Origin: Patescibacteria group bacterium
GTDB taxonomy: Bacteria; Patescibacteriota; Minisyncoccia; Phycocordibacterales; UBA1006
Assembly (NCBI GenBank): GCA_028286885.1
Contig: JAQBQS010000016.1
Coordinates: 70,464 to 134,463 of the forward strand
Direction: 5' to 3'
Length of the DNA stretch: 64,000 nucleotides
The notes under the pieces are model-generated. The model ran no database searches, had not been told where the DNA came from, and saw nothing but the letters and a program-made list of their open reading frames with translations. Positions 1-64,000 of the stretch are shown here, in pieces. Made by a program: the position numbers and the translations under genes. Numbering within the stretch: the first letter of the stretch is position 1; every line of letters begins with the position of its first letter.

Positions 1-1090
1 GTCCATGAAACTTTTTTGTTCGGATTCGGATTGTTCGAACCGCTTGTCGTACGTCCTCCTTCCTTGTATCCGACATGGGAATAAATTCCGTATTCGGCCT
101 CCTTGTGCATTTCCTCGGTTCTGATCTGGACTTCCATCACGCTTCCTTGCCCGTCGAAGATCGCCGTGTGCAATGACTGGTAGCCGTTCGGTTTCGGAAC
201 GGCGATGTAGTCCTTGAATTTTCCCGGAACCGGCTTATACAATCCGTGGATGATTCCGAGCGCCTGATAGCAGTCGGCGACCGTCGGGACCAGAACGCGC
301 AAGGCGTAAATGTCGAATATTTTTGTCTGGTCATAATCGAAAAGCTTCAGCTTGTTCCATAAGCTATACGCGTGTTTCGTACGATAGTTGAGGCTGGTGA
401 TATTCGCGTCGAGTATCTGCAGTTCCTCGCGGAGATTTTCCGCGACGCGCATCAGATGCTGTTCGCCGAGCGTTGTAAATTCTTCAAGGACGCGCCGCGT
501 CTTCGCGTACTCTTCCGGATACGCGAATGGAAACGCGAGGTCTTCGAGCTGCGATTTCATTTTTCCCATTCCCAGCCGATCGGCAAGGCGCGCGTAAATG
601 TCGATCGTTTCGATCGCGATGCGCCGCTGCTTTTCCTTGGGAACGTGTTCGAGCGTTGAAACGTTGTGCAAGCGGTCGGCGAGCTTGATCGTGACGACGC
701 GGATGTCGTGGGCGCTCGCGACAAAAAATTTGCGCAGGGATTCCGCGTGGCGGGCGACGCCTTTGTATTTGATGTGGCCCAGTTTCGTAACCCCGGCGAC
801 AAGGGTAATGACCTCGTCCCCGAACTTCGCGCGCATTTCGCCTTCTTCTGCGTTCGTGTCTTCAAGGACGTCATGAAGAAGTCCCGCGGCGATCGTGACC
901 GCGTCCGCGTGCATCTCGGCCAGGATTTTTGCCGTCGCGAAGACATGCGTGAAATAGGGTTCGCCGCTTCCGCGCAATTGTCCCTCGTGTGCGCTTTTCG
1001 AATATTCGTACGCGTCCGTCACAAGCCGCTCTTCTTGCGGGGTGAGATTTTTGCAGACGGCGAGCAGTTCTTGAAGCGGGGGAATCATGG
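1..1090 (-). CDS. rel: RelA/SpoT-family (p)ppGpp synthetase/hydrolase, N-terminal 363 aa; the gene continues past the window start
   Basis: Direct translation of the minus strand from ATG 1090: MIPPLQELL...HEGQLRGSGEPYFTHV (HD hydrolase motif), then ...DCYQALGIIHGLYKPVPGKFKDYIAVPKPNGYQSLHTAIF...EVQIRTEEMH (synthetase domain). No stop before position 1. Missing from the ORF track because it is truncated. Confidence 0.8.
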
Positions 1091-1158
1091 GTCCATCATA
1101 CTGATTTTAAAATAAATTGCGAATGAAAAACCTCCCGAATATTCGGAAGGTATGCGCT

Positions 1159-1506
1159 TTAGGCAGCAAGTTTTTGGATTTCATTTCCAGCTTCTTTGCC
1201 GTATTTTTTCCGGATGAGCTTCTTGAGATCGAGAGTCCTAACGATGCTTTTATCCTGGGGCAGAGATTGGATCCATTCGTAAATCATATCAGCGAGGAGT
1301 TTCTCGTTGAAATTGAGTTTTTTTAGAAGCGCATCCCGAAATGCCGCAGGTCCGCCGCCGGCATATCCCCATGTAAGCGAGTTGATTTGCTCAGGATTAA
1401 GAGGTTCGAGAACCTCGCCGTCGATATAAACGATGTTCTTCTTGTTGTGCGCATGGAAGAATTCGAGTGCGATGATCTGGAAGATTGTTTTTTTATGTCC
1501 TAACAT
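1159..1506 (-). CDS. hypothetical protein (115 aa)
   Basis: ORF only; fills the gap between rel and the AlkD-like gene. Confidence 0.35.
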   Translation of the reverse strand: MLGHKKTIFQIIALEFFHAHNKKNIVYIDGEVLEPLNPEQINSLTWGYAGGGPAAFRDALLKKLNFNEKLLADMIYEWIQSLPQDKSIVRTLDLKKLIRKKYGKEAGNEIQKLAA

Positions 1507-1610
1507 AGTTTTTTAGTTTTGATTCATGGTCGATGATACTCTTCATGCTGCTTTTGTCAACCTCACGTCCTCGTTGAGTCGCTACATTCTTATTTTGCTA
1601 TACTCGTCTC

Positions 1611-2348
1611 GTGAAACAAAAAATACCTCAAGAAAAAACAAATTCTCTCCAAATCGCTCTCCGTTCGCATGCGGATCCTGCGCGGGCGCACAACGTTTCA
1701 TTGTTCTTCAAGACGGCGCCGGGACAGTATGGACACGGCGACCGGTTTTTAGGACTGTCAGTTCCGCAGGTGCGTGCGTGCGTGAAATCATCCGGCGACC
1801 TGTCATGGCCGGATATAAAAATACTGATGAAGAGCCCGTGGCATGAGGAACGGCTTGCAGGCGTGATTGTCATGTCCGAGATGGCAAAAGGTGCGGCGAG
1901 CGTAGCGAGCCGCGCCGAAGTTTGCAAAAAGTATTTGTCGCTGAAATCAGGAATTAACAACTGGTATCTCGTCGACGCATCAGCGTCCAATTGCGTCGGC
2001 ATGCATCTTGAGGATTTGAATTTTTCCAACCAGAAGAAGTTTTTGGAATCCTTGATCGTTTCACAGAAAATATGGGATCGGCGCATCGCGATGATCGCGA
2101 CGTTTCACATGATTAAGTCTGGCGATGGAAAACTTGCATTATGGGTTTCACAAAGGCTTTTGAATGACGAGCATGACCTGATGCACAAGGCCGTCGGCTG
2201 GATGCTCCGCGAGGTTGGCAAGCGCGCAAGCGTTTCAAGTCTGGAACTTTTTTTGAAAAAACATTCCAAAACCATGCCACGGACAATGCTTCGCTACGCG
2301 ATCGAACGCTTTCCGGAACCGATTCGAAAAGCTTATCTGTCTCGTTGA
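1611..2348 (+). CDS. DNA alkylation repair enzyme (AlkD/AlkC-like HEAT-repeat DNA glycosylase family)
   Basis: FFKTAPGQYGHGDRFLGLSVPQVR and WMLREVGKR fit the DNA_alkylation family signature; about 245 aa. Confidence 0.65.
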   Translation: MKQKIPQEKTNSLQIALRSHADPARAHNVSLFFKTAPGQYGHGDRFLGLSVPQVRACVKSSGDLSWPDIKILMKSPWHEERLAGVIVMSEMAKGAASVASRAEVCKKYLSLKSGINNWYLVDASASNCVGMHLEDLNFSNQKKFLESLIVSQKIWDRRIAMIATFHMIKSGDGKLALWVSQRLLNDEHDLMHKAVGWMLREVGKRASVSSLELFLKKHSKTMPRTMLRYAIERFPEPIRKAYLSR

Positions 2349-2408
2349 CTAACATCATAAAAAAGAGTAAAGTCTTAAAAACATTTTCTCACCTTAAAAA
2401 CTTACATA

Positions 2409-2933
2409 ATGATAAAGGGCATAATAAAGACAACGGAGCCTGATCAGACGCTCAAAAGGATGGAAATCGGCGAACTCAGAGCCATATTTATCCAAGACAT
2501 TTTACTGACAAGAACGGATATTTACATTTCAAAGGATGCCGAAACGTTTACTCCGGAAGAAACCGGGCGCGGCGAAGGGGCTGATGAGCTCGGCAAGAGC
2601 CTTCGCGACATTCCATGCGTCTGGGTCAAGCGAGTCGGCGATGGGTTGACGCAATTCGATTTCGATCTCGACTTCACCGAAGTCATGGAACCCATTGAAA
2701 TGATGCCCGAGAGCGATCGCCGCGAGATCAGAGATCAGCCTGAACTCTTCGTGAGATTCACGGACTGCAATATCGTCATCGTTGACGAGAAGGAGGAAGA
2801 GGAAAAAGACGAATTGACGTCTCTCAATGAAGCGCTTGCCGTTGCCGAGAGAGAGGAAAATTTCGAAGAAGCGGCAAGGATACGCGACGCGATCTCGAAA
2901 CTGGGGAATGTTAAAAAGAAAGTCAAAAAATAA
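2409..2933 (+). CDS. hypothetical protein with C-terminal UVR-like motif
   Basis: C-terminus LNEALAVAEREENFEEAARIRDAISKL resembles a UvrB/UvrC UVR motif; acidic linker. Confidence 0.45.
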   Translation: MIKGIIKTTEPDQTLKRMEIGELRAIFIQDILLTRTDIYISKDAETFTPEETGRGEGADELGKSLRDIPCVWVKRVGDGLTQFDFDLDFTEVMEPIEMMPESDRREIRDQPELFVRFTDCNIVIVDEKEEEEKDELTSLNEALAVAEREENFEEAARIRDAISKLGNVKKKVKK

Positions 2934-2937
2934 CTTC

Positions 2938-2967
2938 AAATCCCGCAGCAATGCGGGATTTTTTTAT
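2938..2967 (+). terminator. rho-independent terminator
   Basis: Stem tcccgca/tgcggga with loop gcaa, followed by TTTTTTT. Confidence 0.7.
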
Positions 2968-3001
2968 TTCCGATATATCCTGCGCGTGGTATTATTTCCC
3001 C

Positions 3002-3553
3002 ATGCAAATCATTCTTCCGAATCCGTCGAAAAAGCGGGCTCTCTTCATTGTCGACGTCCAGTCCGGATTTGAAACCAAGCGCGACGCGTGGATTATTCCG
3101 AATGTCGTCGCTCTCATCAAGGAAGGCGATTACGCGCTCTTCGTCGATGCCGTGTTTCACGCCGACAAGAATTCGCTCTGGGACAAGGAAACACGGTGGA
3201 CGATGGACGCGTCGCCGACGGTTCCCGAAATAAAATCGATCCTCGATCCGCATAAAACCGTTTTCGTAACCAAGGAAACCAAATCGATTTGGATTGCCGA
3301 CCCGCATCTCGTCGATTATTTAAAATCAGAAAAAGTCGAAGAGATCCATGTTGTCGGATACGACATCAACGACTGCGTGATGTGCACGGCCAATGATGCG
3401 TTTGATTTCGGATTCTCGACCTATGTGATCGAGGAAGCAGCGGACTCATCCGAATCAGACGATCTTCGAAATGACGCCCTTGCCATCTTGCGCGAGAACG
3501 AGATGACAAACCATTCCGAATTGATCAACGAGAAAAAAATCCTCGCGGACTAA
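3002..3553 (+). CDS. isochorismatase-family cysteine hydrolase
   Basis: ALFIVDVQSGF and VVGYDINDCVMCTANDA (catalytic Cys). Start moved to ATG 3002 because the track ATG at 2951 lies inside the upstream terminator. Confidence 0.7.
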   Translation: MQIILPNPSKKRALFIVDVQSGFETKRDAWIIPNVVALIKEGDYALFVDAVFHADKNSLWDKETRWTMDASPTVPEIKSILDPHKTVFVTKETKSIWIADPHLVDYLKSEKVEEIHVVGYDINDCVMCTANDAFDFGFSTYVIEEAADSSESDDLRNDALAILRENEMTNHSELINEKKILAD

Positions 3554-3570
3554 TCCGCGAGGATTTTTTG
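3531..3570. terminator. bidirectional terminator shared by convergent genes
   Basis: Hairpin cctcgcgga-ctaa-tccgcgagg with an A-run upstream and a T-run downstream. Confidence 0.65.
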
Positions 3571-4479
3571 CACCCGCGAGAACGCGTCGCGCACCTCTTC
3601 ATCGTAATTGCGTTCGTCATAGAGTTTTATCAAATACAGTCCGAGATCGAGCTTCAGTATCCGGAGCGTGGCTTTGAAGCTGCCGTCGAACAGTTCTTTG
3701 TTCAGGTAGCCTTCCATCAGCCATTTCGTTGGAAACTGTTCGCTGCACCAGTAATCCCAAATCGCGAAATCATGAACGGGACTGTGGCCCTTAACAGCGC
3801 CAAAATCGATGATTCCGGTAATTCGATCGTCGAGAAAAAAGAAATGCTTCGGCACGTAATCGCAATGGTTCAAAACGGGAACCGCTTCAATAGGCTGTTT
3901 CAGGAATTCTCCGATTGCCGAGAATGCATTCTCGATGACTTCCTTGTCAAAGCCGAATTTTCCCGCGACGGCCAAGACGGCTTCCCGGTTTTGAATTCTC
4001 GAATTTAAAAATTCCTTGAATGTTGCAAACGTCCCCGCTCCGTTCGCGTCGAGCCTTCCGAATCCTTTGACCGGAACAGAATGGATTTTCGAAAGAATTG
4101 CGCCCGCTTGGACAATCAGTCTTTTTAAGACAGTTTTGTCGAGCTTTCGCCAGTCGGTATTTCCGCGCTCGATGGAATCGCCGGGAATCTTGGATTGCGC
4201 CGAGATGGAAATGATTTTCCCTTCATGCTCGGCGTCTTGGATGAACAGAATGTCCGCGACGGGAACGCCAATGGTCCGGCACATGTTCATCGCCCATTCC
4301 TCCTTGCGGAATTCCTCGGGGCCTTTCCGTGAAATGCGAATGACGACCGGGTGTCCGCTTGAAAGCCGCGCATCGTAAACCTCGTTGTCCTCGCCCGCGA
4401 AGATTCTCGTTTTCTCGAAAATCTCGGCGTGCAGATTTTTTTCAACGGCTCTTGAAATGATTTCGTCGGGCGTTTTCAT
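3550..4479 (-). CDS. phosphotransferase-family kinase (APH/choline-kinase-like)
   Basis: HCDYVPKHFFF (catalytic loop) and IIDFG (DFG motif). Start chosen at MKTPDEII. Confidence 0.65.
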   Translation of the reverse strand: MKTPDEIISRAVEKNLHAEIFEKTRIFAGEDNEVYDARLSSGHPVVIRISRKGPEEFRKEEWAMNMCRTIGVPVADILFIQDAEHEGKIISISAQSKIPGDSIERGNTDWRKLDKTVLKRLIVQAGAILSKIHSVPVKGFGRLDANGAGTFATFKEFLNSRIQNREAVLAVAGKFGFDKEVIENAFSAIGEFLKQPIEAVPVLNHCDYVPKHFFFLDDRITGIIDFGAVKGHSPVHDFAIWDYWCSEQFPTKWLMEGYLNKELFDGSFKATLRILKLDLGLYLIKLYDERNYDEEVRDAFSRVQKILAD

Positions 4480-4590
4480 GCTCGGATTATACGCGCAATC
4501 GCGCAAAAGCGGAAAGCGTCCGCACAACTTTGCATTCTTGGCAAAAAGGCTATACTGGACGTGTTATTATTTCCTAATCCACATTATTTT

Positions 4591-4770
4591 ATGGCATCAA
4601 ATCTTACATGCGCTCTCTGCGGAGCGGAAGTTATCCAAGAGGGGGCGTACCTGAAATGCCAGAATCCGGGATGCCGGTCCGAAACGCCGATCGATACCGC
4701 GGCCATCAACACGGCCATTTCGATGGACAAGTTCGAGGCGCTCGACGAGGCGAGCAACGCAACGGAATAA
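4591..4770 (+). CDS. small zinc-ribbon protein
   Basis: CALCG...CQNPGC forms a CxxC...CxxxxC pattern; 59 aa. Confidence 0.4.
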   Translation: MASNLTCALCGAEVIQEGAYLKCQNPGCRSETPIDTAAINTAISMDKFEALDEASNATE

Positions 4771-4778
4771 AAACAGCT

Positions 4779-5993
4779 ATGAAGACGATCCGATCATTTT
4801 GGAACAACCAAGACGGCATTCCGCGAGGCGTGCGCGTTTTGACATGGGCGACTTCGGTCCGGTGGATCGGCTGGGGCTTTGCGGAATCCTTGATTCCCGT
4901 GTTTCTGTTCGCATTCGCCAAAACATACGCGTCAGCGGGACTCTTGCGCGGAGTTTACGACATCGCGTTCATTCTCGTCATGCCGATCCTGGGCGTCCTT
5001 GCGGATCGTATGCGCGCGACAACGCTCATCATTATCGGACTAAGCCTTTACCTGGTAGTGGGATCGGGATACCTTCTTGCGGGAGTGACGGGGCTCGCAA
5101 TCTGGATCGTCATTGCAAGGCTTGCCAACGGCATCGGCTACGCGTTCGACGGAATCGGCCGCGAGACGTATTTCCAGCGCCATGCCGCAAAGGAAAAACT
5201 CGCTACCGTTTTCGGCTACTTCGATACGATTGCGAACTTTTGGTGGTGTGCCGCCGGAATCGCCGGAATATTCTTGGTCAAGTTCGTCCCGATCCATTGG
5301 CTCTTGTTTCTGATCGCGCCGACCGTCGTCATCGCGATGTTCATCGTATGGAAATGGGCGCGTCCGACCGATAGTGCGCCAAGCGTCCGCGCGTCCGAGC
5401 GCGCACGCTATCGCGACATCGCCCGCGAATTCGTCACCTGGGACTGGAAATTGAGATCGCTCGTCGGATTCAGCTTCTTTTTGTCGTTTGCAAATGCGAT
5501 CATCGCGTTTTTCCTGCCGATTCAGATGTTCACCGAAGGCGCGGGGTACGTTCCGATCGTCATCATGGGAATCATCCTGACGATTCCGACCATGTTCGGA
5601 TGGTTCCTCGGAAAAATATTCGACAAGCGGGGACCGCGGCTGTTCGCGTACGGGCTCCTCGCGTTTGCGGCCCTTACCGCGGCGCTCGGATTCGCGCATG
5701 CGTATTGGATCCAGATCGCGATCGCGTTCGTCATCGGCGTGATCCAGGAATTGGTCTCGATCGGAAAAGTCGAGCTCATGACGCGCTTCGCGAATCCCGA
5801 GCATATCGGCCGCGTTGACGGAATATCGCACAGCATTTCGGACATGGGCGCGCTCATAGGGCCTCTTGCCGCAGGCGTCATGATTGACGCATGGGGAAAT
5901 CAAATTATGTACGTAGCGCTTGCGTTGCTCCTTCTCGCTCTCTCAGGAGTGCTTGCGTTTGTTGTCCATATTGCGACAGAGGAGACGGCATAA
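4779..5993 (+). CDS. MFS transporter
   Basis: About 12 predicted TM helices; GVLADRMRA-type MFS loop motif. Start at MKTIRSF. Confidence 0.7.
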   Translation: MKTIRSFWNNQDGIPRGVRVLTWATSVRWIGWGFAESLIPVFLFAFAKTYASAGLLRGVYDIAFILVMPILGVLADRMRATTLIIIGLSLYLVVGSGYLLAGVTGLAIWIVIARLANGIGYAFDGIGRETYFQRHAAKEKLATVFGYFDTIANFWWCAAGIAGIFLVKFVPIHWLLFLIAPTVVIAMFIVWKWARPTDSAPSVRASERARYRDIAREFVTWDWKLRSLVGFSFFLSFANAIIAFFLPIQMFTEGAGYVPIVIMGIILTIPTMFGWFLGKIFDKRGPRLFAYGLLAFAALTAALGFAHAYWIQIAIAFVIGVIQELVSIGKVELMTRFANPEHIGRVDGISHSISDMGALIGPLAAGVMIDAWGNQIMYVALALLLLALSGVLAFVVHIATEETA

Positions 5994-5999
5994 CTCATT

Positions 6000-6911
6000 A
6001 TGAATATCATCATCGTACTTGTTGTATTTCTGGAGGCATCGCTGTTTTCGCTGTTTCATTTTAATATCCGCAAGCTCGAGGAGAAGGGCGTTACGTCGCG
6101 CGGAATCGCGGGACTGCACCGCTACGCGATCATTCCTTCGGCCATTCTGCTTGTCGCGACGTTTAAGGTTGAATACTGGCATTACATGTTGGCGCATCCC
6201 GTTATATTCTTATGGATTGTCGGCATCGGCATCGCTTGGGCGGCCGCGCAATATGTCGGATACGCGGTGCTGAACTCGGCGAGTTCGCTTTCGTTTACGT
6301 ATACACTAAACGCGCTTCTTGACGTGCCGGTTGCGCTCGCTGCGGGGATCATCCTCAACCATGACCATCCGCATCTGTGGGCCCTTGTCGGACTCGCGTT
6401 TCTCGCCTTGGCAATTCTCGTAAAGCCCGCGCAGAGCGTCCATAACAAGAGGTCTCTTTTGAAATACGGAGTTCTTGTCGTCATCGGCATGAGCCTTGTC
6501 GGCATTGTCGGCCACGCCATTGACGGGGGATTGTATCGCAATATTCTCTTGTCGTTTCCGCATGCGACATTATTCGGCGCTTCCGTTTACATGACCGTAA
6601 CGTCGTTCATGCTCAACATCGTCTATTATCTGCCTGGCGTAAAAGGCGATACTGACGAGGAGCGTAAGACGATCAAAAAGTATTGGTGGACGGCCGCACT
6701 TATTCCCGTCATATGGTTCATCGCGTCCGTTCCCGAGGGATTCGCGTTCGCGCATGTGCCGCTCTTCACACTCTCCGCGCTCGGTGCATTTACGTTTTTG
6801 CTTAATCTTGCGTCCGACATAAAAAACGCACGCGTATCCTGGAACATGCGCACGTTCGTATTCGTCCTCCTAGTCATTGCGAGCATCGTCTTCTCGGCGC
6901 TGTCGCTCTGA
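6000..6911 (+). CDS. integral membrane protein (possibly DMT/EamA-like)
   Basis: About 10 hydrophobic segments across 303 aa. Confidence 0.5.
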   Translation: MNIIIVLVVFLEASLFSLFHFNIRKLEEKGVTSRGIAGLHRYAIIPSAILLVATFKVEYWHYMLAHPVIFLWIVGIGIAWAAAQYVGYAVLNSASSLSFTYTLNALLDVPVALAAGIILNHDHPHLWALVGLAFLALAILVKPAQSVHNKRSLLKYGVLVVIGMSLVGIVGHAIDGGLYRNILLSFPHATLFGASVYMTVTSFMLNIVYYLPGVKGDTDEERKTIKKYWWTAALIPVIWFIASVPEGFAFAHVPLFTLSALGAFTFLLNLASDIKNARVSWNMRTFVFVLLVIASIVFSALSL

Positions 6912-6922
6912 TTTTATTCTTA

Positions 6923-8125
6923 TCAAACTGCCGTCACGGCGGTTTTTTCGATCTCGTCCGCGCCGACGCGCTGCGAGCGGATCATCAGTTTTCCAAGGAT
7001 CATGAACGCTCCTGAAATGAGAAACGCGTACCAGCCGATGAAATAGACGCCGATCGTAATCACAATCATTGCGACGACATGCGCCGAGTGCCAGATGGTT
7101 TCATGCGCCGCGACGAACGATATCGTATTGGCTCCTCGAAGCTTTCGGTAAAACGCGGTCGAGAATGCCGTCGAGAAGAGAGGGCGGATGACGCTGTTCA
7201 TCGTTTCGCTCATGATCGCGATGTAGGGATGAAACGATGCGAAGACGAGAATTCGCGAAAAGATGCTTCCGGAGATTCCCAGGCTGAAACCGCTTTTCTT
7301 CTGATCCACGCGGCGGCCGCCGACGTAGTGCGCGCACATCTGCACGAACGAAACGACGGACGTCATGGCGCCGAGCGCGCGAAGCCCGCCGAATAACTTG
7401 TATAAATAGAGCGAGTCCCAGATCGGATCGCTCGATCCGTCGAATCCGTTTCCCAGCGTGCTGATCACGACGTCGCGGTTTGATTTCCAAAACGCGCGGT
7501 AATGCGAGAATCCGCGCAAATGAACTTGGCCCTCGGTCGGAATTTCCGGAGAAAATAAAAGGGGAATGACGGCAAGAAACAAAAACCCGGATCCGACCAT
7601 GAACATGTACTTGAATCCGAAGATCGAAATTAAAACGGCCCCGACGAGCGGCGTTGCAATTCCGACAACCATCGAAATGATGGCCATGAGCGCGACTTCG
7701 CGACCGGCCGAGCGCTCGTCCATTTTGAGCGACAGGAACGAATGGTACGAGCATGAATAAAGCGCGTTTGCGACCGCGGTGATCGCGGCCCACAGCGCAA
7801 TCCACTCGGGCGCGGTACCTTGCCTGATGACGGCGAACGATGCGATATAGAGGATCGTCGTTATGACGAAGGTATGCTTGATCCCGATTTTCAAAAGCGC
7901 GATCCGTCCGATCAGGTGCGCCGTAATTCCGTGTATAAGGCTTCGTCCCGTGAAGGCGACCATGATCCAAAAGAGAGGAACGTGATGGATCAAGAGATAG
8001 ATCGGTACGAAAATACTCACAAGTCCGAACGCGAGTTCTTTGAAAACTTGGTACGCGAACATTTCGGTGATTTCCTTGTTAGCGAACGCGAGGCTGTGGC
8101 GGTGATGGTTGAGGGAGGTGAGCAT
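6923..8125 (-). CDS. MFS transporter
   Basis: Polytopic, 400 aa, with MFS-like topology. Confidence 0.65.
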   Translation of the reverse strand: MLTSLNHHRHSLAFANKEITEMFAYQVFKELAFGLVSIFVPIYLLIHHVPLFWIMVAFTGRSLIHGITAHLIGRIALLKIGIKHTFVITTILYIASFAVIRQGTAPEWIALWAAITAVANALYSCSYHSFLSLKMDERSAGREVALMAIISMVVGIATPLVGAVLISIFGFKYMFMVGSGFLFLAVIPLLFSPEIPTEGQVHLRGFSHYRAFWKSNRDVVISTLGNGFDGSSDPIWDSLYLYKLFGGLRALGAMTSVVSFVQMCAHYVGGRRVDQKKSGFSLGISGSIFSRILVFASFHPYIAIMSETMNSVIRPLFSTAFSTAFYRKLRGANTISFVAAHETIWHSAHVVAMIVITIGVYFIGWYAFLISGAFMILGKLMIRSQRVGADEIEKTAVTAV

Positions 8126-8191
8126 GAAAATAATTTAGATGTGTAAAACAAGGGAAGTATAGCAAAGATAGGGTTATGATAGAATGCAGGA

Positions 8192-8695
8192 ATGGATAAT
8201 TCAGGCATAAGCGGCATTTCATTCCAAGAAAATCCCGACTCTTCGGATTTTTGGAATTATTTTTTTCTCGTCATCAGGGAATTCAGGCTTTCATGGGCAT
8301 TTTATATTTTCATCATAAGGCTCTTCTGGTCGGATGTTACGACGTTCGTCGTGATCAAGCGTGGCGGAGACGTGATCGGCGGATTCGGACTTACGCAATT
8401 TCCGATCGCAAAATACAAGCCCCACAACTGGTTTAATGCGAATGCTCGTGCAAAAATAGACGAACTGCGTTCCGCCGGCTATCTCGGAGGATGCTGCTTC
8501 TTTATCGCGGAGAAGTTCAGAAGCCGCGGAATCGGTACGCAAGTCCTGTTCAGTTATTTCAAAGACAAGCCCCTGAAGATCTATTTCACTTCTTCGCGCG
8601 GCGCGCGATCCCTCTATCTTCGCAACGGAGCGAAAGTCTTCTATCCTTCGACGTATGATATTTTCACGTTCGAGAATCCATCCTATGAATCCTAA
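8192..8695 (+). CDS. GNAT-family N-acetyltransferase
   Basis: FFIAEKFRSRGIGTQVL matches the acetyl-CoA-binding motif A. Confidence 0.55.
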   Translation: MDNSGISGISFQENPDSSDFWNYFFLVIREFRLSWAFYIFIIRLFWSDVTTFVVIKRGGDVIGGFGLTQFPIAKYKPHNWFNANARAKIDELRSAGYLGGCCFFIAEKFRSRGIGTQVLFSYFKDKPLKIYFTSSRGARSLYLRNGAKVFYPSTYDIFTFENPSYES

Positions 8696-9284
8696 ACCGT
8701 CAGATAATGAATCCTGGCAAGAAGTCAGATTCGATGAAGTCGTCGCATCATGGCTTCGCGATGAATGGCATTATGCATGCTACGACAAAATGCGGACGGA
8801 TGAAAACAACGCAATCGTGAATGAACCGGATCTTTCAGATTTGGCGCACAATGAAATCCGACATGAACTGCTGGCGTTCAATAGGCATCCGATTCTGGAT
8901 CATCTTCCGACTGGAATGAAATGGCATTCAGGAACGTTTACCGAGAAGAGCGCGCGAGAATGCAATCTGATATCGACGACGTGGTGCAAAGTTCTAAGTG
9001 GCGGGTCGCTTAAGCTTGTCGATGCAGTAGAACATTTTCATCATACTTCGCAAAAAATAAACCCAGGAGACAAGGAGAAAATTATTTCTATCAAGTCGGC
9101 GATGGCCGGCAAGGATCCTGAAGATACGGTTCTAGTATTCGTCGGCGAATCTTTCGAAGGTCCGTTTACGGCAATCGAAGGGAATCACAGGCTTGTCGCT
9201 ACGGCGCTTGCATGCAAGGAGAGCAAATCCAATCTGCATTTCAAGAAATCATATTTCGGAATTTTTCCCAACGTTTCAATATAA
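8685..9284 (+). CDS. hypothetical protein, possible ParB/Srx-like fold
   Basis: The EGNHRLVA motif is weak evidence only. Confidence 0.35.
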   Translation: MNPKPSDNESWQEVRFDEVVASWLRDEWHYACYDKMRTDENNAIVNEPDLSDLAHNEIRHELLAFNRHPILDHLPTGMKWHSGTFTEKSARECNLISTTWCKVLSGGSLKLVDAVEHFHHTSQKINPGDKEKIISIKSAMAGKDPEDTVLVFVGESFEGPFTAIEGNHRLVATALACKESKSNLHFKKSYFGIFPNVSI

Positions 9285-9614
9285 TAAAATCCTTGTCAAA
9301 AAATTTCTTGTGACATAGACAATGACAATCAAAGCCAATACGCCAAGAAGGCTTCTTGTCGAATAGTTGTCCTTGTGATTTTTTCCGCCGATCAGAAGAT
9401 AGGGAACCTCGTCGAGAAATAAACCGAGTCCAATGCCTAAGATTATCGGGCTTGAAACAAGAATTCCGATCGGTGCGATCACCAATCCGTACATATAATG
9501 ATGCAATCTGAATCCTTTGATTGTCGGACTCGGTATCGGCTTGAAATAAAGCGCAACGCGCGTTAGAAGGACGGTTGCGATGAACGCGAGAAAAAATAAG
9601 TTTGGACTCGTCAT
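9276..9614 (-). CDS. small membrane protein
   Basis: 112 aa with 3 hydrophobic helices. Confidence 0.4.
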   Translation of the reverse strand: MTSPNLFFLAFIATVLLTRVALYFKPIPSPTIKGFRLHHYMYGLVIAPIGILVSSPIILGIGLGLFLDEVPYLLIGGKNHKDNYSTRSLLGVLALIVIVYVTRNFLTRILLY

Positions 9615-9691
9615 ATGCCAGATTATACCAAAATATAGACAAGATACTTTGCATGGAATTTATACTTGGATGCTCTGATATACTGTAACGA

Positions 9692-10279
9692 ATGGAGAAT
9701 GCTCGCCAAAAAACAATTATCATATTCATCAGCCTCAAAGGACTCGGCAAGAGCCTCTTGTCCGACCTTCTTGCCGAATCGTTGCGGCCGACTCGCACGG
9801 TTCGCGTTTTTCACGAGGACGAAACGTTCATGCCGGTAAAGGACGAGGACGACCGGGGAAAGGTATTCGAGTATTTTTCAAAACTGACCGATACGATCGA
9901 AGACTGTCCGGAAGAGGTTGTCATTCTCGACCGTTTTCAGGAAAGAATGGATGATATCGAGCTTTTTCACCCGCTTGAAAAGCGATTGCTCAGCCACCGC
10001 ACCTTTCTGATTTTACTCACGATTCCCGAGAATGAGATCGAAACGCGCCTCCGCGAAACAAAAGAGTTCCGCGGAGACGGATGGAAGCTCAATTACGATG
10101 GCGCAGACTTTCCAGAAGAAGCCCGCAAGGACGCGGTCATTCAAAAAAAGTATTTCGATCTTTTCCTGCCGAACACTCTGATCAAAAATATACTGGTCAT
10201 CGATACTCTTGAAAGAAAATGGAACGAGTATGTTGCGGAAATAAAGAACTCGGTATTTTCTCCGCAGGGGGAAAAATAA
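9692..10279 (+). CDS. P-loop NTPase / kinase-like hypothetical protein
   Basis: N-terminal IIIFISLKGLGKS is a Walker-A-like motif. Confidence 0.45.
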   Translation: MENARQKTIIIFISLKGLGKSLLSDLLAESLRPTRTVRVFHEDETFMPVKDEDDRGKVFEYFSKLTDTIEDCPEEVVILDRFQERMDDIELFHPLEKRLLSHRTFLILLTIPENEIETRLRETKEFRGDGWKLNYDGADFPEEARKDAVIQKKYFDLFLPNTLIKNILVIDTLERKWNEYVAEIKNSVFSPQGEK

Positions 10280-10299
10280 AAAATCCCATCAGGAATTTT

Positions 10300-10773
10300 T
10301 TATTTTAACTTCAATTCAAAAACTTGCGTCGTACGGCTGACGTTCCCGGGCATTTCCCCCAGAAAGTTCCACCCCTTCGCTTCGTAAAATTGTTTCTTGT
10401 AATCGCTGATCAAGTAGACTTTTTCATATCCAAGCCTTTTTGCCTCTTCGATCCGAGAGTCGCGCAGCATTCTTGATATGCCGAGTCCGCGGAATTTTTT
10501 TGGAACGAACAGCGAGCCGAGCCACGGGCCGAGGTCGGGCCGCGAATTCAAATCATGGTTCAAGAGCGCTGCGGTTCCTATGGGAACTCCGTTTCGGATT
10601 GCGACGAACGTTTGCGGAATCGCGTCAGTCATGGAGTGTTCAATTTTATAAATGACGTATGACAGGCTCTTTCCCTGCCAAAGGTACCATTCTTTCCAAA
10701 GCCATTTGGCGACTATACGCACAAGTTCAGGATGGTCTTTGAGGTTCGCTACATAAATCGCATCGTTTTGCAT
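10300..10773 (-). CDS. GNAT-family N-acetyltransferase
   Basis: VPKKFRGLGISRML motif. Start moved to the internal MQNDAIYV. Confidence 0.6.
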   Translation of the reverse strand: MQNDAIYVANLKDHPELVRIVAKWLWKEWYLWQGKSLSYVIYKIEHSMTDAIPQTFVAIRNGVPIGTAALLNHDLNSRPDLGPWLGSLFVPKKFRGLGISRMLRDSRIEEAKRLGYEKVYLISDYKKQFYEAKGWNFLGEMPGNVSRTTQVFELKLK

Positions 10774-10872
10774 TTGTCGATTATAGCAAATTCCTCGCAG
10801 TCTTGAAAAAGAAACCAATGAAGTATAAAGTGGGAAAGAATTGAACTTATCAGATTTATTTACTTTACATTC

Positions 10873-11097
10873 ATGGAAGAATTCCCAAAACCTAAAACGC
10901 CCGACATGAAATACGACTTTCAAAACGGCATCATAAAAGCTAATGAAGATATGGCTTTTCTCGGCATCAGCAAGGGCGACACGCTCCAACCGAAGTTCGA
11001 CGGAACGTACTGGGCCGTCGGTCCCTTGACGTGGAGCGCAGAACAGCTTGCCGAAGAAATTGACGGCGGTACCTGGACATTCGAAAAGACTTCCTAA
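10873..11097 (+). CDS. small hypothetical protein (74 aa)
   Basis: ORF only. Confidence 0.3.
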   Translation: MEEFPKPKTPDMKYDFQNGIIKANEDMAFLGISKGDTLQPKFDGTYWAVGPLTWSAEQLAEEIDGGTWTFEKTS

Positions 11098-11118
11098 GGG
11101 AAGTTTTTTCTTGGCTTA

Positions 11119-11589
11119 TTAATTTTCTTCGATAACCTTGTAAAAATAATAGCGGGGATATCCAAGTCCGCCCAGTTCGCCCAAAATTTTCATGCCGATT
11201 CTTTCATAGAAACCTTTCGATTCGCCGGTCGCGAGCATGGCAATATTTTTGCCCCAGCGATTTTTGATTTCCTGAAAGAGTTTTTCCATAAATGTTTTTC
11301 CATGCCCCTGCCCTCGCAATTCGGACTTTACGGCTACGTATTCGATCGTTACGGCAGGAAAGGTGGCTTCTTCCTGCTTAATGCGAGCCGATGCGATGAG
11401 CGTTTCACCTTGATACAGTCCGTAAACGATTCCGAGATCAAGCATCGGATATTCGGAAAGTCCGTTGGCAAGAAAACCGAGCATGATTTTTTTATAATAA
11501 ATTTCATCTGTCGGACCTGAAAGAACTGACAGGGTCAGGACTTCGTCGACGGATGTTTCTGGCTTGATAATAGATAATTCGGTAGTCAT
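11119..11589 (-). CDS. GNAT-family N-acetyltransferase
   Basis: VKSELRGQGHGKTFMEKL motif A. Confidence 0.7.
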   Translation of the reverse strand: MTTELSIIKPETSVDEVLTLSVLSGPTDEIYYKKIMLGFLANGLSEYPMLDLGIVYGLYQGETLIASARIKQEEATFPAVTIEYVAVKSELRGQGHGKTFMEKLFQEIKNRWGKNIAMLATGESKGFYERIGMKILGELGGLGYPRYYFYKVIEEN

Positions 11590-11598
11590 GGCTTAATC

Positions 11599-12156
11599 CT
11601 AACACAACTCCGCAAACGAAGTTATTCGCCGAACGTTCTGCAGGTGGCGGTTCCAGGGTTGGTTGAACACGAGAACTTCGATTCCGTTTTGTTCGCACGA
11701 AGCGATCTGTTCCGGGTTGTCGTCGACGAGGAGCGAGATGCCTTGCTCCTTGCAGATTACGCCTTTTAATTTTTTACCTTCCCGATGGTCAGTAAAGATG
11801 ACTTCTTCAAACAATGTCGGCACGTAACGCTCGACGAATGTCAGGATCTGCGCATGCCATAAGCGGTAGCGAGCGGTCAAAATCACGAGCCGCGCATGCG
11901 GTTTCAGATTTTCTAAAGTTGAAATCTTTTCGACGTCCGGTTTTGGATAGCAGAACTCGTCGTTTTTGAAAAACAGATCCCATCGCTTCGATTCCTCGTC
12001 TTCGGAAATGCCAAGATCTTCATGAAGCGGTTTTTCCGACAGGTCGTCGTAGGCGATCGTGGGACCGAACGTCGCCTCGCGAAATTCCAAGAACGCCCGC
12101 ACGGTGTCGCAAAGGACATCATCGAAATCGAATGCGATGGTCGGTTTGGTGTTCAT
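11599..12156 (-). CDS. HAD-superfamily hydrolase, 5'(3')-deoxyribonucleotidase-like
   Basis: IAFDFDDVLCDT (DxDxV/T motif I) and VDDN (motif IV-like). Confidence 0.6.
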   Translation of the reverse strand: MNTKPTIAFDFDDVLCDTVRAFLEFREATFGPTIAYDDLSEKPLHEDLGISEDEESKRWDLFFKNDEFCYPKPDVEKISTLENLKPHARLVILTARYRLWHAQILTFVERYVPTLFEEVIFTDHREGKKLKGVICKEQGISLLVDDNPEQIASCEQNGIEVLVFNQPWNRHLQNVRRITSFAELC

Positions 12157-12168
12157 ATGTTTTGATTG

Positions 12169-13416
12169 TTAGTGCTTGTGCTTCTCGTGACGCAGATGAA
12201 ACGCCGGAAGCTTTTCGAGGGAATGCGGCAACGGGTGCTTGACCATGAACAGGTAGACGCCGAGGTTCAGGAGGATGATGATTCCGCCGGTTGCGATCGT
12301 CCATGACGGACCGACGGCGACATACAAAATGCCGGCAAGAATCGGCCCGACCGACCAGCCGAGATCGCTCCAAAGCTCGATCATTCCCGTAATGAGACCG
12401 TAGTGCTCGTGCTTCTTGTCGAGTGCATAGAGCCATGCCCACAGCGACACGCCCGAGAGCTCGTCTCCCGCCGTTGCGACAAATCCGAGAAGGATGAACG
12501 CATATCCGAAATTATGGCCGAGAAGAATTCCCGCAACGGCGAATATGACGATGCCGAGGAGGATGAGAAGCTTGCGGTCATATTTGTCCGCGAGCGTTCC
12601 GATGAAGAATCCGAGAATCACGACCGAGAAATCAAACACGCCGAGTCCGAGCGAAAGGGTGTGCGCATGGACTTGCGTTGCGATCAGGAGCGGCACGACG
12701 AACCAAATGATCGCGTAAAATGTCGATGCCGTGAAGCTCGTGATCATGAGCAGATAACTTACGGGCTTGAGATCATGCGCCGCCTTCCAGGCAACCTTCC
12801 AAAATTTCGGGTGCAGTTTCTTGCGGTGGTGTTCGGGCTTCGGAGCGAGGTCAGCAGGTGCAAGAAGCATCGCTGCGCACGCGATGATGAAGATGAGAAT
12901 CAGAATTTTTCCGAGGAGGGGAACGTTCCACGATACTGCAAATCCGACGAGCGCGCTCGCAAGCACGATGCCGCTCGATGCGAAGACGTCTTTGGCGGAA
13001 ATAATCTTGCCGACGGTTTCATCGTCGGAATGTCCGATCGCGTATGCGTTGATGCCGGGGCTGAAGAACTGCCATCCGATCACGCTGACCGCGAGCGACC
13101 ACAGGAATGTCGCCTTGGTCAGTCCGAAAAGGAAGACGGCAGATGCCGCCACGAAGAAAATCGTCGTGACAACGAGCATCTTCTTATAACCGAATCGGTC
13201 GGTCATATAACCGCTTGGCACGTCGAGGAGCATTTGGATGAATGCGGAAACGCCGATCAAAATTCCGACGATCCAAACAGGGAAAACTTGGGAGCCGAGC
13301 GGGGCAAGCATCGTGTAATGCAATCCGCCGCCGAACTTGAAGAAAATAAGAAAGATCCAAAACGGAGCCAAGCGGAGCATCTTCTGCCGGAAGGAGGGTT
13401 TGTTTGATTGTTGCAT
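12169..13416 (-). CDS. MFS transporter
   Basis: 415 aa with 12 TM-like segments. Confidence 0.7.
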   Translation of the reverse strand: MQQSNKPSFRQKMLRLAPFWIFLIFFKFGGGLHYTMLAPLGSQVFPVWIVGILIGVSAFIQMLLDVPSGYMTDRFGYKKMLVVTTIFFVAASAVFLFGLTKATFLWSLAVSVIGWQFFSPGINAYAIGHSDDETVGKIISAKDVFASSGIVLASALVGFAVSWNVPLLGKILILIFIIACAAMLLAPADLAPKPEHHRKKLHPKFWKVAWKAAHDLKPVSYLLMITSFTASTFYAIIWFVVPLLIATQVHAHTLSLGLGVFDFSVVILGFFIGTLADKYDRKLLILLGIVIFAVAGILLGHNFGYAFILLGFVATAGDELSGVSLWAWLYALDKKHEHYGLITGMIELWSDLGWSVGPILAGILYVAVGPSWTIATGGIIILLNLGVYLFMVKHPLPHSLEKLPAFHLRHEKHKH

Positions 13417-13429
13417 GTGACTATCTTAC

Positions 13430-13462
13430 CTCGTCCATGAAAAATAAAAAACGAGCATCTCC
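13430..13462 (-). terminator. rho-independent terminator for the HExxH gene
   Basis: Minus-strand hairpin cgagcatct/agatgctcg followed by TTTTTTATTTTT. Confidence 0.6.
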
Positions 13463-14032
13463 TTAAAGATGCTCGTACTCTTCTTTTGTCATATCCATCT
13501 CTTTTGCGACCTCGCGGATGCTTTCCCAATCCGGCTTATAATGCCTGATAATGTAATTTTTGTATCTGCCGCCGATCGATTCCATGGCGAGAAATTTTTT
13601 CCAAACACCGAACAGTTCCCGAGCGAAGCCGTTATTGACCGCATACGCGTTGACGCGGCGTTCGACGATGAACCTGAATTTCAAATTAAATACGTATCGC
13701 AGGATGAAAGCGACAAGCTGCATATTCGCCATTGATTCATATTCAACAATATGCGCCAGTTCGTGCCCGAACCATCCGACGAGGTCTTCATGGGAAAGCC
13801 GCGAAAGAAATGGCTGCTTTTTGGCATTAACGATGATCGCATAAGCCCTTTTGTTTTTAAAAAACAGACTCGACGTTACGGTCGCCCGCATCGTGAAAAA
13901 CAGTCCGTTTGAAAACGCCAGTTCAATATCTGTGTTCTGCAATTTTTCATAGCGCCTTTTTGCCGCTTCAAACGCACGTTGAAAGGGTTCGGTATTGTTC
14001 ATAATCTGCTCCGACAAGTATACTTGATTCAT
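13463..14032 (-). CDS. putative zinc metallopeptidase (HExxH)
   Basis: WFGHELAHIVEYE. The start ATG (14030-14032) overlaps the divergent monooxygenase ATG by 2 nt; an alternative ATG lies at 14002. Confidence 0.45.
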   Translation of the reverse strand: MNQVYLSEQIMNNTEPFQRAFEAAKRRYEKLQNTDIELAFSNGLFFTMRATVTSSLFFKNKRAYAIIVNAKKQPFLSRLSHEDLVGWFGHELAHIVEYESMANMQLVAFILRYVFNLKFRFIVERRVNAYAVNNGFARELFGVWKKFLAMESIGGRYKNYIIRHYKPDWESIREVAKEMDMTKEEYEHL

Positions 14033-15143
14033 GGACTCAAAGAGAAAGATCCTCATCGTAGGCGGCGGAATCGCGGGCGTGGCGCTTGCGGATTTTTTAG
14101 ACAGCTCGAAATTCGAGGTCACAATTGCCGAACGCGCGCCCGAGTGGCGGACGATCGGGTACGCGATCGGCGTTTGGGTGAACGGTTTGCGGATCTTGAA
14201 AAAATTTGATTTGCCGGAATCGTTTTGGGACAAATTCGAGCCCGTCGACTCCGGTGCCGTAATCGATTTGTCGGGCAGTCCAATCTCGATCATTACAAAG
14301 GAAATGATCGGAAAAGACACACTTGCGGGGAAAATAGAACGCGATCTGCTTCACAAAGCGCTCATTGGAAAGCTTCCCAAAGAAGTTGCCGTCCGTTTCG
14401 GCGTCACATGTATCGATTTCAAGCAGAAGCCGGGCGGCGTCGCAGTAACATTTTCGGACGAAACCGAGGAAACGTTCGATCTGGTCGTGGGCGCAGACGG
14501 TATGCGTTCGCAAGTACGCGAGAGTATTTTCGGCAACTATCTGAAGTCGTACGGATGGCATGTCATCCTGAGCTGGGCACCGAGGAGTTTCAAGCTGGAC
14601 TCGGACTATTACATCTTAAATGCTCCGGGACAGGTCGTGCTCGCCATTCCGTACGGCGATCGCGTCTCGATCGGATTTTCGATTCCCAAGCGCGGCGAGG
14701 CATCCGCCGAAGATATTTTCAAATCGTTCGAAAAGATCGGTTCGCGGGTCACGGATGTGCTTTCGGCGTTTGATCGGAATCATCTGTTCCATGACGAACT
14801 TGTCCATGTGAAGATGAAGAGGTGGCATCTCGGTCGCGTTGTCTTGATCGGGGACGCGCGTCACGGCATGTCGCCGATTTCCGGATTCGGAACGTCGCTC
14901 GCGCTCGGGGATGCATATGAACTTGCAGCATGCCTTGGCGAATTTCATTCTCCTGATGATGCGCTTGCCGTATTTGCCAAACGCAGGCAAAAGTCCACGA
15001 AATATATTTTCCTTTTTTCGCGCCTCATGGAATCGTTTTTTACGCTGGAATCGAAATGGCTGGTTGCATTGCGGGATCTCTTGTTCCGAACGGGCGCCAC
15101 GAAATTGGCGGCGCGCGTTTTGAGAAAAGCTCTTGATTCATAA
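14031..15143 (+). CDS. FAD-dependent monooxygenase
   Basis: KILIVGGGIAGVALA (Rossmann), GADGMRSQVR and GDARHGMSP flavoprotein-hydroxylase motifs. Confidence 0.75.
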   Translation: MDSKRKILIVGGGIAGVALADFLDSSKFEVTIAERAPEWRTIGYAIGVWVNGLRILKKFDLPESFWDKFEPVDSGAVIDLSGSPISIITKEMIGKDTLAGKIERDLLHKALIGKLPKEVAVRFGVTCIDFKQKPGGVAVTFSDETEETFDLVVGADGMRSQVRESIFGNYLKSYGWHVILSWAPRSFKLDSDYYILNAPGQVVLAIPYGDRVSIGFSIPKRGEASAEDIFKSFEKIGSRVTDVLSAFDRNHLFHDELVHVKMKRWHLGRVVLIGDARHGMSPISGFGTSLALGDAYELAACLGEFHSPDDALAVFAKRRQKSTKYIFLFSRLMESFFTLESKWLVALRDLLFRTGATKLAARVLRKALDS

Positions 15144-15162
15144 TTCTGTTATACTTGCCCCC

Positions 15163-15594
15163 ATGAAAAAGATTGGATTCTTGTATTCCCTTGCTGCGGC
15201 GGCCACATGGGGACTCGTGTACGCATTCGACGACCGCATTTTGGTATCGGTATCTCCTGTGACGCTTTTGTTTCTCGAATCGTTTCTCACCTTCGTCGTG
15301 CTGATTCCCGTTTTCTTCTTCCATCAGGGAGGAGCTGCGGAAATCTCCACCATTTCGACGCGCAATTGGATATTCATCTTGGCGTCCCTGATCCTCGGGG
15401 CGGTTGCGAACTTCTTTATCTTTTCGGGAATCAAGTATCTCGGCGCAGGTCCGGCGTCGATGATCGAGCTTGCGTATCCGCTGTTTGTTGCCCTGTTCTG
15501 CTTCTTTCTCTTCAGGCAGTCGCTTTCAATCTGGGTTGCCGTCGGAGGCGTTTTCATGGTTGCCGGAGCGATGATTATTATAAAACTAGGATAG
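15163..15594 (+). CDS. DMT/EamA-like small transporter
   Basis: 4-5 TM segments; SGIKYLG-type motif. Confidence 0.5.
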   Translation: MKKIGFLYSLAAAATWGLVYAFDDRILVSVSPVTLLFLESFLTFVVLIPVFFFHQGGAAEISTISTRNWIFILASLILGAVANFFIFSGIKYLGAGPASMIELAYPLFVALFCFFLFRQSLSIWVAVGGVFMVAGAMIIIKLG

Positions 15595-15603
15595 AGAATT
15601 GCC

Positions 15604-16188
15604 ATGATCATGAAAAAATCCAATTCAACATACCGAATCCTCGTCGCGGCCTACAGCCTCTCGACATTCTCCGAGGGAATTCTGATGCCGATCTATGCCG
15701 TCTTCGTCCAGAAAGTCGGCGGAGGAATCCTTGATGCAGCAGGCGCTGTTGCGACATTCTATATCGTATGCGGCGTGGCCGAACTCCTGATTTTCAGGCT
15801 CAAGTTCAGCCGCACGCACAGGTTACACCTGATGGTCGGCGGATGGATCATCTGGCTTCTTGGGATTGTCACGTATTTGTTCATCAAGAGCATTCCGATT
15901 TTGTTTTTGGCGCAGATTCTGACGGCGCTCGGAAACGCGGTGGCGGATCCGGCATTCGACGCGGAACTTGCCGAACGGACGGATTCGGGAATGCGCGACA
16001 GCGAGTACGGAACGTTCGAGGCATCCAAGGATATTTTCCAAGGAGTCGCGGCGCTCGTCGGCGGGCTCGTGGTGTTCGCGTTCGGCTTCCGCATCCTCGT
16101 CATCTTGATGGTACTGACAGCGACCGTTTCGTTCATGCTCATCTTGTCGAATTACTGGCACAGGATGAAAAAGGAGAAAATGGGATAA
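15604..16188 (+). CDS. membrane protein (MFS-like 6-TM half)
   Basis: Hydrophobic profile only. Confidence 0.45.
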   Translation: MIMKKSNSTYRILVAAYSLSTFSEGILMPIYAVFVQKVGGGILDAAGAVATFYIVCGVAELLIFRLKFSRTHRLHLMVGGWIIWLLGIVTYLFIKSIPILFLAQILTALGNAVADPAFDAELAERTDSGMRDSEYGTFEASKDIFQGVAALVGGLVVFAFGFRILVILMVLTATVSFMLILSNYWHRMKKEKMG

Positions 16189-16222
16189 GATAAAACCCGA
16201 AACAATTGTTTCGGGTTGTGTT
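16189..16222. terminator. bidirectional terminator
   Basis: Perfect 12+12 palindrome aacccgaaacaa/ttgtttcgggtt flanked by A and T runs. Confidence 0.65.
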
Positions 16223-16223
16223 G

Positions 16224-17990
16224 TCATGAGTCGAGAAGCACTTCTTCCTCGGCGGCAACTTCCGGCGAGGTGAGCATCTTGTAGTAGATGCCGTCCCTGT
16301 CGAGTATCAGCGCGTCGTGGTTTCCGTCCTGGATGATTTTTCCCTTGTCCAAGACGATGATCCTGTCGCATTTCTGAATCGTTGAAAGCCTGTGGGCGAT
16401 GACGACGATCGTTTTGCTGTCGAAGCCGCTTTCGATGACGCGCTGTATTTCGCGCTCTTTCATGTTGTCGAGAGCCGATGTCGCCTCGTCGAGAATCATG
16501 ATGAGCGGATTGCACAAGAATACGCGGGCGATTGCGATGCGCTGCTTTTCGCCTCCCGAGAGAAGCGTTCCGCGCTCGCCGACTTTGCTGTCATAGCCGT
16601 AGGGCAGCGTCAGGATGAAGTCATGGATTCCCGCGCGTTTGCAGGCGTCGTGGATTTCCTCGTCGCTTGCGTCCGGTTTTCCGTACGCAATGTTTTCGCG
16701 CAGAGGCCGGTGGAACAGTTCGACGTTTTGCGAAACGCCGAGTGCGATTTTTTTGATTCCGTCCATGGTGATGTCGGTCCTGATGCAATAGTCGCCGATC
16801 CAGATGTCGCCCTCGGTCGGGTCCATTTCGCGCAGAAGAAGCTTGGAAAGAGTCGTCTTTCCTGAGCCCGTCTTGCCGATGATCGCGACTTTCTCGCCGG
16901 GCTTTATATCGAGATTGAAGTCCTCGAATATAGGTTTGCCGGGAAGATACGAAAACGACATGTTTCTGAAGCGGATCGAAGCCTTGCTTTGGTCGATAGC
17001 CGGATTCGAAATTGCGCCGGGCGCGTTTACGAGTTCCGACCGCATGTCGATGATATCGATCATTTCTCCGGCGTCTCCGATAGCTCGGGTGAGCTTGCGA
17101 AGGCCTGAGCCGAACGTCCACAAGGACTCGGAAAGATTCGAGGAGAATGCCATGACGAGGACCGTTTGTCCCGGAGTGAATGCTCCTTTTCTCCAGAGCC
17201 ACATGCTTACGAAAAGCGACGTGGCGTGGATGCCGCTGGTGCAGAATCTCTGCAATGCGTTTTGCGTATTTGCAAAATTCCACGATCTGAGGAACGCCTC
17301 GTAGTGCCTTGTAAGGATAGACTGGTAGTTTGACTTCTCCCGCGCATGCGCGCCGAAGAGTTTCACCGTCGACATGTTTGCGATGGTATCGGCAAATCTG
17401 GCCGTTACCTTGGACTCGAGTTCCGCTTCGGCGTATCCGAGCGCCAGTCGGCGCTTGAAGGTCGTTGTCGTAATGATTACGAATACGACGATCCAGAACA
17501 GATATCCGAAAAACATGTACTTGGAAATGGTCAACGCCACAACGCTCAGAATTCCGATCATTTGAATGGTCACGAACAGCGCACTGCTTGAAACTTGCTC
17601 ATAAATTTCCTCTCCCGAGGAAATCAGGCGCTTATTCTTGGCAATGAACGATCCGGCCTTGTTGACGTTGAAGAACTTCATCGATTGCCGAAGAAGGCTT
17701 TCGAAGCTGATCATGCGGAGCTTTCGGGCCTGTTCGGACTGAAAGCGCCCTGATTTGAAGTCGCCGACGCTCAAGAGAGCTTCTTTTGCGGCGTACGAAC
17801 AGACGAATGCGATCGCCAGCGCTTCCACGTAAGTCTTATGGCCTATCATGGCGTCGATAAGATTCTGTTGGAGAAGAGGGCGGAGCAGTCCGTTTGCAAG
17901 ATACGAAACAAAAAAGGCGAGTACGGCATACCATCCGTATTTTCTAATGCCGTCGGCAAAAAGCCAATACCGGCTAAGGATTTTTCTCAT
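16224..17990 (-). CDS. ABC transporter, fused permease/ATPase (MsbA-like exporter)
   Basis: GKTGSGKTT Walker A, LSGGEKQRIAIARV signature, ILDEATSALD Walker B, and an N-terminal 6-TM domain. Confidence 0.85.
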   Translation of the reverse strand: MRKILSRYWLFADGIRKYGWYAVLAFFVSYLANGLLRPLLQQNLIDAMIGHKTYVEALAIAFVCSYAAKEALLSVGDFKSGRFQSEQARKLRMISFESLLRQSMKFFNVNKAGSFIAKNKRLISSGEEIYEQVSSSALFVTIQMIGILSVVALTISKYMFFGYLFWIVVFVIITTTTFKRRLALGYAEAELESKVTARFADTIANMSTVKLFGAHAREKSNYQSILTRHYEAFLRSWNFANTQNALQRFCTSGIHATSLFVSMWLWRKGAFTPGQTVLVMAFSSNLSESLWTFGSGLRKLTRAIGDAGEMIDIIDMRSELVNAPGAISNPAIDQSKASIRFRNMSFSYLPGKPIFEDFNLDIKPGEKVAIIGKTGSGKTTLSKLLLREMDPTEGDIWIGDYCIRTDITMDGIKKIALGVSQNVELFHRPLRENIAYGKPDASDEEIHDACKRAGIHDFILTLPYGYDSKVGERGTLLSGGEKQRIAIARVFLCNPLIMILDEATSALDNMKEREIQRVIESGFDSKTIVVIAHRLSTIQKCDRIIVLDKGKIIQDGNHDALILDRDGIYYKMLTSPEVAAEEEVLLDS

Positions 17991-18215
17991 GTTTGGAATT
18001 ATTTAGGTTTTGAAATAGCGATTATTTGATTAAATCATAGCATTTTTTGCATAAAAAGTCAAATGGCGGGTCGGTTTTAACAGCAACCATCGAAAACTTG
18101 TCAAGGGTAAAAATATGTGGTTTTGAGCACTTTTTGATCTTCTTGGCTAAAATTAGAAAAGCTTTATAAAATAAGGCTTATTTTCCAATTTTAAGCGTAA
18201 TACCACATAAAAAGC

Positions 18216-18244
18216 TTGACAGCAAGACTTGGATATGCTATCAT
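18216..18244 (+). promoter_or_regulatory. sigma70-like promoter
   Basis: TTGACA-17 nt-TATCAT. Confidence 0.5.
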
Positions 18245-18375
18245 GCTTACATGTCTGAATTGCAGGCATTTTTCTTTCCCTGAGATATTTCCGCAGGTGC
18301 CATCTCGGCAGCCACGCGAATACCGCAGGAAAAGACTCTACCACCAATGTGTTTGACGGAGCGAAACCGTCATCT

Positions 18376-18996
18376 ATGTCCAATAAATTCACATTCTATC
18401 GTCAGATGGCGCTTGGGTACACCCTCATCGTCGGTCTGTGCATCGGATTAATAACCCCGATCGCGCAAGCAGAGGCTCCAACTGACACGTTATATGCAGC
18501 GTCCCCTACGTCAACCGTTGTCGATGGGCTTACCCAGGAACAGCGAGCGGCTAAAATCGACGCATTCTTCACATTACGCGACAATTCACCGCTTGCAGGC
18601 GAAGGCCTGACATTCGTGAAGGCCGCGGACACATACGGTATCGACTGGAAGCTTCTTCCTGCGATTGCGACCATCGAGTCCAACGGAGGAAAAATGCTCT
18701 GTTCGAACCCGAAAGGTGCGAACAACCCCTTCGGTTTCGGCTCATGTAAGGTCCCTTTCAAGGACTTTGACGAGGCGATCGATACGGTTGCCAAGAACCT
18801 TGGCGGATATAATCCGGCAACGGAAGTCCATTACAAGGACAAGTCCGTAAGCGAGATTCTCGAAGCTTACAACCCTTCGTCAATCCGCCCCGACTACCAG
18901 AAATTGGTCGGATGGGCGATGAAGAAGATCGCTTCGACCGATGCCTCAGTGCTTGTGGCTACCGTCTCAACTTCTTCGCAGCTTGCGATCAAGTAA
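18376..18996 (+). CDS. secreted peptidoglycan-hydrolase-like protein (glucosaminidase / lytic transglycosylase-like)
   Basis: Signal/TM, then GIDWKLLPAIATIESNGG motif. Confidence 0.45.
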   Translation: MSNKFTFYRQMALGYTLIVGLCIGLITPIAQAEAPTDTLYAASPTSTVVDGLTQEQRAAKIDAFFTLRDNSPLAGEGLTFVKAADTYGIDWKLLPAIATIESNGGKMLCSNPKGANNPFGFGSCKVPFKDFDEAIDTVAKNLGGYNPATEVHYKDKSVSEILEAYNPSSIRPDYQKLVGWAMKKIASTDASVLVATVSTSSQLAIK

Positions 18997-19010
18997 AAAA
19001 GAACAGCCAA

Positions 19011-19050
19011 TAAAAAACTCCTTCGCAGCAATGCGAGGGAGTTTTGGTTT
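19011..19050. terminator. bidirectional terminator
   Basis: ctccttcgc-agcaat-gcgagggag with A and T runs on both sides. Confidence 0.55.
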
Positions 19051-19279
19051 ACAAAGACAATGTCATTTGATGTACGCCGTTCCAATTTTCGTTGACTTTC
19101 CATGTGTAGTTGTCCGACTGGCCGACTTGTTCCCATGTAATGGAATGCTTCGTGCCATGTGCCAAGTTATAGAGTCCGACTCTTTTATTGACCATGCATT
19201 TTTTTCTTGTACTGCATTGCTTCTTGTCGAGTTTCAGAAATTCCAAGAATTCCGCAAGCGTAAGTTCGGCTGCTGCCAT
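19049..19279 (-). CDS. small hypothetical protein (76 aa)
   Basis: ORF only. Confidence 0.3.
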   Translation of the reverse strand: MAAAELTLAEFLEFLKLDKKQCSTRKKCMVNKRVGLYNLAHGTKHSITWEQVGQSDNYTWKVNENWNGVHQMTLSL

Positions 19280-19443
19280 ATCCGATGAATTTGATGAAGA
19301 AATTATTTAATAAAACTTTATCTTTTCTTTAGATACTTGTCAAGTTTTAAATAATAGTGTATCGGGACAATACTGTGGATTTCTCGGAAGTGATATACTG
19401 AATGGACAAGAAGCGCGCTAATATCGTTTTCTTGTACACTTCT

Positions 19444-19806
19444 ATGAACATTGCATTCAAGGGACTGCGCATGCCACTTACGGATGAAATGAAAAAGCAT
19501 GTTCGCACCGCTCTCGCACCTCTCGAAAAAATCCTCCCTGACCATGTTCACGTTTATGCCGAGGTCGGGAAAACTTCCAACCATCACCGCTCAGGAGACG
19601 ACATCTACCAGGCATCCATTACGCTCGATACCAAAGGCCACATGCATTTCGCAAGCGTTACCGACGGCGATGCGTACAAGGCTATCGATCGTGCCGGACT
19701 TGATATTGTAGAATCTGTTAAACAAAACCGTGGACGCAAGCAAACGCTCGCGCGACGCGGACGAATGATTATTAAACGACTAACCAAATCTGCTTTCTAT
19801 GAGTAA
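19444..19806 (+). CDS. hpf: ribosome hibernation promoting factor (short HPF / RaiA family)
   Basis: MNIAFKGLRMPLTDEMKKHVRTALAPLEK...ITLDTKGHMHFASVTDGDAYKAIDRAGLDIVESVKQNRGRK. Confidence 0.75.
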   Translation: MNIAFKGLRMPLTDEMKKHVRTALAPLEKILPDHVHVYAEVGKTSNHHRSGDDIYQASITLDTKGHMHFASVTDGDAYKAIDRAGLDIVESVKQNRGRKQTLARRGRMIIKRLTKSAFYE

Positions 19807-20476
19807 TGCCTGGAAAATTATTATTGGAATTATCGTGGTTGCAATTGTTGTGCTCGCTGTTTATTTCGGAGTGCGATCGAACGCAAACCCCACCCCGGCC
19901 CTCCCCTTAGCAGGGGAGGGAGCCGCAACAACAGGCACCGTGCCAGCTGACACCTCGACAAATGCAAAACCTTCAGCTAATGTAAAACCCATGAATTATA
20001 CCCAAGCCACATTCCATACATCCCTCGGAGATTTCACGATCGCGCTCGATACTGCAAATACGCCAAATACGGTTGAAAACTTTACCAAGCTCGTGTCAAG
20101 CGGATTCTATAACATGACCAAGTTCCATCGCGTCATTGCCGGATTCATGATCCAGGCCGGAGACCCTCAGTCAAAAGACGATTCGCTGGCTGACCGATGG
20201 GGAACAGGCGGCCCGGGATACACGTTCGCCGACGAAATCAAGTCGACCAATGCCGATGTAAAGGGAACGATCGCGATGGCGAACGCGGGACCCAATACCA
20301 ACGGATCGCAGTTCTTCATCAACGTTGCTGACAACACATACCTCAACACTAAACACACCGTGTTCGGCCATGTAACATCCGGATACGACGTTGTTGAAAA
20401 AATAAGCTCGGTTCAGACAGGGCAGAATGATCGCCCTGTGACGCCGGTCGTGATCGAATCAATTGCATTGAAATAG
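19799..20476 (+). CDS. ppiB: cyclophilin-type peptidyl-prolyl cis-trans isomerase with N-terminal membrane anchor
   Basis: FHRVIAGFMIQAGDP...GYTFADE...GTIAMANAGPNTNGSQFFI...HTVFGHV. Overlaps hpf by 8 nt. Confidence 0.85.
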   Translation: MSNAWKIIIGIIVVAIVVLAVYFGVRSNANPTPALPLAGEGAATTGTVPADTSTNAKPSANVKPMNYTQATFHTSLGDFTIALDTANTPNTVENFTKLVSSGFYNMTKFHRVIAGFMIQAGDPQSKDDSLADRWGTGGPGYTFADEIKSTNADVKGTIAMANAGPNTNGSQFFINVADNTYLNTKHTVFGHVTSGYDVVEKISSVQTGQNDRPVTPVVIESIALK

Positions 20477-20480
20477 TTTT

Positions 20481-20517
20481 CATAAAAAATATCCACACTA
20501 GATGGATATTTTTTATG
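20481..20517 (+). terminator. AT-rich 15 bp perfect hairpin after ppiB; its 3' arm contains ATG 20515
   Basis: cataaaaaatatcca-cactaga-tggatattttttATG. Confidence 0.45.
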
Positions 20518-20571
20518 AAACGAATTAGGTTAATCCAGGGATTCATATATAATTATAGATACTCTTTTTCT

Positions 20572-23500
20572 ATGAATGCTCTTTCTCGATTAACAAAAAC
20601 GAAATATTTCTTTGCAGGAATGATCGTTGCTGCGATCGCAGGGTATTCGCTGTTAGTCTATGCTGCCGCGCCATCCGGAGGATATGCGCCGGGAGCGACG
20701 CTGAACCCAGACTGCGGACCGAATGATACGGACTGCGCAGTTAATTTGCCCACGGGGGGGGGGGTGGCAGCTTTCAGGCAATAGCGGGACAAGTTCAGCG
20801 AGTGATTTTTTAGGAACAACGGATAATCAGCCTCTTGTATTTAAAGCCAATAGCTCCGAAGCGATGCGCATTCTTGCCAACGGAAATATCGGAATAGGAA
20901 CACCGACGCCGACGGCTTCATTGTTTATTCAAAAAAAGCCGGGAACGGTTCCGTTTGTCGTACATGATTCTGATTCCAATCCGAGCCACATCCTCTTTGG
21001 AGTTTCGGAAAACGGAGACCTTTCAAGCAAGGGAGATGCGCAGATCGGCGGCAACGCATTTGCAAATGGCGTAGGCATCGGCATTTTTTCCTCGCTTCAA
21101 GCGCGGCTGCACATCGTTGCCGAGCAAACGACGTCAGGCGGAAGCCCTTCGTCCATCAGCTCTACGACCTACCATGGCGGAGGCGGCGAACTTGCCGATG
21201 CGACTGTCGGCGGAAACTATACAGGAACCACGGACTGTACGCTTGCTGTGGGCATTGCCGACACGGCTCCTGGAAATGGGCATACAAACGACACCTTCGA
21301 ATTCGGACCCGTCTCGGGAAGTTGCACGGGTATCAGCGGCGGATCGCCGGTGGAAATTACGCCCGGAGTTCCGCAGGCAATCGGGAGCAGCGGAGTTACC
21401 GTCACTTTTGCGTCGGGAACGGGACACACGCCGCTCGACATGTCGTCCGGTATCGACCATTACTATTCTGCCGACATTACGGCCGGCACGGCAGGAACTG
21501 TTATCCCCGGCGCTGATCCTTTTCTCATCAGCAATAGCGCGAGCGATACGCTTTTCAAGGTTGCAAACGACGGCACGATTACGATCGCGGGACTCGACTA
21601 TGTTTTTCCGACAAGTCCTTCAACTTCATACGGCGATGTCCTGACCAATGACGGATCGGGAAATTTGTCATGGGCTCCTGCGAGCGGAGGAGGCGGAATC
21701 GGAAGCCAAACCTGTTCCACGGGCCAGTTTGTTACGGGATGGAACGGTTCGAATTTTACGTGCGACACTCCGTCGGGCGGAGGCGGTGGTTCTTCGCTTG
21801 TGGGGCTGACTGACTCTAACAGTACATGGCTTGGCGTCGGAGCGGGAGACAATGCTGCGACAGACTTGACTACGTTCATTGGTCTAAATGCTGGTAGTGG
21901 TGCAACAGATGCCGTAGGTTCGACCTTCATCGGAAGGGTTGCAGGATCTAATTCCGCAAATGCGGCGCATGCTATCTTTATTGGTGATGCAGCCGGTTAC
22001 AACGACAGTGTTAGTAATGGATTATCGGACAGTTCGATTCTGATCGGTAATTCGACTTCGACAGGAGGCTTCTCAAATTCGATTGCTATCGGCAAGGAAG
22101 CCGCGAACACAGCTGCGAACCAGTTCCTCATTTCAGATAGCATTTCAAAATTTGCATTTCCAGGTTCCAAGGCGTTCGGGATAGGTACCAATTCCCCCAC
22201 GGCGGCGCTCGATGTCGTCTTGCCGAATCCTTATTACACGTATCATCAGCGATTTACCGGCGCAGGAGGCACCGGAAATCCTAATAATGACGCAACGTTT
22301 TCAGGAACATATACAGGATCTCATCCCGATGACGTTTTCACAGTAACAATCGATTCAACAGGTTCTCCAGATACGTTTTCGTGGTCTGATAGCCGAGGTG
22401 ATGGATCAGGATCCAATGTCTCTATCACAGGCGGATCTCAAACGCTCATTGATGGGATCAGTGTTCAATGGGGCAGTACGACCGGTCACACGATGGGAGG
22501 AGGCTCTTCGGGAACCACGGAACTTACCGTCGGAAATTCGCCAGCCTTTCAGATTCGCGGCGCTTCCGGTTCGCCATACTTTGCCGTGAACTCGGTTGTT
22601 AAGGGCAGTACGTTTATCGGCGAAGAGGCGGGAATCGGTGCGACAAGCGCAACAGATTCCTTCTTCACCGGATACCAGGCAGGAAACGGCGCGACCAATG
22701 CCTCTCTTTCAATCTTTACCGGTAACTCATCAGGACTTGGCGCTACCGATGCCTTCAATTCGATCTTCGTAGGTGTTGAAGCGGGTTATCAGGCAACGAA
22801 CGCGAGCGGTGCAAACTTCATCGGCGATGGTGCAGGATTCACTGCCGCGCATGCTGCCAATTCGAATTTCATCGGCAAGAATGCCGGATTCGATTCTGCA
22901 TATGCTACAAATTCGACCTTTATCGGACGTCAAGCAGGATATCAGGTTGCGACGAGCAGCAGTTACGATTGTGTCGCGGATGTCATGAATCCTTGTTTCA
23001 GCAGTCTCATGATAGGAGATGGTGCAGGATATAACGCTACCGATGCGCACAACTCGCTCTTTATCGGAAACGGAGCCGGTTATTTAGCAAACGCGGCAAA
23101 TAATTCACTGTTCTTGGGAAATGCGGCAGGCAGCAGCGCGACAAGCGCCAAGTATTCTACATTCGTAGGAGAAGGCGCAGGATCAAATGGAACCTATGCA
23201 ACAGCTTCGGTATTTATTGGAAGTGGGGCCGGGTATCTCACAGCGCAGGATAGCGCTTACGGTACCGATTACTTTTACGGCACTTATATCGGTTACAATG
23301 CGGGATACGGGGCGACGGATTCGCACGAGTCGAACTTCATAGGAAAGCTCGCCGGGTATAATGCTGCCAATGCGATCAATTCGAACTTTATCGGTTCGGA
23401 GACGGGTAAGGAATCAAATGCGGATAATGCGAACTTCATCGGTACGGCCGCAGGCTGGCTTGCAACGAATGCAAATAACTCAACCTTCCTCGGAGCAAGT

Positions 23501-24586
23501 ACGGGGTTCCGGGCCAGTAATTCAAGCGATTCATTCTTTGTTGGTACGAATGCCGGAGCTTATGATAACAATCTCACAGGTACGCAAAATGCCGCCCATT
23601 CAATCTTCATCGGTACAAATGCCGGATATACGACCGCAGACCACGCTTTGGATAACACCCAAGACCCAGATGACTATTCGATCCTGCTTGGAAACAATAC
23701 CTCGACAGGAGGATTCAAGAACTCGATTGCGCTTGGCGGGAACGCCACAAACACCGCATCAAACCAGTTCATGATCGGTTCGACGGCTCGTCCGATCAAC
23801 TCGATTGTGATGAACAGTACATCTCAGACCGGATGTACGATCGTTGCAAGCGGAATCTCGTGTTCGTCTGACCAGAGACTCAAGACAAACATTGCAGACT
23901 TGCCAACAAACGCACTTGATACGCTGACGAAGGTTCGAACGGTTACATACAATTGGATCAACCCGGCGGCAGGCCAGGATCAGAATCTTGGATTTATCGC
24001 TCAAGACTTGCAGCAGTACTATCCTCAGCTTGTTTCAGTAGGCGCAGGCGGATACCTCCAGGTAAACTACGCCGGAATTACTCCTGTCTTGGTGCAATCG
24101 ATCCGAGAACTCAACTTGAAACTTGTCGACATCCAAAAAGTCGCCGATGCGACGGATAAGACATTCTTGAACAATCTGATCGCATGGTTTGCATCATCGG
24201 CAAACGGAATAGGAGATTTGTTTGCAGGCTCGATTCATGCCAAGGATACCGTTTGCATCCAGGATGTCTGCGTGACGAAGCAAGATCTTCAGAATTTGAT
24301 AAACGCGCGAGGGCAGTCTGTCATCCAGCCCGTGCCTCCGGTGACGGTAACGACCTCATCCGGCAATGAATCTGCAACCGATTCATCGGCGCCTGTACAA
24401 GAAGACCCATCGGAAACCGTTTCCGACACGGTAAATTCAGATTCAACAAGTTCAGAACCCGTTATCGATCCGATAGTCTCATCGGACGCTTCGGGAACTG
24501 TTACAACCGACACGACTGGTACGGGTCCGTCAAGCGATACGTCAACACTGCCAGCATCATCGGATGCATCTCCGGCCATTGAATAA
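20572..24586 (+). CDS. giant secreted beta-solenoid fibre protein 1 with C-terminal tail-fibre-type intramolecular chaperone/autoprotease domain; reading frame interrupted at a poly-G tract
   Basis: Signal peptide, then VYAAAPSGGYAPGATLNPDC (frame 1). After the G11 tract the protein continues in the +1 frame for 1287 codons. It has 17-aa SxFIGxxAGxxA repeats and ends CSSDQRLKTNIADLPTNALDTLTKVRTVTYNWIN...LGFIAQDLQQYYPQLV...ITPVLVQSIRELNLKL (S74-like). Confidence 0.7.
20754..20764 (+). repeat. G11 homopolymer causing a frameshift (possible slipped-strand phase switch or assembly error)
   Basis: cac-ggggggggggg-tgg. G10 or G13 would fuse the signal-peptide ORF to the 1287-aa ORF. Confidence 0.8.
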
Positions 24587-24587
24587 T

Positions 24588-24613
24588 AAAAAAGCCAACG
24601 GGGCTTTTTTATT
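24588..24613 (+). terminator. weak terminator after fibre gene 1
   Basis: aaagcc-aacgg-ggcttttttatttg. Confidence 0.4.
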
Positions 24614-24640
24614 TGAAAAAACAAGGTTTCAAGGTATACT
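24613..24640 (+). promoter_or_regulatory. sigma70-like promoter of fibre gene 2
   Basis: TTGAAA-16 nt-TATACT. Confidence 0.5.
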
Positions 24641-24663
24641 GTGCTGAGCAATTTCCTCAACGC

Positions 24664-27600
24664 ATGAATTTTTTCTCATTCAAAAATAAATATGCACTCA
24701 CGACGCTCGCGATTCTCGCGCTTGTTTCATATTCGTTCATCGTTTACGCCGCCGCGCCATCGGGCGGATACGCTCCGGGCGCAACGCTCAACCCTGACTG
24801 TGCGCCGGGGAGCAGTGTTGATTGTGTTGTAACTCTTCCCACAGGTTCCGGACTTATCGGTTCGACGAGCGGCGTGACAAGTTCGCCGACTCCTTCGGGA
24901 ACCCGTTTTGAAACATGGCTTGGACAGAGGGCTGGTTTGAATGCGACCACTGATCACAATGACCACACGGTCCTCATTGGGGTAGATGCAGGAAATGGTA
25001 CGAACTACGATTTCTATTCCAATTTTATCGGAGCAGAGGCAGGAATGAATACGAGTAGTGACAATCATTCGAACTATATCGGCTATCAGGCTGGTAAGAA
25101 TACTTCAAATTCTTATTATGCGAACTTCATAGGGTATGGCGCGGGTGATGGATCAAACGATGCCATAGGATCGGTTTTTATTGGTGCTGTTGCAGGTAAA
25201 AACGCCAGCGGTTCGGCTTCTTCTACGTTCGTCGGAAATGGCGCGGGCATCAATGCTCAAAATTCGATAAGCTCGGTATTTCTCGGGGATGCTGCGGGGT
25301 ATGGCGCTTCCGATGCGTCCCTTTCGGTATTTATTGGAAGCCAGGCAGGCATAACCTTTTCAGGCGGCAAGAAGGCCCATGCAATTTTCATCGGCGCTAC
25401 TTCTGGATTCAATGATCAAGTTGATAACGTCACGACTCCGGGCACTTCGATTTTGATCGGAGAGGGCACTTTAACGGGCGGCCATTCCAATTCCATAGGT
25501 CTTGGTACCAATGCAGTAAACACCATGTCCAATCAGTTTCTGGTTGCATCATCATATGTCAATTGGCAGATTGCCGGTGTTGATTATGTTTGGCCGACAT
25601 CACAGGCAGCAGGAGCGGGATATGTGCTTACCAACGATAGTGCTGGTAATTTGTCATGGGCGCCGGCGGGATCAGGTAGTGGAACGGTATATGACGACAA
25701 GCAGATTGTGTTCGGCGACGGTTCTACTGCAGGCGGCGTGACAAGTCCGAACTTTCTTTGGAACAATTCGAGTTCGCGCTTCGTAACGGCGGGAGCTTCA
25801 GGCGCCGAGCCTGTCATTGACGCTGACTACCACAGCGGATTACCGATTGTCACGATAGGAGCGAACGGATATGGAAATGAAACTAATCTCTTTCTTTCGG
25901 ATAACCACGGGACGGCCCGCCTCGGTTCCTCGCTCCTTCAATCTCAATTATCCATAACAGGAGACATGGGGCTTGCCCAGCTCGGTGATGGATTTGGAAT
26001 GGGAAACAATACTCTGCTCACCGTCAATGACGGTTCGCAATTCATCACTCTTGCCGCATCAACAGGGACCCTGATCCAGGATAATGTCGGAAACACTTGG
26101 TTGAACGTGAATCCGTCCGGATCAACAGTATCACTTGGAAATCTCGGCGCTCCTTCGGGAACGACATTTACAATAGACGATGTTGGCGAGAGTTATACAT
26201 TTTCAAAACCAAACTTCGCCATCAATGGAGTTAATTACATTTGGACTGGGAGCCAGGCAACAAGCTACGGCGATGTTTTGACGAACGACGGATCAGGAAA
26301 TCTGTTTTGGGCGCAGCCTCCGGGTGGTGGTGGAATAGCATCTCAAACATGTTCAGTTGGCGACTTTGTAACTGGTTTCGACGGAACCAACTTCAATTGT
26401 GGTGCGGGAGGTTGGTCATTAACCGGCAATGCCGGAACGGATGGAGGAACGACAAATTTCATCGGTACGACCGATGCGCAGGATTTCGTCATCAAGACGG
26501 ACAGTTTAGAAGTCGCTCATTTCTACAATGACACGTCGGCTAATTCTTACAGCATTTCACTTGGACAGGAAAGTATAGCCACGGACGCTGGAATGTTCGT
26601 AGCGGGAGGGGGTGCAGGAACCAACTCAAGCACTTCGGCCAATTCGATATGGATGGGAAACAGCACAGGTTACAATACCGACGGGGCTACCAGTTCAATC
26701 TTTATCGGTGATACCGCAGGTCAATATGCTGACAGTGCGAACGATTCGGTATTTATGGGAACCGCGGCCGGAAACAACGCGTCCAGTTCGTTTACTTCCA
26801 ACTTCATCGGCTACAATGCCGGGAACGGAGCCGCATCATCTGAAGATTCGAACTTCATCGGTACTCATGCCGGAGATGCTGCGTCAGGTTCGCATCGTTC
26901 CAACTTTATTGGAGCCTATGCAGGTCAGAACTCGACGGGTTCAGGCGAGTCAAACTTCATCGGATACTATGCCGGTTATGGTGTCACAGGCGCGTTTGAT
27001 TCCAACTTTATCGGAGGGAGTGCAGGATACGGAGCCGATCAGGCCAACCAATCCAACTTCATCGGTCCGAACGCAGGATATAACGCGACAAATGCTAACC
27101 AGTCCAACTTCATAGGAGGACAGGCGGGGCAGGATGCGCAGTATGCGTCTTTCTCATCTTTCATGGGATACCAGGCCGGTTATGGTGCAACTTATGCAGC
27201 AGATTCAGTCTTCCTCGGAAGAAATGCCGGGCAGGATGCGGCGGCTGCATCTAATTCAATCTTCGTCGGAAAGCATGCGGGACAGAGCGCGTCGAATGCC
27301 TCCAATTCAATTTTCATCGGATATAATTCGGGAAGCGGAGATTCCGTTGACAACACCTTCGGAGACTCGTCGATTTTAATCGGTAACGGTTCCTTAACCG
27401 GAGGGTTTTCAAACTCGATCGCACTCGGAACGAATGCGACCAATACTGCGGTCAACCAGTTCCTTATCGCGCCGTCATATGTAAATTGGCAGATTGCCGG
27501 AGTGGATTATGTTTGGCCAAACGCTCAGGCGGGAGGTCCTGGATATGTTTTGACGAATGATGGTTCTGGAACATTGACATGGTCCACAGGTGGGGGGCTC

Positions 27601-28905
27601 ATTGGTTCTACGAGTGGAATTACCAATTCTCCAGTTGCGGGTGTTACAGAAGAGACATGGCTTGGTGCTGGCGCAGGATCAAGTGGAGCAGAGATGGAAA
27701 ATACGGTGTTTATTGGAGTAAATGCAGGATCAGGTGCGGCGGGAAGAAGAGGTATCATCATAGGTAGAGATGCAGGAGTTAACAGTGTCGGCGGCAGCAA
27801 TGTATTTATTGGAAACACGGCAGGCAATAACGCCGTCGCAGGAGGGGCTACGTTTATTGGTGATGGTGCAGGATTGAATTCAACCCTCTCAAGCGGATCA
27901 ATCTTCATGGGTCGACTAGCAGGTAGCGCAACAACAAATGCTACAGGATCAATTTTCATCGGACAGCAGGCAGGAGAAGGAGATACGGTAGACAACCTTA
28001 CCGTTCCGGGAACTTCGATTTTGATCGGAAACGATACCAGAACGGGCGGTTATTCGAACTCGATTGCCCTTGGAAAAAGCGCAATCAACAGCGCGACTAA
28101 TCAGTTTATGGTCGGCTCCTCGTCAAGCCCGATCGATCAATTCGTCATGGTAGGAAGCGGCGGGGCAACCTGTTCGCTCGACGCCAATGGAACGTCATGT
28201 TCATCGGATGAACGGTTGAAGACAAACATTAGCGACCTTACAACAAACGCGCTTGATACGTTAACAAAAGTTCGAACGGTTACGTTCAATTGGATAAATG
28301 GTGCTGACTCAAATCAGCATCTCGGATTCATTGCTCAGGATATACAGCAGTTCTACCCGCAACTTGTTTCAACAGCTTCAAACGGATACCTGACAGTAAA
28401 CTATGCGGGCATTACGCCAGTATTAGTAGAATCGATCCGCGAGCTTAACTTGAAACTGATCGATATTCAAAACTTTGCGGCAGCGACTGACAAGACGTTC
28501 TTGAATACGCTGATCGCATGGCTTGGAAATGGGGCGAATGGAATTACGGATCTGTTCGCGAAGAACATTCACTCGGATTCAGTGACGACCGCGCAGCTAT
28601 GCGTAGGATCGACATGCATCAGCGAGACAGACCTTCAAAAGTTTAAGACATGGGAAGCGTCCCAGCCACAGACACCTCAGGTTTCTCCATCAGGAGGAGG
28701 ATCTTCAGATCCAGCTCCAAGCGGTGACAGTCCTGCGCCGTCTGACAATGCTGATACGTTGACACCTGATGCAAGTCAGGACGGCGCTCCGGTTGTAGAT
28801 GCTCCGGCAGACTCGTCGTCTTCGGATCCTGTTGCGCCAAGCGCTCCGCAAGACAGCGGTGCGCCAGCGCCTGCACCGAGCGACGCTCCGGCAGTCGCGC
28901 AGTAA
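24664..28905 (+). CDS. giant secreted beta-solenoid fibre protein 2 (about 1413 aa) with C-terminal tail-fibre-type intramolecular chaperone/autoprotease domain
   Basis: Paralog of fibre 1 with the same N-terminal FIVYAAAPSGGYAPGATLNPDC. More than 10 tandem 17-aa SNFIGxxAGxxA repeats. C-terminus CSSDERLKTNISDLTTNALDTLTKVRTVTFNWIN...LGFIAQDIQQFYPQLV plus a Pro/Ser/Asp-rich tail. Confidence 0.75.
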   Translation: MNFFSFKNKYALTTLAILALVSYSFIVYAAAPSGGYAPGATLNPDCAPGSSVDCVVTLPTGSGLIGSTSGVTSSPTPSGTRFETWLGQRAGLNATTDHNDHTVLIGVDAGNGTNYDFYSNFIGAEAGMNTSSDNHSNYIGYQAGKNTSNSYYANFIGYGAGDGSNDAIGSVFIGAVAGKNASGSASSTFVGNGAGINAQNSISSVFLGDAAGYGASDASLSVFIGSQAGITFSGGKKAHAIFIGATSGFNDQVDNVTTPGTSILIGEGTLTGGHSNSIGLGTNAVNTMSNQFLVASSYVNWQIAGVDYVWPTSQAAGAGYVLTNDSAGNLSWAPAGSGSGTVYDDKQIVFGDGSTAGGVTSPNFLWNNSSSRFVTAGASGAEPVIDADYHSGLPIVTIGANGYGNETNLFLSDNHGTARLGSSLLQSQLSITGDMGLAQLGDGFGMGNNTLLTVNDGSQFITLAASTGTLIQDNVGNTWLNVNPSGSTVSLGNLGAPSGTTFTIDDVGESYTFSKPNFAINGVNYIWTGSQATSYGDVLTNDGSGNLFWAQPPGGGGIASQTCSVGDFVTGFDGTNFNCGAGGWSLTGNAGTDGGTTNFIGTTDAQDFVIKTDSLEVAHFYNDTSANSYSISLGQESIATDAGMFVAGGGAGTNSSTSANSIWMGNSTGYNTDGATSSIFIGDTAGQYADSANDSVFMGTAAGNNASSSFTSNFIGYNAGNGAASSEDSNFIGTHAGDAASGSHRSNFIGAYAGQNSTGSGESNFIGYYAGYGVTGAFDSNFIGGSAGYGADQANQSNFIGPNAGYNATNANQSNFIGGQAGQDAQYASFSSFMGYQAGYGATYAADSVFLGRNAGQDAAAASNSIFVGKHAGQSASNASNSIFIGYNSGSGDSVDNTFGDSSILIGNGSLTGGFSNSIALGTNATNTAVNQFLIAPSYVNWQIAGVDYVWPNAQAGGPGYVLTNDGSGTLTWSTGGGLIGSTSGITNSPVAGVTEETWLGAGAGSSGAEMENTVFIGVNAGSGAAGRRGIIIGRDAGVNSVGGSNVFIGNTAGNNAVAGGATFIGDGAGLNSTLSSGSIFMGRLAGSATTNATGSIFIGQQAGEGDTVDNLTVPGTSILIGNDTRTGGYSNSIALGKSAINSATNQFMVGSSSSPIDQFVMVGSGGATCSLDANGTSCSSDERLKTNISDLTTNALDTLTKVRTVTFNWINGADSNQHLGFIAQDIQQFYPQLVSTASNGYLTVNYAGITPVLVESIRELNLKLIDIQNFAAATDKTFLNTLIAWLGNGANGITDLFAKNIHSDSVTTAQLCVGSTCISETDLQKFKTWEASQPQTPQVSPSGGGSSDPAPSGDSPAPSDNADTLTPDASQDGAPVVDAPADSSSSDPVAPSAPQDSGAPAPAPSDAPAVAQ

Positions 28906-28928
28906 AAATTCCCGAAAGGGAGTTTTTA
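28906..28928. terminator. short GNRA-loop hairpin terminator between convergent genes
   Basis: ttccc-gaaa-gggag-ttttt, with the complementary T-run on the other strand. Confidence 0.4.
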
Positions 28929-29372
28929 TATTGCAAATAAAAAATCCCCTCGGTCGAGAAGGGATCTTGAAATAGTTGTCTGTCTCACGACGCGGACGAT
29001 GCACTTGGCTCCGTTGAGGATCATGACGGCATATCCTACTTGGTATTTTTCGTTCTGACTCGGCAGATAGCGCGCATTGATGAGGGGTTCCTCCATGATC
29101 GCTTTTATTAAATGCGAATCAGGGCTTGAAATTTCAAAAAAAGCGTGCATTGTTTCGGTCTTGGTGCTTTCTCTGTATCGCCCGACCATAATCGGCTTGA
29201 TGACATAGAGCGGCCGGAACGATCCGACTTGCAGCGAATCAAAGCGGCCCTTAGCGGTTATGTGCATGATATCGTCATCGATCCGGATGGAGTCCATCAG
29301 TTTCGGGTAATCTTGCGCATGCATGCAATTCGAAGTTCCAAAGAATAAAAGGGCAAGGAGCAGTTTTCTCAT
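28926..29372 (-). CDS. secreted hypothetical protein (148 aa)
   Basis: N-terminal signal peptide MRKLLLALLFFGTSNCMHA. Confidence 0.45.
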   Translation of the reverse strand: MRKLLLALLFFGTSNCMHAQDYPKLMDSIRIDDDIMHITAKGRFDSLQVGSFRPLYVIKPIMVGRYRESTKTETMHAFFEISSPDSHLIKAIMEEPLINARYLPSQNEKYQVGYAVMILNGAKCIVRVVRQTTISRSLLDRGDFLFAI

Positions 29373-29449
29373 CGGGAATGGTTTTTGTTTGGAACAAAGA
29401 TACCATCTTTTTTATGGATTATCAAGACGATCGGAATATTTTCATTTAG

Positions 29450-30286
29450 TTACCCGAACCATTGCGATTCTTTCTCGCCTTCGCGCACAACGCGCTCGAT
29501 AATAAACTTCGCGTTTTCAAATCGCGCCTTCGTTATTTTTACGCGCTTTCCGTTTTGGAAAAAGTGGATTCCCGGCCACGGCTGATACGCCCGGTATTTT
29601 CTCCAAAGGATTTCCGGATCGTCATTCATTGGATCAATAAGGCCATCTTCTTTTTTCGTCTTGCCGCAGTGCGTCATGTTCGTCTCATCCTGCTCGACGA
29701 GAATTTGCTCGCCGCGTTCAAATGCGGGAATGGCATACTCGGCAAGAAGCCGTCCGCCGATTGCAATGAGTTTTGCGCGCAGGCTTGGCGTCGTGTCGTC
29801 GGCTTCGATGGGAATGCGTTCCTCCGCGACGATCGGTCCCGCGTCCAATTTGAAAACCATTTTTTGGATGGAAACGCCGGTTTCTAAATCTCCCGCCAAA
29901 ATCGCTGCCTCAACCGGTGTTGCGCCTCGCCATCTGGGCAAGAGGGAATAGTGGATGTTCAACGTGCCGAGATTCGGCAGGTCGATCAGTTTCTGCGGCA
30001 GGATTTTTCCGTAGGCAACGACGATGAACAAGCCTGCATTTTCAGCCGCAAGCTTTTCCATAACCTCATCCGTGATTTTTTCCGGCTGCAAAACAGGAAT
30101 ATTGTTTTCGTCCGCCCAAACTTTCGCCCTACTTGGCGTCATCGTGAAATGGCGTCCGACGGGCCGGTCAGGGCTTGTTATAATCAAACTTGGCATGTAT
30201 CCGTGCTCCTTCAAAATTTCCAAGGTTTCGGATGAGACGTCAGGCGTTCCGAAGAAGACGAAATTGAGTTTTTTGGATTCTTGCAT
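29450..30286 (-). CDS. fmt: methionyl-tRNA formyltransferase
   Basis: FFGTPD...NIHYSLLPRWRGATPVEAAI...; formyl-transferase fold with C-terminal domain. Confidence 0.85.
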   Translation of the reverse strand: MQESKKLNFVFFGTPDVSSETLEILKEHGYMPSLIITSPDRPVGRHFTMTPSRAKVWADENNIPVLQPEKITDEVMEKLAAENAGLFIVVAYGKILPQKLIDLPNLGTLNIHYSLLPRWRGATPVEAAILAGDLETGVSIQKMVFKLDAGPIVAEERIPIEADDTTPSLRAKLIAIGGRLLAEYAIPAFERGEQILVEQDETNMTHCGKTKKEDGLIDPMNDDPEILWRKYRAYQPWPGIHFFQNGKRVKITKARFENAKFIIERVVREGEKESQWFG

Positions 30287-30383
30287 AGAGCGTATTGTAC
30301 AAGAAAACGAGGAGGGGATTACTTGACAATGTCTTATAAAATAGATAATCTGGCTTTAAATTACGTTACTAAAACAAAATAGC

Positions 30384-30773
30384 ATGATGTTAGGATTACA
30401 TACCTATATTGCCACACGACAGGTTCAGATAACTGATCCATTTGGAGAAAGTGTGTTTCCTTCTCTTGTCGAGCTTTTAAAAAGTTCGGAAAATCAAAAA
30501 GTACTTCGCCATGTTGGATTTCGAAAAGGCAAAAAATACCGGGATATTGTCGATGCACTCTTGTGTGAGGCATTCCCCGATTTTCTTGATCCCTGCCTGC
30601 TTTTCTATAATGGAGGGGGTCCGAAACTTTCCGAGATGAAAACGACCCAAGAACTCATCGAACTCGAACAGATGCTTTTGAAAGTTATTAAAATTGCCGA
30701 ACAATTTCAATCAGAGCAAAAGATAACTTGGATTTCATTCCGATTGAAGGCATCTCAAAAACCGAACTTATAG
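30384..30773 (+). CDS. hypothetical protein (129 aa)
   Basis: ORF convergent on def. Its stop lies inside a strong terminator hairpin. Confidence 0.4.
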   Translation: MMLGLHTYIATRQVQITDPFGESVFPSLVELLKSSENQKVLRHVGFRKGKKYRDIVDALLCEAFPDFLDPCLLFYNGGGPKLSEMKTTQELIELEQMLLKVIKIAEQFQSEQKITWISFRLKASQKPNL

Positions 30774-30785
30774 TTCGGTTTTTTA
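30756..30785. terminator. bidirectional terminator
   Basis: aaccgaact-tat-agttcggtt flanked by A and T runs. Confidence 0.65.
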
Positions 30786-30798
30786 TTTCTCATTTATT

Positions 30799-31359
30799 TT
30801 ATTTATTCCTCTTCATCATCTCCATCTCATCTTGGTATTCTTGCACCTCCTCATCCGTCATGTGGCGGATGTCTTTCGCGTGGTCGACGAACAGGATTCC
30901 GTCCAAGTGGTCGATTTCGTGCTGGAAGATTTGCGACAAGAGTCCGGTGCCGGACATCGTAAACGTCTTGCCATCCTCGCCGACCGCACGGACAGTCACG
31001 GACTTGTTCCGTTTCGTTGTTCCATAGATCCAGCGGACGGACAAACAGCCTTCGCCTTTCGCCCAGAATGTTTCCTTGGACCGTTTCGTAATTTCAGGAT
31101 TGATGAAAATCTTGTCGGGCGTCGGCGTACCCGTGATATTTTTTTTCTTCAAGTCAAAGACGAATCCCGCCACGATGAACATGCGCACGGGTTCGGCGAT
31201 TTGGGGCGCGGCGATCGCAACGCCGTCGGGTTCGCGGTGCAAAGCCGTTTTCATGTCCGAAATCACCTTGCGGATGGCGCTCTTGGTAATCTCGGCAACG
31301 GGAATTTCATGCGCCTTGCCGCGAAGTATGAGGTTTGGTTCCTGGACGATCGTGCACAT
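30799..31359 (-). CDS. def: peptide deformylase
   Basis: GVAIAAPQI, EGCLSV and QHEIDHLDG motifs. Confidence 0.85.
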   Translation of the reverse strand: MCTIVQEPNLILRGKAHEIPVAEITKSAIRKVISDMKTALHREPDGVAIAAPQIAEPVRMFIVAGFVFDLKKKNITGTPTPDKIFINPEITKRSKETFWAKGEGCLSVRWIYGTTKRNKSVTVRAVGEDGKTFTMSGTGLLSQIFQHEIDHLDGILFVDHAKDIRHMTDEEVQEYQDEMEMMKRNK

Positions 31360-31408
31360 ATGCGAAAATACTGTAGCAAAAAATTGCCGAACTTGCTACG
31401 ATGGTTGC

Positions 31409-32017
31409 ATGCAAGAAACCTCACCTAAAAATTCATCGACCGCGTCGCGCGTTTGGTCGGAAATCTGGGACATTATCAAATTTTTGGCGCCGATCATTAT
31501 CGTCGTCTTCTTGATCCGTACCTACGTTGCGCAGCCGTTCATCGTCGACGGGGAATCGATGGCGCCGAACTTCCATACGGGGCATTACCTGATCATCGAC
31601 GAGATTTCGTACCATTTCCATCAGCCTGCACGCGGAGATGTTGTCGTCATGCGCTATCCGCTCGATACGTCGCGATTCTTCATCAAGCGAATCATCGGAC
31701 TGCCTGGCGATACGGTCTTGATCAAGGACGGCCATGTCGTCATTACGAATCCTGCGAATCCGAAGGGATATGTTCTGACCGAACCGTATGAAACGCAGGC
31801 GACGTTTCCAGCCGGCAACTACAATAACGTAACGCTGAAAGACGGCGAGTATTTCGCCCTCGGCGATAACCGCGGCGGATCATCGGATTCGAGAACGTGG
31901 GGCATCCTTCCGAAGAAGGACATCATCGGACATGTCATCTTGCGATTGTTCCCGATCAGCTCTGCGGGAATCGAACCGGCGAGCTTGAAGTCGTTTGAAA
32001 AGCCTGCGACTAACTAA
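31409..32017 (+). CDS. lepB: signal peptidase I
   Basis: GESMAPNF (catalytic Ser box), GDNRGGSSDSRTWG, and an N-terminal TM segment. The track start at 31076 overlaps def, so the in-frame ATG 31409 was used. Confidence 0.8.
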   Translation: MQETSPKNSSTASRVWSEIWDIIKFLAPIIIVVFLIRTYVAQPFIVDGESMAPNFHTGHYLIIDEISYHFHQPARGDVVVMRYPLDTSRFFIKRIIGLPGDTVLIKDGHVVITNPANPKGYVLTEPYETQATFPAGNYNNVTLKDGEYFALGDNRGGSSDSRTWGILPKKDIIGHVILRLFPISSAGIEPASLKSFEKPATN

Positions 32018-32032
32018 ACTAAATAGAAAAAT

Positions 32033-32062
32033 AAAAAAGCCGAGAATCATCTCGGCTTTTTG
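32033..32062. terminator. terminator hairpin, copy 1 of aaagccgaga-N4/5-tctcggcttt
   Basis: Serves lepB on the + strand and the small gene 32074-32286 on the - strand. Confidence 0.6.
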
Positions 32063-32073
32063 AATTTTTGAAA

Positions 32074-32286
32074 TTATCTTTTGAATACTAATAATGCAGA
32101 AATTATTAACAGTCCTATCGAGCCGCATACGCCCATGATGACTGCGGTATGTTCTACGTGGTCATGGAATTCCTCGAGCGTTTTTGAAAAGTGATAATCC
32201 TGGATCCATAATCCCGCGGTTATTAGTAGTACTAAGAAAAGGTATCCTCCTAAGACTACGAAGTAATCTTTTGCTGAAAGTTTCAT
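32074..32286 (-). CDS. small 2-TM membrane protein (70 aa)
   Basis: Hydrophobic helices; flanked by the repeated promoter and terminator modules. Confidence 0.45.
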   Translation of the reverse strand: MKLSAKDYFVVLGGYLFLVLLITAGLWIQDYHFSKTLEEFHDHVEHTAVIMGVCGSIGLLIISALLVFKR

Positions 32287-32292
32287 ATTGAA

Positions 32293-32323
32293 TGTTTTGG
32301 TTTAAATCACCTTACAATTTTAA
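32293..32323 (-). repeat. 31 bp repeat, copy 1 (5' flank of the small gene)
   Basis: tgttttggtttaaatcaccttacaattttaa; 30/31 identical to 32648-32678. Confidence 0.8.
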
Positions 32324-32352
32324 TTCTAAGAAGTCAAGTAGTCGTAGAAAAT

Positions 32353-32381
32353 AAAAAAGCCGAGATGCGTTCTCGGTTTTT
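32353..32381. terminator. terminator hairpin, copy 2 of the aaagccgaga...tctcgg module
   Basis: aaaaagccgagatgcgttctcggttttt, located downstream of gene 32389-32640. Confidence 0.55.
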
Positions 32382-32388
32382 ATAAAAG

Positions 32389-32640
32389 TTATTTGCATTT
32401 CAATACCGTTTCGCCTTCAGGAAAGAAAGAGAAACCCGGGTTATCTTTGCTACTCATAGATATTGTTACGGCATCAGAATCAGGATGTTCTTGTACGACA
32501 AGAATAAAGTTTTCATCAATGAAATCCTCGACTTGGTAGTGGACTTTCTTGCCGCACAGGGCCGCACCGGTTTTTTGTTTCTTGTGCGAACATGCTCCCA
32601 ATAAAATCGACAAGGCAAGGACAATGAGTAAATTTTTCAT
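32389..32640 (-). CDS. small lipoprotein (83 aa)
   Basis: Signal peptide with lipobox LLGAC. Confidence 0.5.
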   Translation of the reverse strand: MKNLLIVLALSILLGACSHKKQKTGAALCGKKVHYQVEDFIDENFILVVQEHPDSDAVTISMSSKDNPGFSFFPEGETVLKCK

Positions 32641-32647
32641 ATATTAG

Positions 32648-32678
32648 TTTTTGGTTTAAATCACCTTACAATTTTAAA
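32648..32678 (-). repeat. 31 bp repeat, copy 2 (5' flank of the lipoprotein gene)
   Basis: gtttttggtttaaatcaccttacaattttaa. Confidence 0.8.
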
Positions 32679-32728
32679 CGTTCCAAGTCAATAGACAATG
32701 AAATCCCACACTATATAATGAACGCATT

Positions 32729-34042
32729 ATGGCAAGCGAGAAAAAAGCGGACAAAAAAATCGGCGCGAATTTGCAAGCGGTAAAAGGCATGCGCGACATC
32801 ACGGGCGACGAGTATTACAAGTTCCAGGGATTCTTCGAGAAGGCGCAGGAAGTTTCCGAGTACTACGGATTCAAGCCGATCGAAACTCCAATGGTTGAAT
32901 ATTCTGACGTGTTCACAACCGCAATCGGCGAAGGCACCGATGTCGTCGACAAGGAAATGTATTCCTTCAAGACGAAAGGCGGCGACATGATCGCCATGCG
33001 CCCGGAGCACACCGCCGGCACGATGCGATCATACATTGAAAACGGAATGGCGAACCAGCCTCAGCCGGTCTTGCTCTACACCTATGGCCCGTCGTTTAGG
33101 CACGACACGCCGCAGAAAGGGCGCTATCGCCAGTTCTACCAGTTCGACCTCGACGCGCTCGGCTCTGAAAAGTCGATCGTCGACGCATTGGTCATCAAGA
33201 CGATGTATACGATTCTCGAAGAAGCGGGAGCAAAAGATTTGTCGGTGGACATCAATTCAATCGGCGACAAGGAATGCCGCGGACGCTACATCCGGGAGCT
33301 TACGAATTACTACAAGAAGCACTTGAAGGATTTGCCGGCAGTAGACAAGGAGCGCCTCGCCGGAAATCCTCTTCGCATTCTCGATTCAAAAGAAGCCAAG
33401 ACGATCGAGATCAACGAGGATGCGCCCGATGCCGTTTCATATTTGTGTCCCGCGTGCAAGAAGCACTTCAAAGAAGTTCTCGAATACTTGGAAGAAATGG
33501 AAATTCCATATTCGATTAACAAGAACCTCGTTCGCGGATTGTCGTACTACACGCGCACCGTGTTTGAGATTATCCAGGACATTGCCGAGGAGGGAGGCGA
33601 GTCGAAGAAACTTACGATCTGCGGAGGCGGGCGCTACGACTACTTGGGCAAGATGCTCGGATCGAAAAAAGACGTTCCTGCGATGGGCGCAGCTATCGGC
33701 GTCGATCGTGTCGTTGCGAGTTCGTGGTATGCGAACTTGAAACCCCGCATCATGAAAGATCCGGAGGCGTATTTTATCCAATTCGGACTCGAGGCGAAAT
33801 TGAAATCGCTCAACATCATGGAAATTCTCCGCAAGGCGAAGTTCCCGGTGATCCAGTCGATTTCAAAAGACAAGCTCGGTTCGCAGCTCGGCCACGCAGA
33901 AAAGCTCGGCGTGAAATATGTGATGATCTTCGGTCAGCGCGAGGCGCTCGACAATACGGTAATCGTGCGCAACATGGAAACGCGTTCGCAGGATAACGTG
34001 AAGATCGACGACTTGAAGGATTACTTGAAGAAATTGAAGTAG
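32729..34042 (+). CDS. hisS: histidyl-tRNA synthetase
   Basis: Class II motifs: MRDITGDEYY...MIAMRPEHTA...YGPSFRHDTPQKGRYRQFYQFDLDALG...GGGRYD. Confidence 0.9.
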   Translation: MASEKKADKKIGANLQAVKGMRDITGDEYYKFQGFFEKAQEVSEYYGFKPIETPMVEYSDVFTTAIGEGTDVVDKEMYSFKTKGGDMIAMRPEHTAGTMRSYIENGMANQPQPVLLYTYGPSFRHDTPQKGRYRQFYQFDLDALGSEKSIVDALVIKTMYTILEEAGAKDLSVDINSIGDKECRGRYIRELTNYYKKHLKDLPAVDKERLAGNPLRILDSKEAKTIEINEDAPDAVSYLCPACKKHFKEVLEYLEEMEIPYSINKNLVRGLSYYTRTVFEIIQDIAEEGGESKKLTICGGGRYDYLGKMLGSKKDVPAMGAAIGVDRVVASSWYANLKPRIMKDPEAYFIQFGLEAKLKSLNIMEILRKAKFPVIQSISKDKLGSQLGHAEKLGVKYVMIFGQREALDNTVIVRNMETRSQDNVKIDDLKDYLKKLK

Positions 34043-34046
34043 TGAT

Positions 34047-34072
34047 AAAAAATCCCGATCGGGATTTTTTAT
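34047..34072 (+). terminator. rho-independent terminator
   Basis: Palindrome aatcccgatcgggatt followed by TTTTTT. Confidence 0.7.
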
Positions 34073-34091
34073 TTGTGATACCATATTTGTT

Positions 34092-34631
34092 ATGAAGCAC
34101 GGAATCAAAAAAGCATTTCTCGCGGGCATTCTTGTCGTCTGCATTCTTGTCGCAAGCTACGCCGTATTCCATAAGACGAATAAATCAACAAACGAATATC
34201 TGCCGATCGACGAGAGCCTGTCGACGCCGGGCGGAACAATCCATGTCCGCGTTGCCGATACGGATGCAGAGAGGGAGCTTGGCTTGTCGTATTTTAAAAA
34301 ACTGCCGACAGACCAGGGAATGCTGTTTGTATTTGATAAGCCGGGCATTTATCCGTTTTGGATGAAAGGAATGAAGTTTCCCCTTGATATGGTCTGGCTC
34401 AAGAAGGCGCCCGACAGCACCTTTGCGCCAGGGCATTTTTATGAGGTTGTTTCCATTACCAGGAATGCAACGCCCGGCAGTTATCCGGAAGGAACATTCC
34501 AATCCGATGCGCCGGCAGATGCGGTCTTGGAAATAAATGCCAATACGGCCTACCGGTTCGGCCTCGTTGCCGGAGAAAGGATCCAGATCATACCTTTCAT
34601 AACCGGACGCGGGCCTGTTTTAAACCCCTAG
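34092..34631 (+). CDS. DUF192-family secreted/membrane-anchored protein
   Basis: MLFVFDKP...FWMKGMKFPLDMVWL pattern typical of DUF192 (COG1430). Confidence 0.5.
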   Translation: MKHGIKKAFLAGILVVCILVASYAVFHKTNKSTNEYLPIDESLSTPGGTIHVRVADTDAERELGLSYFKKLPTDQGMLFVFDKPGIYPFWMKGMKFPLDMVWLKKAPDSTFAPGHFYEVVSITRNATPGSYPEGTFQSDAPADAVLEINANTAYRFGLVAGERIQIIPFITGRGPVLNP

Positions 34632-34660
34632 AAATAAGGGTTTTTCGACGCCTTTTGTAC

Positions 34661-34689
34661 TTGACAAATTGATTGTATTATGCTAATAT
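34661..34689 (+). promoter_or_regulatory. consensus sigma70 promoter
   Basis: TTGACA-17 nt-TAATAT; AGAGG lies 5 nt before ATG 34699. Confidence 0.6.
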
Positions 34690-34698
34690 AGAGGTATT

Positions 34699-35811
34699 AT
34701 GAAACAGATCACATTTGCCACGGCCACATTCGCGCTTGCCCTCGCCGTTTTTATGGCTCCGGCATTTGCGCACGCAGACGGCCCGACTATTATGATCGTC
34801 GGCGCCTCAAACATTTATTATAATGACGCCCGCGTGCAGGTCTTGTTTAACGCCAGCACGGTTGATTATTCAAACCTGCCGAGCCTTACTGTCCAGTATG
34901 CTGACACGAAAACCGGCGAGATTTTCTCGACAGGTGCGGCACACGAATATACGACATCGCATACGGAAGTCTTCGACTTGCAGAATCTGCATGCGTCGAC
35001 AACCTATTCATATCGCGCCATCCTGACCTACGGAGGCGGAACGATTACCACGGAACCTCAGACGTTCACGACGCCGGGACAAAACGGTTCATATGTGTCC
35101 ACATCTGCAACAACTCAAGCAACGACACAGAACCAGTCTACGACGTCCCAGACGGCAACTAATTCTACGACGACTTCATCAAGTTCAAGCTCGGCATCAA
35201 CTAGCAAACTATCGCTCCAGGCCGTAGCCAAAAAAGTAACTCCTGCAAATCTCGAAAAGAATATTTCCAACAATGTCGCTACGGGTGGCGTAACCCATGC
35301 AAACGGAATCGTACTGTACATTTCCGACGAGCATGCGCGCGTCTACCAGGATGACAGCGTTACGTTCACGATCAAGACGCAAAATACGCACTCGTACAGC
35401 ATCAACGATGCGCGAGTGACGGTAGAGCTTCCTGATCAGTATGAATTCTCAAGTTCAGGCAGCGACGCGGATTACGATTCGCATGCGAACACCGTAACGT
35501 ACGAGTTCGGACGAATCGCCGCCCAGGCTACCGAATCGTTTACCTTCAAGGCCGACGCAGTCGGAGAAGGGAACGGGACCGTGTACACCAAAGCAACGAT
35601 GGAATATGACGGCGGTCAGCTGTCAGCATCGGACCATGACGCGTACGAAAGCGGATCAAAATCCGTCCTCGGCGCATCGGTATTCGGAGCGGGATTCTTC
35701 CCGCAGACGTTTGCCGGATGGTTCCTCATCCTGCTCCTGATTGTTATCATCATTGTCGCAGCGCGGCGTTATGTGAAGGCTCAGCCTGCACAGCCGGCTC
35801 CGGCGAAGTAA
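34699..35811 (+). CDS. cell-surface protein with signal peptide, Thr/Ser-rich linker, DUF11/CARDB-like beta-sandwich and C-terminal TM anchor
   Basis: MKQITFATATFALALAVFMAPAFA signal; DDSVTFTIKTQNTHSYSINDARVTVELP; C-terminal WFLILLLIVIIIVAARR. Confidence 0.55.
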   Translation: MKQITFATATFALALAVFMAPAFAHADGPTIMIVGASNIYYNDARVQVLFNASTVDYSNLPSLTVQYADTKTGEIFSTGAAHEYTTSHTEVFDLQNLHASTTYSYRAILTYGGGTITTEPQTFTTPGQNGSYVSTSATTQATTQNQSTTSQTATNSTTTSSSSSSASTSKLSLQAVAKKVTPANLEKNISNNVATGGVTHANGIVLYISDEHARVYQDDSVTFTIKTQNTHSYSINDARVTVELPDQYEFSSSGSDADYDSHANTVTYEFGRIAAQATESFTFKADAVGEGNGTVYTKATMEYDGGQLSASDHDAYESGSKSVLGASVFGAGFFPQTFAGWFLILLLIVIIIVAARRYVKAQPAQPAPAK

Positions 35812-35823
35812 CAATTCAACAAG

Positions 35824-35854
35824 AAAACAGGCGGGCATTGCCCGCCTGTTTTCT
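35824..35854 (+). terminator. rho-independent terminator
   Basis: acaggcgggc-att-gcccgcctgt followed by TTTT. Confidence 0.7.
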
Positions 35855-35883
35855 TGACAAATTAAATTAATTATGATAAATTA
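35855..35883 (+). promoter_or_regulatory. sigma70-like promoter
   Basis: TTGACAaatt...TAAATT. Confidence 0.45.
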
Positions 35884-35916
35884 ATCTCAAATATTCAAAA
35901 ACTAAATCACATCAAT

Positions 35917-36363
35917 ATGAAAAAAGTAATCGTCGTGATCGGCCATCCGAGCAATCCCTTCGTCAAAAAGTGTATCGACCTTTTCGTCTCAACGCTTGAA
36001 AGCCTTCAGAAGACTATAGTCTATCTAGTCGAAGACCATGTAAATCCTCTCAAGAAGGTTAATGAGATTATTGACGGCAAGCCCGACCGGTATCTCGTCC
36101 TTTATCATGGGGACAAAACATCGGGTTTTAGCGAGAAGGAAAATATTCTGGCAAAGACGATATCCGCCGGCCGTCTCTTTTCGTCGCTCAACGAGCTCAT
36201 TCTGGATTTCAAAGAAGAAGCAACCAATGAAGAGCAGGTACAGAGGGCTTTCGTAGGTACTCTGTTTGGAATTCTTGGCATCCTTGAAATACCTTCCGGT
36301 TCGAAAGGCGCGATTGGAGGCGATGTTACGAAAAAAATATCTTCCCTAAGTGCTGGAAATTAG
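35917..36363 (+). CDS. hypothetical protein (148 aa)
   Basis: ORF with its own promoter and terminator. Confidence 0.45.
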   Translation: MKKVIVVIGHPSNPFVKKCIDLFVSTLESLQKTIVYLVEDHVNPLKKVNEIIDGKPDRYLVLYHGDKTSGFSEKENILAKTISAGRLFSSLNELILDFKEEATNEEQVQRAFVGTLFGILGILEIPSGSKGAIGGDVTKKISSLSAGN

Positions 36364-36372
36364 TAAAAATCA

Positions 36373-36403
36373 AAAACGCCCCGCATTGTGAGGCGTTTTT
36401 TTA
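36373..36403 (+). terminator. terminator, copy 1 of aaacgccccgcatt...gaggcgtttttt
   Basis: Hairpin followed by a T-run. Confidence 0.6.
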
Positions 36404-36404
36404 C

Positions 36405-36433
36405 TTGACAAATTCACATAATTGTGATAAAAT
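36405..36433 (+). promoter_or_regulatory. sigma70-like promoter
   Basis: TTGACA-17 nt-TAAAAT; followed by a 170 nt leader. Confidence 0.5.
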
Positions 36434-36603
36434 TACTTACAGATCTTGGATCTTATATCGTGACAGGGAACAACACGATGAATGGCGCGAAGCAACCAAA
36501 ACTCGTCTGTCCATTGGATGATCTCATGGAACGTCCGTTTGCGGATTGAAATCGCAAAATAGTCCTTAGATTAAAGTGCTCGGACGATAAACTGCACACA
36601 GTT

Positions 36604-37233
36604 ATGAAGTTTTCACAAGTTCTTTCAAAAGTAAAAGCTGCCATCGCAGCATGGATCTGGAGTCTTATTTCTAACAGTGAGGCTTTTGAAAAAGTAGTCA
36701 ATGAAATGATTAACAAAAAGCTGAAGCTAGTGGAAAAAAGCTGGGACGAAGGTTTTGAATCTCTTTCCAATCAGGTTTCAGAAATGGAGGAAAAATTGAC
36801 TCCTGAAAAAATCAGAAGAATTCAGGATCCTAATCGCTTTGAAAAGAATGGTATAGCAATCCGTTTCGTCCCGGACAAAAAGGATTATGCGACTTTCCAT
36901 TTTTCAAAACCCTTATTTTCAGAAGGTGTCTATGCTTACGCATTTGATTATCCAATGAAGAAAGTGTGTGTTACCTCGATTGGTAAAGATTCTGAAGTGA
37001 CGGAACGTATTGCGCAGGTCAGGGATTCCATATTCGATCTTGCAGTATGTGAGTCATTGGGAATTCGGGCGTTGTCTATTTCAGTCAGAAAAACAGGTGC
37101 TTTGTCTTGGGATGAAATAATTCCACAAATCAACGAAATCTTTTTCAATCTCCTTGCCGAGAAATCTGACGATGAAGTTGAAGCTAAAGAGCTAATTGTG
37201 CTAGCTGAAAAAAACGGAACTGAAGAAGAGTAA
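36604..37233 (+). CDS. hypothetical protein (209 aa)
   Basis: ORF with a long 5' leader; no recognised domain. Confidence 0.45.
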   Translation: MKFSQVLSKVKAAIAAWIWSLISNSEAFEKVVNEMINKKLKLVEKSWDEGFESLSNQVSEMEEKLTPEKIRRIQDPNRFEKNGIAIRFVPDKKDYATFHFSKPLFSEGVYAYAFDYPMKKVCVTSIGKDSEVTERIAQVRDSIFDLAVCESLGIRALSISVRKTGALSWDEIIPQINEIFFNLLAEKSDDEVEAKELIVLAEKNGTEEE

Positions 37234-37245
37234 TTTTTTCAAACA

Positions 37246-37279
37246 CAAACGCCCCGCATTTCTGCGAGGCGTTTTTTCT
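37246..37279. terminator. terminator, copy 2 of the aaacgccccgcatt...gaggcgtttttt module
   Basis: aaacgccccgcatttctgcgaggcgtttttt. Confidence 0.6.
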
Positions 37280-37287
37280 TATCCAAT

Positions 37288-38586
37288 TTATTCCGCAGCT
37301 GGAGCTTCAGGCGCTTCAGTTTCCGCGGGAGCTGCCGCTTCTTCCGTTGAATCCTTGGTCAGTTCAGCTTCGTTCTGTACGAAATCTGAAATTGACTTGA
37401 ATCCTTCGTCGTCAAGCGGTGCGCCTTCCTCGTTCACTTCCTCGCCCTTGATTCCCTTGATGTCGATTTTCCATCCCGTAAGCTTCGCGGCAAGGCGAAC
37501 ATTCTGTCCGCCCTTTCCGATGGCCAATGAAAGCTGGTCGTCGGCGACGGTTACGTTTGCCTGATGCGTTTCCTCGTTGATTGAAATGTCGAGAACGCGA
37601 GCCGGTGCGAGTGCGTTTGAAACGTACTCTGATGAATCGGCAGAGAAAGGAATGATGTCGATCTGCTCGCCGTGGAGTTCCTCGGTGATAGATCGTACGC
37701 GAACTCCTCGCTGGCCGATGCATGCGCCCTGCGCGTCGACGTTGTCATCGTTTGACCAGACCGCAATCTTTGATCGCGCCCCGGCCTCGCGTGCAATTGA
37801 TTTGATTTCAACCGTTCCCGCTGCGACTTCAGGCGACTCGACTGCGAACAGTCCTTCGATGAACCGAGGATGCGTTCGCGACAATCGCAAATTAATTCCT
37901 TTCGGTCCTTCTTCTACTTGATACAGATACGCCTTGATGCGATCGCCGGTCTTGTAGAATTCTCCCGGAATCTGTTCGCTTCTTGGCAAAACACCTGTTG
38001 CTCGATTGAAATCGATGAAGACCATTCCGCGATCAACTTTTTGAACTGATCCGATGATGATCTCGCCCTGCTTGCCTTCATACTCGTTCATGACCGATCC
38101 GCGTTCCGCTTCTCGGATTTTCTGCATGATGACCTGCTTGGCGGTCTGGGCCGCAACGCGTCCGAAATCCGTTTCCGGCGTTTCAAGAGGGAAGATGATC
38201 TCGTCGCCGATTGCGGCGTTCGCCTTGAACAATTTCGCAGCGTCGAGGAACATGTGCTTTTCCTCGTCGTAGCGCGGCTTCACTTCCTCGTCGGCCTTCT
38301 CCATGTCCCGGAGCTCGGGATTCGCGCGGAGCTTTTCCATGTCCTCTTCCGAAAGTGCCGGACGGACGGAATCCTCGTCAACGACTGTTTTTACCTGCGT
38401 GAATGTTACTGATCCGGTGTCCTGGTCGAACTGGCACCTAATGACCTGTCCTCGCTTTCCATGGTCCTTCTTGTAGGCTGCGGCGAGCGACTGCTCGATC
38501 GCATCCCACAAAACGGCTGCCGGAATTTTTTTCTCTTCTTCGATCTGGTCGATCGTTGTCTTTAAAAGTTTTACATCAAAGAGCAT
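37288..38586 (-). CDS. nusA: transcription termination/antitermination factor NusA
   Basis: NusA N-terminal domain, S1 domain and KH domains (GACIGQRGVRVRSITEEL...); acidic C-terminal tail. Confidence 0.85.
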   Translation of the reverse strand: MLFDVKLLKTTIDQIEEEKKIPAAVLWDAIEQSLAAAYKKDHGKRGQVIRCQFDQDTGSVTFTQVKTVVDEDSVRPALSEEDMEKLRANPELRDMEKADEEVKPRYDEEKHMFLDAAKLFKANAAIGDEIIFPLETPETDFGRVAAQTAKQVIMQKIREAERGSVMNEYEGKQGEIIIGSVQKVDRGMVFIDFNRATGVLPRSEQIPGEFYKTGDRIKAYLYQVEEGPKGINLRLSRTHPRFIEGLFAVESPEVAAGTVEIKSIAREAGARSKIAVWSNDDNVDAQGACIGQRGVRVRSITEELHGEQIDIIPFSADSSEYVSNALAPARVLDISINEETHQANVTVADDQLSLAIGKGGQNVRLAAKLTGWKIDIKGIKGEEVNEEGAPLDDEGFKSISDFVQNEAELTKDSTEEAAAPAETEAPEAPAAE

Positions 38587-38695
38587 ATATCTAATTGTGT
38601 CTTTTATTTTTTTAATGGAGCGCCTTTTGACATAGGCACTAACGAAAAAACTGTAGCATATTTTTTCAAGTTATGCACACACGCACGCGGTTTCC

Positions 38696-38724
38696 TTGTT
38701 GATGCAATACTCCAATGATACAAT
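38696..38724 (+). promoter_or_regulatory. sigma70-like promoter, possibly giving a leaderless mRNA
   Basis: TTGTTG-17 nt-TACAAT, ending 8 nt before ATG 38733. Confidence 0.4.
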
Positions 38725-38732
38725 GTGCTCAT

Positions 38733-39161
38733 ATGGATCAAACCCTTTCGCAAACGAATCGCATTACTCCCGCACCGAGGACGGTAGATCCGTCGGGACA
38801 CGACCACATCCACCGACGTCACATGATCGTCTGGACGCTCCTCATCATTCTTGCATTGATCGTTATCGGCATCGTTACCTTGAAGCTGTATCACAAGCAA
38901 AGAGAAGCAGAATTCCAGAACTCTTATTCCCAAGCTCAGATAGAAAACCAGAAGAAATTTATCCAGCAGGTTGCCAATACTCCGGATTCCAAGCCGATGA
39001 CGGCTGCGGAACAAAAAGCGTATTTTGATTCGGTGAAGGCCGCCGATGCGTCTCAGAGTTCACAGGCACAAGCTGACCAATCAGCATATCTCGAGCAAGT
39101 AGCTGCTCGCGACCGAGCCGTCGAAGCCGGAGCGCGCGCCGATTATGACAAAACTCATTAA
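38733..39161 (+). CDS. membrane-anchored coiled-coil protein (143 aa)
   Basis: TM helix MIVWTLLIILALIVIGIVTL, then a Gln/Ala-rich region. Preferred over the antisense ORF 38604-39014. Confidence 0.45.
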   Translation: MDQTLSQTNRITPAPRTVDPSGHDHIHRRHMIVWTLLIILALIVIGIVTLKLYHKQREAEFQNSYSQAQIENQKKFIQQVANTPDSKPMTAAEQKAYFDSVKAADASQSSQAQADQSAYLEQVAARDRAVEAGARADYDKTH

Positions 39162-39165
39162 TCCT

Positions 39166-40695
39166 ATGAAAAAACACTTTTCGACTTTCAAATACGTAGG
39201 AGTTCTTGCCATCGTTGCGCTTGCGCTCGGACTTGGCATCCATAAGATCAACGCTTCGACTGCAACAGTTACGGTAACTGGCATCAGCGGATTCGGATGG
39301 TCGGATATGCCCGATACGTCGAACGAGTGTTTGCATGGAATTCCTCCTAATAACACATCGTGCGGCTCATACGTTTCTGATCATACAAGCGGCCAGGTAG
39401 GCCGCGGCGCAGGATGGATCAGCATGAACGGCTCGGCAGGAACATCTTCCGGCATGGGCGGAAACGTCTCGATCAATTCAACGACGGGCGAACTCCACGG
39501 ATACGCATGGACGCCGAACATGGGTTGGATCAGATTTGATCCGACAGGCCCGTATCCGGTACAGCCGACAGTAGGAATCGGCAACGCTCCGAACGGAAGC
39601 GTGCCAGGGGGCCCGGTAGGACCCCAGACAGGCGGCAACGGATCTCAGACAGTTCCGGCGAATACAGGAATTCCAGGCAGCGGCCTCCTTGAAAATATTA
39701 TCGAAAAGATTTTGGGCAATCAGAAAGCCTATGCAACGGCCATTTCGAGCAAAATTAACCTGACCAGCGGAACATGGGAAGGCTGGGCTCGGGCTTGTGC
39801 CGTCTTCCAGTCAGGTTGCGACGGAGCACTTGCTACGAGCGACGTAACGGGCGGATGGGACGGATGGATTTCGCTTTCTGGAGACACTTCAAGCATTTGG
39901 CAGATCAACCATCATTACGGCGTCGTCAGCAACATGACAACCGGCGCAACAACAGGTTGGGCATGGGGAGGCGATATCATGGGATGGATTAACTTTGACA
40001 ATGTAAGGCTTCTGATCGCTCCTCTTACATGCGTCGGAACTGACGGCAATACATATACCTATGCTCAAGGAACGACGCCTCCGCCTATCTGCAGCGCATT
40101 GTTATGTTCAGATCCGTTAGCGAACAACGTCGGAAGCGCGCTTCCTTGTACCTACGACGGCCAACTGTGTACCGATCCGTTAGCGAACAACGTCGGAAGC
40201 GCGACTCCTTGTACCTATGGCATCTGTGCCAACCCTCTTGCTACGAACTACGGACAGTCAGGCGCATGTATCCTGCCTATTGTTACAGGCCTTAACGGTG
40301 CGTCAGCGACGATCAGTCAGACAAACGACTGTTCAACAGGCACCGCAGTCATCACATGGTCTACAATCGGGGTTTCTCCCATGTGTCAGGCATCGACAAG
40401 CGGAACGTCAGGTATTACGGGATTCTCGGGGCCGGTCCAGCCAAGCGGTTCGGCGACGGTCCACGGCATCCAGCAGAACGGACAGGCGAACAACTTTACC
40501 ATCACGTGCCCGAATCTGCTGCCCGGATACATCCATCGCGGACCGGTGACAGGAACAACCCAGGTAACATGTCAGATTCCAAACGTGTGTACCGATCCGG
40601 CGGCGAACAACGTTGGAAGTCCGCTTCCATGTACTTATGGTCCAGGAGGGCCTGGAAGCACGGGAACGCCACATCCTATTTACAAAGAAAATTAA
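39166..40695 (+). CDS. secreted repeat protein with GWxW...MGWIxFD motifs and four CxDPxANNxGSxxPCTY repeats
   Basis: Signal peptide; GYAWTPNMGWIRFD and GWAWGGDIMGWINFD motifs; Cys-pair repeats. Confidence 0.55.
   Translation: MKKHFSTFKYVGVLAIVALALGLGIHKINASTATVTVTGISGFGWSDMPDTSNECLHGIPPNNTSCGSYVSDHTSGQVGRGAGWISMNGSAGTSSGMGGNVSINSTTGELHGYAWTPNMGWIRFDPTGPYPVQPTVGIGNAPNGSVPGGPVGPQTGGNGSQTVPANTGIPGSGLLENIIEKILGNQKAYATAISSKINLTSGTWEGWARACAVFQSGCDGALATSDVTGGWDGWISLSGDTSSIWQINHHYGVVSNMTTGATTGWAWGGDIMGWINFDNVRLLIAPLTCVGTDGNTYTYAQGTTPPPICSALLCSDPLANNVGSALPCTYDGQLCTDPLANNVGSATPCTYGICANPLATNYGQSGACILPIVTGLNGASATISQTNDCSTGTAVITWSTIGVSPMCQASTSGTSGITGFSGPVQPSGSATVHGIQQNGQANNFTITCPNLLPGYIHRGPVTGTTQVTCQIPNVCTDPAANNVGSPLPCTYGPGGPGSTGTPHPIYKEN
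40104..40223 (+). repeat. near-perfect tandem duplication (about 60 bp x 2) inside the secreted protein gene
   Basis: gatccgttagcgaacaacgtcggaagcgcgc/actccttgtacctA... occurs twice in a row. Confidence 0.75.
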
Positions 40696-40707
40696 TTATC
40701 AACTTTC

Positions 40708-41943
40708 ATGAAATCTTTCAAAACAATTTCAGTGGCCGTACTTGCAGCCCTCGCGCTTCTTGTCTCGGTTCACTTCGCCCATGCCGCATGGACGGTTCCG
40801 ACCGGAGTTCCCCCGACAGGCAATGTTACGGCGCCTGTTAACGTAGGCGCGACAGGCCAGGTCAAGACAGGGCCGTTCACAGTCCTTAATCTCTTCATGG
40901 CCAAGCAGGGAATCTTCGGCCCGCAGATTGCGAGCGTTTCGAGCACGACGAATATTTTCAGCGCCATGTCGGCAGTTCTCGGAGGACACGGCATCTGGAT
41001 CGACCAGGCCGGAAATCCTACCGTGCAGGGTACCCAGCTTAATATCAACTTGACCCAAAATAGCGCTGGCGCAGGACGAAATGCCATTGATATCGAAGTA
41101 AGCCCGGACAACACGGCAGTTGATAAGCACGCTGCATTTACGACGAACGCCCCGGGATTCCACTTCTGGAGCAATGCGACGGCATCGAGCGGAGGCATTC
41201 TTGCCGGATACATTACTCTTAACAGAGGATGTCAGGCCAACGGAGGTGTCGACTGTACGGGCAAGATCTTGACATCGGACGCAAATGGAAACGCATCATG
41301 GGAGGATGCTTCGGCGATCGCTCCACTCCCAACGCTTACTGGAGGTACGATGGATATCAAAATTGTTCGTGCAATAAATAATGCTTCAGGTTATCGAGCA
41401 TTCGCATCATGCGCGGCTGGAACCCAATCAAGCGATACAAGTGGTGAGAATATTCCATCATCAGGAGGTTATACCCTCGTTGGTGGTGGCGGCGATTGTG
41501 CTGATAGTACAATGCTCATCTCTCAGCCGAATGCAGGAAATATTCATAATGAATGGCAGGTAAGCTGCGTAGGACATCTTGGAGTTGATGTACATTCAAC
41601 AGCGGTCTGTATGAAATATGTAGCTCCGACTCTCGCAGCTCCGACAGCGCCTGTTGTTACGACGCAGTGGTCAGCTCCATCGGGATACTCTCCTAATACC
41701 GGCAACGGAAGCTACGGTTACGGATGTTCGTTCTTCGGAACACATTCATATGGAGTTCGCCAGCATAATTCCTCGGGTGATCAGTTCATCCAGAACTCAT
41801 GTCTCTACCGAATCCGCCCGGGAACCCAAGGAACCCAGCAGTGTCAGTACGGATCGGTTACGAATACGAATGCTAACCTCCAGCCGGTTTCAAGCTGTAC
41901 TGAATCGTCATCATCGACAACCTACACGCTTTACCGCAATTAA
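40708..41943 (+). CDS. secreted Cys-rich hypothetical protein (411 aa)
   Basis: Signal peptide MKSFKTISVAVLAALALLVSVHFAHA; multiple Cys in the C-terminal half. Confidence 0.5.
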   Translation: MKSFKTISVAVLAALALLVSVHFAHAAWTVPTGVPPTGNVTAPVNVGATGQVKTGPFTVLNLFMAKQGIFGPQIASVSSTTNIFSAMSAVLGGHGIWIDQAGNPTVQGTQLNINLTQNSAGAGRNAIDIEVSPDNTAVDKHAAFTTNAPGFHFWSNATASSGGILAGYITLNRGCQANGGVDCTGKILTSDANGNASWEDASAIAPLPTLTGGTMDIKIVRAINNASGYRAFASCAAGTQSSDTSGENIPSSGGYTLVGGGGDCADSTMLISQPNAGNIHNEWQVSCVGHLGVDVHSTAVCMKYVAPTLAAPTAPVVTTQWSAPSGYSPNTGNGSYGYGCSFFGTHSYGVRQHNSSGDQFIQNSCLYRIRPGTQGTQQCQYGSVTNTNANLQPVSSCTESSSSTTYTLYRN

Positions 41944-41946
41944 CTC

Positions 41947-41975
41947 AAAAAGCGCCTTCCTAAAGGCGCTTTTTG
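41947..41975 (+). terminator. rho-independent terminator
   Basis: agcgcctt-ccta-aaggcgct followed by TTTT. Confidence 0.7.
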
Positions 41976-42090
41976 CTATAGAGAGTTTTCCACAGGTCCG
42001 GGAAGGAGACCTTGACAATCTTTTTAAGAAAGGTTACTATAAAAGTAGTAGAATTCTGTTTTTTTACAATAACATAAAATCCCATAAATC

Positions 42091-42699
42091 ATGAGAAAAT
42101 TTTTCACGTTTATTTTTGCAGCCGTCCTCGCATTGGGAGCTGCCGCGCAAACCGCGCCGTCTTTTGATCAAGGCAATGGCTTCAGCTATGATCCTTACCC
42201 GGATCACGTCGTAATCCATTACAACTACGATTCGGCGACGGTACTGCCGGTCTACATGACCTTTTCTCTTACTACACCTGTAGGAGATACGGCCGTTGTC
42301 GATTCGTATTTCGTAGATAATACGAGGCATGCCGACCATGTCGTCTACATCACGCCTGCGCCTGCGCCCTATACGATCTACAAGGTTTACTTCTTTATGA
42401 CCAATGACTCCGGCTCTAGTACCGGATTCAGCAATGTGAGAACCGCCGGTCCAAACGGCATAACGCCAATTGATACAAAAGCCGTGCGCATCGTAACAGA
42501 ACAAAAAGCATGTACGATTACTGCAGACGAGTCTTACCAAGGATCGCAAGTTTCGCTTTATTCGATCATCGGCCAGAAGGTTGCATCAGAAAAAATAGAG
42601 ATGGGACAATGTATCGTTCATGCGCAGACAGCAGGAATCTACATTCTTGCGATTGACCGTAACGGTACTATTGAAACAAAAAAAATACTGATCGAGTAG
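42091..42699 (+). CDS. secreted protein with a Por/T9SS-like C-terminal beta-sandwich tail
   Basis: Signal peptide; C-terminal VSLYSIIGQKVASEKIEMGQCIVHAQTAGIYILAIDRNGTIETKKILIE resembles a type-A sorting domain. Confidence 0.5.
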   Translation: MRKFFTFIFAAVLALGAAAQTAPSFDQGNGFSYDPYPDHVVIHYNYDSATVLPVYMTFSLTTPVGDTAVVDSYFVDNTRHADHVVYITPAPAPYTIYKVYFFMTNDSGSSTGFSNVRTAGPNGITPIDTKAVRIVTEQKACTITADESYQGSQVSLYSIIGQKVASEKIEMGQCIVHAQTAGIYILAIDRNGTIETKKILIE

Positions 42700-42760
42700 A
42701 TCAAAACGCGCTGTTGACTTTGTAGTCATGTATTTAAGATACGTGACCTCGAATCAAATG

Positions 42761-42789
42761 CCGGCATCCAAATGGGTGCCGGTTTTTTA
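42761..42789 (+). terminator. rho-independent terminator
   Basis: ccggcatcc-aaat-gggtgccgg followed by TTTTTT. Confidence 0.7.
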
Positions 42790-42790
42790 T

Positions 42791-42819
42791 TTGACTTATT
42801 TCTTCGGCAGGAATACTCT
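42791..42819 (+). promoter_or_regulatory. sigma70-like promoter
   Basis: TTGACT-17 nt-TACTCT. Confidence 0.45.
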
Positions 42820-42856
42820 AAGAGAAATTTCGTTCACAAACCGTAAATAAAAGACC

Positions 42857-43285
42857 ATGAAAAAGACATCGACGCTTTCGTTTCTGATTCTTTTCTTCTT
42901 TACATTCGCCTTTGCCGAGCGTCCGGACACCGCGTCCGATTCACATACGCCGTGCATCGCGCAGTCTCCCGGCTTCGGATCGGTCATCAACCGCATCGGA
43001 TACGCCGGCGAGATGATTTCGGAGGTTTATTTCGAGGTGGCGCCGACACCGGCCGACGTCCGCAAAGACGGCATCGGATACTGGGTCCGGCATCCTAATT
43101 ACAAGCCGGACGGCGCGCCTACCGTTTTGGATTTTGTCTCCAACGACAACAGGGCCGTAAGAAAGGCGATCAAGGAAAAGAAACCGCTTGTCATCATGGC
43201 GACGCTTTCCAAAAATGAACATGACGAATGGGCGGTGACGACGCGGGAGGAGGCGCTCATCCACATTCCTCCGCTGAAAAAATAG
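42857..43285 (+). CDS. secreted hypothetical protein (142 aa)
   Basis: Signal peptide MKKTSTLSFLILFFFTFAFA. Confidence 0.45.
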   Translation: MKKTSTLSFLILFFFTFAFAERPDTASDSHTPCIAQSPGFGSVINRIGYAGEMISEVYFEVAPTPADVRKDGIGYWVRHPNYKPDGAPTVLDFVSNDNRAVRKAIKEKKPLVIMATLSKNEHDEWAVTTREEALIHIPPLKK

Positions 43286-43330
43286 GTTTCGGGTTTCCGG
43301 GGAGGAGTCTGCTCCCCAAGGTTGTCAGGT

Positions 43331-43364
43331 AGCCGCACGCCACTCGGTCGTGCGGTTTTTTTTG
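43331..43364 (+). terminator. rho-independent terminator
   Basis: ccgcacg-N9-cgtgcgg followed by TTTTTTTT. Confidence 0.7.
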
Positions 43365-43394
43365 TTTTCCAAGAATACAAGGTATACTTGCACC

Positions 43395-44156
43395 ATGAAA
43401 AAACTCATTGTGGGCAATTGGAAAATGAATCCGACGCGCGGGACTGATGCGCGCAAGCTGTTCAAATCCGTAAATGCGACCGCTTCAAAACTGAAAAATA
43501 CCGAAACGGTCGTTTGTCCGCCGCTTGTTTATTTGGAGTCGCTCGGCGAACTGGTGACGACGCGGTCGTGCGTGCTCGGCTCGCAAGACGCATTTTGGGA
43601 ACATGCGGGAGCCTACACGGGACAGGTTTCCGCCGATATGATTTTCGGCACGAAGGCGCGTTATGTCATCGTGGGACATTCGGAACGCCGTGCAATGGGC
43701 GAGACGGATGAGATGGTCAGCAAGAAAATAAAAAGCATTTTGCAATTTCCGCTGATTCCGATCGTATGCGTGGGCGAGACGAAGCGCGATGATGATCATG
43801 CGTATGTGAAGCTGGTAAAAAATCAGATCAAAAGCGCGCTTGCCGATTTAACCCAAGAGGAAATCGCGCGGATCGTGATCGCCTATGAACCCGTATGGGC
43901 TATCGGCAAGAATGCCAAGAAGGCATGCGAGCCGTCGGACTGCCGTGAAATGGCGCATGTCATTAAAACAGTATTGGCTGACATTTCAAATGCCGAAATC
44001 GCAAAGGCGATTCCGATACTTTATGGAGGATCGGCGAATGCCGAGAATGCGGAACCTTATTTGAAAGACGGGCTTGTTGACGGATTGTTGGTTGGCCGAG
44101 CAAGTCTGGATGCGAAGGAGTTTATCAAGATTTTAAAAATCGCCGAGAAAAATTGA
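43395..44156 (+). CDS. tpiA: triosephosphate isomerase
   Basis: GNWKMN, VGHSERR and AYEPVWAIG motifs. Confidence 0.9.
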   Translation: MKKLIVGNWKMNPTRGTDARKLFKSVNATASKLKNTETVVCPPLVYLESLGELVTTRSCVLGSQDAFWEHAGAYTGQVSADMIFGTKARYVIVGHSERRAMGETDEMVSKKIKSILQFPLIPIVCVGETKRDDDHAYVKLVKNQIKSALADLTQEEIARIVIAYEPVWAIGKNAKKACEPSDCREMAHVIKTVLADISNAEIAKAIPILYGGSANAENAEPYLKDGLVDGLLVGRASLDAKEFIKILKIAEKN

Positions 44157-44270
44157 TCGTCCTCCCGGGCAAGCGACGGCCTCGAGCGCGACCCGGGATC
44201 CAGGTTCTGCGGGGCCTGGATCCCGGATATGCGCCCGTAGCAAACGGCGCATTCCGGGAAGACGACTACT
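44157..44270 (+). other. GC-rich multi-hairpin intergenic element between tpiA and pgk (possible structured RNA, cis-regulatory or processing site)
   Basis: 12 bp perfect stem cccgggatccagg/cctggatcccgg; hairpin tgcgcc-N10-ggcgca; outer pairing cgtcctcccgg/ccgggaagacg. The core GACCCGGGATCCAGG also occurs at 58946-58960. Confidence 0.4.
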
Positions 44271-44277
44271 TAAACAT

Positions 44278-45405
44278 ATGAACTATCTCTCACAGCAAAA
44301 TCCGGCAGACTTTCACGGCAAGCGTGTTATCTTGCGTTTGGACTTGAACGTACCATTAAATGATGCAGGTCATGTTGATTCAACTGATGCTGATCGCATT
44401 ATGAAATCCTTGCCGACGCTCAAATGGCTCGCTGATGCAGGAGCAAAGACAATCGTCATCTCGCATATCGGACGGGATCCGAAAGAAACGCTCCGTCCTG
44501 TTGCGCGATATATGGAGTCAGTGACGACGATCGGATTTGATCCTGAATTATCCGGCGAGCGGTTGAATGAGATGATTGCGAATATGGGAAACGGGCACGC
44601 GTTGCTTCTTGAAAATCTGCGCAGCAATTCTGGAGAGGAATCAAACGACGAGGCATTTGCCAAATCGATTGCGGACCTCGGCGATATCTACGTGAATGAT
44701 GCGTTCGCCGTTTCTCATCGCGCGCATGCCTCGGTTGTCGGCATTCCGAAACTGCTTCCTCATTTTGCAGGTTTGCAAATGGAGCAGGAAATAGAGCATC
44801 TCTCGAAATCATTTTCTCCGAGTTCTCCGAGCATTCTTGTCTTGGGCGGCGCGAAATTCGAGACGAAACTTCCTGTCATTCAAAAATTCCTCGGCATTGT
44901 AGACCATATTGTAATCGGCGGAGCGCTTGCGAATAATTTTTACAAGGCGATGGGCTACGATGTCGGTTCGTCATTGATTGACGAGACGGCAAACGTCAGT
45001 GGTCTTCTTGGCAATCCCAAGATTATTATTCCTGAAACTGTCATCGTCGAAAACGAGAAAGGCAAAGAAGAGAAGAAGGTGAGCGACGTTGCGCGCGGCG
45101 ACAAGATCGTCGACATTGCGCCAAGCGGACTCGATCTACATGCAGATCTTTTCAAGAATGCAGCGTTCGTTTTGTGGAATGGCCCGATGGGCAACTACGA
45201 AAACGGATTCGTCGACGGGAGCAAGAAAATCGTCGAGCTGATCGCGGATTCGCAGGCGGAATCGATTGTCGGCGGAGGCGATTCGGTGGCGCTTGTCGAG
45301 GAACTCGACATGTCCGAGAAGTTCGGATTCCTGTCTACGGGCGGGGGTGCGATGCTCGAATACTTGGCGCAGGGAACGCTGCCGGGAATAGAGGCACTCA
45401 GGTAG
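44278..45405 (+). CDS. pgk: phosphoglycerate kinase
   Basis: RLDLNVP..., GAKTIVISHIGRD; N- and C-terminal PGK domains. Confidence 0.9.
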   Translation: MNYLSQQNPADFHGKRVILRLDLNVPLNDAGHVDSTDADRIMKSLPTLKWLADAGAKTIVISHIGRDPKETLRPVARYMESVTTIGFDPELSGERLNEMIANMGNGHALLLENLRSNSGEESNDEAFAKSIADLGDIYVNDAFAVSHRAHASVVGIPKLLPHFAGLQMEQEIEHLSKSFSPSSPSILVLGGAKFETKLPVIQKFLGIVDHIVIGGALANNFYKAMGYDVGSSLIDETANVSGLLGNPKIIIPETVIVENEKGKEEKKVSDVARGDKIVDIAPSGLDLHADLFKNAAFVLWNGPMGNYENGFVDGSKKIVELIADSQAESIVGGGDSVALVEELDMSEKFGFLSTGGGAMLEYLAQGTLPGIEALR

Positions 45406-45768
45406 TTGTCATTCCGGACTTCGAGCCGGAATCCATTTTGATTTCTATGAAGGATTATTATGTTTATATTCTAGCGAGTCAAAAGAACGGGACTCTTTAT
45501 ATCGGAGTAACAGGAAATCTTCAACGAAGAATCCATGAACACAAGCATAAAGTTCACGAAGGCTTTACTGCTAAATATAATGTCTCAAACCTTGTTTATT
45601 TTGAAAGAACCCAAGACGTGCACAGTGCACTTGCTAGGGAAACTCGGCTTAAAAACTGGAAAAGGGAATGGAAAATAGATCTTATTGAAAAAGAAAATCC
45701 TGATGGGCACGAGCTTTCAGCTGATCTTTTCTAAAATCATGGATTCCGGGTCAAGCCCGGAATGACAA
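45406..45768 (+). mobile_element. 363 bp mini-cassette: GIY-YIG nuclease ORF bounded by 29/28 bp imperfect terminal inverted repeats
   Basis: Left end ttgtcattccggacttcgagccggaatcc. The reverse complement of the right end is ttgtcattccgggcttgacccggaatcc; the outer 12 and 9 nt are identical. Confidence 0.4.
45447..45734 (+). CDS. GIY-YIG nuclease-family protein (YhbQ/COG2827-like, 95 aa)
   Basis: YVYILASQKNGTLYIGVTGNLQRRIHEH...RETRLKNWKREWKIDLI. Confidence 0.75.
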   Translation: MKDYYVYILASQKNGTLYIGVTGNLQRRIHEHKHKVHEGFTAKYNVSNLVYFERTQDVHSALARETRLKNWKREWKIDLIEKENPDGHELSADLF

Positions 45769-45771
45769 TAT

Positions 45772-45796
45772 AAAAAACACCTTCCGGTGTTTTTTA
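45772..45796. terminator. bidirectional terminator
   Basis: aaaacacc-ttcc-ggtgtttttt with A and T runs on both sides. Confidence 0.6.
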
Positions 45797-45798
45797 TA

Positions 45799-46473
45799 TT
45801 AGAGAGAAATCGCTGCTGTCTGCATCTGCGCCTTGGTCGCGGAATTCATTGAGAGGGAATTAGCGCCGTCGGCATCCATGGTTGTGTAGCCGACTCGATC
45901 AACGCGGAGCTTGTACGATCCGTTCGTTGTCGGATGAACGGCAAGCGAGATTTGGAACGTTGCCGCCGTGTAAGCCGGGATCACGAATCGGTTCGATGCG
46001 TTGAATCCTGCGCCTGAAACGGCTGTGAGGAGGCAGCTTTGCTTGCCGAATCCGTCAGTGGTTGACGCTCCGTCCTTGAGAAGCGAGAACGATACTCCGT
46101 TCTCCGTCAGGTCGCTGTGGCATGACTGCGAGATGTACAAGTCATGATCCGCCGCGTTAACTTTGAACTGAAGCGTAAAGATTCCGTGTTTCGTTGATGA
46201 TGAAGCATCTGCCGACATATTGGCTGTCTGCGAAACAAAGTGAATTTGTGGTTCAACCGATGTTGAGACAGTTCCGGCATTAGACGCTGATGCGGTTGCA
46301 GAAGTCTGGTCGGCTGAATCTGCGGCTGTCTGTGTTGATGTGTCAGACGGAAGGACCAAGGAATCATCCGTGTCAGGTCGTTTTACTGCGACAACGATAA
46401 TAATAATGATGGCGATTACTACGATCGCACCTGCCAGGTACGCGCCGTATTTCTTCATTGATTCGTTATTCAT
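45799..46473 (-). CDS. membrane-anchored Ser/Thr-rich hypothetical protein (224 aa)
   Basis: N-terminal TM AYLAGAIVVIAIIIIIVVAV. Confidence 0.45.
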   Translation of the reverse strand: MNNESMKKYGAYLAGAIVVIAIIIIIVVAVKRPDTDDSLVLPSDTSTQTAADSADQTSATASASNAGTVSTSVEPQIHFVSQTANMSADASSSTKHGIFTLQFKVNAADHDLYISQSCHSDLTENGVSFSLLKDGASTTDGFGKQSCLLTAVSGAGFNASNRFVIPAYTAATFQISLAVHPTTNGSYKLRVDRVGYTTMDADGANSLSMNSATKAQMQTAAISL

Positions 46474-46500
46474 AGAATTTTACTATACCACTTGTAATTA

Positions 46501-46896
46501 TTAATTCATCTTTACTTTTTCTAAAATATCTGTCAATTCTTGATCGGTCGGCCTTTCAGATTCAGGCTTTGGAACGAAGTCCTGAAAGCCGGTATAAATA
46601 GGAATGAGGTGGATATGCGTGTGCGCAACCCCGAAACCTTCCACATGCACCCCAATCTTTGGGGATGCAAAGACTCTTTTGAGGTGAGAAGATATTTTCT
46701 TAACTGTATTCCAAACTGCCTCGTAGTCTTGCGGAGGCATATCTTGAAACTCATCAGTATGATTTTTAGGTATTACCATGAGATGACCTTTTTGGACGGG
46801 ATTGCGGTCTAGAAATGCAATTGTTAAATCGTCTTCGTAAACGATATGTGCGGGGATTTCCTTGGAAATAATTTTGCAAAAAATACAGTCGTTCAT
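46501..46896 (-). CDS. HIT-family (histidine triad) protein
   Basis: CIFCKII...; AHTHIHLIP matches the HxHxHxx motif. Start at the internal MNDCIFCK. Confidence 0.75.
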   Translation of the reverse strand: MNDCIFCKIISKEIPAHIVYEDDLTIAFLDRNPVQKGHLMVIPKNHTDEFQDMPPQDYEAVWNTVKKISSHLKRVFASPKIGVHVEGFGVAHTHIHLIPIYTGFQDFVPKPESERPTDQELTDILEKVKMN

Positions 46897-46995
46897 ATGC
46901 GCCAAGTATACAGATCGAAATGGTTGTTGCAAGAAAAAAAGCCCTTGCTTGCGCAAGGACCTTACTTATAACCGAACCTAATTTTTTTTTAGAGA

Positions 46996-47469
46996 TCACG
47001 CATGGACAAGCGGCTTCAGTTCTTTGCGCATCTTCATGATATAGTCGATCAAGGTATTTTTGTCATTGGACGGGTGAGTCGACAGCTGCTTGAGGTAAGA
47101 TACGTCCTTCTTCTCGAGAAACTTTTTGCTCGAGTACATGGTTCTCGCGATCGCCCGGATGGCGCCGTAGTGATTTTCGGTTCCCGCCCTTGTGCCGTTG
47201 AAATACTCGACGAGCCCTGCCACCTTTTCGTGCATGGAATTAAAATGGAGTATTTTCTGGAGGACGGGATCCTGGGCCGTGTTCGAAGGCCGCTTGAAGG
47301 CGCTCTCGATCGTTTCGGATGGCAGATGGAGATCGTGCTCCATATCCTTGCCAAGTTCCATAGCCTTCCATTGTTTGGCGAGGCTTGCGCTCTGGGAGGG
47401 TTTTGCCTGATCGGATTGGATGGCAGATGCAATGAGGATCATGAGGTGCGGTCTGAAGTTCTTCTTCAT
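46996..47469 (-). CDS. secreted hypothetical protein (157 aa)
   Basis: Signal peptide MKKNFRPHLMILIASAIQS. Confidence 0.4.
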   Translation of the reverse strand: MKKNFRPHLMILIASAIQSDQAKPSQSASLAKQWKAMELGKDMEHDLHLPSETIESAFKRPSNTAQDPVLQKILHFNSMHEKVAGLVEYFNGTRAGTENHYGAIRAIARTMYSSKKFLEKKDVSYLKQLSTHPSNDKNTLIDYIMKMRKELKPLVHA

Positions 47470-47554
47470 TCTATGTTGTTTTGGTGAAAAATTTAGACAA
47501 CTATACTCTTTTTAGTATAAAAGTCAAACGATTCCGCGTGGTAGACTAGTCGCC

Positions 47555-49294
47555 ATGAAACCTGATGCGCTACTTGAAAAGCTTCTTGATTTGCGGGGAT
47601 ACAAAACGGCCGAGGATCGCGAGAATTTTTTGCATCCGAAATACGCCGACATGTTCGATCCGTTCTTGATGCATGACATGTCCAAGTCCGTTGCAAGGAT
47701 TTTTTTGGCGATGGAACATAACGAGAAGATCTGCGTCTATTCGGATTACGACGCCGACGGAATTCCCGGCGCGGTCATCCTGCATGATTTTTTCAAGAAA
47801 GCCGGTTACGAAAATTTCTGCAATTACATTCCGCATCGCCACGACGAGGGGTACGGCGTGCACAAGAATGCCCTTGAAATCTTGGCGAATGACAATGTGA
47901 AATTGGTCATTACCGTGGATGTGGGAATTACGGCGGTTGATGAGGTCGCGTTCGGAAATTCGCTCGGGCTTGAAATCATCATCACTGACCACCACGAACC
48001 GCTCGATGTTTTGCCAAACGCCTTCGCAATCGTGAATCCGAAGCTTGGGGATTATCCTGACAGAATGCTCTGCGGTTCGGGCGTGGCGTTTAAATTAGTC
48101 CAGGCGATGATTGAAGACGCTGCGAAATCCTCGCAAGCATCCTTGCCTGCAGAACTCGTTTCACTCAAACAGGCTTCGGCTGCGGATGGCTTGCGAGGAT
48201 TTTGCAGCGTCCTGGCCGCGGCTTCTGATGGCTGGGAAAAGTGGCTTCTCGATATGGCGGGACTTGCGACATTGTCCGACATGGTGCCTCTTGTGAATGA
48301 AAATCGAATCATCGCGTATTACGGAATGAAGGTTCTTGAGAAAACGAAGAGGCCGGGACTTGCGGCATTGTTTTCAAAGTCGGGAATTAACATGAACTAT
48401 CTGACGGAAACGGATATCGTGTTTTCCATTACGCCCAAATTAAACGCCGCAAGCCGCATGGCGCATCCGGTCGATGCGTTCAACGCGCTTGCTACGACCG
48501 ACTTGTCCAAGGCTACGCTTGCCGCCGAGCATCTTGCGAATTTGAACGATGAACGAAAAAAGATCGTGGCGAAAATCATGAAGGACGTTCACAAGAAAGT
48601 CTCTGCGAGAAAACTCGCGGGGGACTTGAAGCAGGTTTTGGTTGTCGGGGATCCGTCATGGCCTGCGGGAATTTTGGGCATCATCGCGTCGAAGGTCGTT
48701 GATGAGTATTCACTGACGACCTTCGTGTGGGGATCGGAAGGCGAAACGATCAAGGGATCTGTTCGAGGTGTCGGCGATATTTCAGTGGTAGCTCTCATGC
48801 AGTCGTGCGCGCATCTCTTTGTGCAGTTTGGCGGGCACGAGGACGCCGGCGGATTCGCGGCGACGCGCGAGACGATCCATTTCCTCGAAGAGGAATTCTG
48901 CAAGAAATACGACGAGTTCAAGCATGTTGTTTCAAAGCAAGTGACGACGATTGCACATGATATGGAACTGTCCGTTTCGGACGTGACGTTCCAGAATTAC
49001 CGATCGCTCCGGCAGATGGCGCCGTTTGGGATGGGCAATCCGACGCCGGTGTTCGCGTTTAAAAATATCATCATTGATTTAGTGAGGCAGTTTGGCAAAA
49101 CGACGGAGCATTTGGAGGTGATAATCCGAGATGGAAACGATTCGGTAAAAGCCATTTGCTGGTACGCGACGGCTGACTCCTTTTCGGAAAAGATCGAGCA
49201 AGGAAAAACGATGACGCTTCTTGGTGAATTTGATTTCTCGGTGTTTCGAGGAAAGACAGAGTTACGGCTCAAGATCGTTGACTTTATAAAGTAG
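47555..49294 (+). CDS. recJ: single-stranded-DNA-specific exonuclease RecJ
   Basis: DHH motifs (SDYDADGIPG, ITDHHEP), DHHA1 (GGHEDAGG), and a C-terminal OB-like domain. Confidence 0.85.
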   Translation: MKPDALLEKLLDLRGYKTAEDRENFLHPKYADMFDPFLMHDMSKSVARIFLAMEHNEKICVYSDYDADGIPGAVILHDFFKKAGYENFCNYIPHRHDEGYGVHKNALEILANDNVKLVITVDVGITAVDEVAFGNSLGLEIIITDHHEPLDVLPNAFAIVNPKLGDYPDRMLCGSGVAFKLVQAMIEDAAKSSQASLPAELVSLKQASAADGLRGFCSVLAAASDGWEKWLLDMAGLATLSDMVPLVNENRIIAYYGMKVLEKTKRPGLAALFSKSGINMNYLTETDIVFSITPKLNAASRMAHPVDAFNALATTDLSKATLAAEHLANLNDERKKIVAKIMKDVHKKVSARKLAGDLKQVLVVGDPSWPAGILGIIASKVVDEYSLTTFVWGSEGETIKGSVRGVGDISVVALMQSCAHLFVQFGGHEDAGGFAATRETIHFLEEEFCKKYDEFKHVVSKQVTTIAHDMELSVSDVTFQNYRSLRQMAPFGMGNPTPVFAFKNIIIDLVRQFGKTTEHLEVIIRDGNDSVKAICWYATADSFSEKIEQGKTMTLLGEFDFSVFRGKTELRLKIVDFIK

Positions 49295-49327
49295 TCCGTC
49301 GCAAGACGGCTTTTTTTGTGATAGATT

Positions 49328-50086
49328 ATGCGCATGCAAAAATTCTCTGCGGAACAATTTTCAAAATCACTCGTCATTTTTACTGACGGATCATCACTCG
49401 GTAATCCCGGCCCTGGCGGATACGGATGCGTCGTCGTTAGTCAAAAGCTCGACGAAGTCATCGAGCTTGGCGGGAACAAGATCAAGACGACGAACAATGA
49501 AATGGAACTCTCGGCGGTCATCTCAGCGTTGTCGCACAGCGTGTTCAATACGATGGACGTCGACATCTTCACCGACTCGTCGTACGTCATCAACGGCATT
49601 ACCAAGTGGGTGCATGGCTGGCAAAAAAATGGGTGGAAAACGCAGGCGAAAGAAGACGTTGCCAACAAAGCACTGTGGCAATCGCTCATAACACTCGTGA
49701 AAGAACGAGAACTCCATTCTAAAGTCAGGTGGAACTATGCGCCGGGACATGTCGGTGTCGTGGGTAACGAACGATGCGACGAGATTGCAACAAGTTTTGC
49801 CGCAGGCAAGGACGCACACCTGTTTCGGGGAAAACTTTCGCAGTACAAGCTGGACGTTCTGAATTTTTCGATCGACGAGTCTCTGAAAAAAGACAAGTCG
49901 GAAAAACGAGCGCGATCAAATGCGCCGGCGCATTCGTACCTGTCGCTTGTCGACGGAGTCGCGATGAGGCACAAGACCTGGGCGGAAACGGAAGTCAGGG
50001 TGAAAGGGAAGAAGGCGAAATTCAAGAAATCATTATCAGCTGCGAACGAAGGCGAGATTTTGAAGGAGTGGGGAGCGAGCCTATAA
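49328..50086 (+). CDS. rnhA: ribonuclease HI with about 100 aa C-terminal basic extension
   Basis: IFTDGSSLGNPGPGGYG...TNNEMELSAV...TDSSYV...WNYAPGHVGVVGNERCDEIA. Confidence 0.8.
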   Translation: MRMQKFSAEQFSKSLVIFTDGSSLGNPGPGGYGCVVVSQKLDEVIELGGNKIKTTNNEMELSAVISALSHSVFNTMDVDIFTDSSYVINGITKWVHGWQKNGWKTQAKEDVANKALWQSLITLVKERELHSKVRWNYAPGHVGVVGNERCDEIATSFAAGKDAHLFRGKLSQYKLDVLNFSIDESLKKDKSEKRARSNAPAHSYLSLVDGVAMRHKTWAETEVRVKGKKAKFKKSLSAANEGEILKEWGASL

Positions 50087-50095
50087 GGCCCGCTT

Positions 50096-50731
50096 TTGAC
50101 TCAATTGGATAAGTATGTTATTTTTAAGACAAACATCTATCACATTAAAACAAGATTAATGAGCAGAAACACAAAACTGTACGTACCCAAGGATTACGCG
50201 CGCATAAAGCCCGAGCTTCCGGTCATTTTCATCGGCGCCCCGGTCGTCAATGCCAACGATCGGCAGTCTGATGCGATCAAGATTTTTCTGGAGCGCAATG
50301 CATCCGCCGCCATTGTATCGCCAAGGGAAAAAGTGATTCCATTGTTTGAAATCCAATCCGAAAAAACTGCCGGCGCAAAATATCGTTTCGAGAAGAAATC
50401 AGAATGGGAACGCTTCTATGTGAACCTCGCCCTCAACCAATCAAAGGGCTGCGTCATGTTCTGGCTCGAAGGTCCCAAAATTTGCAATATCGACCTGCCC
50501 ATGAGCGACCTGCCCGGCCCTGAGGATCCGAACAAACCATACGCGTTCATGACCCAGTTTCACCTAGGACATGTCTTGGCCAAGAAAGCCTCGCGCGTCG
50601 TGATCGGGAGCGACGGGACGTATCCTGAATGGGCGTCGCTCAAATCCAGAATCCTCGACCTGCATCCGACCATGAAGATTTATCCTACGCTTGAAGAGGC
50701 GTGCGACGCGGCACTTGAGAAAATAAAGTAA
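50096..50731 (+). CDS. hypothetical protein (211 aa)
   Basis: ORF only; no recognised motif. Confidence 0.4.
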   Translation: MTQLDKYVIFKTNIYHIKTRLMSRNTKLYVPKDYARIKPELPVIFIGAPVVNANDRQSDAIKIFLERNASAAIVSPREKVIPLFEIQSEKTAGAKYRFEKKSEWERFYVNLALNQSKGCVMFWLEGPKICNIDLPMSDLPGPEDPNKPYAFMTQFHLGHVLAKKASRVVIGSDGTYPEWASLKSRILDLHPTMKIYPTLEEACDAALEKIK

Positions 50732-50737
50732 ATTCAC

Positions 50738-50764
50738 AAATCTCCCCCGCGGGAGATTTTTTTC
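50738..50764 (+). terminator. rho-independent terminator
   Basis: aatctccc-ccgc-gggagatt followed by TTTTT. Confidence 0.7.
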
Positions 50765-50782
50765 GGCAGGGAGCTGGTTATC

Positions 50783-50810
50783 TTGACATTTTTGATAAAA
50801 TAACTACTAT
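50783..50810 (+). promoter_or_regulatory. sigma70-like promoter
   Basis: TTGACA-16 nt-TACTAT; AAGGA lies 6 nt before the TTG start at 50825. Confidence 0.45.
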
Positions 50811-50824
50811 GAAAAGGAATCATT

Positions 50825-51427
50825 TTGCAACTTAAAAACCAAACAATGAATAAAAAATTTCAGAAGCTATGGATGTATATCACATACCTGATTAACGATT
50901 TTCCAGTCGACGATTTGGGCGTTCGGCTCGGCATGGCATGCAACGAAATCTATTTTTCGTACGGCAGGCTTGATTCCTATAACAAAAAAACGTTTATCGA
51001 GGAGTTGTCTTATCAGATGTGTGTATGGATGCATACCTCTGCGGAATCAAAATCCTTAATGAGATGTCTCAGTTCCGGATTTCAGGATAAATATTCGCAG
51101 CAACCAGGAGAAGGTTACCTGATACCATGCCTGATCGAAGCACTCTACGCGCAGCCCGAAGATCTGCAGGATGGTTTTTTCAAAAATTACCTTTCGTTCC
51201 ATGCCGATCATGTGAAAGATCCGAAGAAGTTGGCGGCAGACATCATCAGCGTGATGGATAGTGCGAGATCTCGCGAAGTCGAGGCGTTCTACAGGAAACT
51301 TCTGGGCAGGACTGCGATCGGCATGAAAGATTCCGAGAGAAAATCTCAATTCTTGGCGGGGATGCGCGAAAAAAATCCTCGTTTGATTCATGAGATTCTC
51401 GAATCGAACGCTGAACCTGTTTCCTGA
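50825..51427 (+). CDS. hypothetical protein (200 aa, TTG start)
   Basis: ORF with RBS; no recognised domain. Confidence 0.4.
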   Translation: MQLKNQTMNKKFQKLWMYITYLINDFPVDDLGVRLGMACNEIYFSYGRLDSYNKKTFIEELSYQMCVWMHTSAESKSLMRCLSSGFQDKYSQQPGEGYLIPCLIEALYAQPEDLQDGFFKNYLSFHADHVKDPKKLAADIISVMDSARSREVEAFYRKLLGRTAIGMKDSERKSQFLAGMREKNPRLIHEILESNAEPVS

Positions 51428-51433
51428 TATTTT

Positions 51434-51462
51434 AATCCTCTCTGGCTTGAGAGGATTTTTCT
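51434..51462 (+). terminator. rho-independent terminator
   Basis: aatcctctc-tggctt-gagaggatt followed by TTTT. Confidence 0.7.
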
Positions 51463-51499
51463 TTATCTAATTTTTATATCTGTTTTTTAAAATAATGAG

Positions 51500-52957
51500 A
51501 TGGAAGTTCTCGAAATTGCACTCGTCTCATTTCTCTTCGGTGTTGCAGGCTGGTTTCTCGGTATATGGTTTTTAATTGCGTGCGCGATTGGTTTGCTTGT
51601 CATCTTGGCATTTTTCAAACCTGCAAGAAAGCAAATTATTCTTTTCTTGCTCATAGCGACAGCATCCGCATCCGGAGGATTCTTCTGGTCGGGGCATTTT
51701 GTTTTCTCTCATGCTTCGCATATTCCTGAATCTGACTTCAACAAGAAGGAAACATTCCAAGCCGTCATATCCGACGATCCTGATCGCGGCATCGAGGGAA
51801 CGGCAATTGTTGCCGAATTAAAATCAGGAGATCATGTCCGCATCGGCCTGCCCGCCGGAACGGATGCTCTGTACGGCGACCGCATTGAATTCTCTGGAAC
51901 GCTGAAGCATCCGGAATCCTTCACAACCGACACCGGCCGCGAGTTCGATTATCCGACATACTTGCTTGTTCATGGAATTACGGCAACAACGAATATAAAA
52001 TCAATTACGATCGTCAGCCATCACAACAAGCCACTCTTCGTCGAATCGCTGTTTTCGATCAAAAAATATTTCGTGGATGCAATCAAGAAGCTCTTTCCAA
52101 GTCCGGAGTCAGGATTGTTCGCGGGAATCGTGATTGGCGAAAAGTCACTCCTTCCAAAATACAATCTGCAAGAATTTCAAATCGCGGGGCTGACTCACAT
52201 GATCGTGCTGTCGGGCTACAACATTACGATCGTCGCGCTGTTTGTTATGACGGCGCTTGCATGGCTCGGGGTCGGATACCGCGCGCGTCGCGTCGGCGCC
52301 ATCTTGGCCATTCCTGTTTTCATCGTGATGACGGGCATGGGCGCGAGCTCGGTGCGCGCGGGAATTATGGCTATTATTGTATTCGCCTTGCAGCTTGATA
52401 CGAGGCCTGCAAATTCGCTCCGCGTAATCTTGCTGACGCTCGCTACAATGGTATTTGTAAATCCTTATGCGCTCTTATATGACCCGTCGCTTCATTTGTC
52501 GTTTCTTGCGTTTATAGGTTTGGTGTATGTAACGCCGATTACGCAGCACTATTTCGAGAAATGGAATGTTCAAGAATACGGCGGCATGCGTGATTTGTTG
52601 ATAGAAACAATGTCAGTGCAATTTTTTGTGTTGCCTTATATTATCTGGATGAGCGGACGCGTTTCGGTGCTGACACTTGTTTCAAATTTGATTACTGTGC
52701 CGCTGACGCCGCTCGTCATGGGAACGGGATTTGCCGTCACGATCATCGGCATGATCGCAGGACCTCTCGGCGCCATTTTTGCAAAGCCTGTTTCGTGGGT
52801 GATGACATACATGCTGTCGGTCGCGCACATCGTCGCAAGCATGCATTTCGCAACGTTCGTCATTCCGCCGTTTGGAGGGTGGGTGATGGCCGGAATCTAT
52901 TTGACCATCTGCATAATCGTCTACATCTATTCAAGAATTCCAACCTCTCACGGTTGA
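51500..52957 (+). CDS. comEC: ComEC/Rec2-family DNA internalisation channel (core only, no metallo-beta-lactamase domain)
   Basis: N-terminal DUF4131-like segment; competence domain GLTHMIVLSGYNI...GMGASSVRAGIMAII; polytopic. Confidence 0.7.
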   Translation: MEVLEIALVSFLFGVAGWFLGIWFLIACAIGLLVILAFFKPARKQIILFLLIATASASGGFFWSGHFVFSHASHIPESDFNKKETFQAVISDDPDRGIEGTAIVAELKSGDHVRIGLPAGTDALYGDRIEFSGTLKHPESFTTDTGREFDYPTYLLVHGITATTNIKSITIVSHHNKPLFVESLFSIKKYFVDAIKKLFPSPESGLFAGIVIGEKSLLPKYNLQEFQIAGLTHMIVLSGYNITIVALFVMTALAWLGVGYRARRVGAILAIPVFIVMTGMGASSVRAGIMAIIVFALQLDTRPANSLRVILLTLATMVFVNPYALLYDPSLHLSFLAFIGLVYVTPITQHYFEKWNVQEYGGMRDLLIETMSVQFFVLPYIIWMSGRVSVLTLVSNLITVPLTPLVMGTGFAVTIIGMIAGPLGAIFAKPVSWVMTYMLSVAHIVASMHFATFVIPPFGGWVMAGIYLTICIIVYIYSRIPTSHG

Positions 52958-52979
52958 CATTCGGCAATTTTTTCGTATA

Positions 52980-53441
52980 GTGTCAAAAAACAAAACGATG
53001 AAAAAACCCGACAAGATAACCGTCTATGTGCTATCGGACGACTTCGACAAACTCAAGGTACCTGGATACACCAGGGCCGTTATCGGCATAAAGGAAAAGG
53101 CAAGAACCGTTTTTCTTCCCAATAAATATTTCAAGGCAAGCGACCAGATATTCGAAGCGATTTTCAAAGAGACAGGTTATGCGAAGAAGGCAGTCCGTAA
53201 TGTTGGAAGGACTGAAGGCCTCAAAGATATGCGGGAAGCTTTTGTTTACTTGTTCTTTAAAAAGTTTCCTAACGTAACGTTTGAAATCGTGGCTTACTTT
53301 ATCAATCGAAGCCACTACAGCGTGCTCAATGCGCAGGCCAACTACAACAGGCACATGAAGCCTGAATTTAAAAAACATGAAGACACGATATTATTTTGGG
53401 ATTTTATAAACAGGGTTCAGTCCTGTCTTCCCAAAAAATAG
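52980..53441 (+). CDS. hypothetical protein (153 aa), weak DnaA-domain-IV-like HTH
   Basis: RSHYSVLNAQANY vaguely resembles the DnaA C-terminal helix. Confidence 0.35.
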   Translation: MSKNKTMKKPDKITVYVLSDDFDKLKVPGYTRAVIGIKEKARTVFLPNKYFKASDQIFEAIFKETGYAKKAVRNVGRTEGLKDMREAFVYLFFKKFPNVTFEIVAYFINRSHYSVLNAQANYNRHMKPEFKKHEDTILFWDFINRVQSCLPKK

Positions 53442-53459
53442 ATAGATACTTATCTAAGC

Positions 53460-53483
53460 AAGCCGGCACCCGCCGGCTTTTTT
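53460..53483 (+). terminator. rho-independent terminator
   Basis: aagccggc-accc-gccggctt followed by TTTTT. Confidence 0.7.
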
Positions 53484-53584
53484 GACGGATCGATATTCCT
53501 GTAGGGAAATAGGGCGTTTTGTAACACATGGTATACTGGTTCCGTCATCTGTAATGTTACAAGCGTAATCTTATTTATCTATAT

Positions 53585-54409
53585 ATGAATCGAATCTACC
53601 AGAAAATTCAGACACGAGAAGGCCTTATGGCCCTTGGGTCAATTGCTCTCGTTTTTGCCATGTTTGCTTTGCTCGGACTTGGAGCATTCGCATTTGCGCG
53701 ATCTGCGCACAACGACTCGTCAGACGTAGGAACCATTACGGTTTCAGGATCAGGCGAGGTATCCGCTGCGCCGGACGTTGCAAACTTCACCGGAACTATT
53801 TCCGTCGATGCAAAGACCATGGCCGAAGCCGAGAAATCTGCAACAGCTCAGGAGTCAGCGCTTATTGCCAAGCTCTCTGATGCGGGAATCGCCAAAGATG
53901 ACATCAAGACGACATCGTACAATGCGTATCCAAAATATGAGAATCGCGCGATTGCGAAGCCTACGATCGAATGTTTCGCGGCACCGTGCCCGACGTATCC
54001 TGTTTCAAATTCGGTGATCGTTGGATACACGGTGTCTGAATCAATCTCAATCAAGGTCCGCGATCTGGACAAGGCCGGAGACATCGCGAAAGTTTTGACC
54101 GATGCGAATGTTTCATCGGTATCGGGTCCCGACTTTGCGATCGACAAGCCTGAACAAGTGCAGAACGAGGCGCGCGACAAGGCGATCCAGGATGCCAAGG
54201 AGCAGGCTGAACTTCTTGCCAAGCAGCTTGGCGTTCACCTGAAGGGAATCGTGGACTTTCAAGTTTCAAACGGCGGTCCTATCTACCCGATGGCCTACGC
54301 GACTAAGGCGATGGATTCTGCTGTCGGTGCGAGCGCTCCGGCGCCGAGCCTTCCTGCCGGACAGACAGACGTAAAAACGAATGTGACGATTACGTATAGG
54401 ATTAAGTAA
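53585..54409 (+). CDS. SIMPL-domain (DUF541, YggE-like) protein
   Basis: N-terminal TM, then ITVSGSGEVSAAPDVANFTGTISVDAKT...AKQLGVHLKGIVDF, characteristic of the SIMPL family. Confidence 0.55.
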   Translation: MNRIYQKIQTREGLMALGSIALVFAMFALLGLGAFAFARSAHNDSSDVGTITVSGSGEVSAAPDVANFTGTISVDAKTMAEAEKSATAQESALIAKLSDAGIAKDDIKTTSYNAYPKYENRAIAKPTIECFAAPCPTYPVSNSVIVGYTVSESISIKVRDLDKAGDIAKVLTDANVSSVSGPDFAIDKPEQVQNEARDKAIQDAKEQAELLAKQLGVHLKGIVDFQVSNGGPIYPMAYATKAMDSAVGASAPAPSLPAGQTDVKTNVTITYRIK

Positions 54410-54423
54410 ATTTATTGAGATAA

Positions 54424-54460
54424 GAAAGCGCGCGGGCCGAAGGCCCGCGCGCTTTTGCTT
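54424..54460 (+). terminator. strong terminator (12 bp GC stem)
   Basis: agcgcgcgggcc-gaa-ggcccgcgcgct followed by TTTT. Confidence 0.75.
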
Positions 54461-54461
54461 T

Positions 54462-54499
54462 AAAAATAAAAAAGCACTCTATAGTAGAGTGCTCATATT
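54462..54499 (-). terminator. terminator for minus-strand gene 54502-54789
   Basis: agcactcta-tag-tagagtgct with a minus-strand T-run. Confidence 0.55.
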
Positions 54500-54501
54500 T
54501 T

Positions 54502-54789
54502 TTAATCGACCAGGATATGCATCTGATGCCCAGGCTCGAAGATGATACTTTGCTCGACCAACGGTTTCCCGTCGAGTATCGGCAGTGTGATCCAGTAAAC
54601 AGGAAATGCGTCGGCATTTTTTTCTTTTGCCTCCTTGATTGCATTCCAGATCCCTTCGCAGAAGAGATCAGCAATTTTCGTTTCTTCTTTGATGGTTGCC
54701 TTCTCGGTAAGTCCGGTGATTGTTAGGATGTCATGCTCCAACGTTCCGGCAGCGCGGTCATTGTAAACTCGCGTCTTGAATTGGAACAC
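54502..54789 (-). CDS. hypothetical protein (GTG start; 171 nt of upstream in-frame open sequence lacks an ATG)
   Basis: Track ORF begins at GTG. The in-frame open region extends to 54963 with AGGAG at 54955-54959. Confidence 0.35.
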   Translation of the reverse strand: MFQFKTRVYNDRAAGTLEHDILTITGLTEKATIKEETKIADLFCEGIWNAIKEAKEKNADAFPVYWITLPILDGKPLVEQSIIFEPGHQMHILVD

Positions 54790-55047
54790 GTGCTCGCTTG
54801 TGCCGTCAGTGATCCATCCGAGCCCTTCCCACCAATTTTGAGAACGGGTACGGTCGCCGCTCTCCGAATTTCCGTCTTCCCAGGTACGGTTTCTCGGCGA
54901 AGCCTGGACTCTTAATTTGAAGTGATCGCCTGTTATTTCGTGCTCTTTAAAGTCTCCTATGATTTATATGTTTTTGTTAAAAGTAAAAGAGAAGTCTCGT
55001 TTCTTATGGTACTCGGCACAATTTGATTGTCAATGTATGCTATTTTG

Positions 55048-55076
55048 TTGACGAAATCGCAGTTGCCTGATATACA
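55048..55076 (+). promoter_or_regulatory. promoter of paralog 1
   Basis: TTGACG-17 nt-TATACA. Confidence 0.5.
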
Positions 55077-55116
55077 GTCTGGGAAAATACCATTCTAAAA
55101 TATAAATAGAAATAGC

Positions 55117-55614
55117 ATGTTAGACATAAAAAACGAATTCACTGAATTAATTTCAGGAAGCGAGGAAATAATCATCGACGAGTGTAGGGGTTCTGATATA
55201 CTCGAGAATACGGAAGGCCTTTTTCACATCAACGAAGAAAGCTTCCGCAAGTTCAAACTGAAGCTTGCAGACGAAATCAGTCCGAACATTCCTACGGATA
55301 AAATATCTGCCGAAGTTTATCAAAGAAAAAAAGACGCAACGCTTCTGCAAATGTTCGGCTCGTTCGGTACGGATATCAGCACTCTTTGCATGAGCTGGAA
55401 ACAGATAAAAATATTCTGCAAGAAGCATCCAATGTGGCTCTGCGGCGGGGGATTCGGAACTCTTTTTATAACCAAAATCAATGGCGAGTATGCGGTTGCA
55501 TCGCTCAACCTCGTGCCTTCCATAGGGCTGCGCATGTCCGCTTTCCCGCTAGAAGAAAAGTATGTTTTTTCCTGGGGATTCCAGCATTTGGTTGTTCCTA
55601 GGTTGTCTTCTTGA
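55117..55614 (+). CDS. paralog 1 of a novel ~160 aa family (165 aa)
   Basis: Shares EEIIIDEC.GS at the N-terminus, LC..Q.QI..FCEK.P in the middle, LFLFK, and a C-terminal PRLSS/PKLSS with the next three genes. Confidence 0.7.
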   Translation: MLDIKNEFTELISGSEEIIIDECRGSDILENTEGLFHINEESFRKFKLKLADEISPNIPTDKISAEVYQRKKDATLLQMFGSFGTDISTLCMSWKQIKIFCKKHPMWLCGGGFGTLFITKINGEYAVASLNLVPSIGLRMSAFPLEEKYVFSWGFQHLVVPRLSS

Positions 55615-55648
55615 AAAACTAAATCTCGTCCGTAAGGCGAGATTATTC

Positions 55649-55677
55649 TTGACTAAAATTCTTTTAAGATGTATATA
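55649..55677 (+). promoter_or_regulatory. promoter of paralog 2
   Basis: TTGACT-17 nt-TATATA. Confidence 0.55.
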
Positions 55678-55716
55678 GATTTGGAAATTAACATTGCAAA
55701 AATTAAATAAACCAAG

Positions 55717-56199
55717 ATGACAGCTGCTGAAAATTTATTTGAACTCATTTCTCTGGATAAGGAGATCGTCATCGATGCATGCGACGGTTCGCAAACCTTG
55801 GCAGACGCCACAACCTTATTCGTCGCAACCGATTCGGTCGTCAAAAAATGCAGGTTCAACAAGATCAGGCCAACCGGACCGACTTCCGTTGACATTTACA
55901 AAATACCTGAGAAGGGTTCGCTTGCGGGCGCTTCGATCATAGATTATTTTGAAAATGATCTGGACAAATTGTGTCTGACCCAAAACCAGATAAGGAGCTT
56001 CTGTGAGAAGAGCGCCGCGAAGTGGATAAAGGGAGATAAATTCGAGTTTTTCTTCCTGTTTAAGATAGGCGGGCGAATACACGCCGCCCATGTTGCCACG
56101 TATACTTCTGGCCTAAGGGTCTTTGCCTACAGCATGGATTTCGTAATTGCCTGGTTCGACCGTGGCAACCGGGGTTTGGTAGTTCCCAAACTACTTTAA
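55717..56199 (+). CDS. paralog 2 (160 aa)
   Basis: EIVIDACDGSQ...LCLTQNQIRSFCEK...FFFLFK...VVPKLL. Confidence 0.7.
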   Translation: MTAAENLFELISLDKEIVIDACDGSQTLADATTLFVATDSVVKKCRFNKIRPTGPTSVDIYKIPEKGSLAGASIIDYFENDLDKLCLTQNQIRSFCEKSAAKWIKGDKFEFFFLFKIGGRIHAAHVATYTSGLRVFAYSMDFVIAWFDRGNRGLVVPKLL

Positions 56200-56208
56200 A
56201 ATCTATTC

Positions 56209-56238
56209 AAAGCCCTGATCCACAATCAGGGCTTTTTC
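56209..56238 (+). terminator. terminator of paralog 2
   Basis: agccctga-tccacaa-tcagggct followed by TTTTT. Confidence 0.7.
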
Positions 56239-56239
56239 A

Positions 56240-56268
56240 TTGACAAGAATGCTTTTGCGTGATATACA
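56240..56268 (+). promoter_or_regulatory. promoter of paralog 3
   Basis: TTGACA-17 nt-TATACA (TGaTATACA extended -10). Confidence 0.55.
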
Positions 56269-56309
56269 GTTATTGAAATAACAATTGTAAAATTTAAAAT
56301 ATAACCAAG

Positions 56310-56807
56310 ATGACAGACATAATAATCCGAGAGTCCATGGTACGTCTTTCAGAAGACAAGAAACTTATCATCGACGCATGTAGCGGAGAAAGGACTTTTG
56401 CAAGTTCGCCTACTCTTTTCGGGTCACATGGAGCGGGATGGCCATTTAATGAAATGGATTATCCAAGCGCTCCTACTCCTGAAATCGAAATCGAGCGATA
56501 TCAGATGATAAAGCCAGATTGTGTAACGGATATATTCAAATCTTTTAGTTCCGATCTGGAAAAGTTATGCCTCAATCAGGATCAAATAATCACATTCTGC
56601 GAAAAGCATCCCGAAGAAATTTCCAGAGAGTCTTCAATGACGACATTTTTCCTCTTTAAAAGAAAAGAGAACGTCATGGTCGGGGTAATGTTTGGGGATG
56701 GAGCCATGGATAACCGCCATTATGTTGTTGAGGGCCAGGATCTGCCTACTGGGGTACATAGTATTAAATATTTCCGCTCAATACTTATCCCTAAACTGTC
56801 TTCTTGA
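56310..56807 (+). CDS. paralog 3 (165 aa)
   Basis: KLIIDACSGER...LCLNQDQIITFCEKHP...FFLFK...IPKLSS. Confidence 0.7.
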   Translation: MTDIIIRESMVRLSEDKKLIIDACSGERTFASSPTLFGSHGAGWPFNEMDYPSAPTPEIEIERYQMIKPDCVTDIFKSFSSDLEKLCLNQDQIITFCEKHPEEISRESSMTTFFLFKRKENVMVGVMFGDGAMDNRHYVVEGQDLPTGVHSIKYFRSILIPKLSS

Positions 56808-56817
56808 AAAACATTCA

Positions 56818-56848
56818 AAGGCCCGATCTTATAGATCGGGCCTTTTTC
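56818..56848 (+). terminator. terminator of paralog 3
   Basis: gcccgatc-ttata-gatcgggc followed by TTTTT. Confidence 0.7.
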
Positions 56849-56877
56849 TTGACTAAAATATTTTTCTATTATATACA
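56849..56877 (+). promoter_or_regulatory. promoter of paralog 4
   Basis: TTGACT-17 nt-TATACA. Confidence 0.55.
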
Positions 56878-56917
56878 GATGGAGAAATAACTATTAAAAT
56901 ATAAATATATAACCAAG

Positions 56918-57415
56918 ATGGCAGCTGCAACAAACGAATTCCTGAAACTCATTTCAGGTGAACAAGAAATTATCATCGACGCATGTGATGGCACGAGAAG
57001 CATTGCGGACTCGGAAGAAATATTTACCAGGTTCCTAGATCCAAGTTTCAAAGATGCTTTTTTTGACAAAACCGGCAAAGAAACAAAAGAAATTTCATTG
57101 GAAATCAGCGAAATAACTAAAATGTCGACCTTACAGAAGATATTCCATTCGTTGGAGATTGATCCAGAAAACTTACGTCTTACTCAGCATCAGATAATCA
57201 ATTTTTGTGAGAAGTATCCTGATAAGTTTTTAATCAATGGAAAACCTACATTATTTCTTTTCAAAATGGGCAGTTCCGTGTGTGTAGCTAGTATCGCCCG
57301 GGATTCTTGTGGATTAAGGATTTATAGAAATGACCTTTATGGCGGCAATGTCGGTCCTGGACGTTATAATGTGATGCCTTCTTGGCGAATCGCAATTCCC
57401 AAACTGTCTTCTTGA
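56918..57415 (+). CDS. paralog 4 (165 aa)
   Basis: EIIIDACDGTR...LRLTQHQIINFCEKYP...LFLFK...IPKLSS. Confidence 0.7.
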   Translation: MAAATNEFLKLISGEQEIIIDACDGTRSIADSEEIFTRFLDPSFKDAFFDKTGKETKEISLEISEITKMSTLQKIFHSLEIDPENLRLTQHQIINFCEKYPDKFLINGKPTLFLFKMGSSVCVASIARDSCGLRIYRNDLYGGNVGPGRYNVMPSWRIAIPKLSS

Positions 57416-57423
57416 AACACATT

Positions 57424-57455
57424 CAAAGCCCTGATCACAGATCAGGGCTTTTTCT
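57424..57455 (+). terminator. terminator of paralog 4 (10 bp stem)
   Basis: agccctgatc-aca-gatcagggct followed by TTTTT; nearly identical to the paralog 2 terminator. Confidence 0.7.
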
Positions 57456-57489
57456 ATATAAATATGGATTTGTACTTGAATGTTCGGAA

Positions 57490-57529
57490 CCCTCTCCTTC
57501 CAGGAGAGGGTGGCTTCCGTCAGGAAGCC
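57490..57529 (+). other. two adjacent GC-rich hairpins without T-runs, upstream of the tuf promoter
   Basis: ccctctcc-ttcca-ggagaggg, then ggcttcc-gtca-ggaagcc. Confidence 0.35.
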
Positions 57530-57547
57530 GGGTGAGGTCTGGAATTC

Positions 57548-57576
57548 TTGACTTTATTTCCAATTTCGCGTAGGAT
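57548..57576 (+). promoter_or_regulatory. tuf promoter
   Basis: TTGACT-17 nt-TAGGAT; 118 nt leader. Confidence 0.5.
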
Positions 57577-57694
57577 ATGCGGGTTATTATTAAGTTAATC
57601 CGGGACACAGGTTATCGCCGGAACGATGCAACACTTGGCTGTTTTTTCAGCACGAGACGTCGTTTCGAGTAGTCTGTTCCCATCAATCAAACGT

Positions 57695-58897
57695 ATGGCA
57701 GCAGCTGAATTTGACCGATCAAAGCCACACGTAAACGTAGGAACCATTGGTCACGTCGACCATGGCAAGACTACGCTTACGGCGGCTATTTTGAGCGTCC
57801 TTAACCGAGAAGGCAACGGATATGGAGCCGTTACCAAGGGAATCAACGACATCGACAAGGCTCCCGAGGAAAAGGCACGAGGAATTACGATTTCATTGTC
57901 TCACTCTGAGTACTGGACACCGACGCGACACTACGCTCACATCGACGCCCCAGGACATGCCGACTACATCAAGAACATGATTACAGGTGCCGCTCAGATG
58001 GACGGTGCCGTACTCGTAGTAGCAGCAACAGACGGAGCGATGCCACAGACACGAGAGCACATTTTGCTCGCGCGACAGGTAAACGTTCCAAAGATGATTG
58101 TCTTCTTGAACAAGTGCGACATGGTTGATGACCCAGAAATGCTCGATCTCGTTGAGATGGAAATGCGAGAAATCTTGACCAAGAATGGTTACGACGGAGA
58201 CGCAACACCAATCATCCGAGGTTCAGGACTTAAGGCTTTGGAATCAGCTGACAACAGCGATCCTTACGCTCAGAAAGTCATGGAACTCGTTCGAGCATTG
58301 GACGAGTACATCCCAGTTCCAGAGCGAGAGCTCGACAAGCCATTCTTGATGCCAGTAGAGGACGTATTCTCGATCGAAGGACGAGGAACCGTCGTAACTG
58401 GAAAAATCGAGCAGGGAATCATCAAGGTAGGAGAGGAAATCGAAATTGTCGGTATCCACGACACCGTGAAGACAACGGTTACAGGAGTTGAAATGTTCAA
58501 CAAGTCGCTCCAGCAGGGACAGGCCGGTGACAACGCCGGAATTCTCCTCCGAGGAATCAAGAAGGAAGACGTTACCCGAGGGCAGGTTCTCTGCAAACCG
58601 GGATCAGTCAAGCCTCACACAGAGTTCGAGTGCGAGACCTACATCCTCAAGAAGGAGGAAGGAGGACGACACACGCCGTTCATCCAGGGTTACAAGCCTC
58701 AGTTCTACGTTCGAACAACGGACGTAACGGGAGAAGTAACGCTTCCAGAAGGAACAGCTATGGTTATGCCAGGCGACACGGTAACATTCAAGGTTAAACT
58801 CATGGCTCCAGTAGCTCTCGAGAACAACCAGCGATTCACCGTCCGAGAGGGAGGAAAGACAGTCGGTGCAGGTGTTGTTACCAAGATCATTGCTTAG
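57695..58897 (+). CDS. tuf: elongation factor Tu
   Basis: [32 protein letters not shown]...[22 protein letters not shown]...NKCD...; 400 aa. Confidence 0.93.
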
Positions 58898-58905
58898 TGA
58901 ATTGT

Positions 58906-58960
58906 CCGTCTTCCCGGGCTTGATTGTCTCAATCACCTACGCGGTGACCCGGGATCCAGG
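58906..58960 (+). other. second copy of the CGTCyTCCCGGGC...GACCCGGGATCCAGG element (tuf-rpsJ intergenic)
   Basis: ccgtcttcccgggc + hairpin tgattg-tctc-caatca + cctacgcggtGACCCGGGATCCAGG. Confidence 0.4.
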
Positions 58961-58981
58961 ACCAAACACTCTCCATTAATT

Positions 58982-59311
58982 ATGGCAACAAAAACACAGG
59001 CTCCAGCTGGCGGAATCCGTTTGCGCGTCCGCGCATACGAGAGCAAAATTCTCGATGCGTCGATCAAGCAGATCATCGACATCGCCAAGAAGAACGAGGC
59101 TGAAGTCCGCGGTCCGGTCCCGTTGCCAAACGAGATCAAGAAGTACACGGTGAACCGTTCGACGTTCGTCCACAAGGACGCGCGCGAGCAGTTCGAAATC
59201 CGCGTGCACAAGCGGCTCATCGACATCGTCAACCCGAATCCGAAATTGATCGAAGCATTGGGAACAATGAACCTTCCGTCAGGAGTCGAGGTCGACATGA
59301 AGATGATGTAA
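58982..59311 (+). CDS. rpsJ: 30S ribosomal protein S10
   Basis: IRLRVRAYESKILDASIKQIIDIAKKNEAEVRGPVPLP...STFVHKDAREQFEIRVHKRLIDI. Confidence 0.92.
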   Translation: MATKTQAPAGGIRLRVRAYESKILDASIKQIIDIAKKNEAEVRGPVPLPNEIKKYTVNRSTFVHKDAREQFEIRVHKRLIDIVNPNPKLIEALGTMNLPSGVEVDMKMM

Positions 59312-59368
59312 TTTATCAAGTAGCTCACGTTGGCGGTAAGAGATTACAACTAGACGGCTCCTTGAATT

Positions 59369-59394
59369 GCGAACGGTTTGTGAAAACCGTTCGC
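59369..59394 (+). other. 11 bp perfect-stem GNRA hairpin in the rpsJ-rplC spacer
   Basis: gcgaacggttt-gtga-aaaccgttcgc, with no T-run. Confidence 0.5.
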
Positions 59395-59430
59395 TCCTCA
59401 AACAGCCGAGCCAACCACTGAACAAGACAT

Positions 59431-60051
59431 ATGAAATTCATTCTCGGTGAGAAAATCACCATGACGCAGTTTTTCGATTCGAAAGGCCGCGCGCAGGCTG
59501 CGACGATCATCAAGGCTACGCCTTCGGTCGTGACGCAGGTCAAATCGACGGACAAAGACGGCTATTCGTCAGTCCAGCTCGGATTCGGAACGCGAAAGGA
59601 AAAAAATATCGCCAAGGCCCAGAAGGGAGCTTGGGGAGAAGGGCGATTTGCGACAACTCGAGAATTTCGAGTGTCAGCAGACGAGCTTGCAAACTACACG
59701 GTAGGTGCATCGCTCGACGCATCAGTGTTTGCCATTGACGACACGATCCGAGTCACGGGCCTTTCAAAAGGCAAGGGATTCCAGGGTGTGGTCAAGCGAC
59801 ACAACTTCGCAGGAGGTCCACGCTCACACGGTCAGAAGCACTCTGAGCGAGAAGCCGGATCAATCGGCGGATCAGGAGGACGAGCCGGAGGACGCGTAGC
59901 GAAAGGTATCCGAATGGCAGGACGAATGGGATCTGACCGAATCACGGTTCGCAATCTAAAAGTTCTCGCGGTCGACACAGCAACCAATACAATGGTGGTC
60001 AAAGGCGCGGTTCCGGGACGAAACGGAACACTCCTCGAAATCATCGGCTAA
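59431..60051 (+). CDS. rplC: 50S ribosomal protein L3
   Basis: ITMTQFFDSKGRAQAATIIKA...GKGFQGVVKRHNFAGGPRSHGQ. Confidence 0.92.
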   Translation: MKFILGEKITMTQFFDSKGRAQAATIIKATPSVVTQVKSTDKDGYSSVQLGFGTRKEKNIAKAQKGAWGEGRFATTREFRVSADELANYTVGASLDASVFAIDDTIRVTGLSKGKGFQGVVKRHNFAGGPRSHGQKHSEREAGSIGGSGGRAGGRVAKGIRMAGRMGSDRITVRNLKVLAVDTATNTMVVKGAVPGRNGTLLEIIG

Positions 60052-60055
60052 TTCT

Positions 60056-60835
60056 ATGGAAAACATTTCAGCAAAAATGCATAACATTTCAGGTAAAGAA
60101 GCAGGATCAGTATCCTTGCCATCTTCTATCTGGAACCTTCCTTGGAACGCCGACCTGGTTCACCAGGTTGTTACAGGAATGCAGTCAAACGCGCGCGCTT
60201 CAACAGCGAATGCTAAAGGACGAGGTGAAGTATCCGGAGGAGGCAAGAAGCCATGGCGCCAGAAGGGAACAGGACGAGCCCGACACGGTTCGAACCGCTC
60301 GCCAATCTGGATCGGTGGAGGTACAACTCACGGACCACTCTCTGAGAAAAATTACGACAAGAAAATCAACAAGAAGATGAAGGCGAAAGCCCTCTACGTT
60401 GCTCTCTCACAGAAATTGCGGGACAATCAGGTTATCTTCGTAGATACACTTTCGTTTGATTCAATCAAGACAAAGACAGCGCAAAACGCACTTGACTCAT
60501 TTGCGAAAATCGCAGGATTTGAAACATTGAACACCAAGAAGCACAACAACATCTTTGTTGTCGTTCCCGGCAAAACAGAGGCTGTCGCAAAATCGTTCCG
60601 AAACATTTCTCACGCAACGCTTGAGGATGTTCGAAACTTGAACCCGATGGATGTTATGAATTATCGATACATCATCGTTGCCAACCCCGAGGAAGCATCT
60701 GCAACCTTGGCTGGACGCATGAACAAAACGGTAACGTCAGCTCCAAAGGCTGCCAAGCCTGCAAAGGAAAAAGCACCTGCAAAGGCAAAAGCTCCGAAGA
60801 AGGTCGCAGCCAAAAAGACAGCTAAGAAAGCTTAA
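60056..60835 (+). CDS. rplD: 50S ribosomal protein L4 with Lys/Ala-rich C-terminal extension
   Basis: KPWRQKGTGRARHGSNRSPIWIGGGTTHGP; tail AAKPAKEKAPAKAKAPKKVAAKKTAKKA. Confidence 0.9.
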   Translation: MENISAKMHNISGKEAGSVSLPSSIWNLPWNADLVHQVVTGMQSNARASTANAKGRGEVSGGGKKPWRQKGTGRARHGSNRSPIWIGGGTTHGPLSEKNYDKKINKKMKAKALYVALSQKLRDNQVIFVDTLSFDSIKTKTAQNALDSFAKIAGFETLNTKKHNNIFVVVPGKTEAVAKSFRNISHATLEDVRNLNPMDVMNYRYIIVANPEEASATLAGRMNKTVTSAPKAAKPAKEKAPAKAKAPKKVAAKKTAKKA

Positions 60836-60840
60836 ATTAT

Positions 60841-61164
60841 ATGGCAACAAAAACGATCAAGAAGACAGATGACAAGGCGGCAACGCCTGTCGTAAAGTCA
60901 ACAAAAATCCTCGGTCCGCGCGTAACTGAAAAGGCTGCGTACGCGACAGAGAAAAATGTTTACGTATTCAACGTAACCCTCGACGCTAACAAGATCGAAA
61001 TCAAGAAAGCGATCAAGGATGCGTACAAGGTTATGCCGATTGCAGTCAACATCGTCATCAGCAAGCCACGGGCAAAAATGTTCCGAGGCAAGCCAGGTGT
61101 AAAGAAAGGCTTCAAGAAGGCGTATGTCACCTTGAAAAAGGGAGATACGATCGACCTGAACTAA
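60841..61164 (+). CDS. rplW: 50S ribosomal protein L23
   Basis: KSTKILGPRVTEKAAYATEKNVYVFNVTLDANKIEIKKAIKDAYKV. Confidence 0.9.
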   Translation: MATKTIKKTDDKAATPVVKSTKILGPRVTEKAAYATEKNVYVFNVTLDANKIEIKKAIKDAYKVMPIAVNIVISKPRAKMFRGKPGVKKGFKKAYVTLKKGDTIDLN

Positions 61165-61171
61165 CTGCAAA

Positions 61172-61196
61172 AAACTTCCGTTCGGGAGTTTTTTGT
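61172..61196 (+). terminator. terminator directly after rplW (ends the S10-L3-L4-L23 unit before L2)
   Basis: acttcc-gttc-gggagt followed by TTTTT. Confidence 0.55.
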
Positions 61197-61209
61197 TTGG
61201 GAAAATTGG

Positions 61210-61240
61210 AAAATAAAAAAGGCGAACCGAAGTTCGCCTT
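61210..61240 (-). terminator. terminator for minus-strand gene 61266-61751
   Basis: aggcgaac-cgaa-gttcgcct with a minus-strand T-run. Confidence 0.6.
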
Positions 61241-61265
61241 GAGGAAACACAAGACACATTATTTT

Positions 61266-61751
61266 TTACGGATTGGTAAAGCCCGAGAGCGTTATGTGCT
61301 GCCCGGTTTCTGCCGGCGTACACGTTATGGGGGTGCTAAATCCGGTACCGACGAAGATTTTCACGCTGTAGGTCGTGGAACACGAAGTAAGGCAGAACGT
61401 CGCTTTTCCGTTCGCGTCAGTCCCGGTCGTTTGGATGACGCCGCCGTCGGCTGCCAGCAGTTTGACCGTTTTGTTGGGGATCGGAACAGACTTGCTGTCC
61501 AGCCACCAGAAGGGGTAGTCTAAGCAAGCAGGCGGTGCTACCGGTTCGGCAGTTGCCGGAGCCTCTACTACAGCTACAGGCGTTTCGGGCACATTTGCCG
61601 CGATCGACATGACTGGAGCTATTGCTTCCGTCAGCACAGGATCGCTCGGTGTTTCGGGTTTCGGTCCGGCTGCGCTTGCTGTCATGGTGACCATGGCGAA
61701 GAGGATCAGGAATAGGGCTGTCTTGGACCGTTGAGTTGTTGTTTTTCTCAT
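61266..61751 (-). CDS. secreted protein with CnaB/carboxypeptidase-regulatory-like beta-sandwich
   Basis: Signal peptide; VKLLAADGGVIQTTGTDANGKATF motif. Confidence 0.45.
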   Translation of the reverse strand: MRKTTTQRSKTALFLILFAMVTMTASAAGPKPETPSDPVLTEAIAPVMSIAANVPETPVAVVEAPATAEPVAPPACLDYPFWWLDSKSVPIPNKTVKLLAADGGVIQTTGTDANGKATFCLTSCSTTYSVKIFVGTGFSTPITCTPAETGQHITLSGFTNP

Positions 61752-61872
61752 GTTGGTTTGTTTTGGTTTATGAATTTGTTAAAAGGACAGAAGAAGATCC
61801 TATCAAATTTATCTTTTTGAGTCAAGAATCCGCCGGTTGCCGTTTTCTTGGCGTGTGCGATACTAAGTACCT

Positions 61873-62466
61873 ATGATTGAAAATATAACGCCTAGGAAGG
61901 AATCATCGCCGGATATTATGAGAAAAGCCAAAGATGCTTTTGTTATTGCGGCCCTTGTCGTCTGCACGGCGCTTCTTGCGTCATGTACGGGCAGCAAGGA
62001 ACGCGCATCGGCAGAGGATCTCAAGAATCACATCGAGAATCTCGACGTTGAAAAAGTTCCGATGGAGGATCTCAGAAAAATCGAGGACAGACTCAACTTT
62101 GATCACGGTCAGACAGTTCTTTCGCAAGAAGGAGACGTTATGCTTGCGCACGAAGATCAATTGACCACCATCACAGAAGATTCAAGCAATGTTATTGTTG
62201 ATGTAACGTTGAATTTGAGAGGTCCTGATAACAGCTTTGTTACGCGCGTAACGCATGTCGAGGTAGACAAGGCAACAGGCATCGCAACGCTTTTCAGTGA
62301 CGGCGAGGTCGGCCAGGATGTTCTCAAGAGCCAGAAGTTCCATCAGGTAATGGTTGTGAACAAGGATGGCGAGATCGTCAAAGATGATAATTACACTCCC
62401 GGCGCTGCTGCCGATTATGTAAAAACCGTTGCGAATCAGGCCTCAATTCCAACAGTAAATCTCTAA
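61873..62466 (+). CDS. lipoprotein (probable start at MRKAKD, 61918)
   Basis: AALVVCTALLASC lipobox. Confidence 0.5.
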   Translation: MIENITPRKESSPDIMRKAKDAFVIAALVVCTALLASCTGSKERASAEDLKNHIENLDVEKVPMEDLRKIEDRLNFDHGQTVLSQEGDVMLAHEDQLTTITEDSSNVIVDVTLNLRGPDNSFVTRVTHVEVDKATGIATLFSDGEVGQDVLKSQKFHQVMVVNKDGEIVKDDNYTPGAAADYVKTVANQASIPTVNL

Positions 62467-62493
62467 GACCCCGCAAGGGGTTTTCTTGATAAA

Positions 62494-62522
62494 ATAAAAA
62501 ATCTCACAATGAGATTTTTTGT
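62494..62522. terminator. bidirectional AT-flanked hairpin
   Basis: aaaaaatctca-caa-tgagatttttt. Confidence 0.5.
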
Positions 62523-62530
62523 TGAGCTTC

Positions 62531-62824
62531 TTAGGCAACGCACTCCTGTAACGCGAGAAGATTATCCGTCAGTTTTCCATCAGAATAAGTTCGAACATAA
62601 GGATTTCCAGCGGAGCTTACCCCTGTAGTGAGATATGCCGTATTACCAAATTTGTCCTTTACATATGCCGATCCTCCATTTTTCAAAAAAGTATACATTT
62701 CAAGGCGGGTCGTATAGTAATTTCCGAATTCGTTTCTATATCCGAGATTTGAAATTGCCGTATGCGGTTCATAGTGATCTCCGTTCCCCTTAGTAATGCA
62801 TGTAACGTGGCGCGTGTTTGCCAT
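62531..62824 (-). CDS. DUF3892-family small protein (97 aa)
   Basis: MANTRHVTCITK...DHYEPHTAISNLG...YVRTYSDGKLTDNLLALQEC. Confidence 0.5.
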   Translation of the reverse strand: MANTRHVTCITKGNGDHYEPHTAISNLGYRNEFGNYYTTRLEMYTFLKNGGSAYVKDKFGNTAYLTTGVSSAGNPYVRTYSDGKLTDNLLALQECVA

Positions 62825-63360
62825 AAGTTTAAAAGTCGAACTTTCCCCAAGAACTTAATTTCCGGCTTTGTTTTCCTTAGAGGGTGTAGTATTCTAAGGG
62901 TGTCGCAAACTCCTCCAGAAATGGCGGTTTTTGTTTTGGCTCAACCTGAATTGTTGACAGGTTTTAATTGTCCTAAGAGTCCTGTCCCTCTAAAGACCTT
63001 TTAATTATACCATTTTTTCAAGGTATTTAGAATTTTTTCCTTGACAAATTTGAATTTCATAACAAAAAAATTCCCCTGTAAAACAGGGGAAAATAGGAGC
63101 CTTATTTTTAATGATTTTTCAAGGCATATCCACAGAGATTTTTTTGCAAGAGGGTTTATTAGAGTTTATGCACAGCCTTTTTTTGAAACAATAAAGAAAT
63201 ACCTTTTCTAAAGGCATTCTTGACCAAACGCCCAAAATCTGATAAGGTATCCCAGTCTATCTGGATTGTATTTTCATACGCCCTAAGACGTTTAAACAGC
63301 AAGGCACTGTTTTATTATTTAATTCTCTGCGAGAAAGCCTTATTCGCACTGCAACATTCA

Positions 63361-64000
63361 TGAAAACATACAAGCCAACAAGTAAGTCGCGCCGAATGAT
63401 GTCGGTCGTGACGTACAAGGGCGTTCTTACAACGAACGAACCTTACAAGCCTCTCACCTTCGGACGGTCAAAACAGGCCGGACGAAACAACCGAGGAATC
63501 GTAACCGTCCCTCACCAGGGAGGAGGAAACAAAAACCTCTACCGAATGGTGGACTTCAAATTCGACAAGAAAAACATTCCTGCAAAGGTTGAAACAGTCG
63601 AGTATGATCCAAACCGAACAGCGTTCATCGCACTCGTCGTTTACAATGACGGAGAAAGGCGTTACATTCTCGTTCCTCAGAACGTGAAGGTCGGCGACGT
63701 GATCATCACGGCCGCTGACGCGCCGATGAAGCCCGGAAACCGACTTCCTTTGCGAAGCATTCCGGTTGGAACATTCGTCTACAACATCGAACTCAAGCCT
63801 GACGGAGGAGCAAAGCTCGTTCGTTCGGCAGGAACGTTCGCCCAGGTTGCGGCGCATGACAACGGACGCGTACAGCTCCGCCTTCCTTCGACGGAGGTTC
63901 GAACAGTTATCGACACATGCTACGCATCAGTCGGATCAGTTTCAAACCCTGAATACCAGCTCGCAAACCGCGGCAAGGCCGGAAAGTCACGATGGTTGGG
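63361..64000 (+). CDS. rplB: 50S ribosomal protein L2, N-terminal 213 aa; the gene continues past the window end
   Basis: Direct translation: MKTYKPTSKSRRMM...GRNNRGIVTVPHQGGGNKNLYRMVDFKF...IALVVYNDGERRYILVPQNVKVGDVI. Missing from the ORF track because it is truncated. Confidence 0.9.

Follow-up and report, generated by a model that had tools for sequence, protein, structure and literature searches.

The window analysed here, i.e., the whole stretch of 64 kb, is from an ultra-small bacterium of the Patescibacteria (CPR) and contains two adjoining genes on the same strand (20572-24586 and 24664-28905; Table 1). Their products are paralogous and share around 33% identity over their full length. 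An earlier note on this DNA had described such an adjacent pair and gave 1413 aa for the second product, and both points hold. The first gene had been taken for one open reading frame of around 1370 aa but is frameshifted at a run of 11 guanines (G11), and the deletion of one G yields a protein of 1337 aa ("repaired" gene 1). The genes for HPF and a cyclophilin lie upstream, and fmt, def, lepB, hisS, and nusA lie downstream, which extends the housekeeping surroundings already reported; lepB, encoding signal peptidase I, is 2.5 kb downstream. Directly 5' of gene 2 there is a sigma-70-like promoter match, although such matches are not more frequent in this region than in shuffled sequences. If this weak match is a real promoter, gene 2 would be expressed independently of gene 1.

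Table 1. Coordinates in the window of the two genes' features (aa, residues of the encoded protein; gene 1 residues are those of the repaired protein).
Feature	Position	Strand	Remarks
Gene 1, 5' segment, frame 1	20572..20784	+	signal peptide and conserved leader VYAAAPSGGYAPGATLNPDCGPNDTDC; matches the N-terminal leader profile
G11 homopolymer, gene 1 frame junction	20754..20764	+	candidate slipped-strand switch or recent frameshift
Gene 1, body, frame 2	20765..24586	+	1273 codons and stop, no further disruption
Gene 1, main array, ~20 units	22613..23662	+	aa 681-1030; lag-17 z = 15.7; 51-nt DNA period
Gene 1, Peptidase_S74 Pfam match	23867..24034	+	starts at predicted nucleophile Ser1099 in CSSDQRLK
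Sigma-70-like promoter match	24613..24640	+	TTGAAA-16-TATACT, 10/12
Gene 2	24664..28905	+	intact, 1413 aa; JWM20_948 in the public MAG
Gene 2, signal peptide and leader	24664..24825	+	signal peptide aa 1-29, predicted cleavage VYA/A
Gene 2, array A	24973..25437	+	aa 104-258; then cap aa 262-292, collar motif aa 303-332
Gene 2, array B, 14 units	26650..27363	+	aa 663-900; z = 20.4; pLDDT 90-98
Gene 2, array C, 16-17-residue units	27709..28008	+	aa 1016-1115; then cap aa 1118-1148, conserved Cys1170/Cys1179 tip
Gene 2, Peptidase_S74 Pfam match	28204..28368	+	predicted nucleophile Ser1181, with Asp1182, Lys1186 (CSSDERLK)
Gene 2, rest of chaperone domain (long helix) and CPR-specific extension	28369..28689	+	conserved helix, Cys1313-x4-Cys1318 hairpin, helix
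Gene 2, Pro/Ser/Asp/Ala low-complexity tail	28690..28902	+	aa 1343-1413, predicted disordered

Both proteins start as had been proposed, with a hydrophobic signal-like segment followed by the conserved sequence VYAAAPSGGYAPGATLNPDC. The N-terminal h-region has a mean hydropathy of around 2.0, and the cleavage site (V-Y-A/A) was assigned by inspection. The leader of gene 2 reads Y-x-P-G-x-T-L-N-P-D-C-x-P-G-x-x-x-x-C (Cys46 and Cys54); across the family, the sequence after the signal peptide is Y-x-P-G-x-T-L-D-P-x-C-x-P-G-x-x-x-C. All cysteines occur in close pairs. Neither protein has an LPXTG motif, a membrane anchor past the signal peptide, or a known wall-binding domain. Besides its 17-residue arrays, the S74 module, and an acidic Ser/Thr/Pro tail, the body of gene 1 encodes N-terminal modules without repeats, a collar motif, and two cap motifs. 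The 17-residue periodicity claimed for these proteins is borne out by the autocorrelation at lag 17, which is 0.35-0.50 in three arrays vs. 0.10 in shuffled sequences (z = 11-20), with z = 4 in a short fourth array. There are around 23 repeat units in gene 1 and around 29, in three arrays, in gene 2. The AlphaFold2 monomer of array B is a single-chain beta-solenoid with one coil, and one short strand, per repeat of 17 residues (pLDDT 90-98, pTM 0.78), in line with the beta-helical or solenoid shaft that had been anticipated. The cap and collar segments were modelled at low confidence (pLDDT 45-62). All structure models are of monomers.

The C-terminal module matches Pfam PF13884 (Peptidase_S74) in both proteins (E = 8.6e-16 and 3.4e-16) at 58-60 bits, above the gathering cutoff of 22 bits, which confirms the assignment made in the earlier note. 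The S, D, and K of the motif S-D-x-x-x-K are invariant across 26 family members, and 83 of 86 further members carry [ST]DxxxK. Sequence matches in the PDB are phage tail fibres (8jov, 6.5e-6, and 6f45), and those in PHROG are the C-terminal ends of tail-fibre and tailspike families. The core of the domain is modelled with a pLDDT of around 90, and Foldseek pairs it with the ICA of MyRF (7dc3, probability 1.0) and with the endosialidase chaperone (3gw6, 0.9-0.99). The 40 or so residues directly before the predicted cleavage site are kept across the family. The module had been said to be followed by a tail of around 50 aa, but around 178 aa follow the Pfam match. This stretch completes the chaperone domain and continues with a conserved helix, a conserved Cys-x4-Cys hairpin plus helix, and a low-complexity Pro/Ser/Asp tail of around 70 aa. 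The extension past the chaperone domain is kept in CPR genomes and missing from viral matches. We found related chaperone cores on 411 viral contigs, where the core is matched and never the extension; PHROG matches run to the end of the profile, and viral matches stop at around residue 140 of the module.

The gene pair belongs to a very large CPR-specific family with a conserved N-terminal leader. The leader profile matches at least 1,596 cluster representatives at E <= 1e-3 (456 at E <= 1e-10), and the match is N-terminal in the 150 matches listed. Among 95 long leader-bearing members, 86 also have the C-terminal S74 module with the post-chaperone extension and only 31 have 17-mer arrays, which indicates a variable shaft between conserved ends. 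We confirmed 321 genome loci, and the best 80 of these all carry titles of Patescibacteria-lineage or unclassified MAGs, with no other phylum named. Many genomes hold 2-5 loci, and copies often lie in tandem.

These genes probably encode, on CPR chromosomes, Sec-exported and autoprocessed trimeric surface adhesion fibres. The precursor would be exported by Sec via its N-terminal signal peptide, which signal peptidase I would probably cut after VYA, and the short conserved Cys-loop leader would remain near the cell and anchor the fibre to the envelope. Outside the membrane, the S74 chaperone domains of three chains would associate and template the assembly of the shaft trimer. The shaft would be made of stacked single-chain 17-residue beta-solenoid coils, broken by YadA-head-like caps and by 'IAGVDY...LTNDGSGNLSW' collar modules. 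The predicted Ser1181/Lys1186 dyad (Ser1099/Lys1104 in repaired gene 1) would cut the chain, which would free a fragment with the chaperone, the Cys hairpin, and the disordered acidic tail (predicted at 239 aa for gene 1 and 233 aa for gene 2) and bare the mature distal tip. The mature trimer may serve in adhesion, and its target would most likely be another cell, e.g., a host or partner bacterium; phage receptor-binding fibres and the Bdellovibrio MAT fibres provide the analogy. The source organism, a member of the Patescibacteria, may be an episymbiont. The segment before the predicted cleavage site is conserved, and the tips of MAT fibres and of phage receptor-binding proteins are usually variable. 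Any specificity may therefore be located along the shaft, or there may be no specific recognition.

The fibres could alternatively be general structures of the envelope or matrix (surface coat, abiotic or biofilm attachment, phage decoy or shield) with no specific receptor, as would be suggested by both termini and the distal residues, which are conserved, unlike hypervariable receptor-binding tips. Architecture and processing would be unchanged in this case. We nevertheless regard such a role as rather unlikely. The composition of the shaft is highly variable among members and genomes hold several divergent copies, as is typical of proteins that a partner puts under diversifying pressure. Neither fibre has a close orthologue among the sequences found (46% identity at most), whereas NusA relatives reach 91%, and the nearest described analogue works in cell-cell recognition. 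A stranded tail-fibre module, left by a prophage, tailocin, or contractile injection system, is very improbable. It would account for the PHROG matches to tail-fibre families, for the chaperone cores on viral contigs, and for proteins lacking a signal peptide that also combine S74 and arrays (e.g., P0022, P0038, and P0044, whose N-termini look phage-fibre-like, by eye only). However, none of the 40 other ORFs scanned over the 64 kb matches a phage family, and cellular genes also surround the two homologues whose context was inspected in other CPR genomes (one lies between rpoBC-dnaG-rpoD and a glycosyltransferase). Furthermore, a signal peptide and the CPR leader stand at the start of both proteins, in the place of a virion-attachment domain, and the viral matches lack the post-chaperone extension. 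The earlier view of host-encoded rather than prophage genes is in agreement with these data. Still harder to credit is that these are YadA-type trimeric autotransporter adhesins, the name given by JGI to a homologue. The Fusobacterium TAA CbpF is a weak match (E = 0.066) of the cap motif SILIGNxTxTGGxSNSIALGxxAxNTxxNQF, and a distant match (P0083) has a YadA_head repeat, but neither protein is matched by Pfam YadA_anchor or YadA_head and their C-terminus is an S74 domain with a disordered tail, not a beta-barrel anchor. CPR bacteria are not known to possess an outer membrane that could take up such an anchor. The absence of the defining anchor contradicts this assignment.

The state of gene 1 calls for a separate assessment. 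Frame 1 stops at an out-of-frame TAG (20782-20784), and the frame-2 ORF is open from 20723 to 24586; a single open frame would be given by G10 (1337 codons) or G13 (1338 codons). Gene 1 is thus out of frame, either as the OFF state of a slipped-strand switch or by a very recent frameshift. The public record has a truncated product of 1240 aa without signal peptide and a 70-aa stub. There is a slightly better than even chance that the gene is a mere pseudogene, or the tract length a sequencing or consensus error, and that the tract has no regulatory meaning. Indels in homopolymers are the most frequent errors, both spontaneous and technical, and no G/C run of at least 8 bases occurs in 825 kb from 81 related loci, the poly-G tract being a single case that is not common to family members. 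A frameshift outside any repeat is found in a further member of the family (L036), which shows that disrupted copies do occur in MAGs. On the other hand, the 1273 codons past G11 stay open with the conserved motifs and the catalytic S-D-K intact, so that any inactivation must be very recent. The tract is the sole G/C homopolymer of at least 8 bases in the window and occupies codons 61-64 of a surface-protein gene, in the layout of a classic contingency locus, and the two homologues checked (L001 and L002) use mixed codons for the Gly run. The independent Logan assembly of run SRR13312974, in which the 5' segment is called as a separate 70-aa gene, has the same G11; two assemblers thus agree, but probably on the same reads. 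Phase variation of gene 1 is possible.

Poly-G/C contingency loci are known in surface-protein genes of Campylobacter, Neisseria, and Haemophilus (PMC8355987, PMC5084427). Gene 1 resembles them in having a G/C homopolymer of at least 9 bases in the 5' part of a surface-protein ORF, where a one-base change would toggle the frame and the downstream ORF is intact, but it is known from one tract length (G11) and the 81 related loci do not share the tract. Our literature search found no report of poly-G/C switching in Patescibacteria. Among systems with an S74 domain, the modelled C-terminal domain is structurally closest to the ICA domain of MyRF (myelin regulatory factor, 7DC3), which is also a cellular, not viral, use of S74 downstream of a beta-helical stalk. 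MyRF is however a eukaryotic membrane-bound transcription factor whose cleavage frees a DNA-binding trimer; it forms no secreted fibre, has no solenoid arrays, and plays an unrelated biological role. Phage fibres and tailspikes (K1F endosialidase, 3GW6; T5 pb1, 4UW8; S16 gp37, 6F45; 8JOV) share the S74 fold, the Ser-Lys motif, and a chaperone placed after a beta-helical stalk, with trimerisation and then chaperone release expected. They start with a virion-attachment domain, are encoded among tail-module genes, and end with the chaperone, whereas the CPR proteins start with a signal peptide, are flanked by housekeeping genes, and continue for around 140 aa past the chaperone core. The heads of YadA, UspA1, CbpF, and BpaC are also made of short Gly/Ala/Asn/Ser-rich repeats with a similar consensus (NSxAIG... 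vs. NSxFIGxxAG...), which form single-chain beta-rolls that pack as trimers. Trimeric autotransporter heads also share the head-to-neck style alternation of modules and the adhesin function, the latter predicted for the CPR pair. The YadA head repeat has 14 residues and that of the CPR proteins 17, and trimerisation of the latter is predicted to depend on a removable S74 chaperone, not on a membrane barrel.

The closest described analogue is the S74 subgroup of the mosaic adhesive trimeric (MAT) fibres, which serve prey recognition in Bdellovibrio bacteriovorus, e.g., Bd3182. These fibres are located at the surface, and the S74 domain of Bd3182 cleaves itself at S782, which is abolished by S782A (Caulton et al. 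2024, PMC10769870). Targeted searching of the open-access literature revealed no functional description of such fibres in CPR, which fits the novelty that the earlier note claimed for this lineage; the same design has been described in both function and structure for the MAT fibres (PMC10769870), so that the concept as such is not new. The likeness is one of architecture: both have a signal peptide, a conserved N-terminal part, a long variable beta-helical fibre, and a C-terminal S74 domain with SDxxxK, in proteins of around 1000 aa or more. The CPR fibres differ in having a Cys-loop leader of around 25-30 aa, where the conserved N-terminal domain of MATs is beta-rich and comprises around 130 aa, and in having single-chain solenoid arrays of 17-residue repeats with YadA-like caps. 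Further differences lie in a conserved, not variable, pre-cleavage segment, in the conserved post-chaperone extension (helix, Cys hairpin, and disordered acidic tail), and in their host, a Patescibacterium, which is not known to have an outer membrane. Both are chromosomal, non-phage, multi-copy families, and the host of the MAT fibres attaches to other bacteria.

Two same-strand genes for long, predicted secreted fibres lie between a cyclophilin gene on one side and a small convergent ORF on the other, as seen in the ORF listing and by direct reading of the sequence. The second of them (gene 2) is intact. The first (gene 1) had been taken in the earlier note for a single ORF of about 1370 aa, which does not hold: it is split between two frames at a tract of eleven G (G11), and the deletion of one G gives a product of 1337 aa (hereafter repaired gene 1) that aligns end to end with that of gene 2 at 33% identity. 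The public annotation of gene 1 is a truncated product of 1240 aa without a signal peptide. An independent Logan assembly (run SRR13312974) is identical over 9.7 kb, G11 included. Recent gene conversion between the two genes was also considered and rejected, because they contain no near-identical DNA and the blocks they have in common are only 70-74% identical.

Coordinates of the fibre genes and of other features in the window
Feature	Position	Strand	Description
Gene 1, 5' segment	20572-20784	+	70 codons; signal peptide and motif VYAAAPSGGYAPGATLNPDC; ends at TAG
G11 homopolymer	20754-20764	+	junction of the two gene 1 frames
Gene 1, body	to 24586	+	1273 codons, +1 frame relative to the 5' segment
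Gene 2	24664-28905	+	intact 1413-codon ORF, identical to JWM20_948 of the NCBI MAG 'Patescibacteria group bacterium'
Signal peptidase I (Peptidase_S26)	31076-32017	+	E = 1.4e-43; 2.5 kb downstream of the fibre genes
Secreted 215-aa ORF	18349-18996	+	about 1.6 kb upstream of the fibre pair
Small ORF with signal peptide	28926-29372	-	
Two adjacent secreted Cys-rich ORFs	39145-41943	+	516 and 411 aa; signal peptides; no Pfam match
Small ORF with signal peptide	42091-42699	+	
Tandem paralogous ORF, copy 1	55117-55614	+	
Tandem paralogous ORF, copy 2	55717-56199	+	
Tandem paralogous ORF, copy 3	56310-56807	+	
Tandem paralogous ORF, copy 4	56918-57415	+	

Both proteins carry near their C-terminus the S74 intramolecular chaperone/autoprotease domain that the earlier note had recognised by eye: the PF13884 profile (curated cutoff of 22 bits) matches gene 1 with 58.4 bits (E = 8.6e-16) and gene 2 with 59.7 bits (E = 3.4e-16). 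The Ser-Lys dyad motif reads SSDERLK in gene 2 (aa 1180-1186) and SSDQRLK in repaired gene 1 (aa 1098-1104), and all 26 family members aligned have the Ser, Asp and Lys of S-D-x-x-x-K. This motif is described as catalytic in endosialidase and in the mosaic adhesive trimeric (MAT) fibres of Bdellovibrio (PMC10769870). In PHROG, the matches fall at the very C-terminal end of families of tail fibres, tailspikes and receptor-binding proteins, and those to PDB sequences are phage tail fibres (8jov, 6f45). For gene 2 (aa 1140-1413), AlphaFold2 gives a model whose core has a pLDDT of about 90, and the only significant PDB matches of the model are the MyRF ICA domain (7dc3, probability 1.0, E = 6e-5) and the intramolecular chaperone of endosialidase (3gw6, probability 0.9-0.99). 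Because a monomer was modelled and its tail is disordered, the TM-scores reach modest values (0.5 on the target). Profile, dyad motif and fold of solved domains, i.e., the evidence of S74 membership that can be obtained in silico, thus all agree. No NCBIfam model matches either protein; PF26696 (PTL_trimer) is listed for some homologues, and we found no mention of it in the literature.

The stretch that follows the S74 match is much longer than the roughly 50 aa first supposed, with 178 aa downstream of the Pfam match. Across the family, the chaperone core is followed by a conserved helix, then a Cys-x4-Cys hairpin and a helix (pLDDT 83-89), and lastly some 70 aa of disordered sequence in which Pro, Ser, Thr, Asp and Glu abound. 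Matches to 80 viral contigs end at the chaperone core; those to genomes of Patescibacteria (CPR) continue through this post-chaperone extension.

At the other end, both proteins begin with a signal-type hydrophobic segment, judged by inspection and hydropathy, followed by a leader with the motif Y-x-P-G-x-T-L-D-P-x-C-x-P-G-x-x-x-C. The conserved part of the leader spans only about 25-30 aa, and the sequences diverge directly after it. All cysteines of the two proteins occur in close pairs, as expected of extracytoplasmic proteins. The signal peptidase I encoded downstream would be expected to cut off the fibre signal peptides; its true start probably lies a good way into the listed ORF.

Between these ends lies the shaft. 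The 17-residue repeat described in the earlier note was borne out, with the consensus (N/S)-S-x-F-I-G-x-x-A-G-x-x-A-x-x-A-x, a spacing that is almost always 17, and a lag-17 autocorrelation of 0.35-0.50 (0.10 in shuffled sequences). In the DNA of the arrays the period is 51 nt and the repeats are only 60-78% identical, which implies that they are old. A beta-solenoid shaft had been proposed, and the AlphaFold2 monomer model of gene 2 (aa 640-985, computed with 15 homologous segments) supports it as a predicted single-chain beta-solenoid with one short strand and coil per repeat (pLDDT 90-98 over the array). Each array terminates in a cap similar to YadA heads (SILIGNxTxTGGxSNSIALGxxAxNTxxNQF), and a collar motif, IAGVDYxxP...VLTNDGSGNLSW, comes after most of the caps. 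Caps and collars are poorly modelled as monomers, as would be expected of intertwined trimer segments, yet this is not evidence for them. A search of PDB sequences with the shaft returned only noise (E > 0.5).

Arrays of the same 17-residue repeat also occur in three homologous proteins of 1369-2433 aa (P0022, P0038 and P0044) that have no signal peptide at their start. Their N-termini have instead the motif V(I/L)DP(I/L/V)YG(I/V)D(G/S)LR, which may be a phage-fibre N-terminus, and P0022 is encoded on a contig of 378 kb. The sequences of these proteins suggest that shaft modules may be exchanged between CPR cell fibres and (jumbo?) phage fibres.

The two genes belong to a CPR-specific family of cell-encoded S74 fibres that has a leader, a solenoid repeat and a post-chaperone extension peculiar to it. 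The signal peptide and leader were present in 22 of the 83 homologues collected first. When searched against 1.84 billion cluster representatives, the leader profile matched 1,596 proteins at E <= 1e-3 and 456 at E <= 1e-10, and in the best 150 of these at least 1,596 representatives the match is N-terminal. Among the 95 new leader matches of at least 500 aa, 86 have the C-terminal module of S74 plus extension and 83 the [ST]DxxxK motif, whereas no more than 31 reach four 17-mer units. What defines the family is therefore its two ends; the shaft that joins them varies. A scan of one genome per species in GTDB gave 321 confirmed loci, and the best 80 of them carry the titles of Patescibacteria lineages (Saccharibacteria-labelled, Nomurabacteria, Paceibacterota, Minisyncoccia) or of unclassified MAGs, none naming another phylum. 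Many genomes account for 2-5 of the loci each, and tandem arrangements of two or three genes are frequent: three family genes follow one another on one strand in a Saccharibacteria-labelled MAG (L004, CAZVLM010000003.1, 2-6765), and tandem pairs are found at four other loci (L009, L019, L038, L043), indicating that tandem amplification is recurrent in the family. Some members are named 'tail fiber domain-containing protein' at NCBI. In a collection of 5.8 billion proteins, we found no relative above 46% identity to either fibre, whereas NusA has relatives of up to 91% identity, mostly on short contigs; the difference would fit a fast turnover of the fibres, with the caveat that the contigs of most relatives are short.

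Given the phage matches of the C-terminal module, the genes could be taken for fibres of a phage, prophage or tailocin. Their surroundings argue against this. The earlier note had described housekeeping flanks and no phage genes, and this stands: none of the 40 other ORFs scanned in the window matches a phage family in Pfam, and none points to a tail or baseplate module. Upstream of the fibre genes are an ABC transporter, HPF and cyclophilin, downstream fmt, def, signal peptidase I, HisRS and NusA, and farther off in the window TIM, PGK, RecJ, RNase H, ComEC and EF-Tu. The two homologous loci whose neighbourhoods were compared (L001, L002) also lie among cellular genes, one having rpoB-rpoC-dnaG-rpoD on one side and a glycosyltransferase on the other, the second about 8.5 kb upstream of a ribosomal-protein cluster. 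The N-termini point the same way, with a signal-type segment and the CPR leader in place of a virion-attachment domain. On these grounds the prophage reading was rejected.

Several other ORFs of the window deserve mention. The secreted 215-aa ORF has a weak match to a glucosaminidase domain (E = 2.7e-4, below the Pfam cutoff) and is a possible cell-wall hydrolase, which would be of interest in an epibiont. The two Cys-rich ORFs may encode further surface proteins; the longer has repeats of the unit C(T/S)DPLANNVGS..PCTY. The signal peptides of two small ORFs (42091-42699 and 28926-29372) resemble, by eye, those of Bacteroidota (MRKFFTFIFAAVLALGAAAQT and MRKLLLALLFFGTSNCMHAQ), and the former ORF has a sub-threshold match to the T9SS C-terminal sorting domain Por_Secre_tail (20.7 bits, cutoff 27). 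On a contig of Patescibacteria this is odd; coincidence, acquisition from a host lineage by horizontal transfer and a binning problem are possible explanations. Just upstream of EF-Tu, the four tandem paralogous ORFs (160-165 aa; 55117-57415) have in common the motifs ...E(I/L)IIDAC.G..., ...LC(L/M)...Q(I/L)..FC(E/K)K... and a C-terminal (V/I)PKLSS/PKLL; a Pfam scan, made of the first copy alone, gave no match.

The G11 tract of gene 1 occupies codons 61-64 of a putative surface-protein gene and is the sole G/C homopolymer of at least 8 bases in the 64 kb window. It has the structure of a contingency locus, i.e., a long homopolymer within the coding region at which one base switches the frame, followed by an intact frame (here open for 1273 codons). 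The Gly run that it encodes consists entirely of GGG codons in gene 1 and of mixed codons in the two homologues checked. The position of the tract, its uniqueness in the window, the all-GGG coding, the intact downstream frame and its recovery in a second assembly fit a slipped-strand switch caught OFF, a reading that we offer tentatively and regard as rather doubtful. The same facts are also compatible with a very recent frameshift or a homopolymer consensus error, and slippage at the tract during translation or transcription may occur as well. A poly-G tract is in any case not a feature of the family, since the 81 related loci contain no G/C run of at least 8 bases in 825 kb. Disrupted copies of the family also occur in MAGs without simple repeats: at one locus (L036, 2276-6813) the gene is split by a frameshift of about 1 base at a non-repeat site (...LYWE* where ...LYWDNTNSRLG... 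is expected), and at another (L048, 3716-6779) it is interrupted by a run of N, a scaffold gap. A protein search with gene 1 found nothing closer than 40% identity, and in a cyclophilin-anchored scan of metagenome contigs all relatives were distant (62% identity at most) and none had a fibre nearby. If the tract does switch, minimal-genome CPR bacteria would use stochastic surface variation, as pathogens do.

Domain identities, motif, fold and genomic context of the fibres are established; their export, trimerisation, cleavage, anchoring and adhesive role can be proposed from established S74 biology and from the Bdellovibrio MAT fibres, which have the same overall design. The precursor would be exported by Sec and lose its signal peptide, and trimers would build from the C-terminus with the S74 domains as template. 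Self-cleavage at Ser1181 (gene 2) or Ser1099 (repaired gene 1) would then free a fragment of 233 or 239 aa, respectively, leaving the mature trimeric fibre on display, with the conserved leader holding it at the cell. A simple model of a receptor-binding tip is weakened by the family-wide conservation of the segment just before the cleavage site and by the absence of any known anchoring device.

To our knowledge, the means by which the ultra-small Patescibacteria find and hold host bacteria are largely unknown, and type IV pili are the main structures so far implicated in host attachment. The fibre family is a concrete, testable candidate for this role, being abundant, lineage-restricted and multi-copy, with conserved ends and a variable shaft. 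Taken to its furthest, the proposal would be that Patescibacteria recognise their hosts mainly through leader-to-S74 adhesins. These fibres, trimeric, exported by Sec and self-cleaving, would make up more than 1,500 clusters across the CPR; a Cys-loop leader would serve as their dedicated anchor, they would have a CPR-specific post-chaperone extension, and their variable shafts would set the host range of the episymbiont. In this genome one of the two copies would be switched on and off at G11 by slipped-strand mispairing. We consider it unlikely that all of this is correct; if it were, no contingency locus would have been reported in the candidate phyla radiation before the tract in gene 1. 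The Ser-Lys self-cleavage is an assembly chemistry open to testing in vitro, and the leader offers a simple sequence handle to catalogue such fibres in metagenomes and possibly to predict host range. Even if the fibres were ordinary surface coat proteins, some 1,600 protein clusters now called 'hypothetical' would gain a useful annotation.

Two known classes of cell-surface fibre invite comparison. A JGI name places a homologue among the trimeric autotransporters (YadA family). We reject this reading for the two proteins, because the Pfam scan at E <= 0.1 finds nothing but PF13884 in either, with no YadA_anchor or YadA_head; the one point in favour of a YadA type is that the cap motif weakly resembles CbpF (E = 0.066). 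The claim that such fibres had not been functionally described in this lineage stands in that we found no description in CPR in the open-access literature (an absence that is not proof), but the concept itself has a precedent in the MAT fibres, the nearest analogue so far described. These are surface located and act in prey recognition, and Bd3182 self-cleaves at S782 unless this residue is mutated to Ala (PMC10769870). Like them, the proteins studied here have a predicted signal peptide and form a chromosomal multi-copy family, and they carry S74 with SDxxxK, as a subset of the MAT fibres does. They differ, as compared by description only, in what follows the signal peptide: a conserved beta-rich N-terminal domain of about 130 aa in MAT fibres and a leader of about 25-30 aa here. 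Although this 130-aa domain is one of the defining MAT features and the CPR fibres lack it, we infer that they would work like S74-type MAT fibres.

Follow-up and report, generated by a model that had tools for sequence, protein, structure and literature searches.

Poly-G tracts of 8-13 G lie in the 5' part of surface-function ORFs of Campylobacter jejuni (cj1421, cj1422, cj1426) and Neisseria (pilC, hpuA, hmbR), where the gain or loss of one G toggles translation. G/C tracts are otherwise rare in these genomes. In Neisseria pilC, the tract falls within the signal-peptide region. C. jejuni surface genes with an N-terminal poly-G are on with 9 G and off with 10 G (PMC8713573). The receptor-binding proteins of Fletchervirus phages carry poly-G tracts of 7-11 G (PMC12633550), and those of Campylobacter Fletchervirus give rise to subpopulations that differ in attachment specificity (cited in PMC12633550 and PMC8713573 from Sorensen et al. 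2021, Cell Rep 35:109214). Within the Candidate Phyla Radiation (CPR), a Gracilibacteria genome contains a hypervariable 9-mer repeat gene for a predicted extracellular protein (PMC6851277).

Here, we analyze a G11 homopolymer of a Patescibacteria group bacterium (GCA_028286885.1, contig JAQBQS010000016.1, 70,464-134,463, forward strand); this whole stretch of 64,000 nt is referred to as the window. The tract starts 182 nt into an ORF of ~4 kb, fibre gene 1 (Table 1). As in the Campylobacter and Neisseria loci, it has a length within G8-G13, lies in the 5' part of a gene with a putative surface function, stands in a sequence otherwise poor in long G/C runs, and switches the reading frame in silico with ±1 G. 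Unlike those loci, it belongs to an uncultured Patescibacteria bacterium and an S74 tail-fibre-like family, is the one such tract visible in 64 kb, and was seen at a single length, G11. The likeness to Fletchervirus is a tract of 7-11 G inside a fibre or receptor-binding gene, and the product here is phage-tail-fibre-like with an S74 domain. In contrast, fibre 1 is chromosomal in a cellular genome and has its tract at the junction of the predicted signal peptide and the body. The Gracilibacteria locus is similar in that repeats make a CPR gene for a predicted extracellular protein hypervariable, but its in-frame 9-nt repeat varies protein length and sequence, whereas the fibre 1 homopolymer shifts the frame.

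Table 1. Coordinates of the fibre locus, numbered from the first nucleotide of the window.
Feature	Position	Strand	Details
Perfect 18-bp inverted repeat, 7-nt loop, A/T-rich	20478-20520	.	Arms 20478-20495 / 20503-20520, 100% complementary
TATAAT hexamer, candidate -10 box of fibre gene 1	20548-20553	+	19 nt before ATG
ORF-A, 70 aa, GenBank JWM20_946	20572-20784	+	ATG 20572 (MNALSRL...), TAG 20782-20784
G11 homopolymer	20754-20764	+	Frameshift point and proposed slipped-strand switch
Fibre 1 body, +1 frame	20765-24586	+	1,273 codons from W (TGG 20765) to stop
Peptidase_S74 (intramolecular chaperone of endosialidase / tail-fibre)	23867-24034	+	Motif SSDQRLKTNI
12-bp perfect inverted repeat, then T run; terminator-like	24585-24613	+	Directly after fibre 1 stop
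Promoter-like TTGAAA-16-TATACT, 10/12 matches	24613-24640	+	Ahead of fibre gene 2; consensus match only
Fibre gene 2, JWM20_948, 1,413 aa	24664-28905	+	Tandem paralog, one frame

The initial annotation had reported an 11-G run on the + strand, an ORF beginning MNALSRL that ends 20 nt past the run, and a 1287-codon body in the +1 frame after it; all three were recovered at the expected places. Beyond its N-terminal module, ORF-A takes GGG from the tract, followed by six out-of-frame codons and the TAG. The +1 frame is open over 20723-24586 (1,287 codons) and reads ...PRGGGWQLSGNSGTSS... across G11. Varying the tract in silico gave a single ORF of 1,336, 1,337 or 1,338 aa for G7, G10 and G13, products of 69-71 aa for G8, G11 and G14, and products of 79-80 aa for G9 and G12, so that both OFF frames meet a stop 6 or 16 codons past the tract. 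The proposal that G10 or G13 would restore the full length is thereby borne out in silico, and G7 does likewise. The G10 version would read ACG GGG GGG GGG TGG (T G G G W), and the junction peptide of the restored protein is ...NLPTGGGWQLSGNSGTSSASDFLGTTDNQPLVFK. Two properties of contingency loci are present: G11 exceeds the roughly 8 G/C residues from which homopolymers are hypermutable, and it is located in the 5' part of the ORF, where ±1 unit would switch expression.

Eight relatives, all of them single-frame, can be aligned to the reconstructed G10 version without a change of frame. Invariant positions flank the tract on both sides (V29, A31, P46, C48, P50, C55 and V57 before it; W65, L67, G69, N70, T73, F79, G81, T82 and D84 after it). 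The closest relative has the same linker, LPGGGSGW, encoded by GGT GGT GGT TCA GGC. The tandem paralog, which had been noted to pass the equivalent junction in a single frame, indeed reads ...VTLPTGSGLIGSTSGV... there; its PTGSG is encoded by ACA GGT TCC GGA, and a homopolymer is absent. The segment PTGGGWQLSGNSGTSS of the G10 version is equal in length to the paralog's PTGSGLIGSTSGVTSS. The alignment supports one gene split exactly at the G run, and we conclude that JWM20_946 and JWM20_947 are one gene. Under these tags, GenBank lists two hypothetical proteins as if they were unrelated, and JWM20_947 covers only 20864-24586 (1,240 aa).

Residues 1-31 of ORF-A carry a predicted export signal with a basic n-region, a hydrophobic core FFAGMIVAAIAGYSLLVYA, and V-Y-A before A32, features suggestive of a signal peptide. 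A conserved Cys module AAPSGGYAPGATLNPDCGPNDTDCAVNLPT follows ahead of the tract. The first residues of the body, WQLSGNSGT..FLGTTDNQPLVFK, are conserved in relatives, and Gly/Asn-rich NxxFIGxxAG repeats follow. The Peptidase_S74 match, at residues 1049-1104 of the 20723 frame, is significant (E=8.6e-16; 58.4 bits, with a Pfam threshold of 22). Its motif, CSSDQRLKTNI in fibre 1 and CSSDERLKTNI in fibre 2, we take to be the catalytic Ser...Lys dyad at the autocleavage site of endosialidase chaperone domains. All 1,273 codons of the body are open, with no further lesion, so any inactivation would be recent or reversible.

Similarity to tail fibre and tailspike genes in 276 phage records amounts to 27-31% identity, and relatives of fibre 1 bear the annotation tail fiber domain-containing protein. 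Neither NCBIfam nor a PDB sequence search gave a match to the fibre. The phage S74 fibres and tailspikes, together with the bacterial tail fiber domain-containing proteins, have a C-terminal S74 domain (S-D-x-R-x-K) and a Gly/Asn-rich repetitive body, as does fibre 1. Compared with these proteins, fibre 1 adds a Sec-type N-terminal signal and an AAPxGGYxPGxTLNPxCxP...C module, and it has no phage context. The evidence supports the prediction that fibre gene 1 encodes an exported, tail-fibre-like protein, which could serve as a surface adhesin.

Fibre 2 shares the N-terminal module of fibre 1 and likewise ends in an S74 domain. Located between the stop codon of a PPIase gene (20476) and fibre gene 1, the 18-bp inverted repeat resembles a terminator that may shield fibre 1 from upstream transcription. 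Fibre gene 1 may use the TATAAT hexamer as its -10 box; a good -35 was not found for this gene, and a sigma-70 scan of the + strand gave no full match. The promoter-like site ahead of fibre 2 suggests that this gene is transcribed independently of fibre 1. The chromosomal neighbours of the fibre genes are PPIase, fmt, SPase I and HisRS. Since these are housekeeping genes, a prophage origin of the fibre genes was rejected. Scans of the 64-kb window for tRNAs and Rfam families found none.

The G11 tract is a by-product of neither coding nor composition. G/C runs of length 3, 4, 5 and 6 occur 740, 116, 16 and 1 times in the window, followed by the single run of 11, the only G/C run longer than 6; C runs of at least 6 are absent from the 64 kb. 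Extrapolating from the window's own run-length decay, ~1e-4 runs of at least 11 are expected per 64 kb. Dinucleotide-preserving shuffles, which are much more permissive, produced such a run twice in 100 trials. Among the Gly codons, GGG is used least (7-10%), and all eight other poly-Gly stretches of 3-5 residues in fibres 1 and 2 use mixed codons that avoid G runs. As is typical for contingency loci, the tract is thus over-represented against background and coding need. The 64 kb show only one such tract rather than a set of phase-variable loci, which we counted against the switch proposed below.

The family to which the fibres belong is widespread in public protein data. A profile (HMM) search with the N-module AAPxGGYxPGxTLNPxCxP...C matched 1,190 proteins at E<=1e-3, and 31 genome loci recovered with N-module motifs are mostly titled Patescibacteria-group MAGs; a homolog search with the 64-aa N-terminus found only itself, owing to a word-index limit. 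The initial annotation had raised the question of whether relatives carry the same tract. None does at the junction in 65 related loci (~440 kb, scanned for G/C runs of at least 7), nor among the best 150 of the 1,190 N-module proteins. The relatives are at most 60% identical to fibre 1 and therefore do not count as true orthologs, and conservation of the tract with varying length, another property of contingency loci, was not seen among them.

Homopolymers do occur elsewhere in the family. L049, only distantly related, contains a G10 that keeps the frame at another place inside its fibre ORF, and this second tract counts in favor of the switch. C9 runs in L018 and L028 lie outside fibre genes, and C8 in L031 and G8 in L049 lie upstream of fibre genes, where their promoter spacing is not assignable. 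We also sought short OFF-state fragments with the N-module HMM, and none of the examined short matches was a homopolymer frameshift. P0100 contains in-frame TAA codons, the source genome of P0212 appears to recode TGA, and the genes on the contig of P0195 are mostly short fragments. The remaining short matches show normal fibre sequence up to the last residue and are therefore probably cut by contig ends.

Both the GenBank MAG (JWM20_946/947) and an independent Logan assembly (a contig of SRR13312974) have G11, and over 16,096 nt that include the tract they show 100% identity. A second strain was sought without success, with 0 matches in JGI metagenomes to a junction DNA pattern of variable gap and a best match of 47% identity in GTDB. 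Exact look-ups in 15 billion proteins did not find the products predicted for G7-G10 and G12-G14. ORF-A and the body protein each occur on one contig only, and look-ups of the neighbouring proteins led to the same Logan sample or to no match. A literature search for SRR13312974 gave 0 matches.

On balance, we favor the interpretation that the fibre 1 G11 is a slipped-strand poly-G switch caught in its OFF state. In this mechanism, a hypermutable poly-G within a Gly-rich linker would separate the signal peptide and Cys module from the downstream fibre body, and slipped-strand mispairing at replication may add or remove G's. G10 (also G7 and G13) would be the ON state, yielding the full 1,337-aa pre-protein. 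With G11, translation would stop six codons past the tract, and the 1,273-codon body would be left untranslated or would lack its export signal. The consensus of the sampled population would then represent OFF. The terminator-like hairpins around fibre 1 and the promoter-like site of fibre 2 suggest that fibre 1 alone would be toggled and the paralog would stay expressed, which could allow the cell to change the set of proteins it uses at its surface or for host attachment. The phase-variation idea of the initial annotation thus holds as far as one gene split at the run, an exported tail-fibre-like product, and an outlier tract made of the rarest Gly codon are concerned; tract length would vary in the population and switching would be reversible if the mechanism operates as proposed. 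An OFF consensus is also what a pseudogene looks like, which we counted against the switch.

A +1 G slip may have inactivated fibre 1 for good, so that the population lost the protein and fibre 2 suffices; switching would then be neither adaptive nor frequent. Both assemblies have an out-of-frame consensus, no relative examined has a tract at the junction, and a redundant paralog adjoins the gene. Furthermore, another member of the family (L068/L069) is interrupted by two in-frame TAA codons, one at the same junction as the fibre 1 tract, indicating that fibre genes of this family do decay. However, a recently fixed pseudogene seems unlikely given that the body shows no other lesion and has retained its S74 domain, and that the tract consists of the least used Gly codon where other poly-Gly stretches avoid G runs. 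The poly-G tracts of Campylobacter and Neisseria have established mutation rates that predict continued slipping. A G11/G10 tract should likewise keep slipping, and a fixed state would be hard to hold.

The true tract could also be G10 (or G13) in an intact gene, with G11 arising from read miscalling or PCR stutter. Homopolymers of ~11 nt are prone to sequencing error, and the perfectly intact body would fit a functional gene. The assembly error considered by the initial annotation is unlikely in its assembler-specific form, given that two different assemblers yielded the identical G11, and survives as an error of length in the reads. Given their 100% identity over 16 kb and the single contig on which each protein was seen, the two assemblies were very likely built from one set of reads, so their agreement leaves room for read-level bias. 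The rest of the 16-kb overlap shows no differences, which indicates accurate reads. In reversible-terminator sequencing, the bases of a homopolymer are read one per cycle, and stutter favors contraction; if the platform was of this kind, both points speak against a consensus error. We regard a consensus length error as somewhat less probable even than a pseudogene, and G10 would be equally hypermutable, so that the observed state would change but not the nature of the locus. Programmed recoding, in which G11 is functional and the full fibre arises because ribosomes shift to the +1 frame at GGG-G or RNA polymerase slips on the G run, is very improbable. It could draw on a tRNA-Gly that might re-pair in the +1 frame anywhere along the run, on GGG being a rare codon in the fibre-gene region, and on the precedent of classical +1 suppression at GGG-G of the sufD class. 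Yet all homologs examined are single-frame and the shift is not conserved, the downstream RNA folds worse than its shuffles (z = +2.5), leaving no stimulatory structure, and neither a stop nor a hungry codon lies directly at the shift site, the stop coming six codons later. Known bacterial transcriptional slippage uses A/T runs, whereas this run is G. The conserved shift and stimulatory element of prfB-type frameshifting or slippage were accordingly not observed.

Little is known about how CPR/Patescibacteria recognize their hosts or attach to them, and most of these bacteria cannot be cultured. The source bacterium most likely lives attached to other microbes. We speculate, tentatively, that this ultrasmall CPR bacterium might toggle one of two tail-fibre-like surface proteins by a poly-G tract, bet-hedging its host attachment or surface antigenicity. 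If the switch is real, the CPR would gain its first described homopolymer contingency locus, judging by the literature we searched, and the locus would parallel the Campylobacter phages that diversify their receptor-binding proteins. The fibres of this family would then be surface structures under fluctuating selection, be it from host range or from phage or predator pressure, and phase variation would join the short list of known adaptive mechanisms in the CPR.

A run of exactly 11 G's divides the first of two tandem fibre genes (fibre 1) into a short upstream open reading frame and a long body in the +1 frame, and the downstream paralog (fibre 2) reads through the equivalent junction in one frame. 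When the locus was rebuilt in silico with other tract lengths, G7, G10 and G13 gave a single ORF of 1,336, 1,337 and 1,338 aa, G8, G11 and G14 gave a product of 69-71 aa, and G9 and G12 gave one of 79-80 aa. The initial annotation had proposed that G10 or G13 would restore a full-length protein, to which G7 is now added. Because the rebuild and the frame readings agree with its account of the tract, both frames and the paralog's junction, every element of that description is correct. Both the homopolymer and the gene split are genuine.

Features of the fibre locus (window coordinates)
Feature	Position	Strand	Remarks
Perfect 18-bp inverted repeat	20478-20520		Between PPIase gene and fibre 1
Upstream ORF of fibre 1 (MNALSRL...)	ATG 20572 to TAG 20782-20784	+	Reads ...DCAVNLPTGGGVAAFRQ; stop 20 nt past G11
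Fibre 1, +1 frame	Open 20723-24586	+	1,287 codons; across G11 reads ...PRGGGWQLSGNSGTSS...
G11 homopolymer	20754-20764	+	Sequence read directly
12-bp inverted repeat, then T run	24585-24613		3' of fibre 1 stop
Promoter-like TTGAAA-16-TATACT	24613-24640		5' of fibre 2
Fibre 2	24664-28905	+	N-terminus as fibre 1; junction ...VTLPTGSGLIGSTSGV... in one frame

The body of fibre 1 consists of Gly/Asn-rich NxxFIGxxAG repeats and ends in a Peptidase_S74 domain (E=8.6e-16, motif CSSDQRLKTNI). Across its last 328 residues it is 27-31% identical to tail fibre and tailspike genes from 276 phage records, and relatives carry the annotation 'tail fiber domain-containing protein'. Fibres 1 and 2 are ~70% identical over the C-terminal ~290 residues and 31-40% in the body; a conserved C-terminus with a divergent body is typical of variable receptor-binding proteins. 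A prophage setting was rejected, as the neighbouring genes (PPIase, ribosome hibernation factor, fmt, signal peptidase I, HisRS, NusA, PGK, RecJ, ComEC and EF-Tu) are those of a chromosome. Just upstream of EF-Tu, four tandem paralogous ORFs of 160-165 aa (55117-57415, plus strand; 29-36% mutual identity) had no match in an NCBIfam search. The inverted repeats around fibre 1 and the promoter-like site before fibre 2 suggest that a switch in fibre 1 would leave fibre 2 unaffected.

Both fibres begin with an N-module comprising a basic n-region, a 19-residue hydrophobic core, V-Y-A/AAP and then xGGYxPGxTLNPxCxP...C. Judged by its 64-position profile, which matched 1,190 proteins (E<=1e-3) in a set of 1.84 billion cluster representatives, the module defines a large protein family. 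Of the 31 genome loci recovered via its motifs, most bear titles of Patescibacteria-group MAGs (Paceibacterota, Saccharibacteria, Kaiserbacteria, Minisyncoccia and others). A G10 reconstruction of fibre 1 aligns to eight relatives without a frame change, with invariant residues both before the tract (V29, A31, P46, C48, P50, C55, V57) and after it (W65, L67, G69, N70, T73, F79, G81, T82, D84). Homology across the tract thus identifies fibre 1 as a single gene, split exactly there. With G10, its segment PTGGGWQLSGNSGTSS equals PTGSGLIGSTSGVTSS of fibre 2 in length, and G10 is therefore the likeliest ON length, that is, the one giving full-length protein. GenBank lists JWM20_946 (70 aa), JWM20_947 (1,240 aa, from an internal ATG at 20864) and JWM20_948 (1,413 aa); the first two stand at 20572-24586 as separate hypothetical proteins, not as one frameshifted gene.

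The tract is an outlier in composition. G/C runs of 3, 4, 5 and 6 number 740, 116, 16 and 1 in the window, dropping ~seven-fold with each extra base; the only longer one is the single run of 11, and C runs of at least 6 are absent from the 64 kb. Extrapolation of this decay predicts ~1e-4 runs of at least 11 per 64 kb; under dinucleotide-preserving shuffles, a far more permissive null, such a run arose in 2 of 100. GGG is the rarest Gly codon, accounting for 16/179 in fibre 1 (three of them inside the tract), 21/213 in fibre 2 and 42/578 in sixteen other genes, and all eight other 3-5-glycine runs of the two fibres mix GGA, GGC and GGT. In L002, the closest relative of the fibre 1 N-terminus (47% identical across residues 1-117), the same linker, LPGGGSGW, is spelled CCA GGT GGT GGT TCA GGC TGG. 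The protein sequence does not force the G11 tract. The window's only other G run of 6, GGT GGG GGG (TGGGL) at 27589-27600 in fibre 2, shows how rare adjacent GGG codons are.

An assembly error had been raised as the alternative. Over window 14381-30476, G11 included, a separately assembled Logan contig (SRR13312974) matches at 100% identity. This agreement excludes an assembler-specific artefact; it leaves room for a bias in the reads, since both assemblies were probably built from the same ones. The flanks are colinear with homologs up to the tract edge, which excludes both a chimeric junction and an artefact of poly-G read ends. A miscalled consensus length is quite improbable and would change which state is observed while leaving the site's nature as it is: with a true G10, the 5' part of a surface-protein gene would still hold a long and atypical poly-G. 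A scan of JGI metagenomes for the junction pattern gave no match and hence no other strain, and the loci returned by a GTDB scan did not include the source species. Exact protein look-up placed each fibre protein on a single contig and returned no record of the products expected from G7-G10 and G12-G14. The initial annotation had proposed a check of orthologs; the relatives compared do not share the tract, and ~440 kb of related but distant loci contain no homopolymer at the junction. That fibre 1 is a recently fixed pseudogene is unlikely. Programmed recoding of the G11 allele is very improbable, since downstream of the tract the RNA is less structured than shuffled versions of itself (z = +2.5), the shift site lacks a stop codon and all homologs examined are single-frame. 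Some leakiness of the OFF state may arise from low-level +1 slippage on GGG-G or from slippage of RNA polymerase; nothing points to recoding as the designed mode of expression.

Among 34 metagenome loci, the only other G/C runs of at least 8 lie in a distant family member (L049, JGI contig Ga0247841_10033002). One is an in-frame G10 (3596-3605, GTT GGG GGG GGG GTT, VGGGV), situated 1.5 kb from the start of a fibre-like ORF that stays open from 2081 to the end of the contig (at least 1,089 codons); the other is a G8 (1918-1925) ~155 nt upstream of the fibre ATG, a region without an Rfam family. A C8 run (5803-5810) in a Kaiserbacteria MAG (CAVYCR010000005.1) precedes a TACAAT hexamer by ~20 nt and the ATG (5885) of a fibre homolog of 1,700 codons by 75 nt; no canonical -35/-10 spacing was assignable around it.

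No short N-module protein examined as a possible OFF-state fragment contained a homopolymer frameshift. P0100 was rejected because in-frame TAA codons cut it. Its gene (65-2581 in L068 and L069, identical Logan sequences from ERR10643339 and ERR10643340) is a one-frame fibre homolog with TAA at 248 and 1343, the first exactly at the relatives' invariant Trp past the N-module; it is probably a pseudogene, with readthrough as the alternative. P0212 was rejected because its genome appears to recode TGA: its ORF (L070, ENA ERZ23498641 scaffold_792554, 244-662) has in-frame TGA where relatives have Gly (CAP-G-DTDC), consistent with a code 25-like lineage. P0195 (L071) was set aside, as its contig's genes are mostly short fragments. 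The remaining proteins are normal fibre sequence up to the last residue and therefore probably cut by contig ends. A gyrA-like gene with DNA_topoisoIV domains (JGI Ga0558716_06456, 634-3035) adjoins the fibre homolog P0004 and is called as two separate pieces, 179 aa and 603 aa long.

Fibre 1 resembles the intragenic poly-G contingency loci of Campylobacter in mechanism, where tracts are N-terminal and 9 G's are on and 10 off (PMC8713573), and its tract resembles those of 7-11 G's in Fletchervirus receptor-binding proteins (PMC12633550, citing Sorensen et al. 2021). It shares with this class tract length, position, frame logic and outlier status; conservation of the tract was not seen in the relatives compared, which are distant. 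Our literature search on phase variation in Patescibacteria and the Candidate Phyla Radiation found no homopolymer example; the closest published parallel in that radiation, from a Gracilibacterium, is a gene with a hypervariable 9-mer repeat (PMC6851277). On balance, we favour a slipped-strand poly-G switch caught OFF as the best-supported reading of fibre 1, in an unusual lineage and gene family.

What the first reader, a model, noticed from the sequence alone, without database searches (positions are those of the whole stretch)
38733..43285. Co-directional cluster of five secreted proteins with GW.W...MGWI.FD motifs and CxDPxANNxGSxxPCTY disulfide repeats; one carries a T9SS-like C-terminal tail
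Five + strand genes (38733-43285) all have signal peptides or TM anchors and no recognisable enzymatic domains.

Gene 39166-40695 has two copies of G(Y/W)AW....MGWI.FD and four tandem ~20-aa Cys-pair repeats. Two of these are a near-perfect 60 bp DNA tandem duplication (40104-40223), suggesting recent repeat-number expansion.

Gene 42091-42699 ends ...VSLYSIIGQKVASEKIEMGQCIVHAQTAGIYILAIDRNGTIETKKILIE. This strongly resembles the Por/type-IX-secretion C-terminal sorting domain, which is unexpected given the otherwise sigma70/SD-type expression signals of this genome.

The cluster could be an adhesion or cell-surface remodelling module.
Basis: partly seen in the sequence, partly recalled or inferred. 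Interest (0 to 1): 0.55.

Follow-up and report, generated by a model that had tools for sequence, protein, structure and literature searches.

The report
CPR surface-protein cassette with T9SS-type tail
An ultra-small Patescibacteria (CPR) genome carries a conserved set of exported, non-enzymatic surface proteins, one of which ends in a genuine Bacteroidota-type "type IX secretion" sorting domain even though this kind of bacterium is not known to have that secretion machine.

Summary
The window comes from a Patescibacteria MAG. Five + strand ORFs (38715-43285) each have a single N-terminal hydrophobic segment and no enzymatic domain.

- The DNA duplication has a 63 bp period, not 60. The two copies match at 46/51 nt and share a 30-nt exact core.
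- The four Cys repeats are three in tandem plus one distal copy.
- g2 has four GW repeats, not two.
- g5 is an orphan behind g4's terminator and is absent from all relatives.

The T9SS tail is real. TIGR04183 scores 24.1 bits (cut-off 23). Syntenic orthologues score up to 49 bits. A profile of four of these proteins hits the Flavobacterium NucA CTD seen bound in the T9SS translocon (E 4.9e-9).

g1-g2-g3-g4 sits between nusA and tpiA in at least 9 independent CPR lineages, so g4 is not contamination. g4 orthologues also keep a Gln right after the signal peptide (8/10), which matches the Bacteroidetes "Q-rule". That points to an old transfer from Bacteroidota.

g2 (a GW-repeat protein) and g3 (tail-fibre-like, with an N-terminal module found in 730 representative proteins) belong to families that Pfam and NCBIfam do not model. 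They are adjacent far more often than chance would give.

Best reading: a vertically inherited CPR cell-surface fibre or adhesion cassette with an exapted CTD protein. The function is inferred, not shown.

The parts
38715..39161 (+). g1: small bitopic membrane protein. One TM helix at aa 38-56 is preceded by HRRH. About 90 aa of Q/A/E/K-rich C-terminal part is predicted to lie outside the cell. The start codon is uncertain (38715 or 38733, or another).
   Evidence: ORF. Single hydrophobic segment, KD19 = 3.04 at aa 38. Syntenic orthologues in L001, L004, L007, L008, L012, L019-L021. No family hit above any cut-off.
39166..40695 (+). g2: 509-aa exported surface protein (MDB4984784). Order of parts: N-terminal signal peptide or anchor, GW-repeat module, Cys-pair repeats, Ig-like domain, conserved C-terminal tail.
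   Evidence: Exact match to the NCBI protein. 144 homologues, all from CPR-type sources where named. 180 tblastn-confirmed loci in GTDB species genomes; the 80 best that were kept are Patescibacteria-type or unnamed MAGs. AF2 mean pLDDT 70.8. No Pfam or NCBIfam family.
39289..39996 (+). GW-repeat module of g2. Four Trp/Gly-rich beta-hairpin repeats: GFGWSDM..GAGWISMN, GYAWTPNMGWIRFD, GWARAC..GGWDGWISL, GWAWGGDIMGWINFD. A low-complexity insert ending in an amphipathic helix plus 'KAYA' (aa ~137-190) splits the module.
   Evidence: Regex positions. Family consensus and invariant G/W columns. AF2 pLDDT above 85 for aa 100-130 and 190-300. No PDB or BFVD structural match to this part. No PDB sequence match.
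40105..40275 (+). Three tandem CxDPxANNxGxxxPC(TY) Cys-pair units (aa 314, 335, 354). The first two (40105-40155 and 40168-40218) form a 63-bp-period near-identical DNA duplication.
   Evidence: 46/51 nt identical, 30-nt exact core, and only 1 synonymous difference. Units 1 and 2 share 78-80% with unit 4 and 49-51% with unit 3. Copy number and even repeat type differ between orthologues.
40303..40575 (+). Ig-like beta-sandwich domain of g2 (aa ~380-470).
   Evidence: AF2 pLDDT 82-96. Foldseek hits are to Ig/FN3-type domains only.
40588..40638 (+). Fourth, distal Cys-pair unit (CTDPAANNVGSPLPCTY, aa 475).
40675..40692 (+). Conserved extreme C-terminus of g2: P-I-Y-K-E-N. No TM helix follows it.
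   Evidence: Conserved in all 8 close relatives. A P-x-[YFIW]-x-E motif lies within the last 14 aa in 46 of 120 family members.
40708..41943 (+). g3: 411-aa exported tail-fibre-like protein (MDB4984785) with a Cys-rich C-terminal part.
   Evidence: Exact NCBI match. Syntenic orthologues. 730 representative proteins at E<=1e-3. No Pfam, NCBIfam or PDB hit.
40708..40887 (+). N-terminal module of g3: Sec signal peptide (..HFAHA|A) followed by AWTVPTGVPPTGNVTAPVNVGATGQVKTG.
   Evidence: Most of the 730 hits match only residues ~5-75, in proteins of 64-1935 aa. W28, P31, P36, N39, P43, N45, Q51 and K53 are (nearly) invariant in 140 sequences. No Pfam or NCBIfam model covers it.
41260..41301 (+). 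GKILTSDANGNASW motif of g3 (aa 185-198), a repeat unit of fibre-like proteins.
   Evidence: Conserved in orthologues. The same motif is repeated 9 times in P0137. Relatives carrying the N-terminal module sporadically have Peptidase_S74, Gp53-like_C, Collar and H_lectin domains.
41950..41975 (+). Terminator-like hairpin after g3: AAGCGCCTT-CCTA-AAGGCGCTT running into a T-run.
   Evidence: Read from the sequence. The pattern scanner did not list it.
42012..42040 (+). Promoter-like site TTGACA-17-TACTAT upstream of g4.
   Evidence: 10 of 12 matches, the best site in the region. This is a consensus match only.
42091..42699 (+). g4: 202-aa exported protein (MDB4984787). Signal peptide ending ..AAA|Q, then an FN3-like beta-sandwich, then a T9SS type-A C-terminal domain.
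   Evidence: AF2 (pLDDT 55) gives two beta-sandwich domains. Syntenic orthologues in L001/2, L004, L007, L010, L014, L015, L019, L021.
42481..42696 (+). T9SS type-A CTD-like domain of g4 (aa ~131-202), ending ..GIYILAIDRNGTIETKKILIE.
   Evidence: TIGR04183 24.1 bits (cut-off 23). PF18962 20.7 bits (cut-off 27). Family profile vs PDB: NucA CTD 8glk_D E 4.9e-9; 8glj_D E 8.9e-6. Invariant G..G.Y and the C-terminal basic pair are retained.
42760..42793 (+). Intrinsic-terminator-like hairpin (10-bp stem, 7 GC pairs) plus T-run after g4.
42857..43285 (+). g5: 142-aa ORF with a signal-peptide-like N-terminus (MDB4984788). A lineage-specific orphan, not part of the conserved cassette.
   Evidence: No relative in any ORF of 89 related loci. 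Relatives have tpiA directly after g4. No family hit. Its own terminator-like hairpin lies at 43333-43363.

Best explanation
This is a vertically inherited cell-surface protein cassette of a Paceibacteria/Parcubacteria-type CPR lineage. It sits in a fixed chromosomal slot between nusA (- strand) and tpiA-pgk.

Shown:
- The core is a tightly packed g1-g2-g3 unit.
  - g1 is a small single-pass membrane protein.
  - g2 is a Sec-exported protein. It has a Trp/Gly-rich four-repeat beta module, a fast-evolving stalk of disulfide-type Cys repeats, an Ig-like domain and a conserved C-terminal P-I-Y-K-E-N tail.
  - g3 is a Sec-exported tail-fibre-like protein. Its first ~60 mature residues (AWTxPTxxPPxGNVxAPxNxGxxxQxKxG) form a module shared by hundreds of proteins of very different length.
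- g4 is separately transcribed. It is a small exported protein made of an FN3-like domain plus a genuine T9SS type-A C-terminal domain.
- g5 is an unrelated lineage-specific orphan.

Inferred:
- g2 acts as the cell-proximal base. Its GW module binds either the wall or the shared N-terminal module of g3-type fibres.
- g3 forms the distal fibre that contacts a host or a substrate.
- g4 was acquired long ago from a Bacteroidota T9SS cargo gene. It keeps both the CTD and the 'Q-rule' Gln after the signal peptide.
- Because a monoderm CPR cell has no T9SS, g4 now uses the CTD as an ordinary Ig-like binding or scaffolding domain on the cell surface rather than as a secretion signal.
- The 63-bp duplication in g2 is recent repeat expansion or gene conversion in a stalk whose repeat number and type vary between species.
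For: Identity of the genome: NCBI names and the contig. All 80 best GTDB loci that encode the g2 module are Patescibacteria-type or unnamed MAGs.

Export and lack of enzymes: each product has a single N-terminal hydrophobic segment. No enzymatic families are hit.

Synteny:
- nusA | g1-g2-g3-g4 | tpiA is seen in independent assemblies L001/L002, L004/L005 and L007.
- The same order holds in GTDB species loci L010, L014, L015, L019 and L021.
- nusA lies within 3 kb upstream in 31 of 90 loci. tpiA lies within 6 kb downstream in 20 of 90 loci.

g2-g3 linkage: 57 of 58 ORFs with the g3 N-terminal module are on the g2 strand. 30 of them start within -25 to +362 nt of the g2 ORF's end.

g3 looks like a fibre: it carries the GKILTSDANGNASW motif. 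Relatives with the N-module also carry Peptidase_S74, Gp53-like_C, Collar or H_lectin domains.

g4 CTD:
- TIGR04183 scores 19-49 bits across 10 family members; 8 of 10 are above the cut-off of 23.
- PF18962 is above its gathering score in 7 orthologues.
- The PDB profile hit to the translocon-bound NucA CTD has E 4.9e-9 (PMC10994853).
- The fold motifs and the C-terminal basic pair are conserved.

Bacteroidota origin: Gln follows the predicted signal-peptidase site in 8 of 10 family members (Q-rule, PMC5837995).

Not a recent insertion or a chimera: the tetranucleotide z-score of the g4/g5 region is 0.2-0.6. g4 carriers form mostly one clade on the g2 tree.

Transcription units.

Repeat dynamics.
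Against: - No experiment or expression data bear on any of this.
- Surface-fibre and adhesion roles are inferred from domain types only.
- The g4 structure model is poor (pLDDT 55), and its fold matches are generic.
- The GW module has no structural or sequence relative of known function. Its proposed anchoring or docking role is a guess.
- Absence of T9SS genes was not tested on the whole genome. Only 64 kb of it was available, and of that only selected ORFs were scanned.
- The closest relative of the window g4 (P0132, 33-35% identity over the full length) lies in a different context, next to a tyrosine recombinase and HTH genes on a contig of unknown taxon. So g4-like genes may move, and strict vertical descent is not certain.
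- L015 carries g4 but falls outside the main carrier clade.
Confidence: 0.55

Rival explanations
1. Host-directed mimicry. The CPR cell lives on a Bacteroidota host and displays or releases g4. The intact type-A CTD of g4 binds the host's PorV/SprA carrier-translocon components. The CTD would then serve as an attachment or hijacking ligand rather than a secretion signal.
For: - The CTD is the best-conserved part of g4 across lineages that share only 20-35% identity.
- The C-terminal basic pair is kept in all 9 CPR orthologues aligned. It corresponds to the almost invariant Lys that contacts PorV (PMC10994853).
- The Bacteroidetes-specific +1 Gln is also kept in 8 of 10 (PMC5837995).
- Cultivated CPR bacteria are obligate episymbionts (abstracts listed).
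Against: - No host is known for this lineage.
- CTD recognition by PorV/SprA happens inside the translocon pore, entered from the periplasmic side (PMC10994853). It is unclear how an external protein would reach it.
- According to the same paper, the conserved residues mostly specify the fold, so fold constraint alone can explain their conservation.
- K/R exchange occurs at the 'invariant' Lys position, and L019 has RR.
Confidence: 0.08
2. g2 and g3 (and perhaps g4) are structural envelope proteins rather than adhesive fibres. They would be S-layer or wall-associated lattice components. The GW module would serve as a cell-wall-binding domain.
For: - The cassette holds a core chromosomal position next to housekeeping genes and is kept across many species.
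- The aromatic hairpin repeats recall wall-binding repeats (from memory; not matched by Pfam).
- One Foldseek hit to the Ig domain is the SbsB S-layer protein (rank 27).
Against: - The g3 family shows tail-fibre-type motifs and distal domains, not lattice domains.
- The strong length and domain variability of proteins carrying the g3 N-module (64-1935 aa) fits exchangeable fibres or adhesins better than a lattice.
- No SLH or other S-layer family is hit.
Confidence: 0.2
3. The cassette is a divergent version of the recently described CPR Pam pilus: donor-strand-exchange pilins, membrane-anchored chaperones, and an RbmA-like anchor that g4 would represent.
For: - g4 is predicted as two tandem beta-sandwich domains, and RbmA appears among its Foldseek hits (ranks 6-7).
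- The L010 g4 orthologue touches the NCBIfam PamR model (E 0.029, 13 bits).
- All components are Sec-exported, as in the pam operon (10.64898/2026.03.03.709456).
Against: - None of g1-g5 hits any Pam model at E<=1. The PamR touch is far below that model's cut-off of 300 bits.
- None of the five has a C-terminal TM helix such as PamC, PamD and PamR have.
- No chaperone-like protein is present.
- Pam pilins are reported mainly in Saccharimonadia and Microgenomatia. This cassette is found in Parcubacteria-type genomes.
Confidence: 0.05
4. g4 (and g5) are assembly or binning artefacts, or a very recent insertion of Bacteroidota DNA into the contig.
For: Both have Bacteroidota-looking signal peptides. 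g4 has a T9SS CTD. g5 has no relatives at all.
Against: - g4 occupies the same slot between g3 and tpiA on contigs from at least 9 independent assemblies or species.
- The composition of the region is typical for the window.
- The orthologues are highly diverged, so the gene is old.
- For g5 alone, a recent gain cannot be excluded.
Confidence: 0.02

Closest known systems
T9SS type-A C-terminal-domain cargo proteins of Bacteroidota (TIGR04183 / PF18962; e.g. Flavobacterium johnsoniae NucA and RemZ, Porphyromonas gingivalis RgpB)
   Same: g4 shares these features:
- a Sec signal peptide;
- a ~70-aa beta-sandwich domain at the extreme C-terminus with the family's G..G.Y fold motifs, and 'PNP' in several orthologues;
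- the C-terminal basic pair.
It matches solved CTDs (8glk_D E 4.9e-9) and keeps the Bacteroidetes +1 Gln.
   Different: - The host genome is a Patescibacteria genome. By established knowledge this group lacks an outer membrane and T9SS.
- The cargo part is only a ~100-aa FN3-like domain with no enzyme.
- The gene is fixed in a CPR-specific surface-protein cassette.
- The window copy is below Pfam's gathering score.
Pam pilus operon of CPR bacteria (Troman et al. 2026, bioRxiv 10.64898/2026.03.03.709456)
   Same: Both are CPR-specific clusters of Sec-exported, Ig-like or FN3-like, Cys-pair-containing surface proteins with no trans-envelope machine. The pam neighbourhood also contains a tail-fibre-like protein. 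PamR, like g4, is a two-beta-sandwich RbmA-like protein.
   Different: - No sequence match to the Pam models.
- No chaperone.
- No C-terminal TM anchors.
- Different CPR classes.
- Different genomic neighbourhood: nusA/tpiA-pgk here, ATP synthase there.
Phage tail-fibre-like and bacterial fibre proteins with the G-K-V-L-T-S-D-x-x-G-N-A-x-W repeat and Peptidase_S74 / Collar / gp53-like distal domains
   Same: g3 carries one copy of the motif. Proteins sharing its N-terminal module sometimes end in these tail-fibre domains.
   Different: g3 itself has none of those Pfam domains or any PHROG hit. It has a Sec signal peptide and a module that no family library describes. No phage genes lie nearby.
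Vibrio cholerae RbmA (two FnIII domains, biofilm matrix scaffold)
   Same: The predicted architecture of g4 is two small beta-sandwich domains. RbmA is among its Foldseek hits (4kkr, 4be6).
   Different: TM-scores are only ~0.25 on a low-confidence model. There is no sequence similarity. The second domain of g4 is a T9SS CTD by sequence.
Aromatic beta-hairpin wall-binding repeats of Gram-positive surface proteins (choline-binding / CW_binding_1 type)
   Same: Both have short repeats dominated by Gly and Trp/Tyr, predicted as beta-hairpins, in an exported surface protein. This resemblance is recalled from memory.
   Different: There is no Pfam match at E<=1. Spacing and consensus differ (GxAWSxxIGWIxF, 4 copies). 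No ligand is known.

Membership tests
T9SS type-A CTD cargo (TIGR04183 / PF18962) | The C-terminal ~70-80 aa match the family HMM above the curated cut-off. | tested here: met
   Window g4: TIGR04183 24.1 bits vs 23, but PF18962 20.7 vs 27. Among the other family members (eight syntenic orthologues and P0132), TIGR04183 scores 19.4-48.9 bits and seven of the nine are above the cut-off. PF18962 scores 27.2-45.8 bits in 7. Profile vs PDB CTDs: E 4.9e-9 and 8.9e-6.
T9SS type-A CTD cargo (TIGR04183 / PF18962) | The domain sits at the extreme C-terminus, and an N-terminal Sec signal peptide is present. | tested here: met
   The match runs to residue 201 of 202. The N-terminus MRKFFTFIFAAVLALGAAA|Q has a single hydrophobic segment. 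No SignalP run was available.
T9SS type-A CTD cargo (TIGR04183 / PF18962) | Conserved fold motifs and the near-invariant Lys close to the C-terminus (PMC10994853). | tested here: met
   Alignment with the NucA CTD shows invariant G32, G54 and Y56. A (K/R)(K/R)I pair is present in all 10 sequences, with Lys at one of the two positions in 9 of 10.
T9SS type-A CTD cargo (TIGR04183 / PF18962) | The organism encodes the T9SS machinery (SprA/Sov, PorV, PorU, GldK-N/PorK-N) and has an outer membrane. | not testable with these tools
   Only 64 kb of the genome is available. The ORFs that were scanned show none. By established knowledge Patescibacteria lack an outer membrane and T9SS is restricted to the FCB group. 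The literature search found no report of T9SS in CPR.
CPR Pam pilus operon | PamA/B/E-type pilins, PamT or PamR recognisable by the NCBIfam CPR_pilus models. | tested here: not met
   No Pam model is hit by g1-g5 at E<=1. The only contact is the L010 g4 orthologue vs PamR, at 13 bits against a cut-off of 300.
CPR Pam pilus operon | Membrane-anchored chaperones and anchor protein with a C-terminal TM helix (PamC, PamD, PamR). | tested here: not met
   None of the five products has a hydrophobic segment outside the N-terminus.
Sortase (LPXTG) or exosortase-type C-terminal sorting signals | A C-terminal motif followed by a TM helix and a basic tail. | tested here: not met
   No LPXTG-like motif and no C-terminal hydrophobic segment in g1-g5. 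The g2 tail PIYKEN is the very end of the protein.
Type IV pilins / pseudopilins | Class III signal: a short basic leader, then G|F(T/S)L(I/L)E and a hydrophobic helix. | tested here: not met
   No such motif in the first 60 residues of g1-g5. g2-g5 have Sec-type n-h-c regions ending in AxA-like sites.
Phage tail fibre proteins (PHROGs / Pfam Peptidase_S74, Collar, Gp53-like_C) | A match to a tail-fibre family model. | tested here: not met
   g3 has no PHROG or Pfam hit. Only 1-2 of 140 proteins sharing its N-module carry such domains.

The most novel reading that the evidence does not exclude
g4 is a molecular mimic of a Bacteroidota T9SS cargo. An episymbiotic CPR lineage captured a host cargo gene. 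It has kept the gene's intact type-A CTD, including the PorV-contacting basic residue, and its Q-rule N-terminus. The purpose would be to dock onto or exploit the host's PorV/SprA carrier-translocon system. This would be the first case of a secretion-system sorting domain reused as an inter-species attachment or hijacking ligand. In the same reading, the g2 GW module plus the g3 N-terminal module would define a third CPR appendage system, in Paceibacteria, besides type IV and Pam pili.
Probability: 0.08. Interest if true: 0.9.

Novelty: new variant of a known kind. Interest (0 to 1): 0.6.

Why it matters
How CPR/Patescibacteria attach to and recognise hosts is a central open question. These bacteria may make up a large share of bacterial diversity. 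So far only type IV pili and the newly described Pam pili have been tied to their surface.

This locus adds three things:
1. A deeply conserved surface-protein cassette in Parcubacteria-type genomes, always at the same chromosomal site. It is built from two families (the GW-repeat protein and proteins with the AWTxPxxxPPxGN N-module) that no domain library describes. The two are genetically linked.
2. A clear example of a T9SS sorting domain kept under constraint in a lineage that should have no T9SS. Either the CTD fold has a second function, or it points to an interaction with Bacteroidota.
3. A testable marker (CTD plus Q-rule) for old gene flow from Bacteroidota into CPR, which may hint at past or present hosts.

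If g4 is only an exapted Ig-like domain, the finding is a useful annotation and a caution for genome pipelines. Those pipelines will label such CPR proteins 'T9SS type A sorting domain-containing protein'.

Tried and rejected
- Rfam and tRNA scans of the window found nothing.
- TRF did not find the 63-bp duplication. It was measured by script instead.
- The word-index homology search with g4 alone found only g4 itself. The orthologues were reached through synteny and then through a profile (only 6 proteins).
- The search for related loci with the g4 alignment failed because no stretch was conserved enough. The g2 alignment was used instead.
- The AF2 model of g4 was of low confidence (pLDDT 55), and its Foldseek hits were generic Ig/FN3 tandems. 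I do not use them as evidence for a CTD; the sequence profiles carry that claim.
- Foldseek of g2 against PDB and BFVD matched only its Ig-like domain. The g2 family profile and the g3 sequence found nothing significant among PDB sequences.
- PHROGs gave no meaningful hit, so a prophage or tail-fibre gene origin of the cluster was dropped.
- The Pam pilus was considered after a weak NCBIfam PamR touch and reading the preprint. It was rejected as a membership because there are no model hits, no chaperones and no C-terminal TM helices.
- Chimeric assembly or recent HGT for g4 was rejected on synteny and composition.
- The taxon of L090, which holds the closest g4 relative, could not be identified. 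The integrase tblastn against plasmids and phages, Rfam and tRNA scans gave no taxonomic signal.
- Repeat copy number between samples of the same population could not be compared. No relative closer than 44% identity exists in the protein collection.
- Literature searches for T9SS or Por_Secre_tail in CPR returned nothing relevant.

Full report
WHAT THE WINDOW IS. Exact-sequence look-up shows that g2 (from 39166), g3, g4, g5, nusA and pgk are the deposited proteins MDB4984784/85/87/88/82/91. They belong to a 'Patescibacteria group bacterium' MAG, on a contig of 140,526 bp. The neighbourhood is housekeeping: hisS, DUF192, nusA (37288-38586, - strand), tpiA, pgk, a GIY-YIG ORF, HIT, recJ, comEC and tuf. 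There are no tRNA or Rfam hits in the 64 kb.

CHECK OF THE OBSERVATION. The five + strand ORFs exist. Each has one hydrophobic segment, at the N-terminus only. In g1 it is an internal-start TM helix at aa 38-56, preceded by HRRH. In g2-g5 it is a Sec-type n-h-c region. Pfam, NCBIfam and PHROGs give no enzymatic domain.

In g2 the two clear G(Y/W)AW....MGWI.FD copies are at aa 112-125 and 264-277. The family consensus shows two further, degenerate copies: GFGWSDM...GAGWISMN and GWARAC...GGWDGWISL. The module therefore has four repeats.

There are four CxDPxANNxGxxxPC units. Three are in tandem (aa 314, 335, 354) and one is distal (aa 475).

The DNA duplication is real but its period is 63 bp, not 60. 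40105-40155 and 40168-40218 share 46/51 nt, with an exact 30-nt core and a single synonymous difference. Units 1 and 2 share 78-80% with unit 4 and about 50% with unit 3.

The genes are co-directional but not one operon:
- g1-g2-g3 are separated by 4 and 12 nt and end with a 9-bp hairpin running into a T-run (41950-41975).
- g4 has the best promoter-like site of the region (42012-42040) and a 10-bp GC-rich terminator (42760-42783).
- g5 follows with its own hairpin plus T8 (43333-43363).

IS THE T9SS TAIL REAL? Yes.
- For the window protein, TIGR04183 scores 24.1 bits (cut-off 23, E 2.7e-5). PF18962 scores 20.7 bits (cut-off 27). On its own this is borderline.
- The syntenic orthologues are not borderline. 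PF18962 gives 27.2-45.8 bits in seven of them. TIGR04183 reaches 48.9 bits.
- A profile of four family members, searched against all PDB sequences, hits the 75-residue CTD of F. johnsoniae NucA (8glk_D, E 4.9e-9) and another Por CTD (8glj_D, E 8.9e-6). It also hits two further CTD-bearing proteins, and the RgpB CTD weakly.
- 8GLJ and 8GLK are substrate CTDs caught inside the SprA-PorV translocon (PMC10994853).
- An alignment of nine CPR sequences with the NucA CTD shows invariant G32, G54 and Y56. 'PNP' is present in several orthologues. The basic pair (K/R)(K/R)I sits near the C-terminus. That paper describes the Lys there as the one almost invariant residue that contacts PorV rather than specifying the fold.
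- The AF2 model of g4 is poor (pLDDT 55). It shows two beta-sandwich domains (aa 40-117 and 150-201). Foldseek hits are generic Ig/FN3 tandems, with the RgpB CTD at rank 23. I give this little weight.

CONSERVATION. The word-index search with g4 alone found nothing, but genomic context did. The best g2 homologues (37-44% identity) lie on contigs from unrelated samples with the same order:
- nusA(-), a small TM protein, the g2 homologue, the g3 homologue, a ~200-aa Por_Secre_tail protein, then tpiA and pgk (L001/L002, L004/L005, L007).
- Scanning GTDB species genomes with the g2 alignment gave 180 confirmed loci. The 80 best were kept, all from Patescibacteria-type or unnamed MAGs: Nomura-, Vogel-, Kaiser- and Taylorbacteria, Paceibacterota.
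- With HMMs built from the window cluster, g4 orthologues were found in five more species (L010, L014, L015, L019, L021). They are always between g3 and tpiA.
- g1-g2-g3 without g4 occurs in others (L008, L009, L012, L020).
- nusA lies within 3 kb upstream of the g2 homologue in 31 of 90 loci. tpiA lies within 6 kb downstream in 20 of 90.
- On a rough NJ tree of g2, the g4 carriers fall mostly in one clade with g4-less members interspersed. L015 lies outside that clade. This suggests one old gain with losses, though not cleanly.
- The g4/g5 region has ordinary tetranucleotide composition (z 0.2-0.6).
Contamination, chimerism and recent insertion are therefore excluded for g4. g5 has no relative in any of the 89 loci, and relatives go straight from g4 to tpiA. 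It is a lineage-specific orphan.

WHERE g4 CAME FROM. Besides the CTD, 8 of 10 family members have Gln immediately after the predicted signal-peptidase site..AAA|QT..SSA|QA..AEA|QQ..NFA|QA..ISA|QT..ASA|QN..ALS|QS..ADA|QP. This is the 'Q-rule'. PMC5837995 reports it as specific to Bacteroidetes and not shared even by the whole FCB group. Two independent Bacteroidota hallmarks in one small gene point to an old transfer of a T9SS cargo gene into this CPR lineage (inference).

One caveat applies. The closest relative of the window g4 is P0132, at 33-35% identity over the full length. That is closer than the syntenic orthologues, which are at 21-26%. It sits next to a tyrosine recombinase and HTH genes on a 3.5-kb contig whose taxon I could not determine. 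g4-like genes may therefore also travel on mobile elements.

THE OTHER PROTEINS.

The g2 family has this layout:
- an N-terminal anchor or signal;
- the four-repeat GW module;
- a variable stalk;
- an Ig-like domain (AF2 pLDDT 82-96);
- a conserved extreme C-terminus, P-I-Y-K-E-N.
The stalk changes between orthologues in both copy number and type. There are 0-4 CxDPxANNxGxxxPC units, or 2-3 CxDGxDNxxNGLIDxxDPxEC units in the same place. That fits the recent 63-bp duplication. The GW module has no match in Pfam, NCBIfam, PDB sequences, PDB folds or BFVD.

g3 has 730 relatives among 1.84 billion representative proteins. Nearly all match only residues ~5-75, that is the signal peptide plus AWTxPTxxPPxGNVxAPxNxGxxxQxKxG. 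They range from 64 to 1935 aa in length. W28, P31, P36, N39, P43, N45, Q51 and K53 are (nearly) invariant in 140 of them. None of the 140 hits any NCBIfam model. The only Pfam domains are sporadic tail-fibre types: Peptidase_S74, Gp53-like_C, Collar, H_lectin and Peptidase_G2. g3 also has one GKILTSDANGNASW unit, a motif that P0137 repeats nine times.

ORFs with the g3 N-module are linked to g2 homologues. They occur in 49 of 90 loci. 57 of 58 are on the same strand. 30 start within -25 to +362 nt of the g2 end. Uniform placement over the ±8 kb flanks would give only a few such cases.

HOW IT MOST LIKELY WORKS.
Shown: a conserved, Sec-exported, non-enzymatic cassette of beta-rich, disulfide-rich, Ig/FN3-like and fibre-like proteins. 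g2 and g3 are genetically coupled. g4 is a bona fide type-A CTD protein.
Inferred: g2 is a cell-proximal base held by its N-terminal segment. Its Trp-rich GW module binds the wall or the common N-module of g3-type fibres. g3 is the distal, exchangeable fibre or adhesin. g4 is a small accessory scaffold whose CTD has been exapted as an Ig-like binding domain, since a monoderm CPR cell has no translocon to use it. I put this at about 0.55.

Rivals:
- an envelope or S-layer role (0.2);
- host-T9SS mimicry (0.08);
- a divergent Pam-type pilus (0.05);
- an artefact (0.02).

COMPARISON WITH WHAT IS KNOWN. The closest described system in the same bacteria is the Pam pilus (bioRxiv 10.64898/2026.03.03.709456). 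It has Sec-exported Ig-like pilins joined by donor-strand exchange, membrane-anchored chaperones and an RbmA-like anchor, PamR. The cassette here resembles it in spirit. It fails the membership tests: no Pam model hit, no chaperone, no C-terminal TM helices, different CPR classes and a different neighbourhood.

g4 meets every sequence criterion of a T9SS type-A cargo. The one criterion that matters for function, a T9SS in the same cell, could not be tested here and is not expected. Full-text searches found no paper linking T9SS CTDs to CPR.

VERDICT. The finding is real and more interesting than a generic 'secreted protein cluster'. It is a new variant of known kinds: a surface-protein cassette and a T9SS CTD protein, in an unexpected lineage. 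It also brings with it two protein families that Pfam and NCBIfam do not model. Function remains inferred. Interest 0.6.

Noticed in passing
window 40675-40692 (g2 C-terminus); proteins P0008-P0127: 46 of 120 GW-repeat family members end with a P-x-[YFIW]-x-E motif within the last 14 residues. Examples..PIYKEN..LPEWKEIAPF..VIPTFQEI..LPKWKEITPF. No TM helix follows, so it differs from LPXTG or PEP-CTERM signals. It may be a C-terminal recognition or donor-strand element.
   Followed up: partly
window 39574-39735 (g2 aa ~137-190): A low-complexity G/P/S/T insert sits between GW repeats 2 and 3. It ends in an amphipathic helix plus an AxA-like site (..LLENIIEKILGNQKAYA|T). The insert is present in P0009-P0012 (..TAYA|Y..KAFA|A..TAYA|Q) but absent in P0008, P0013 and P0015. 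It could be an internal processing site.
   Followed up: no
g2 orthologues P0010, P0011 vs window 40105-40275: At the same position in the stalk, some orthologues carry CxDGxDN(N/D)xNGLIDxxDPxEC units (Ca-binding-like) instead of the CxDPxANNxGxxxPC units. This is a module swap, not only a copy-number change.
   Followed up: partly
L090 (SRR22038625_380164) 37-3056: The closest relative of the window g4 is P0132 (33-35% identity, full length). It is not in the nusA-tpiA cassette. It lies next to a XerC/D-type tyrosine recombinase and two HTH genes, followed by ~450 nt without ORFs. The taxon is undetermined. It may be a mobile element.
   Followed up: partly
P0137 (920 aa): This protein looks Bacteroidota-like, with the signal peptide ..LHA|Q. 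It has nine repeats of the G-K-(V/I)-L-T-S-D-A-x-G-N-A-S-W motif that g3 carries once. So a second sequence element of the cassette is shared with a Bacteroidota-looking protein.
   Followed up: no
window 55117-57415: Four tandem paralogous ORFs (160-165 aa, 29-36% identical) lie directly upstream of tuf. They have no signal peptide and no Pfam family, but share invariant Cys/Asp/Gly positions.
   Followed up: partly
window 43350-43395: The longest tpiA ORF starts at GTG 43350, inside the terminator hairpin and T-run that follow g5. The ATG at 43395 (MKKLIVGNW..) is the likely true start. The TIM domain begins at residue 18 of the long ORF.
   Followed up: partly
window 45450-45734 and 45799-46473: A small GIY-YIG/T5orf172 nuclease ORF and a 224-aa N-terminally anchored membrane protein (- strand) lie between pgk and the HIT gene. 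Relatives L001 and L004 have different small genes in this interval. It looks like a variable spot, and the GIY-YIG ORF may be a selfish insertion.
   Followed up: no
window 41944-42090: The NCBI locus-tag and accession numbering skips one entry between g3 (JWM20_964) and g4 (JWM20_966). The depositors therefore annotated something in or near this 147-nt intergenic region. I did not identify it.
   Followed up: no
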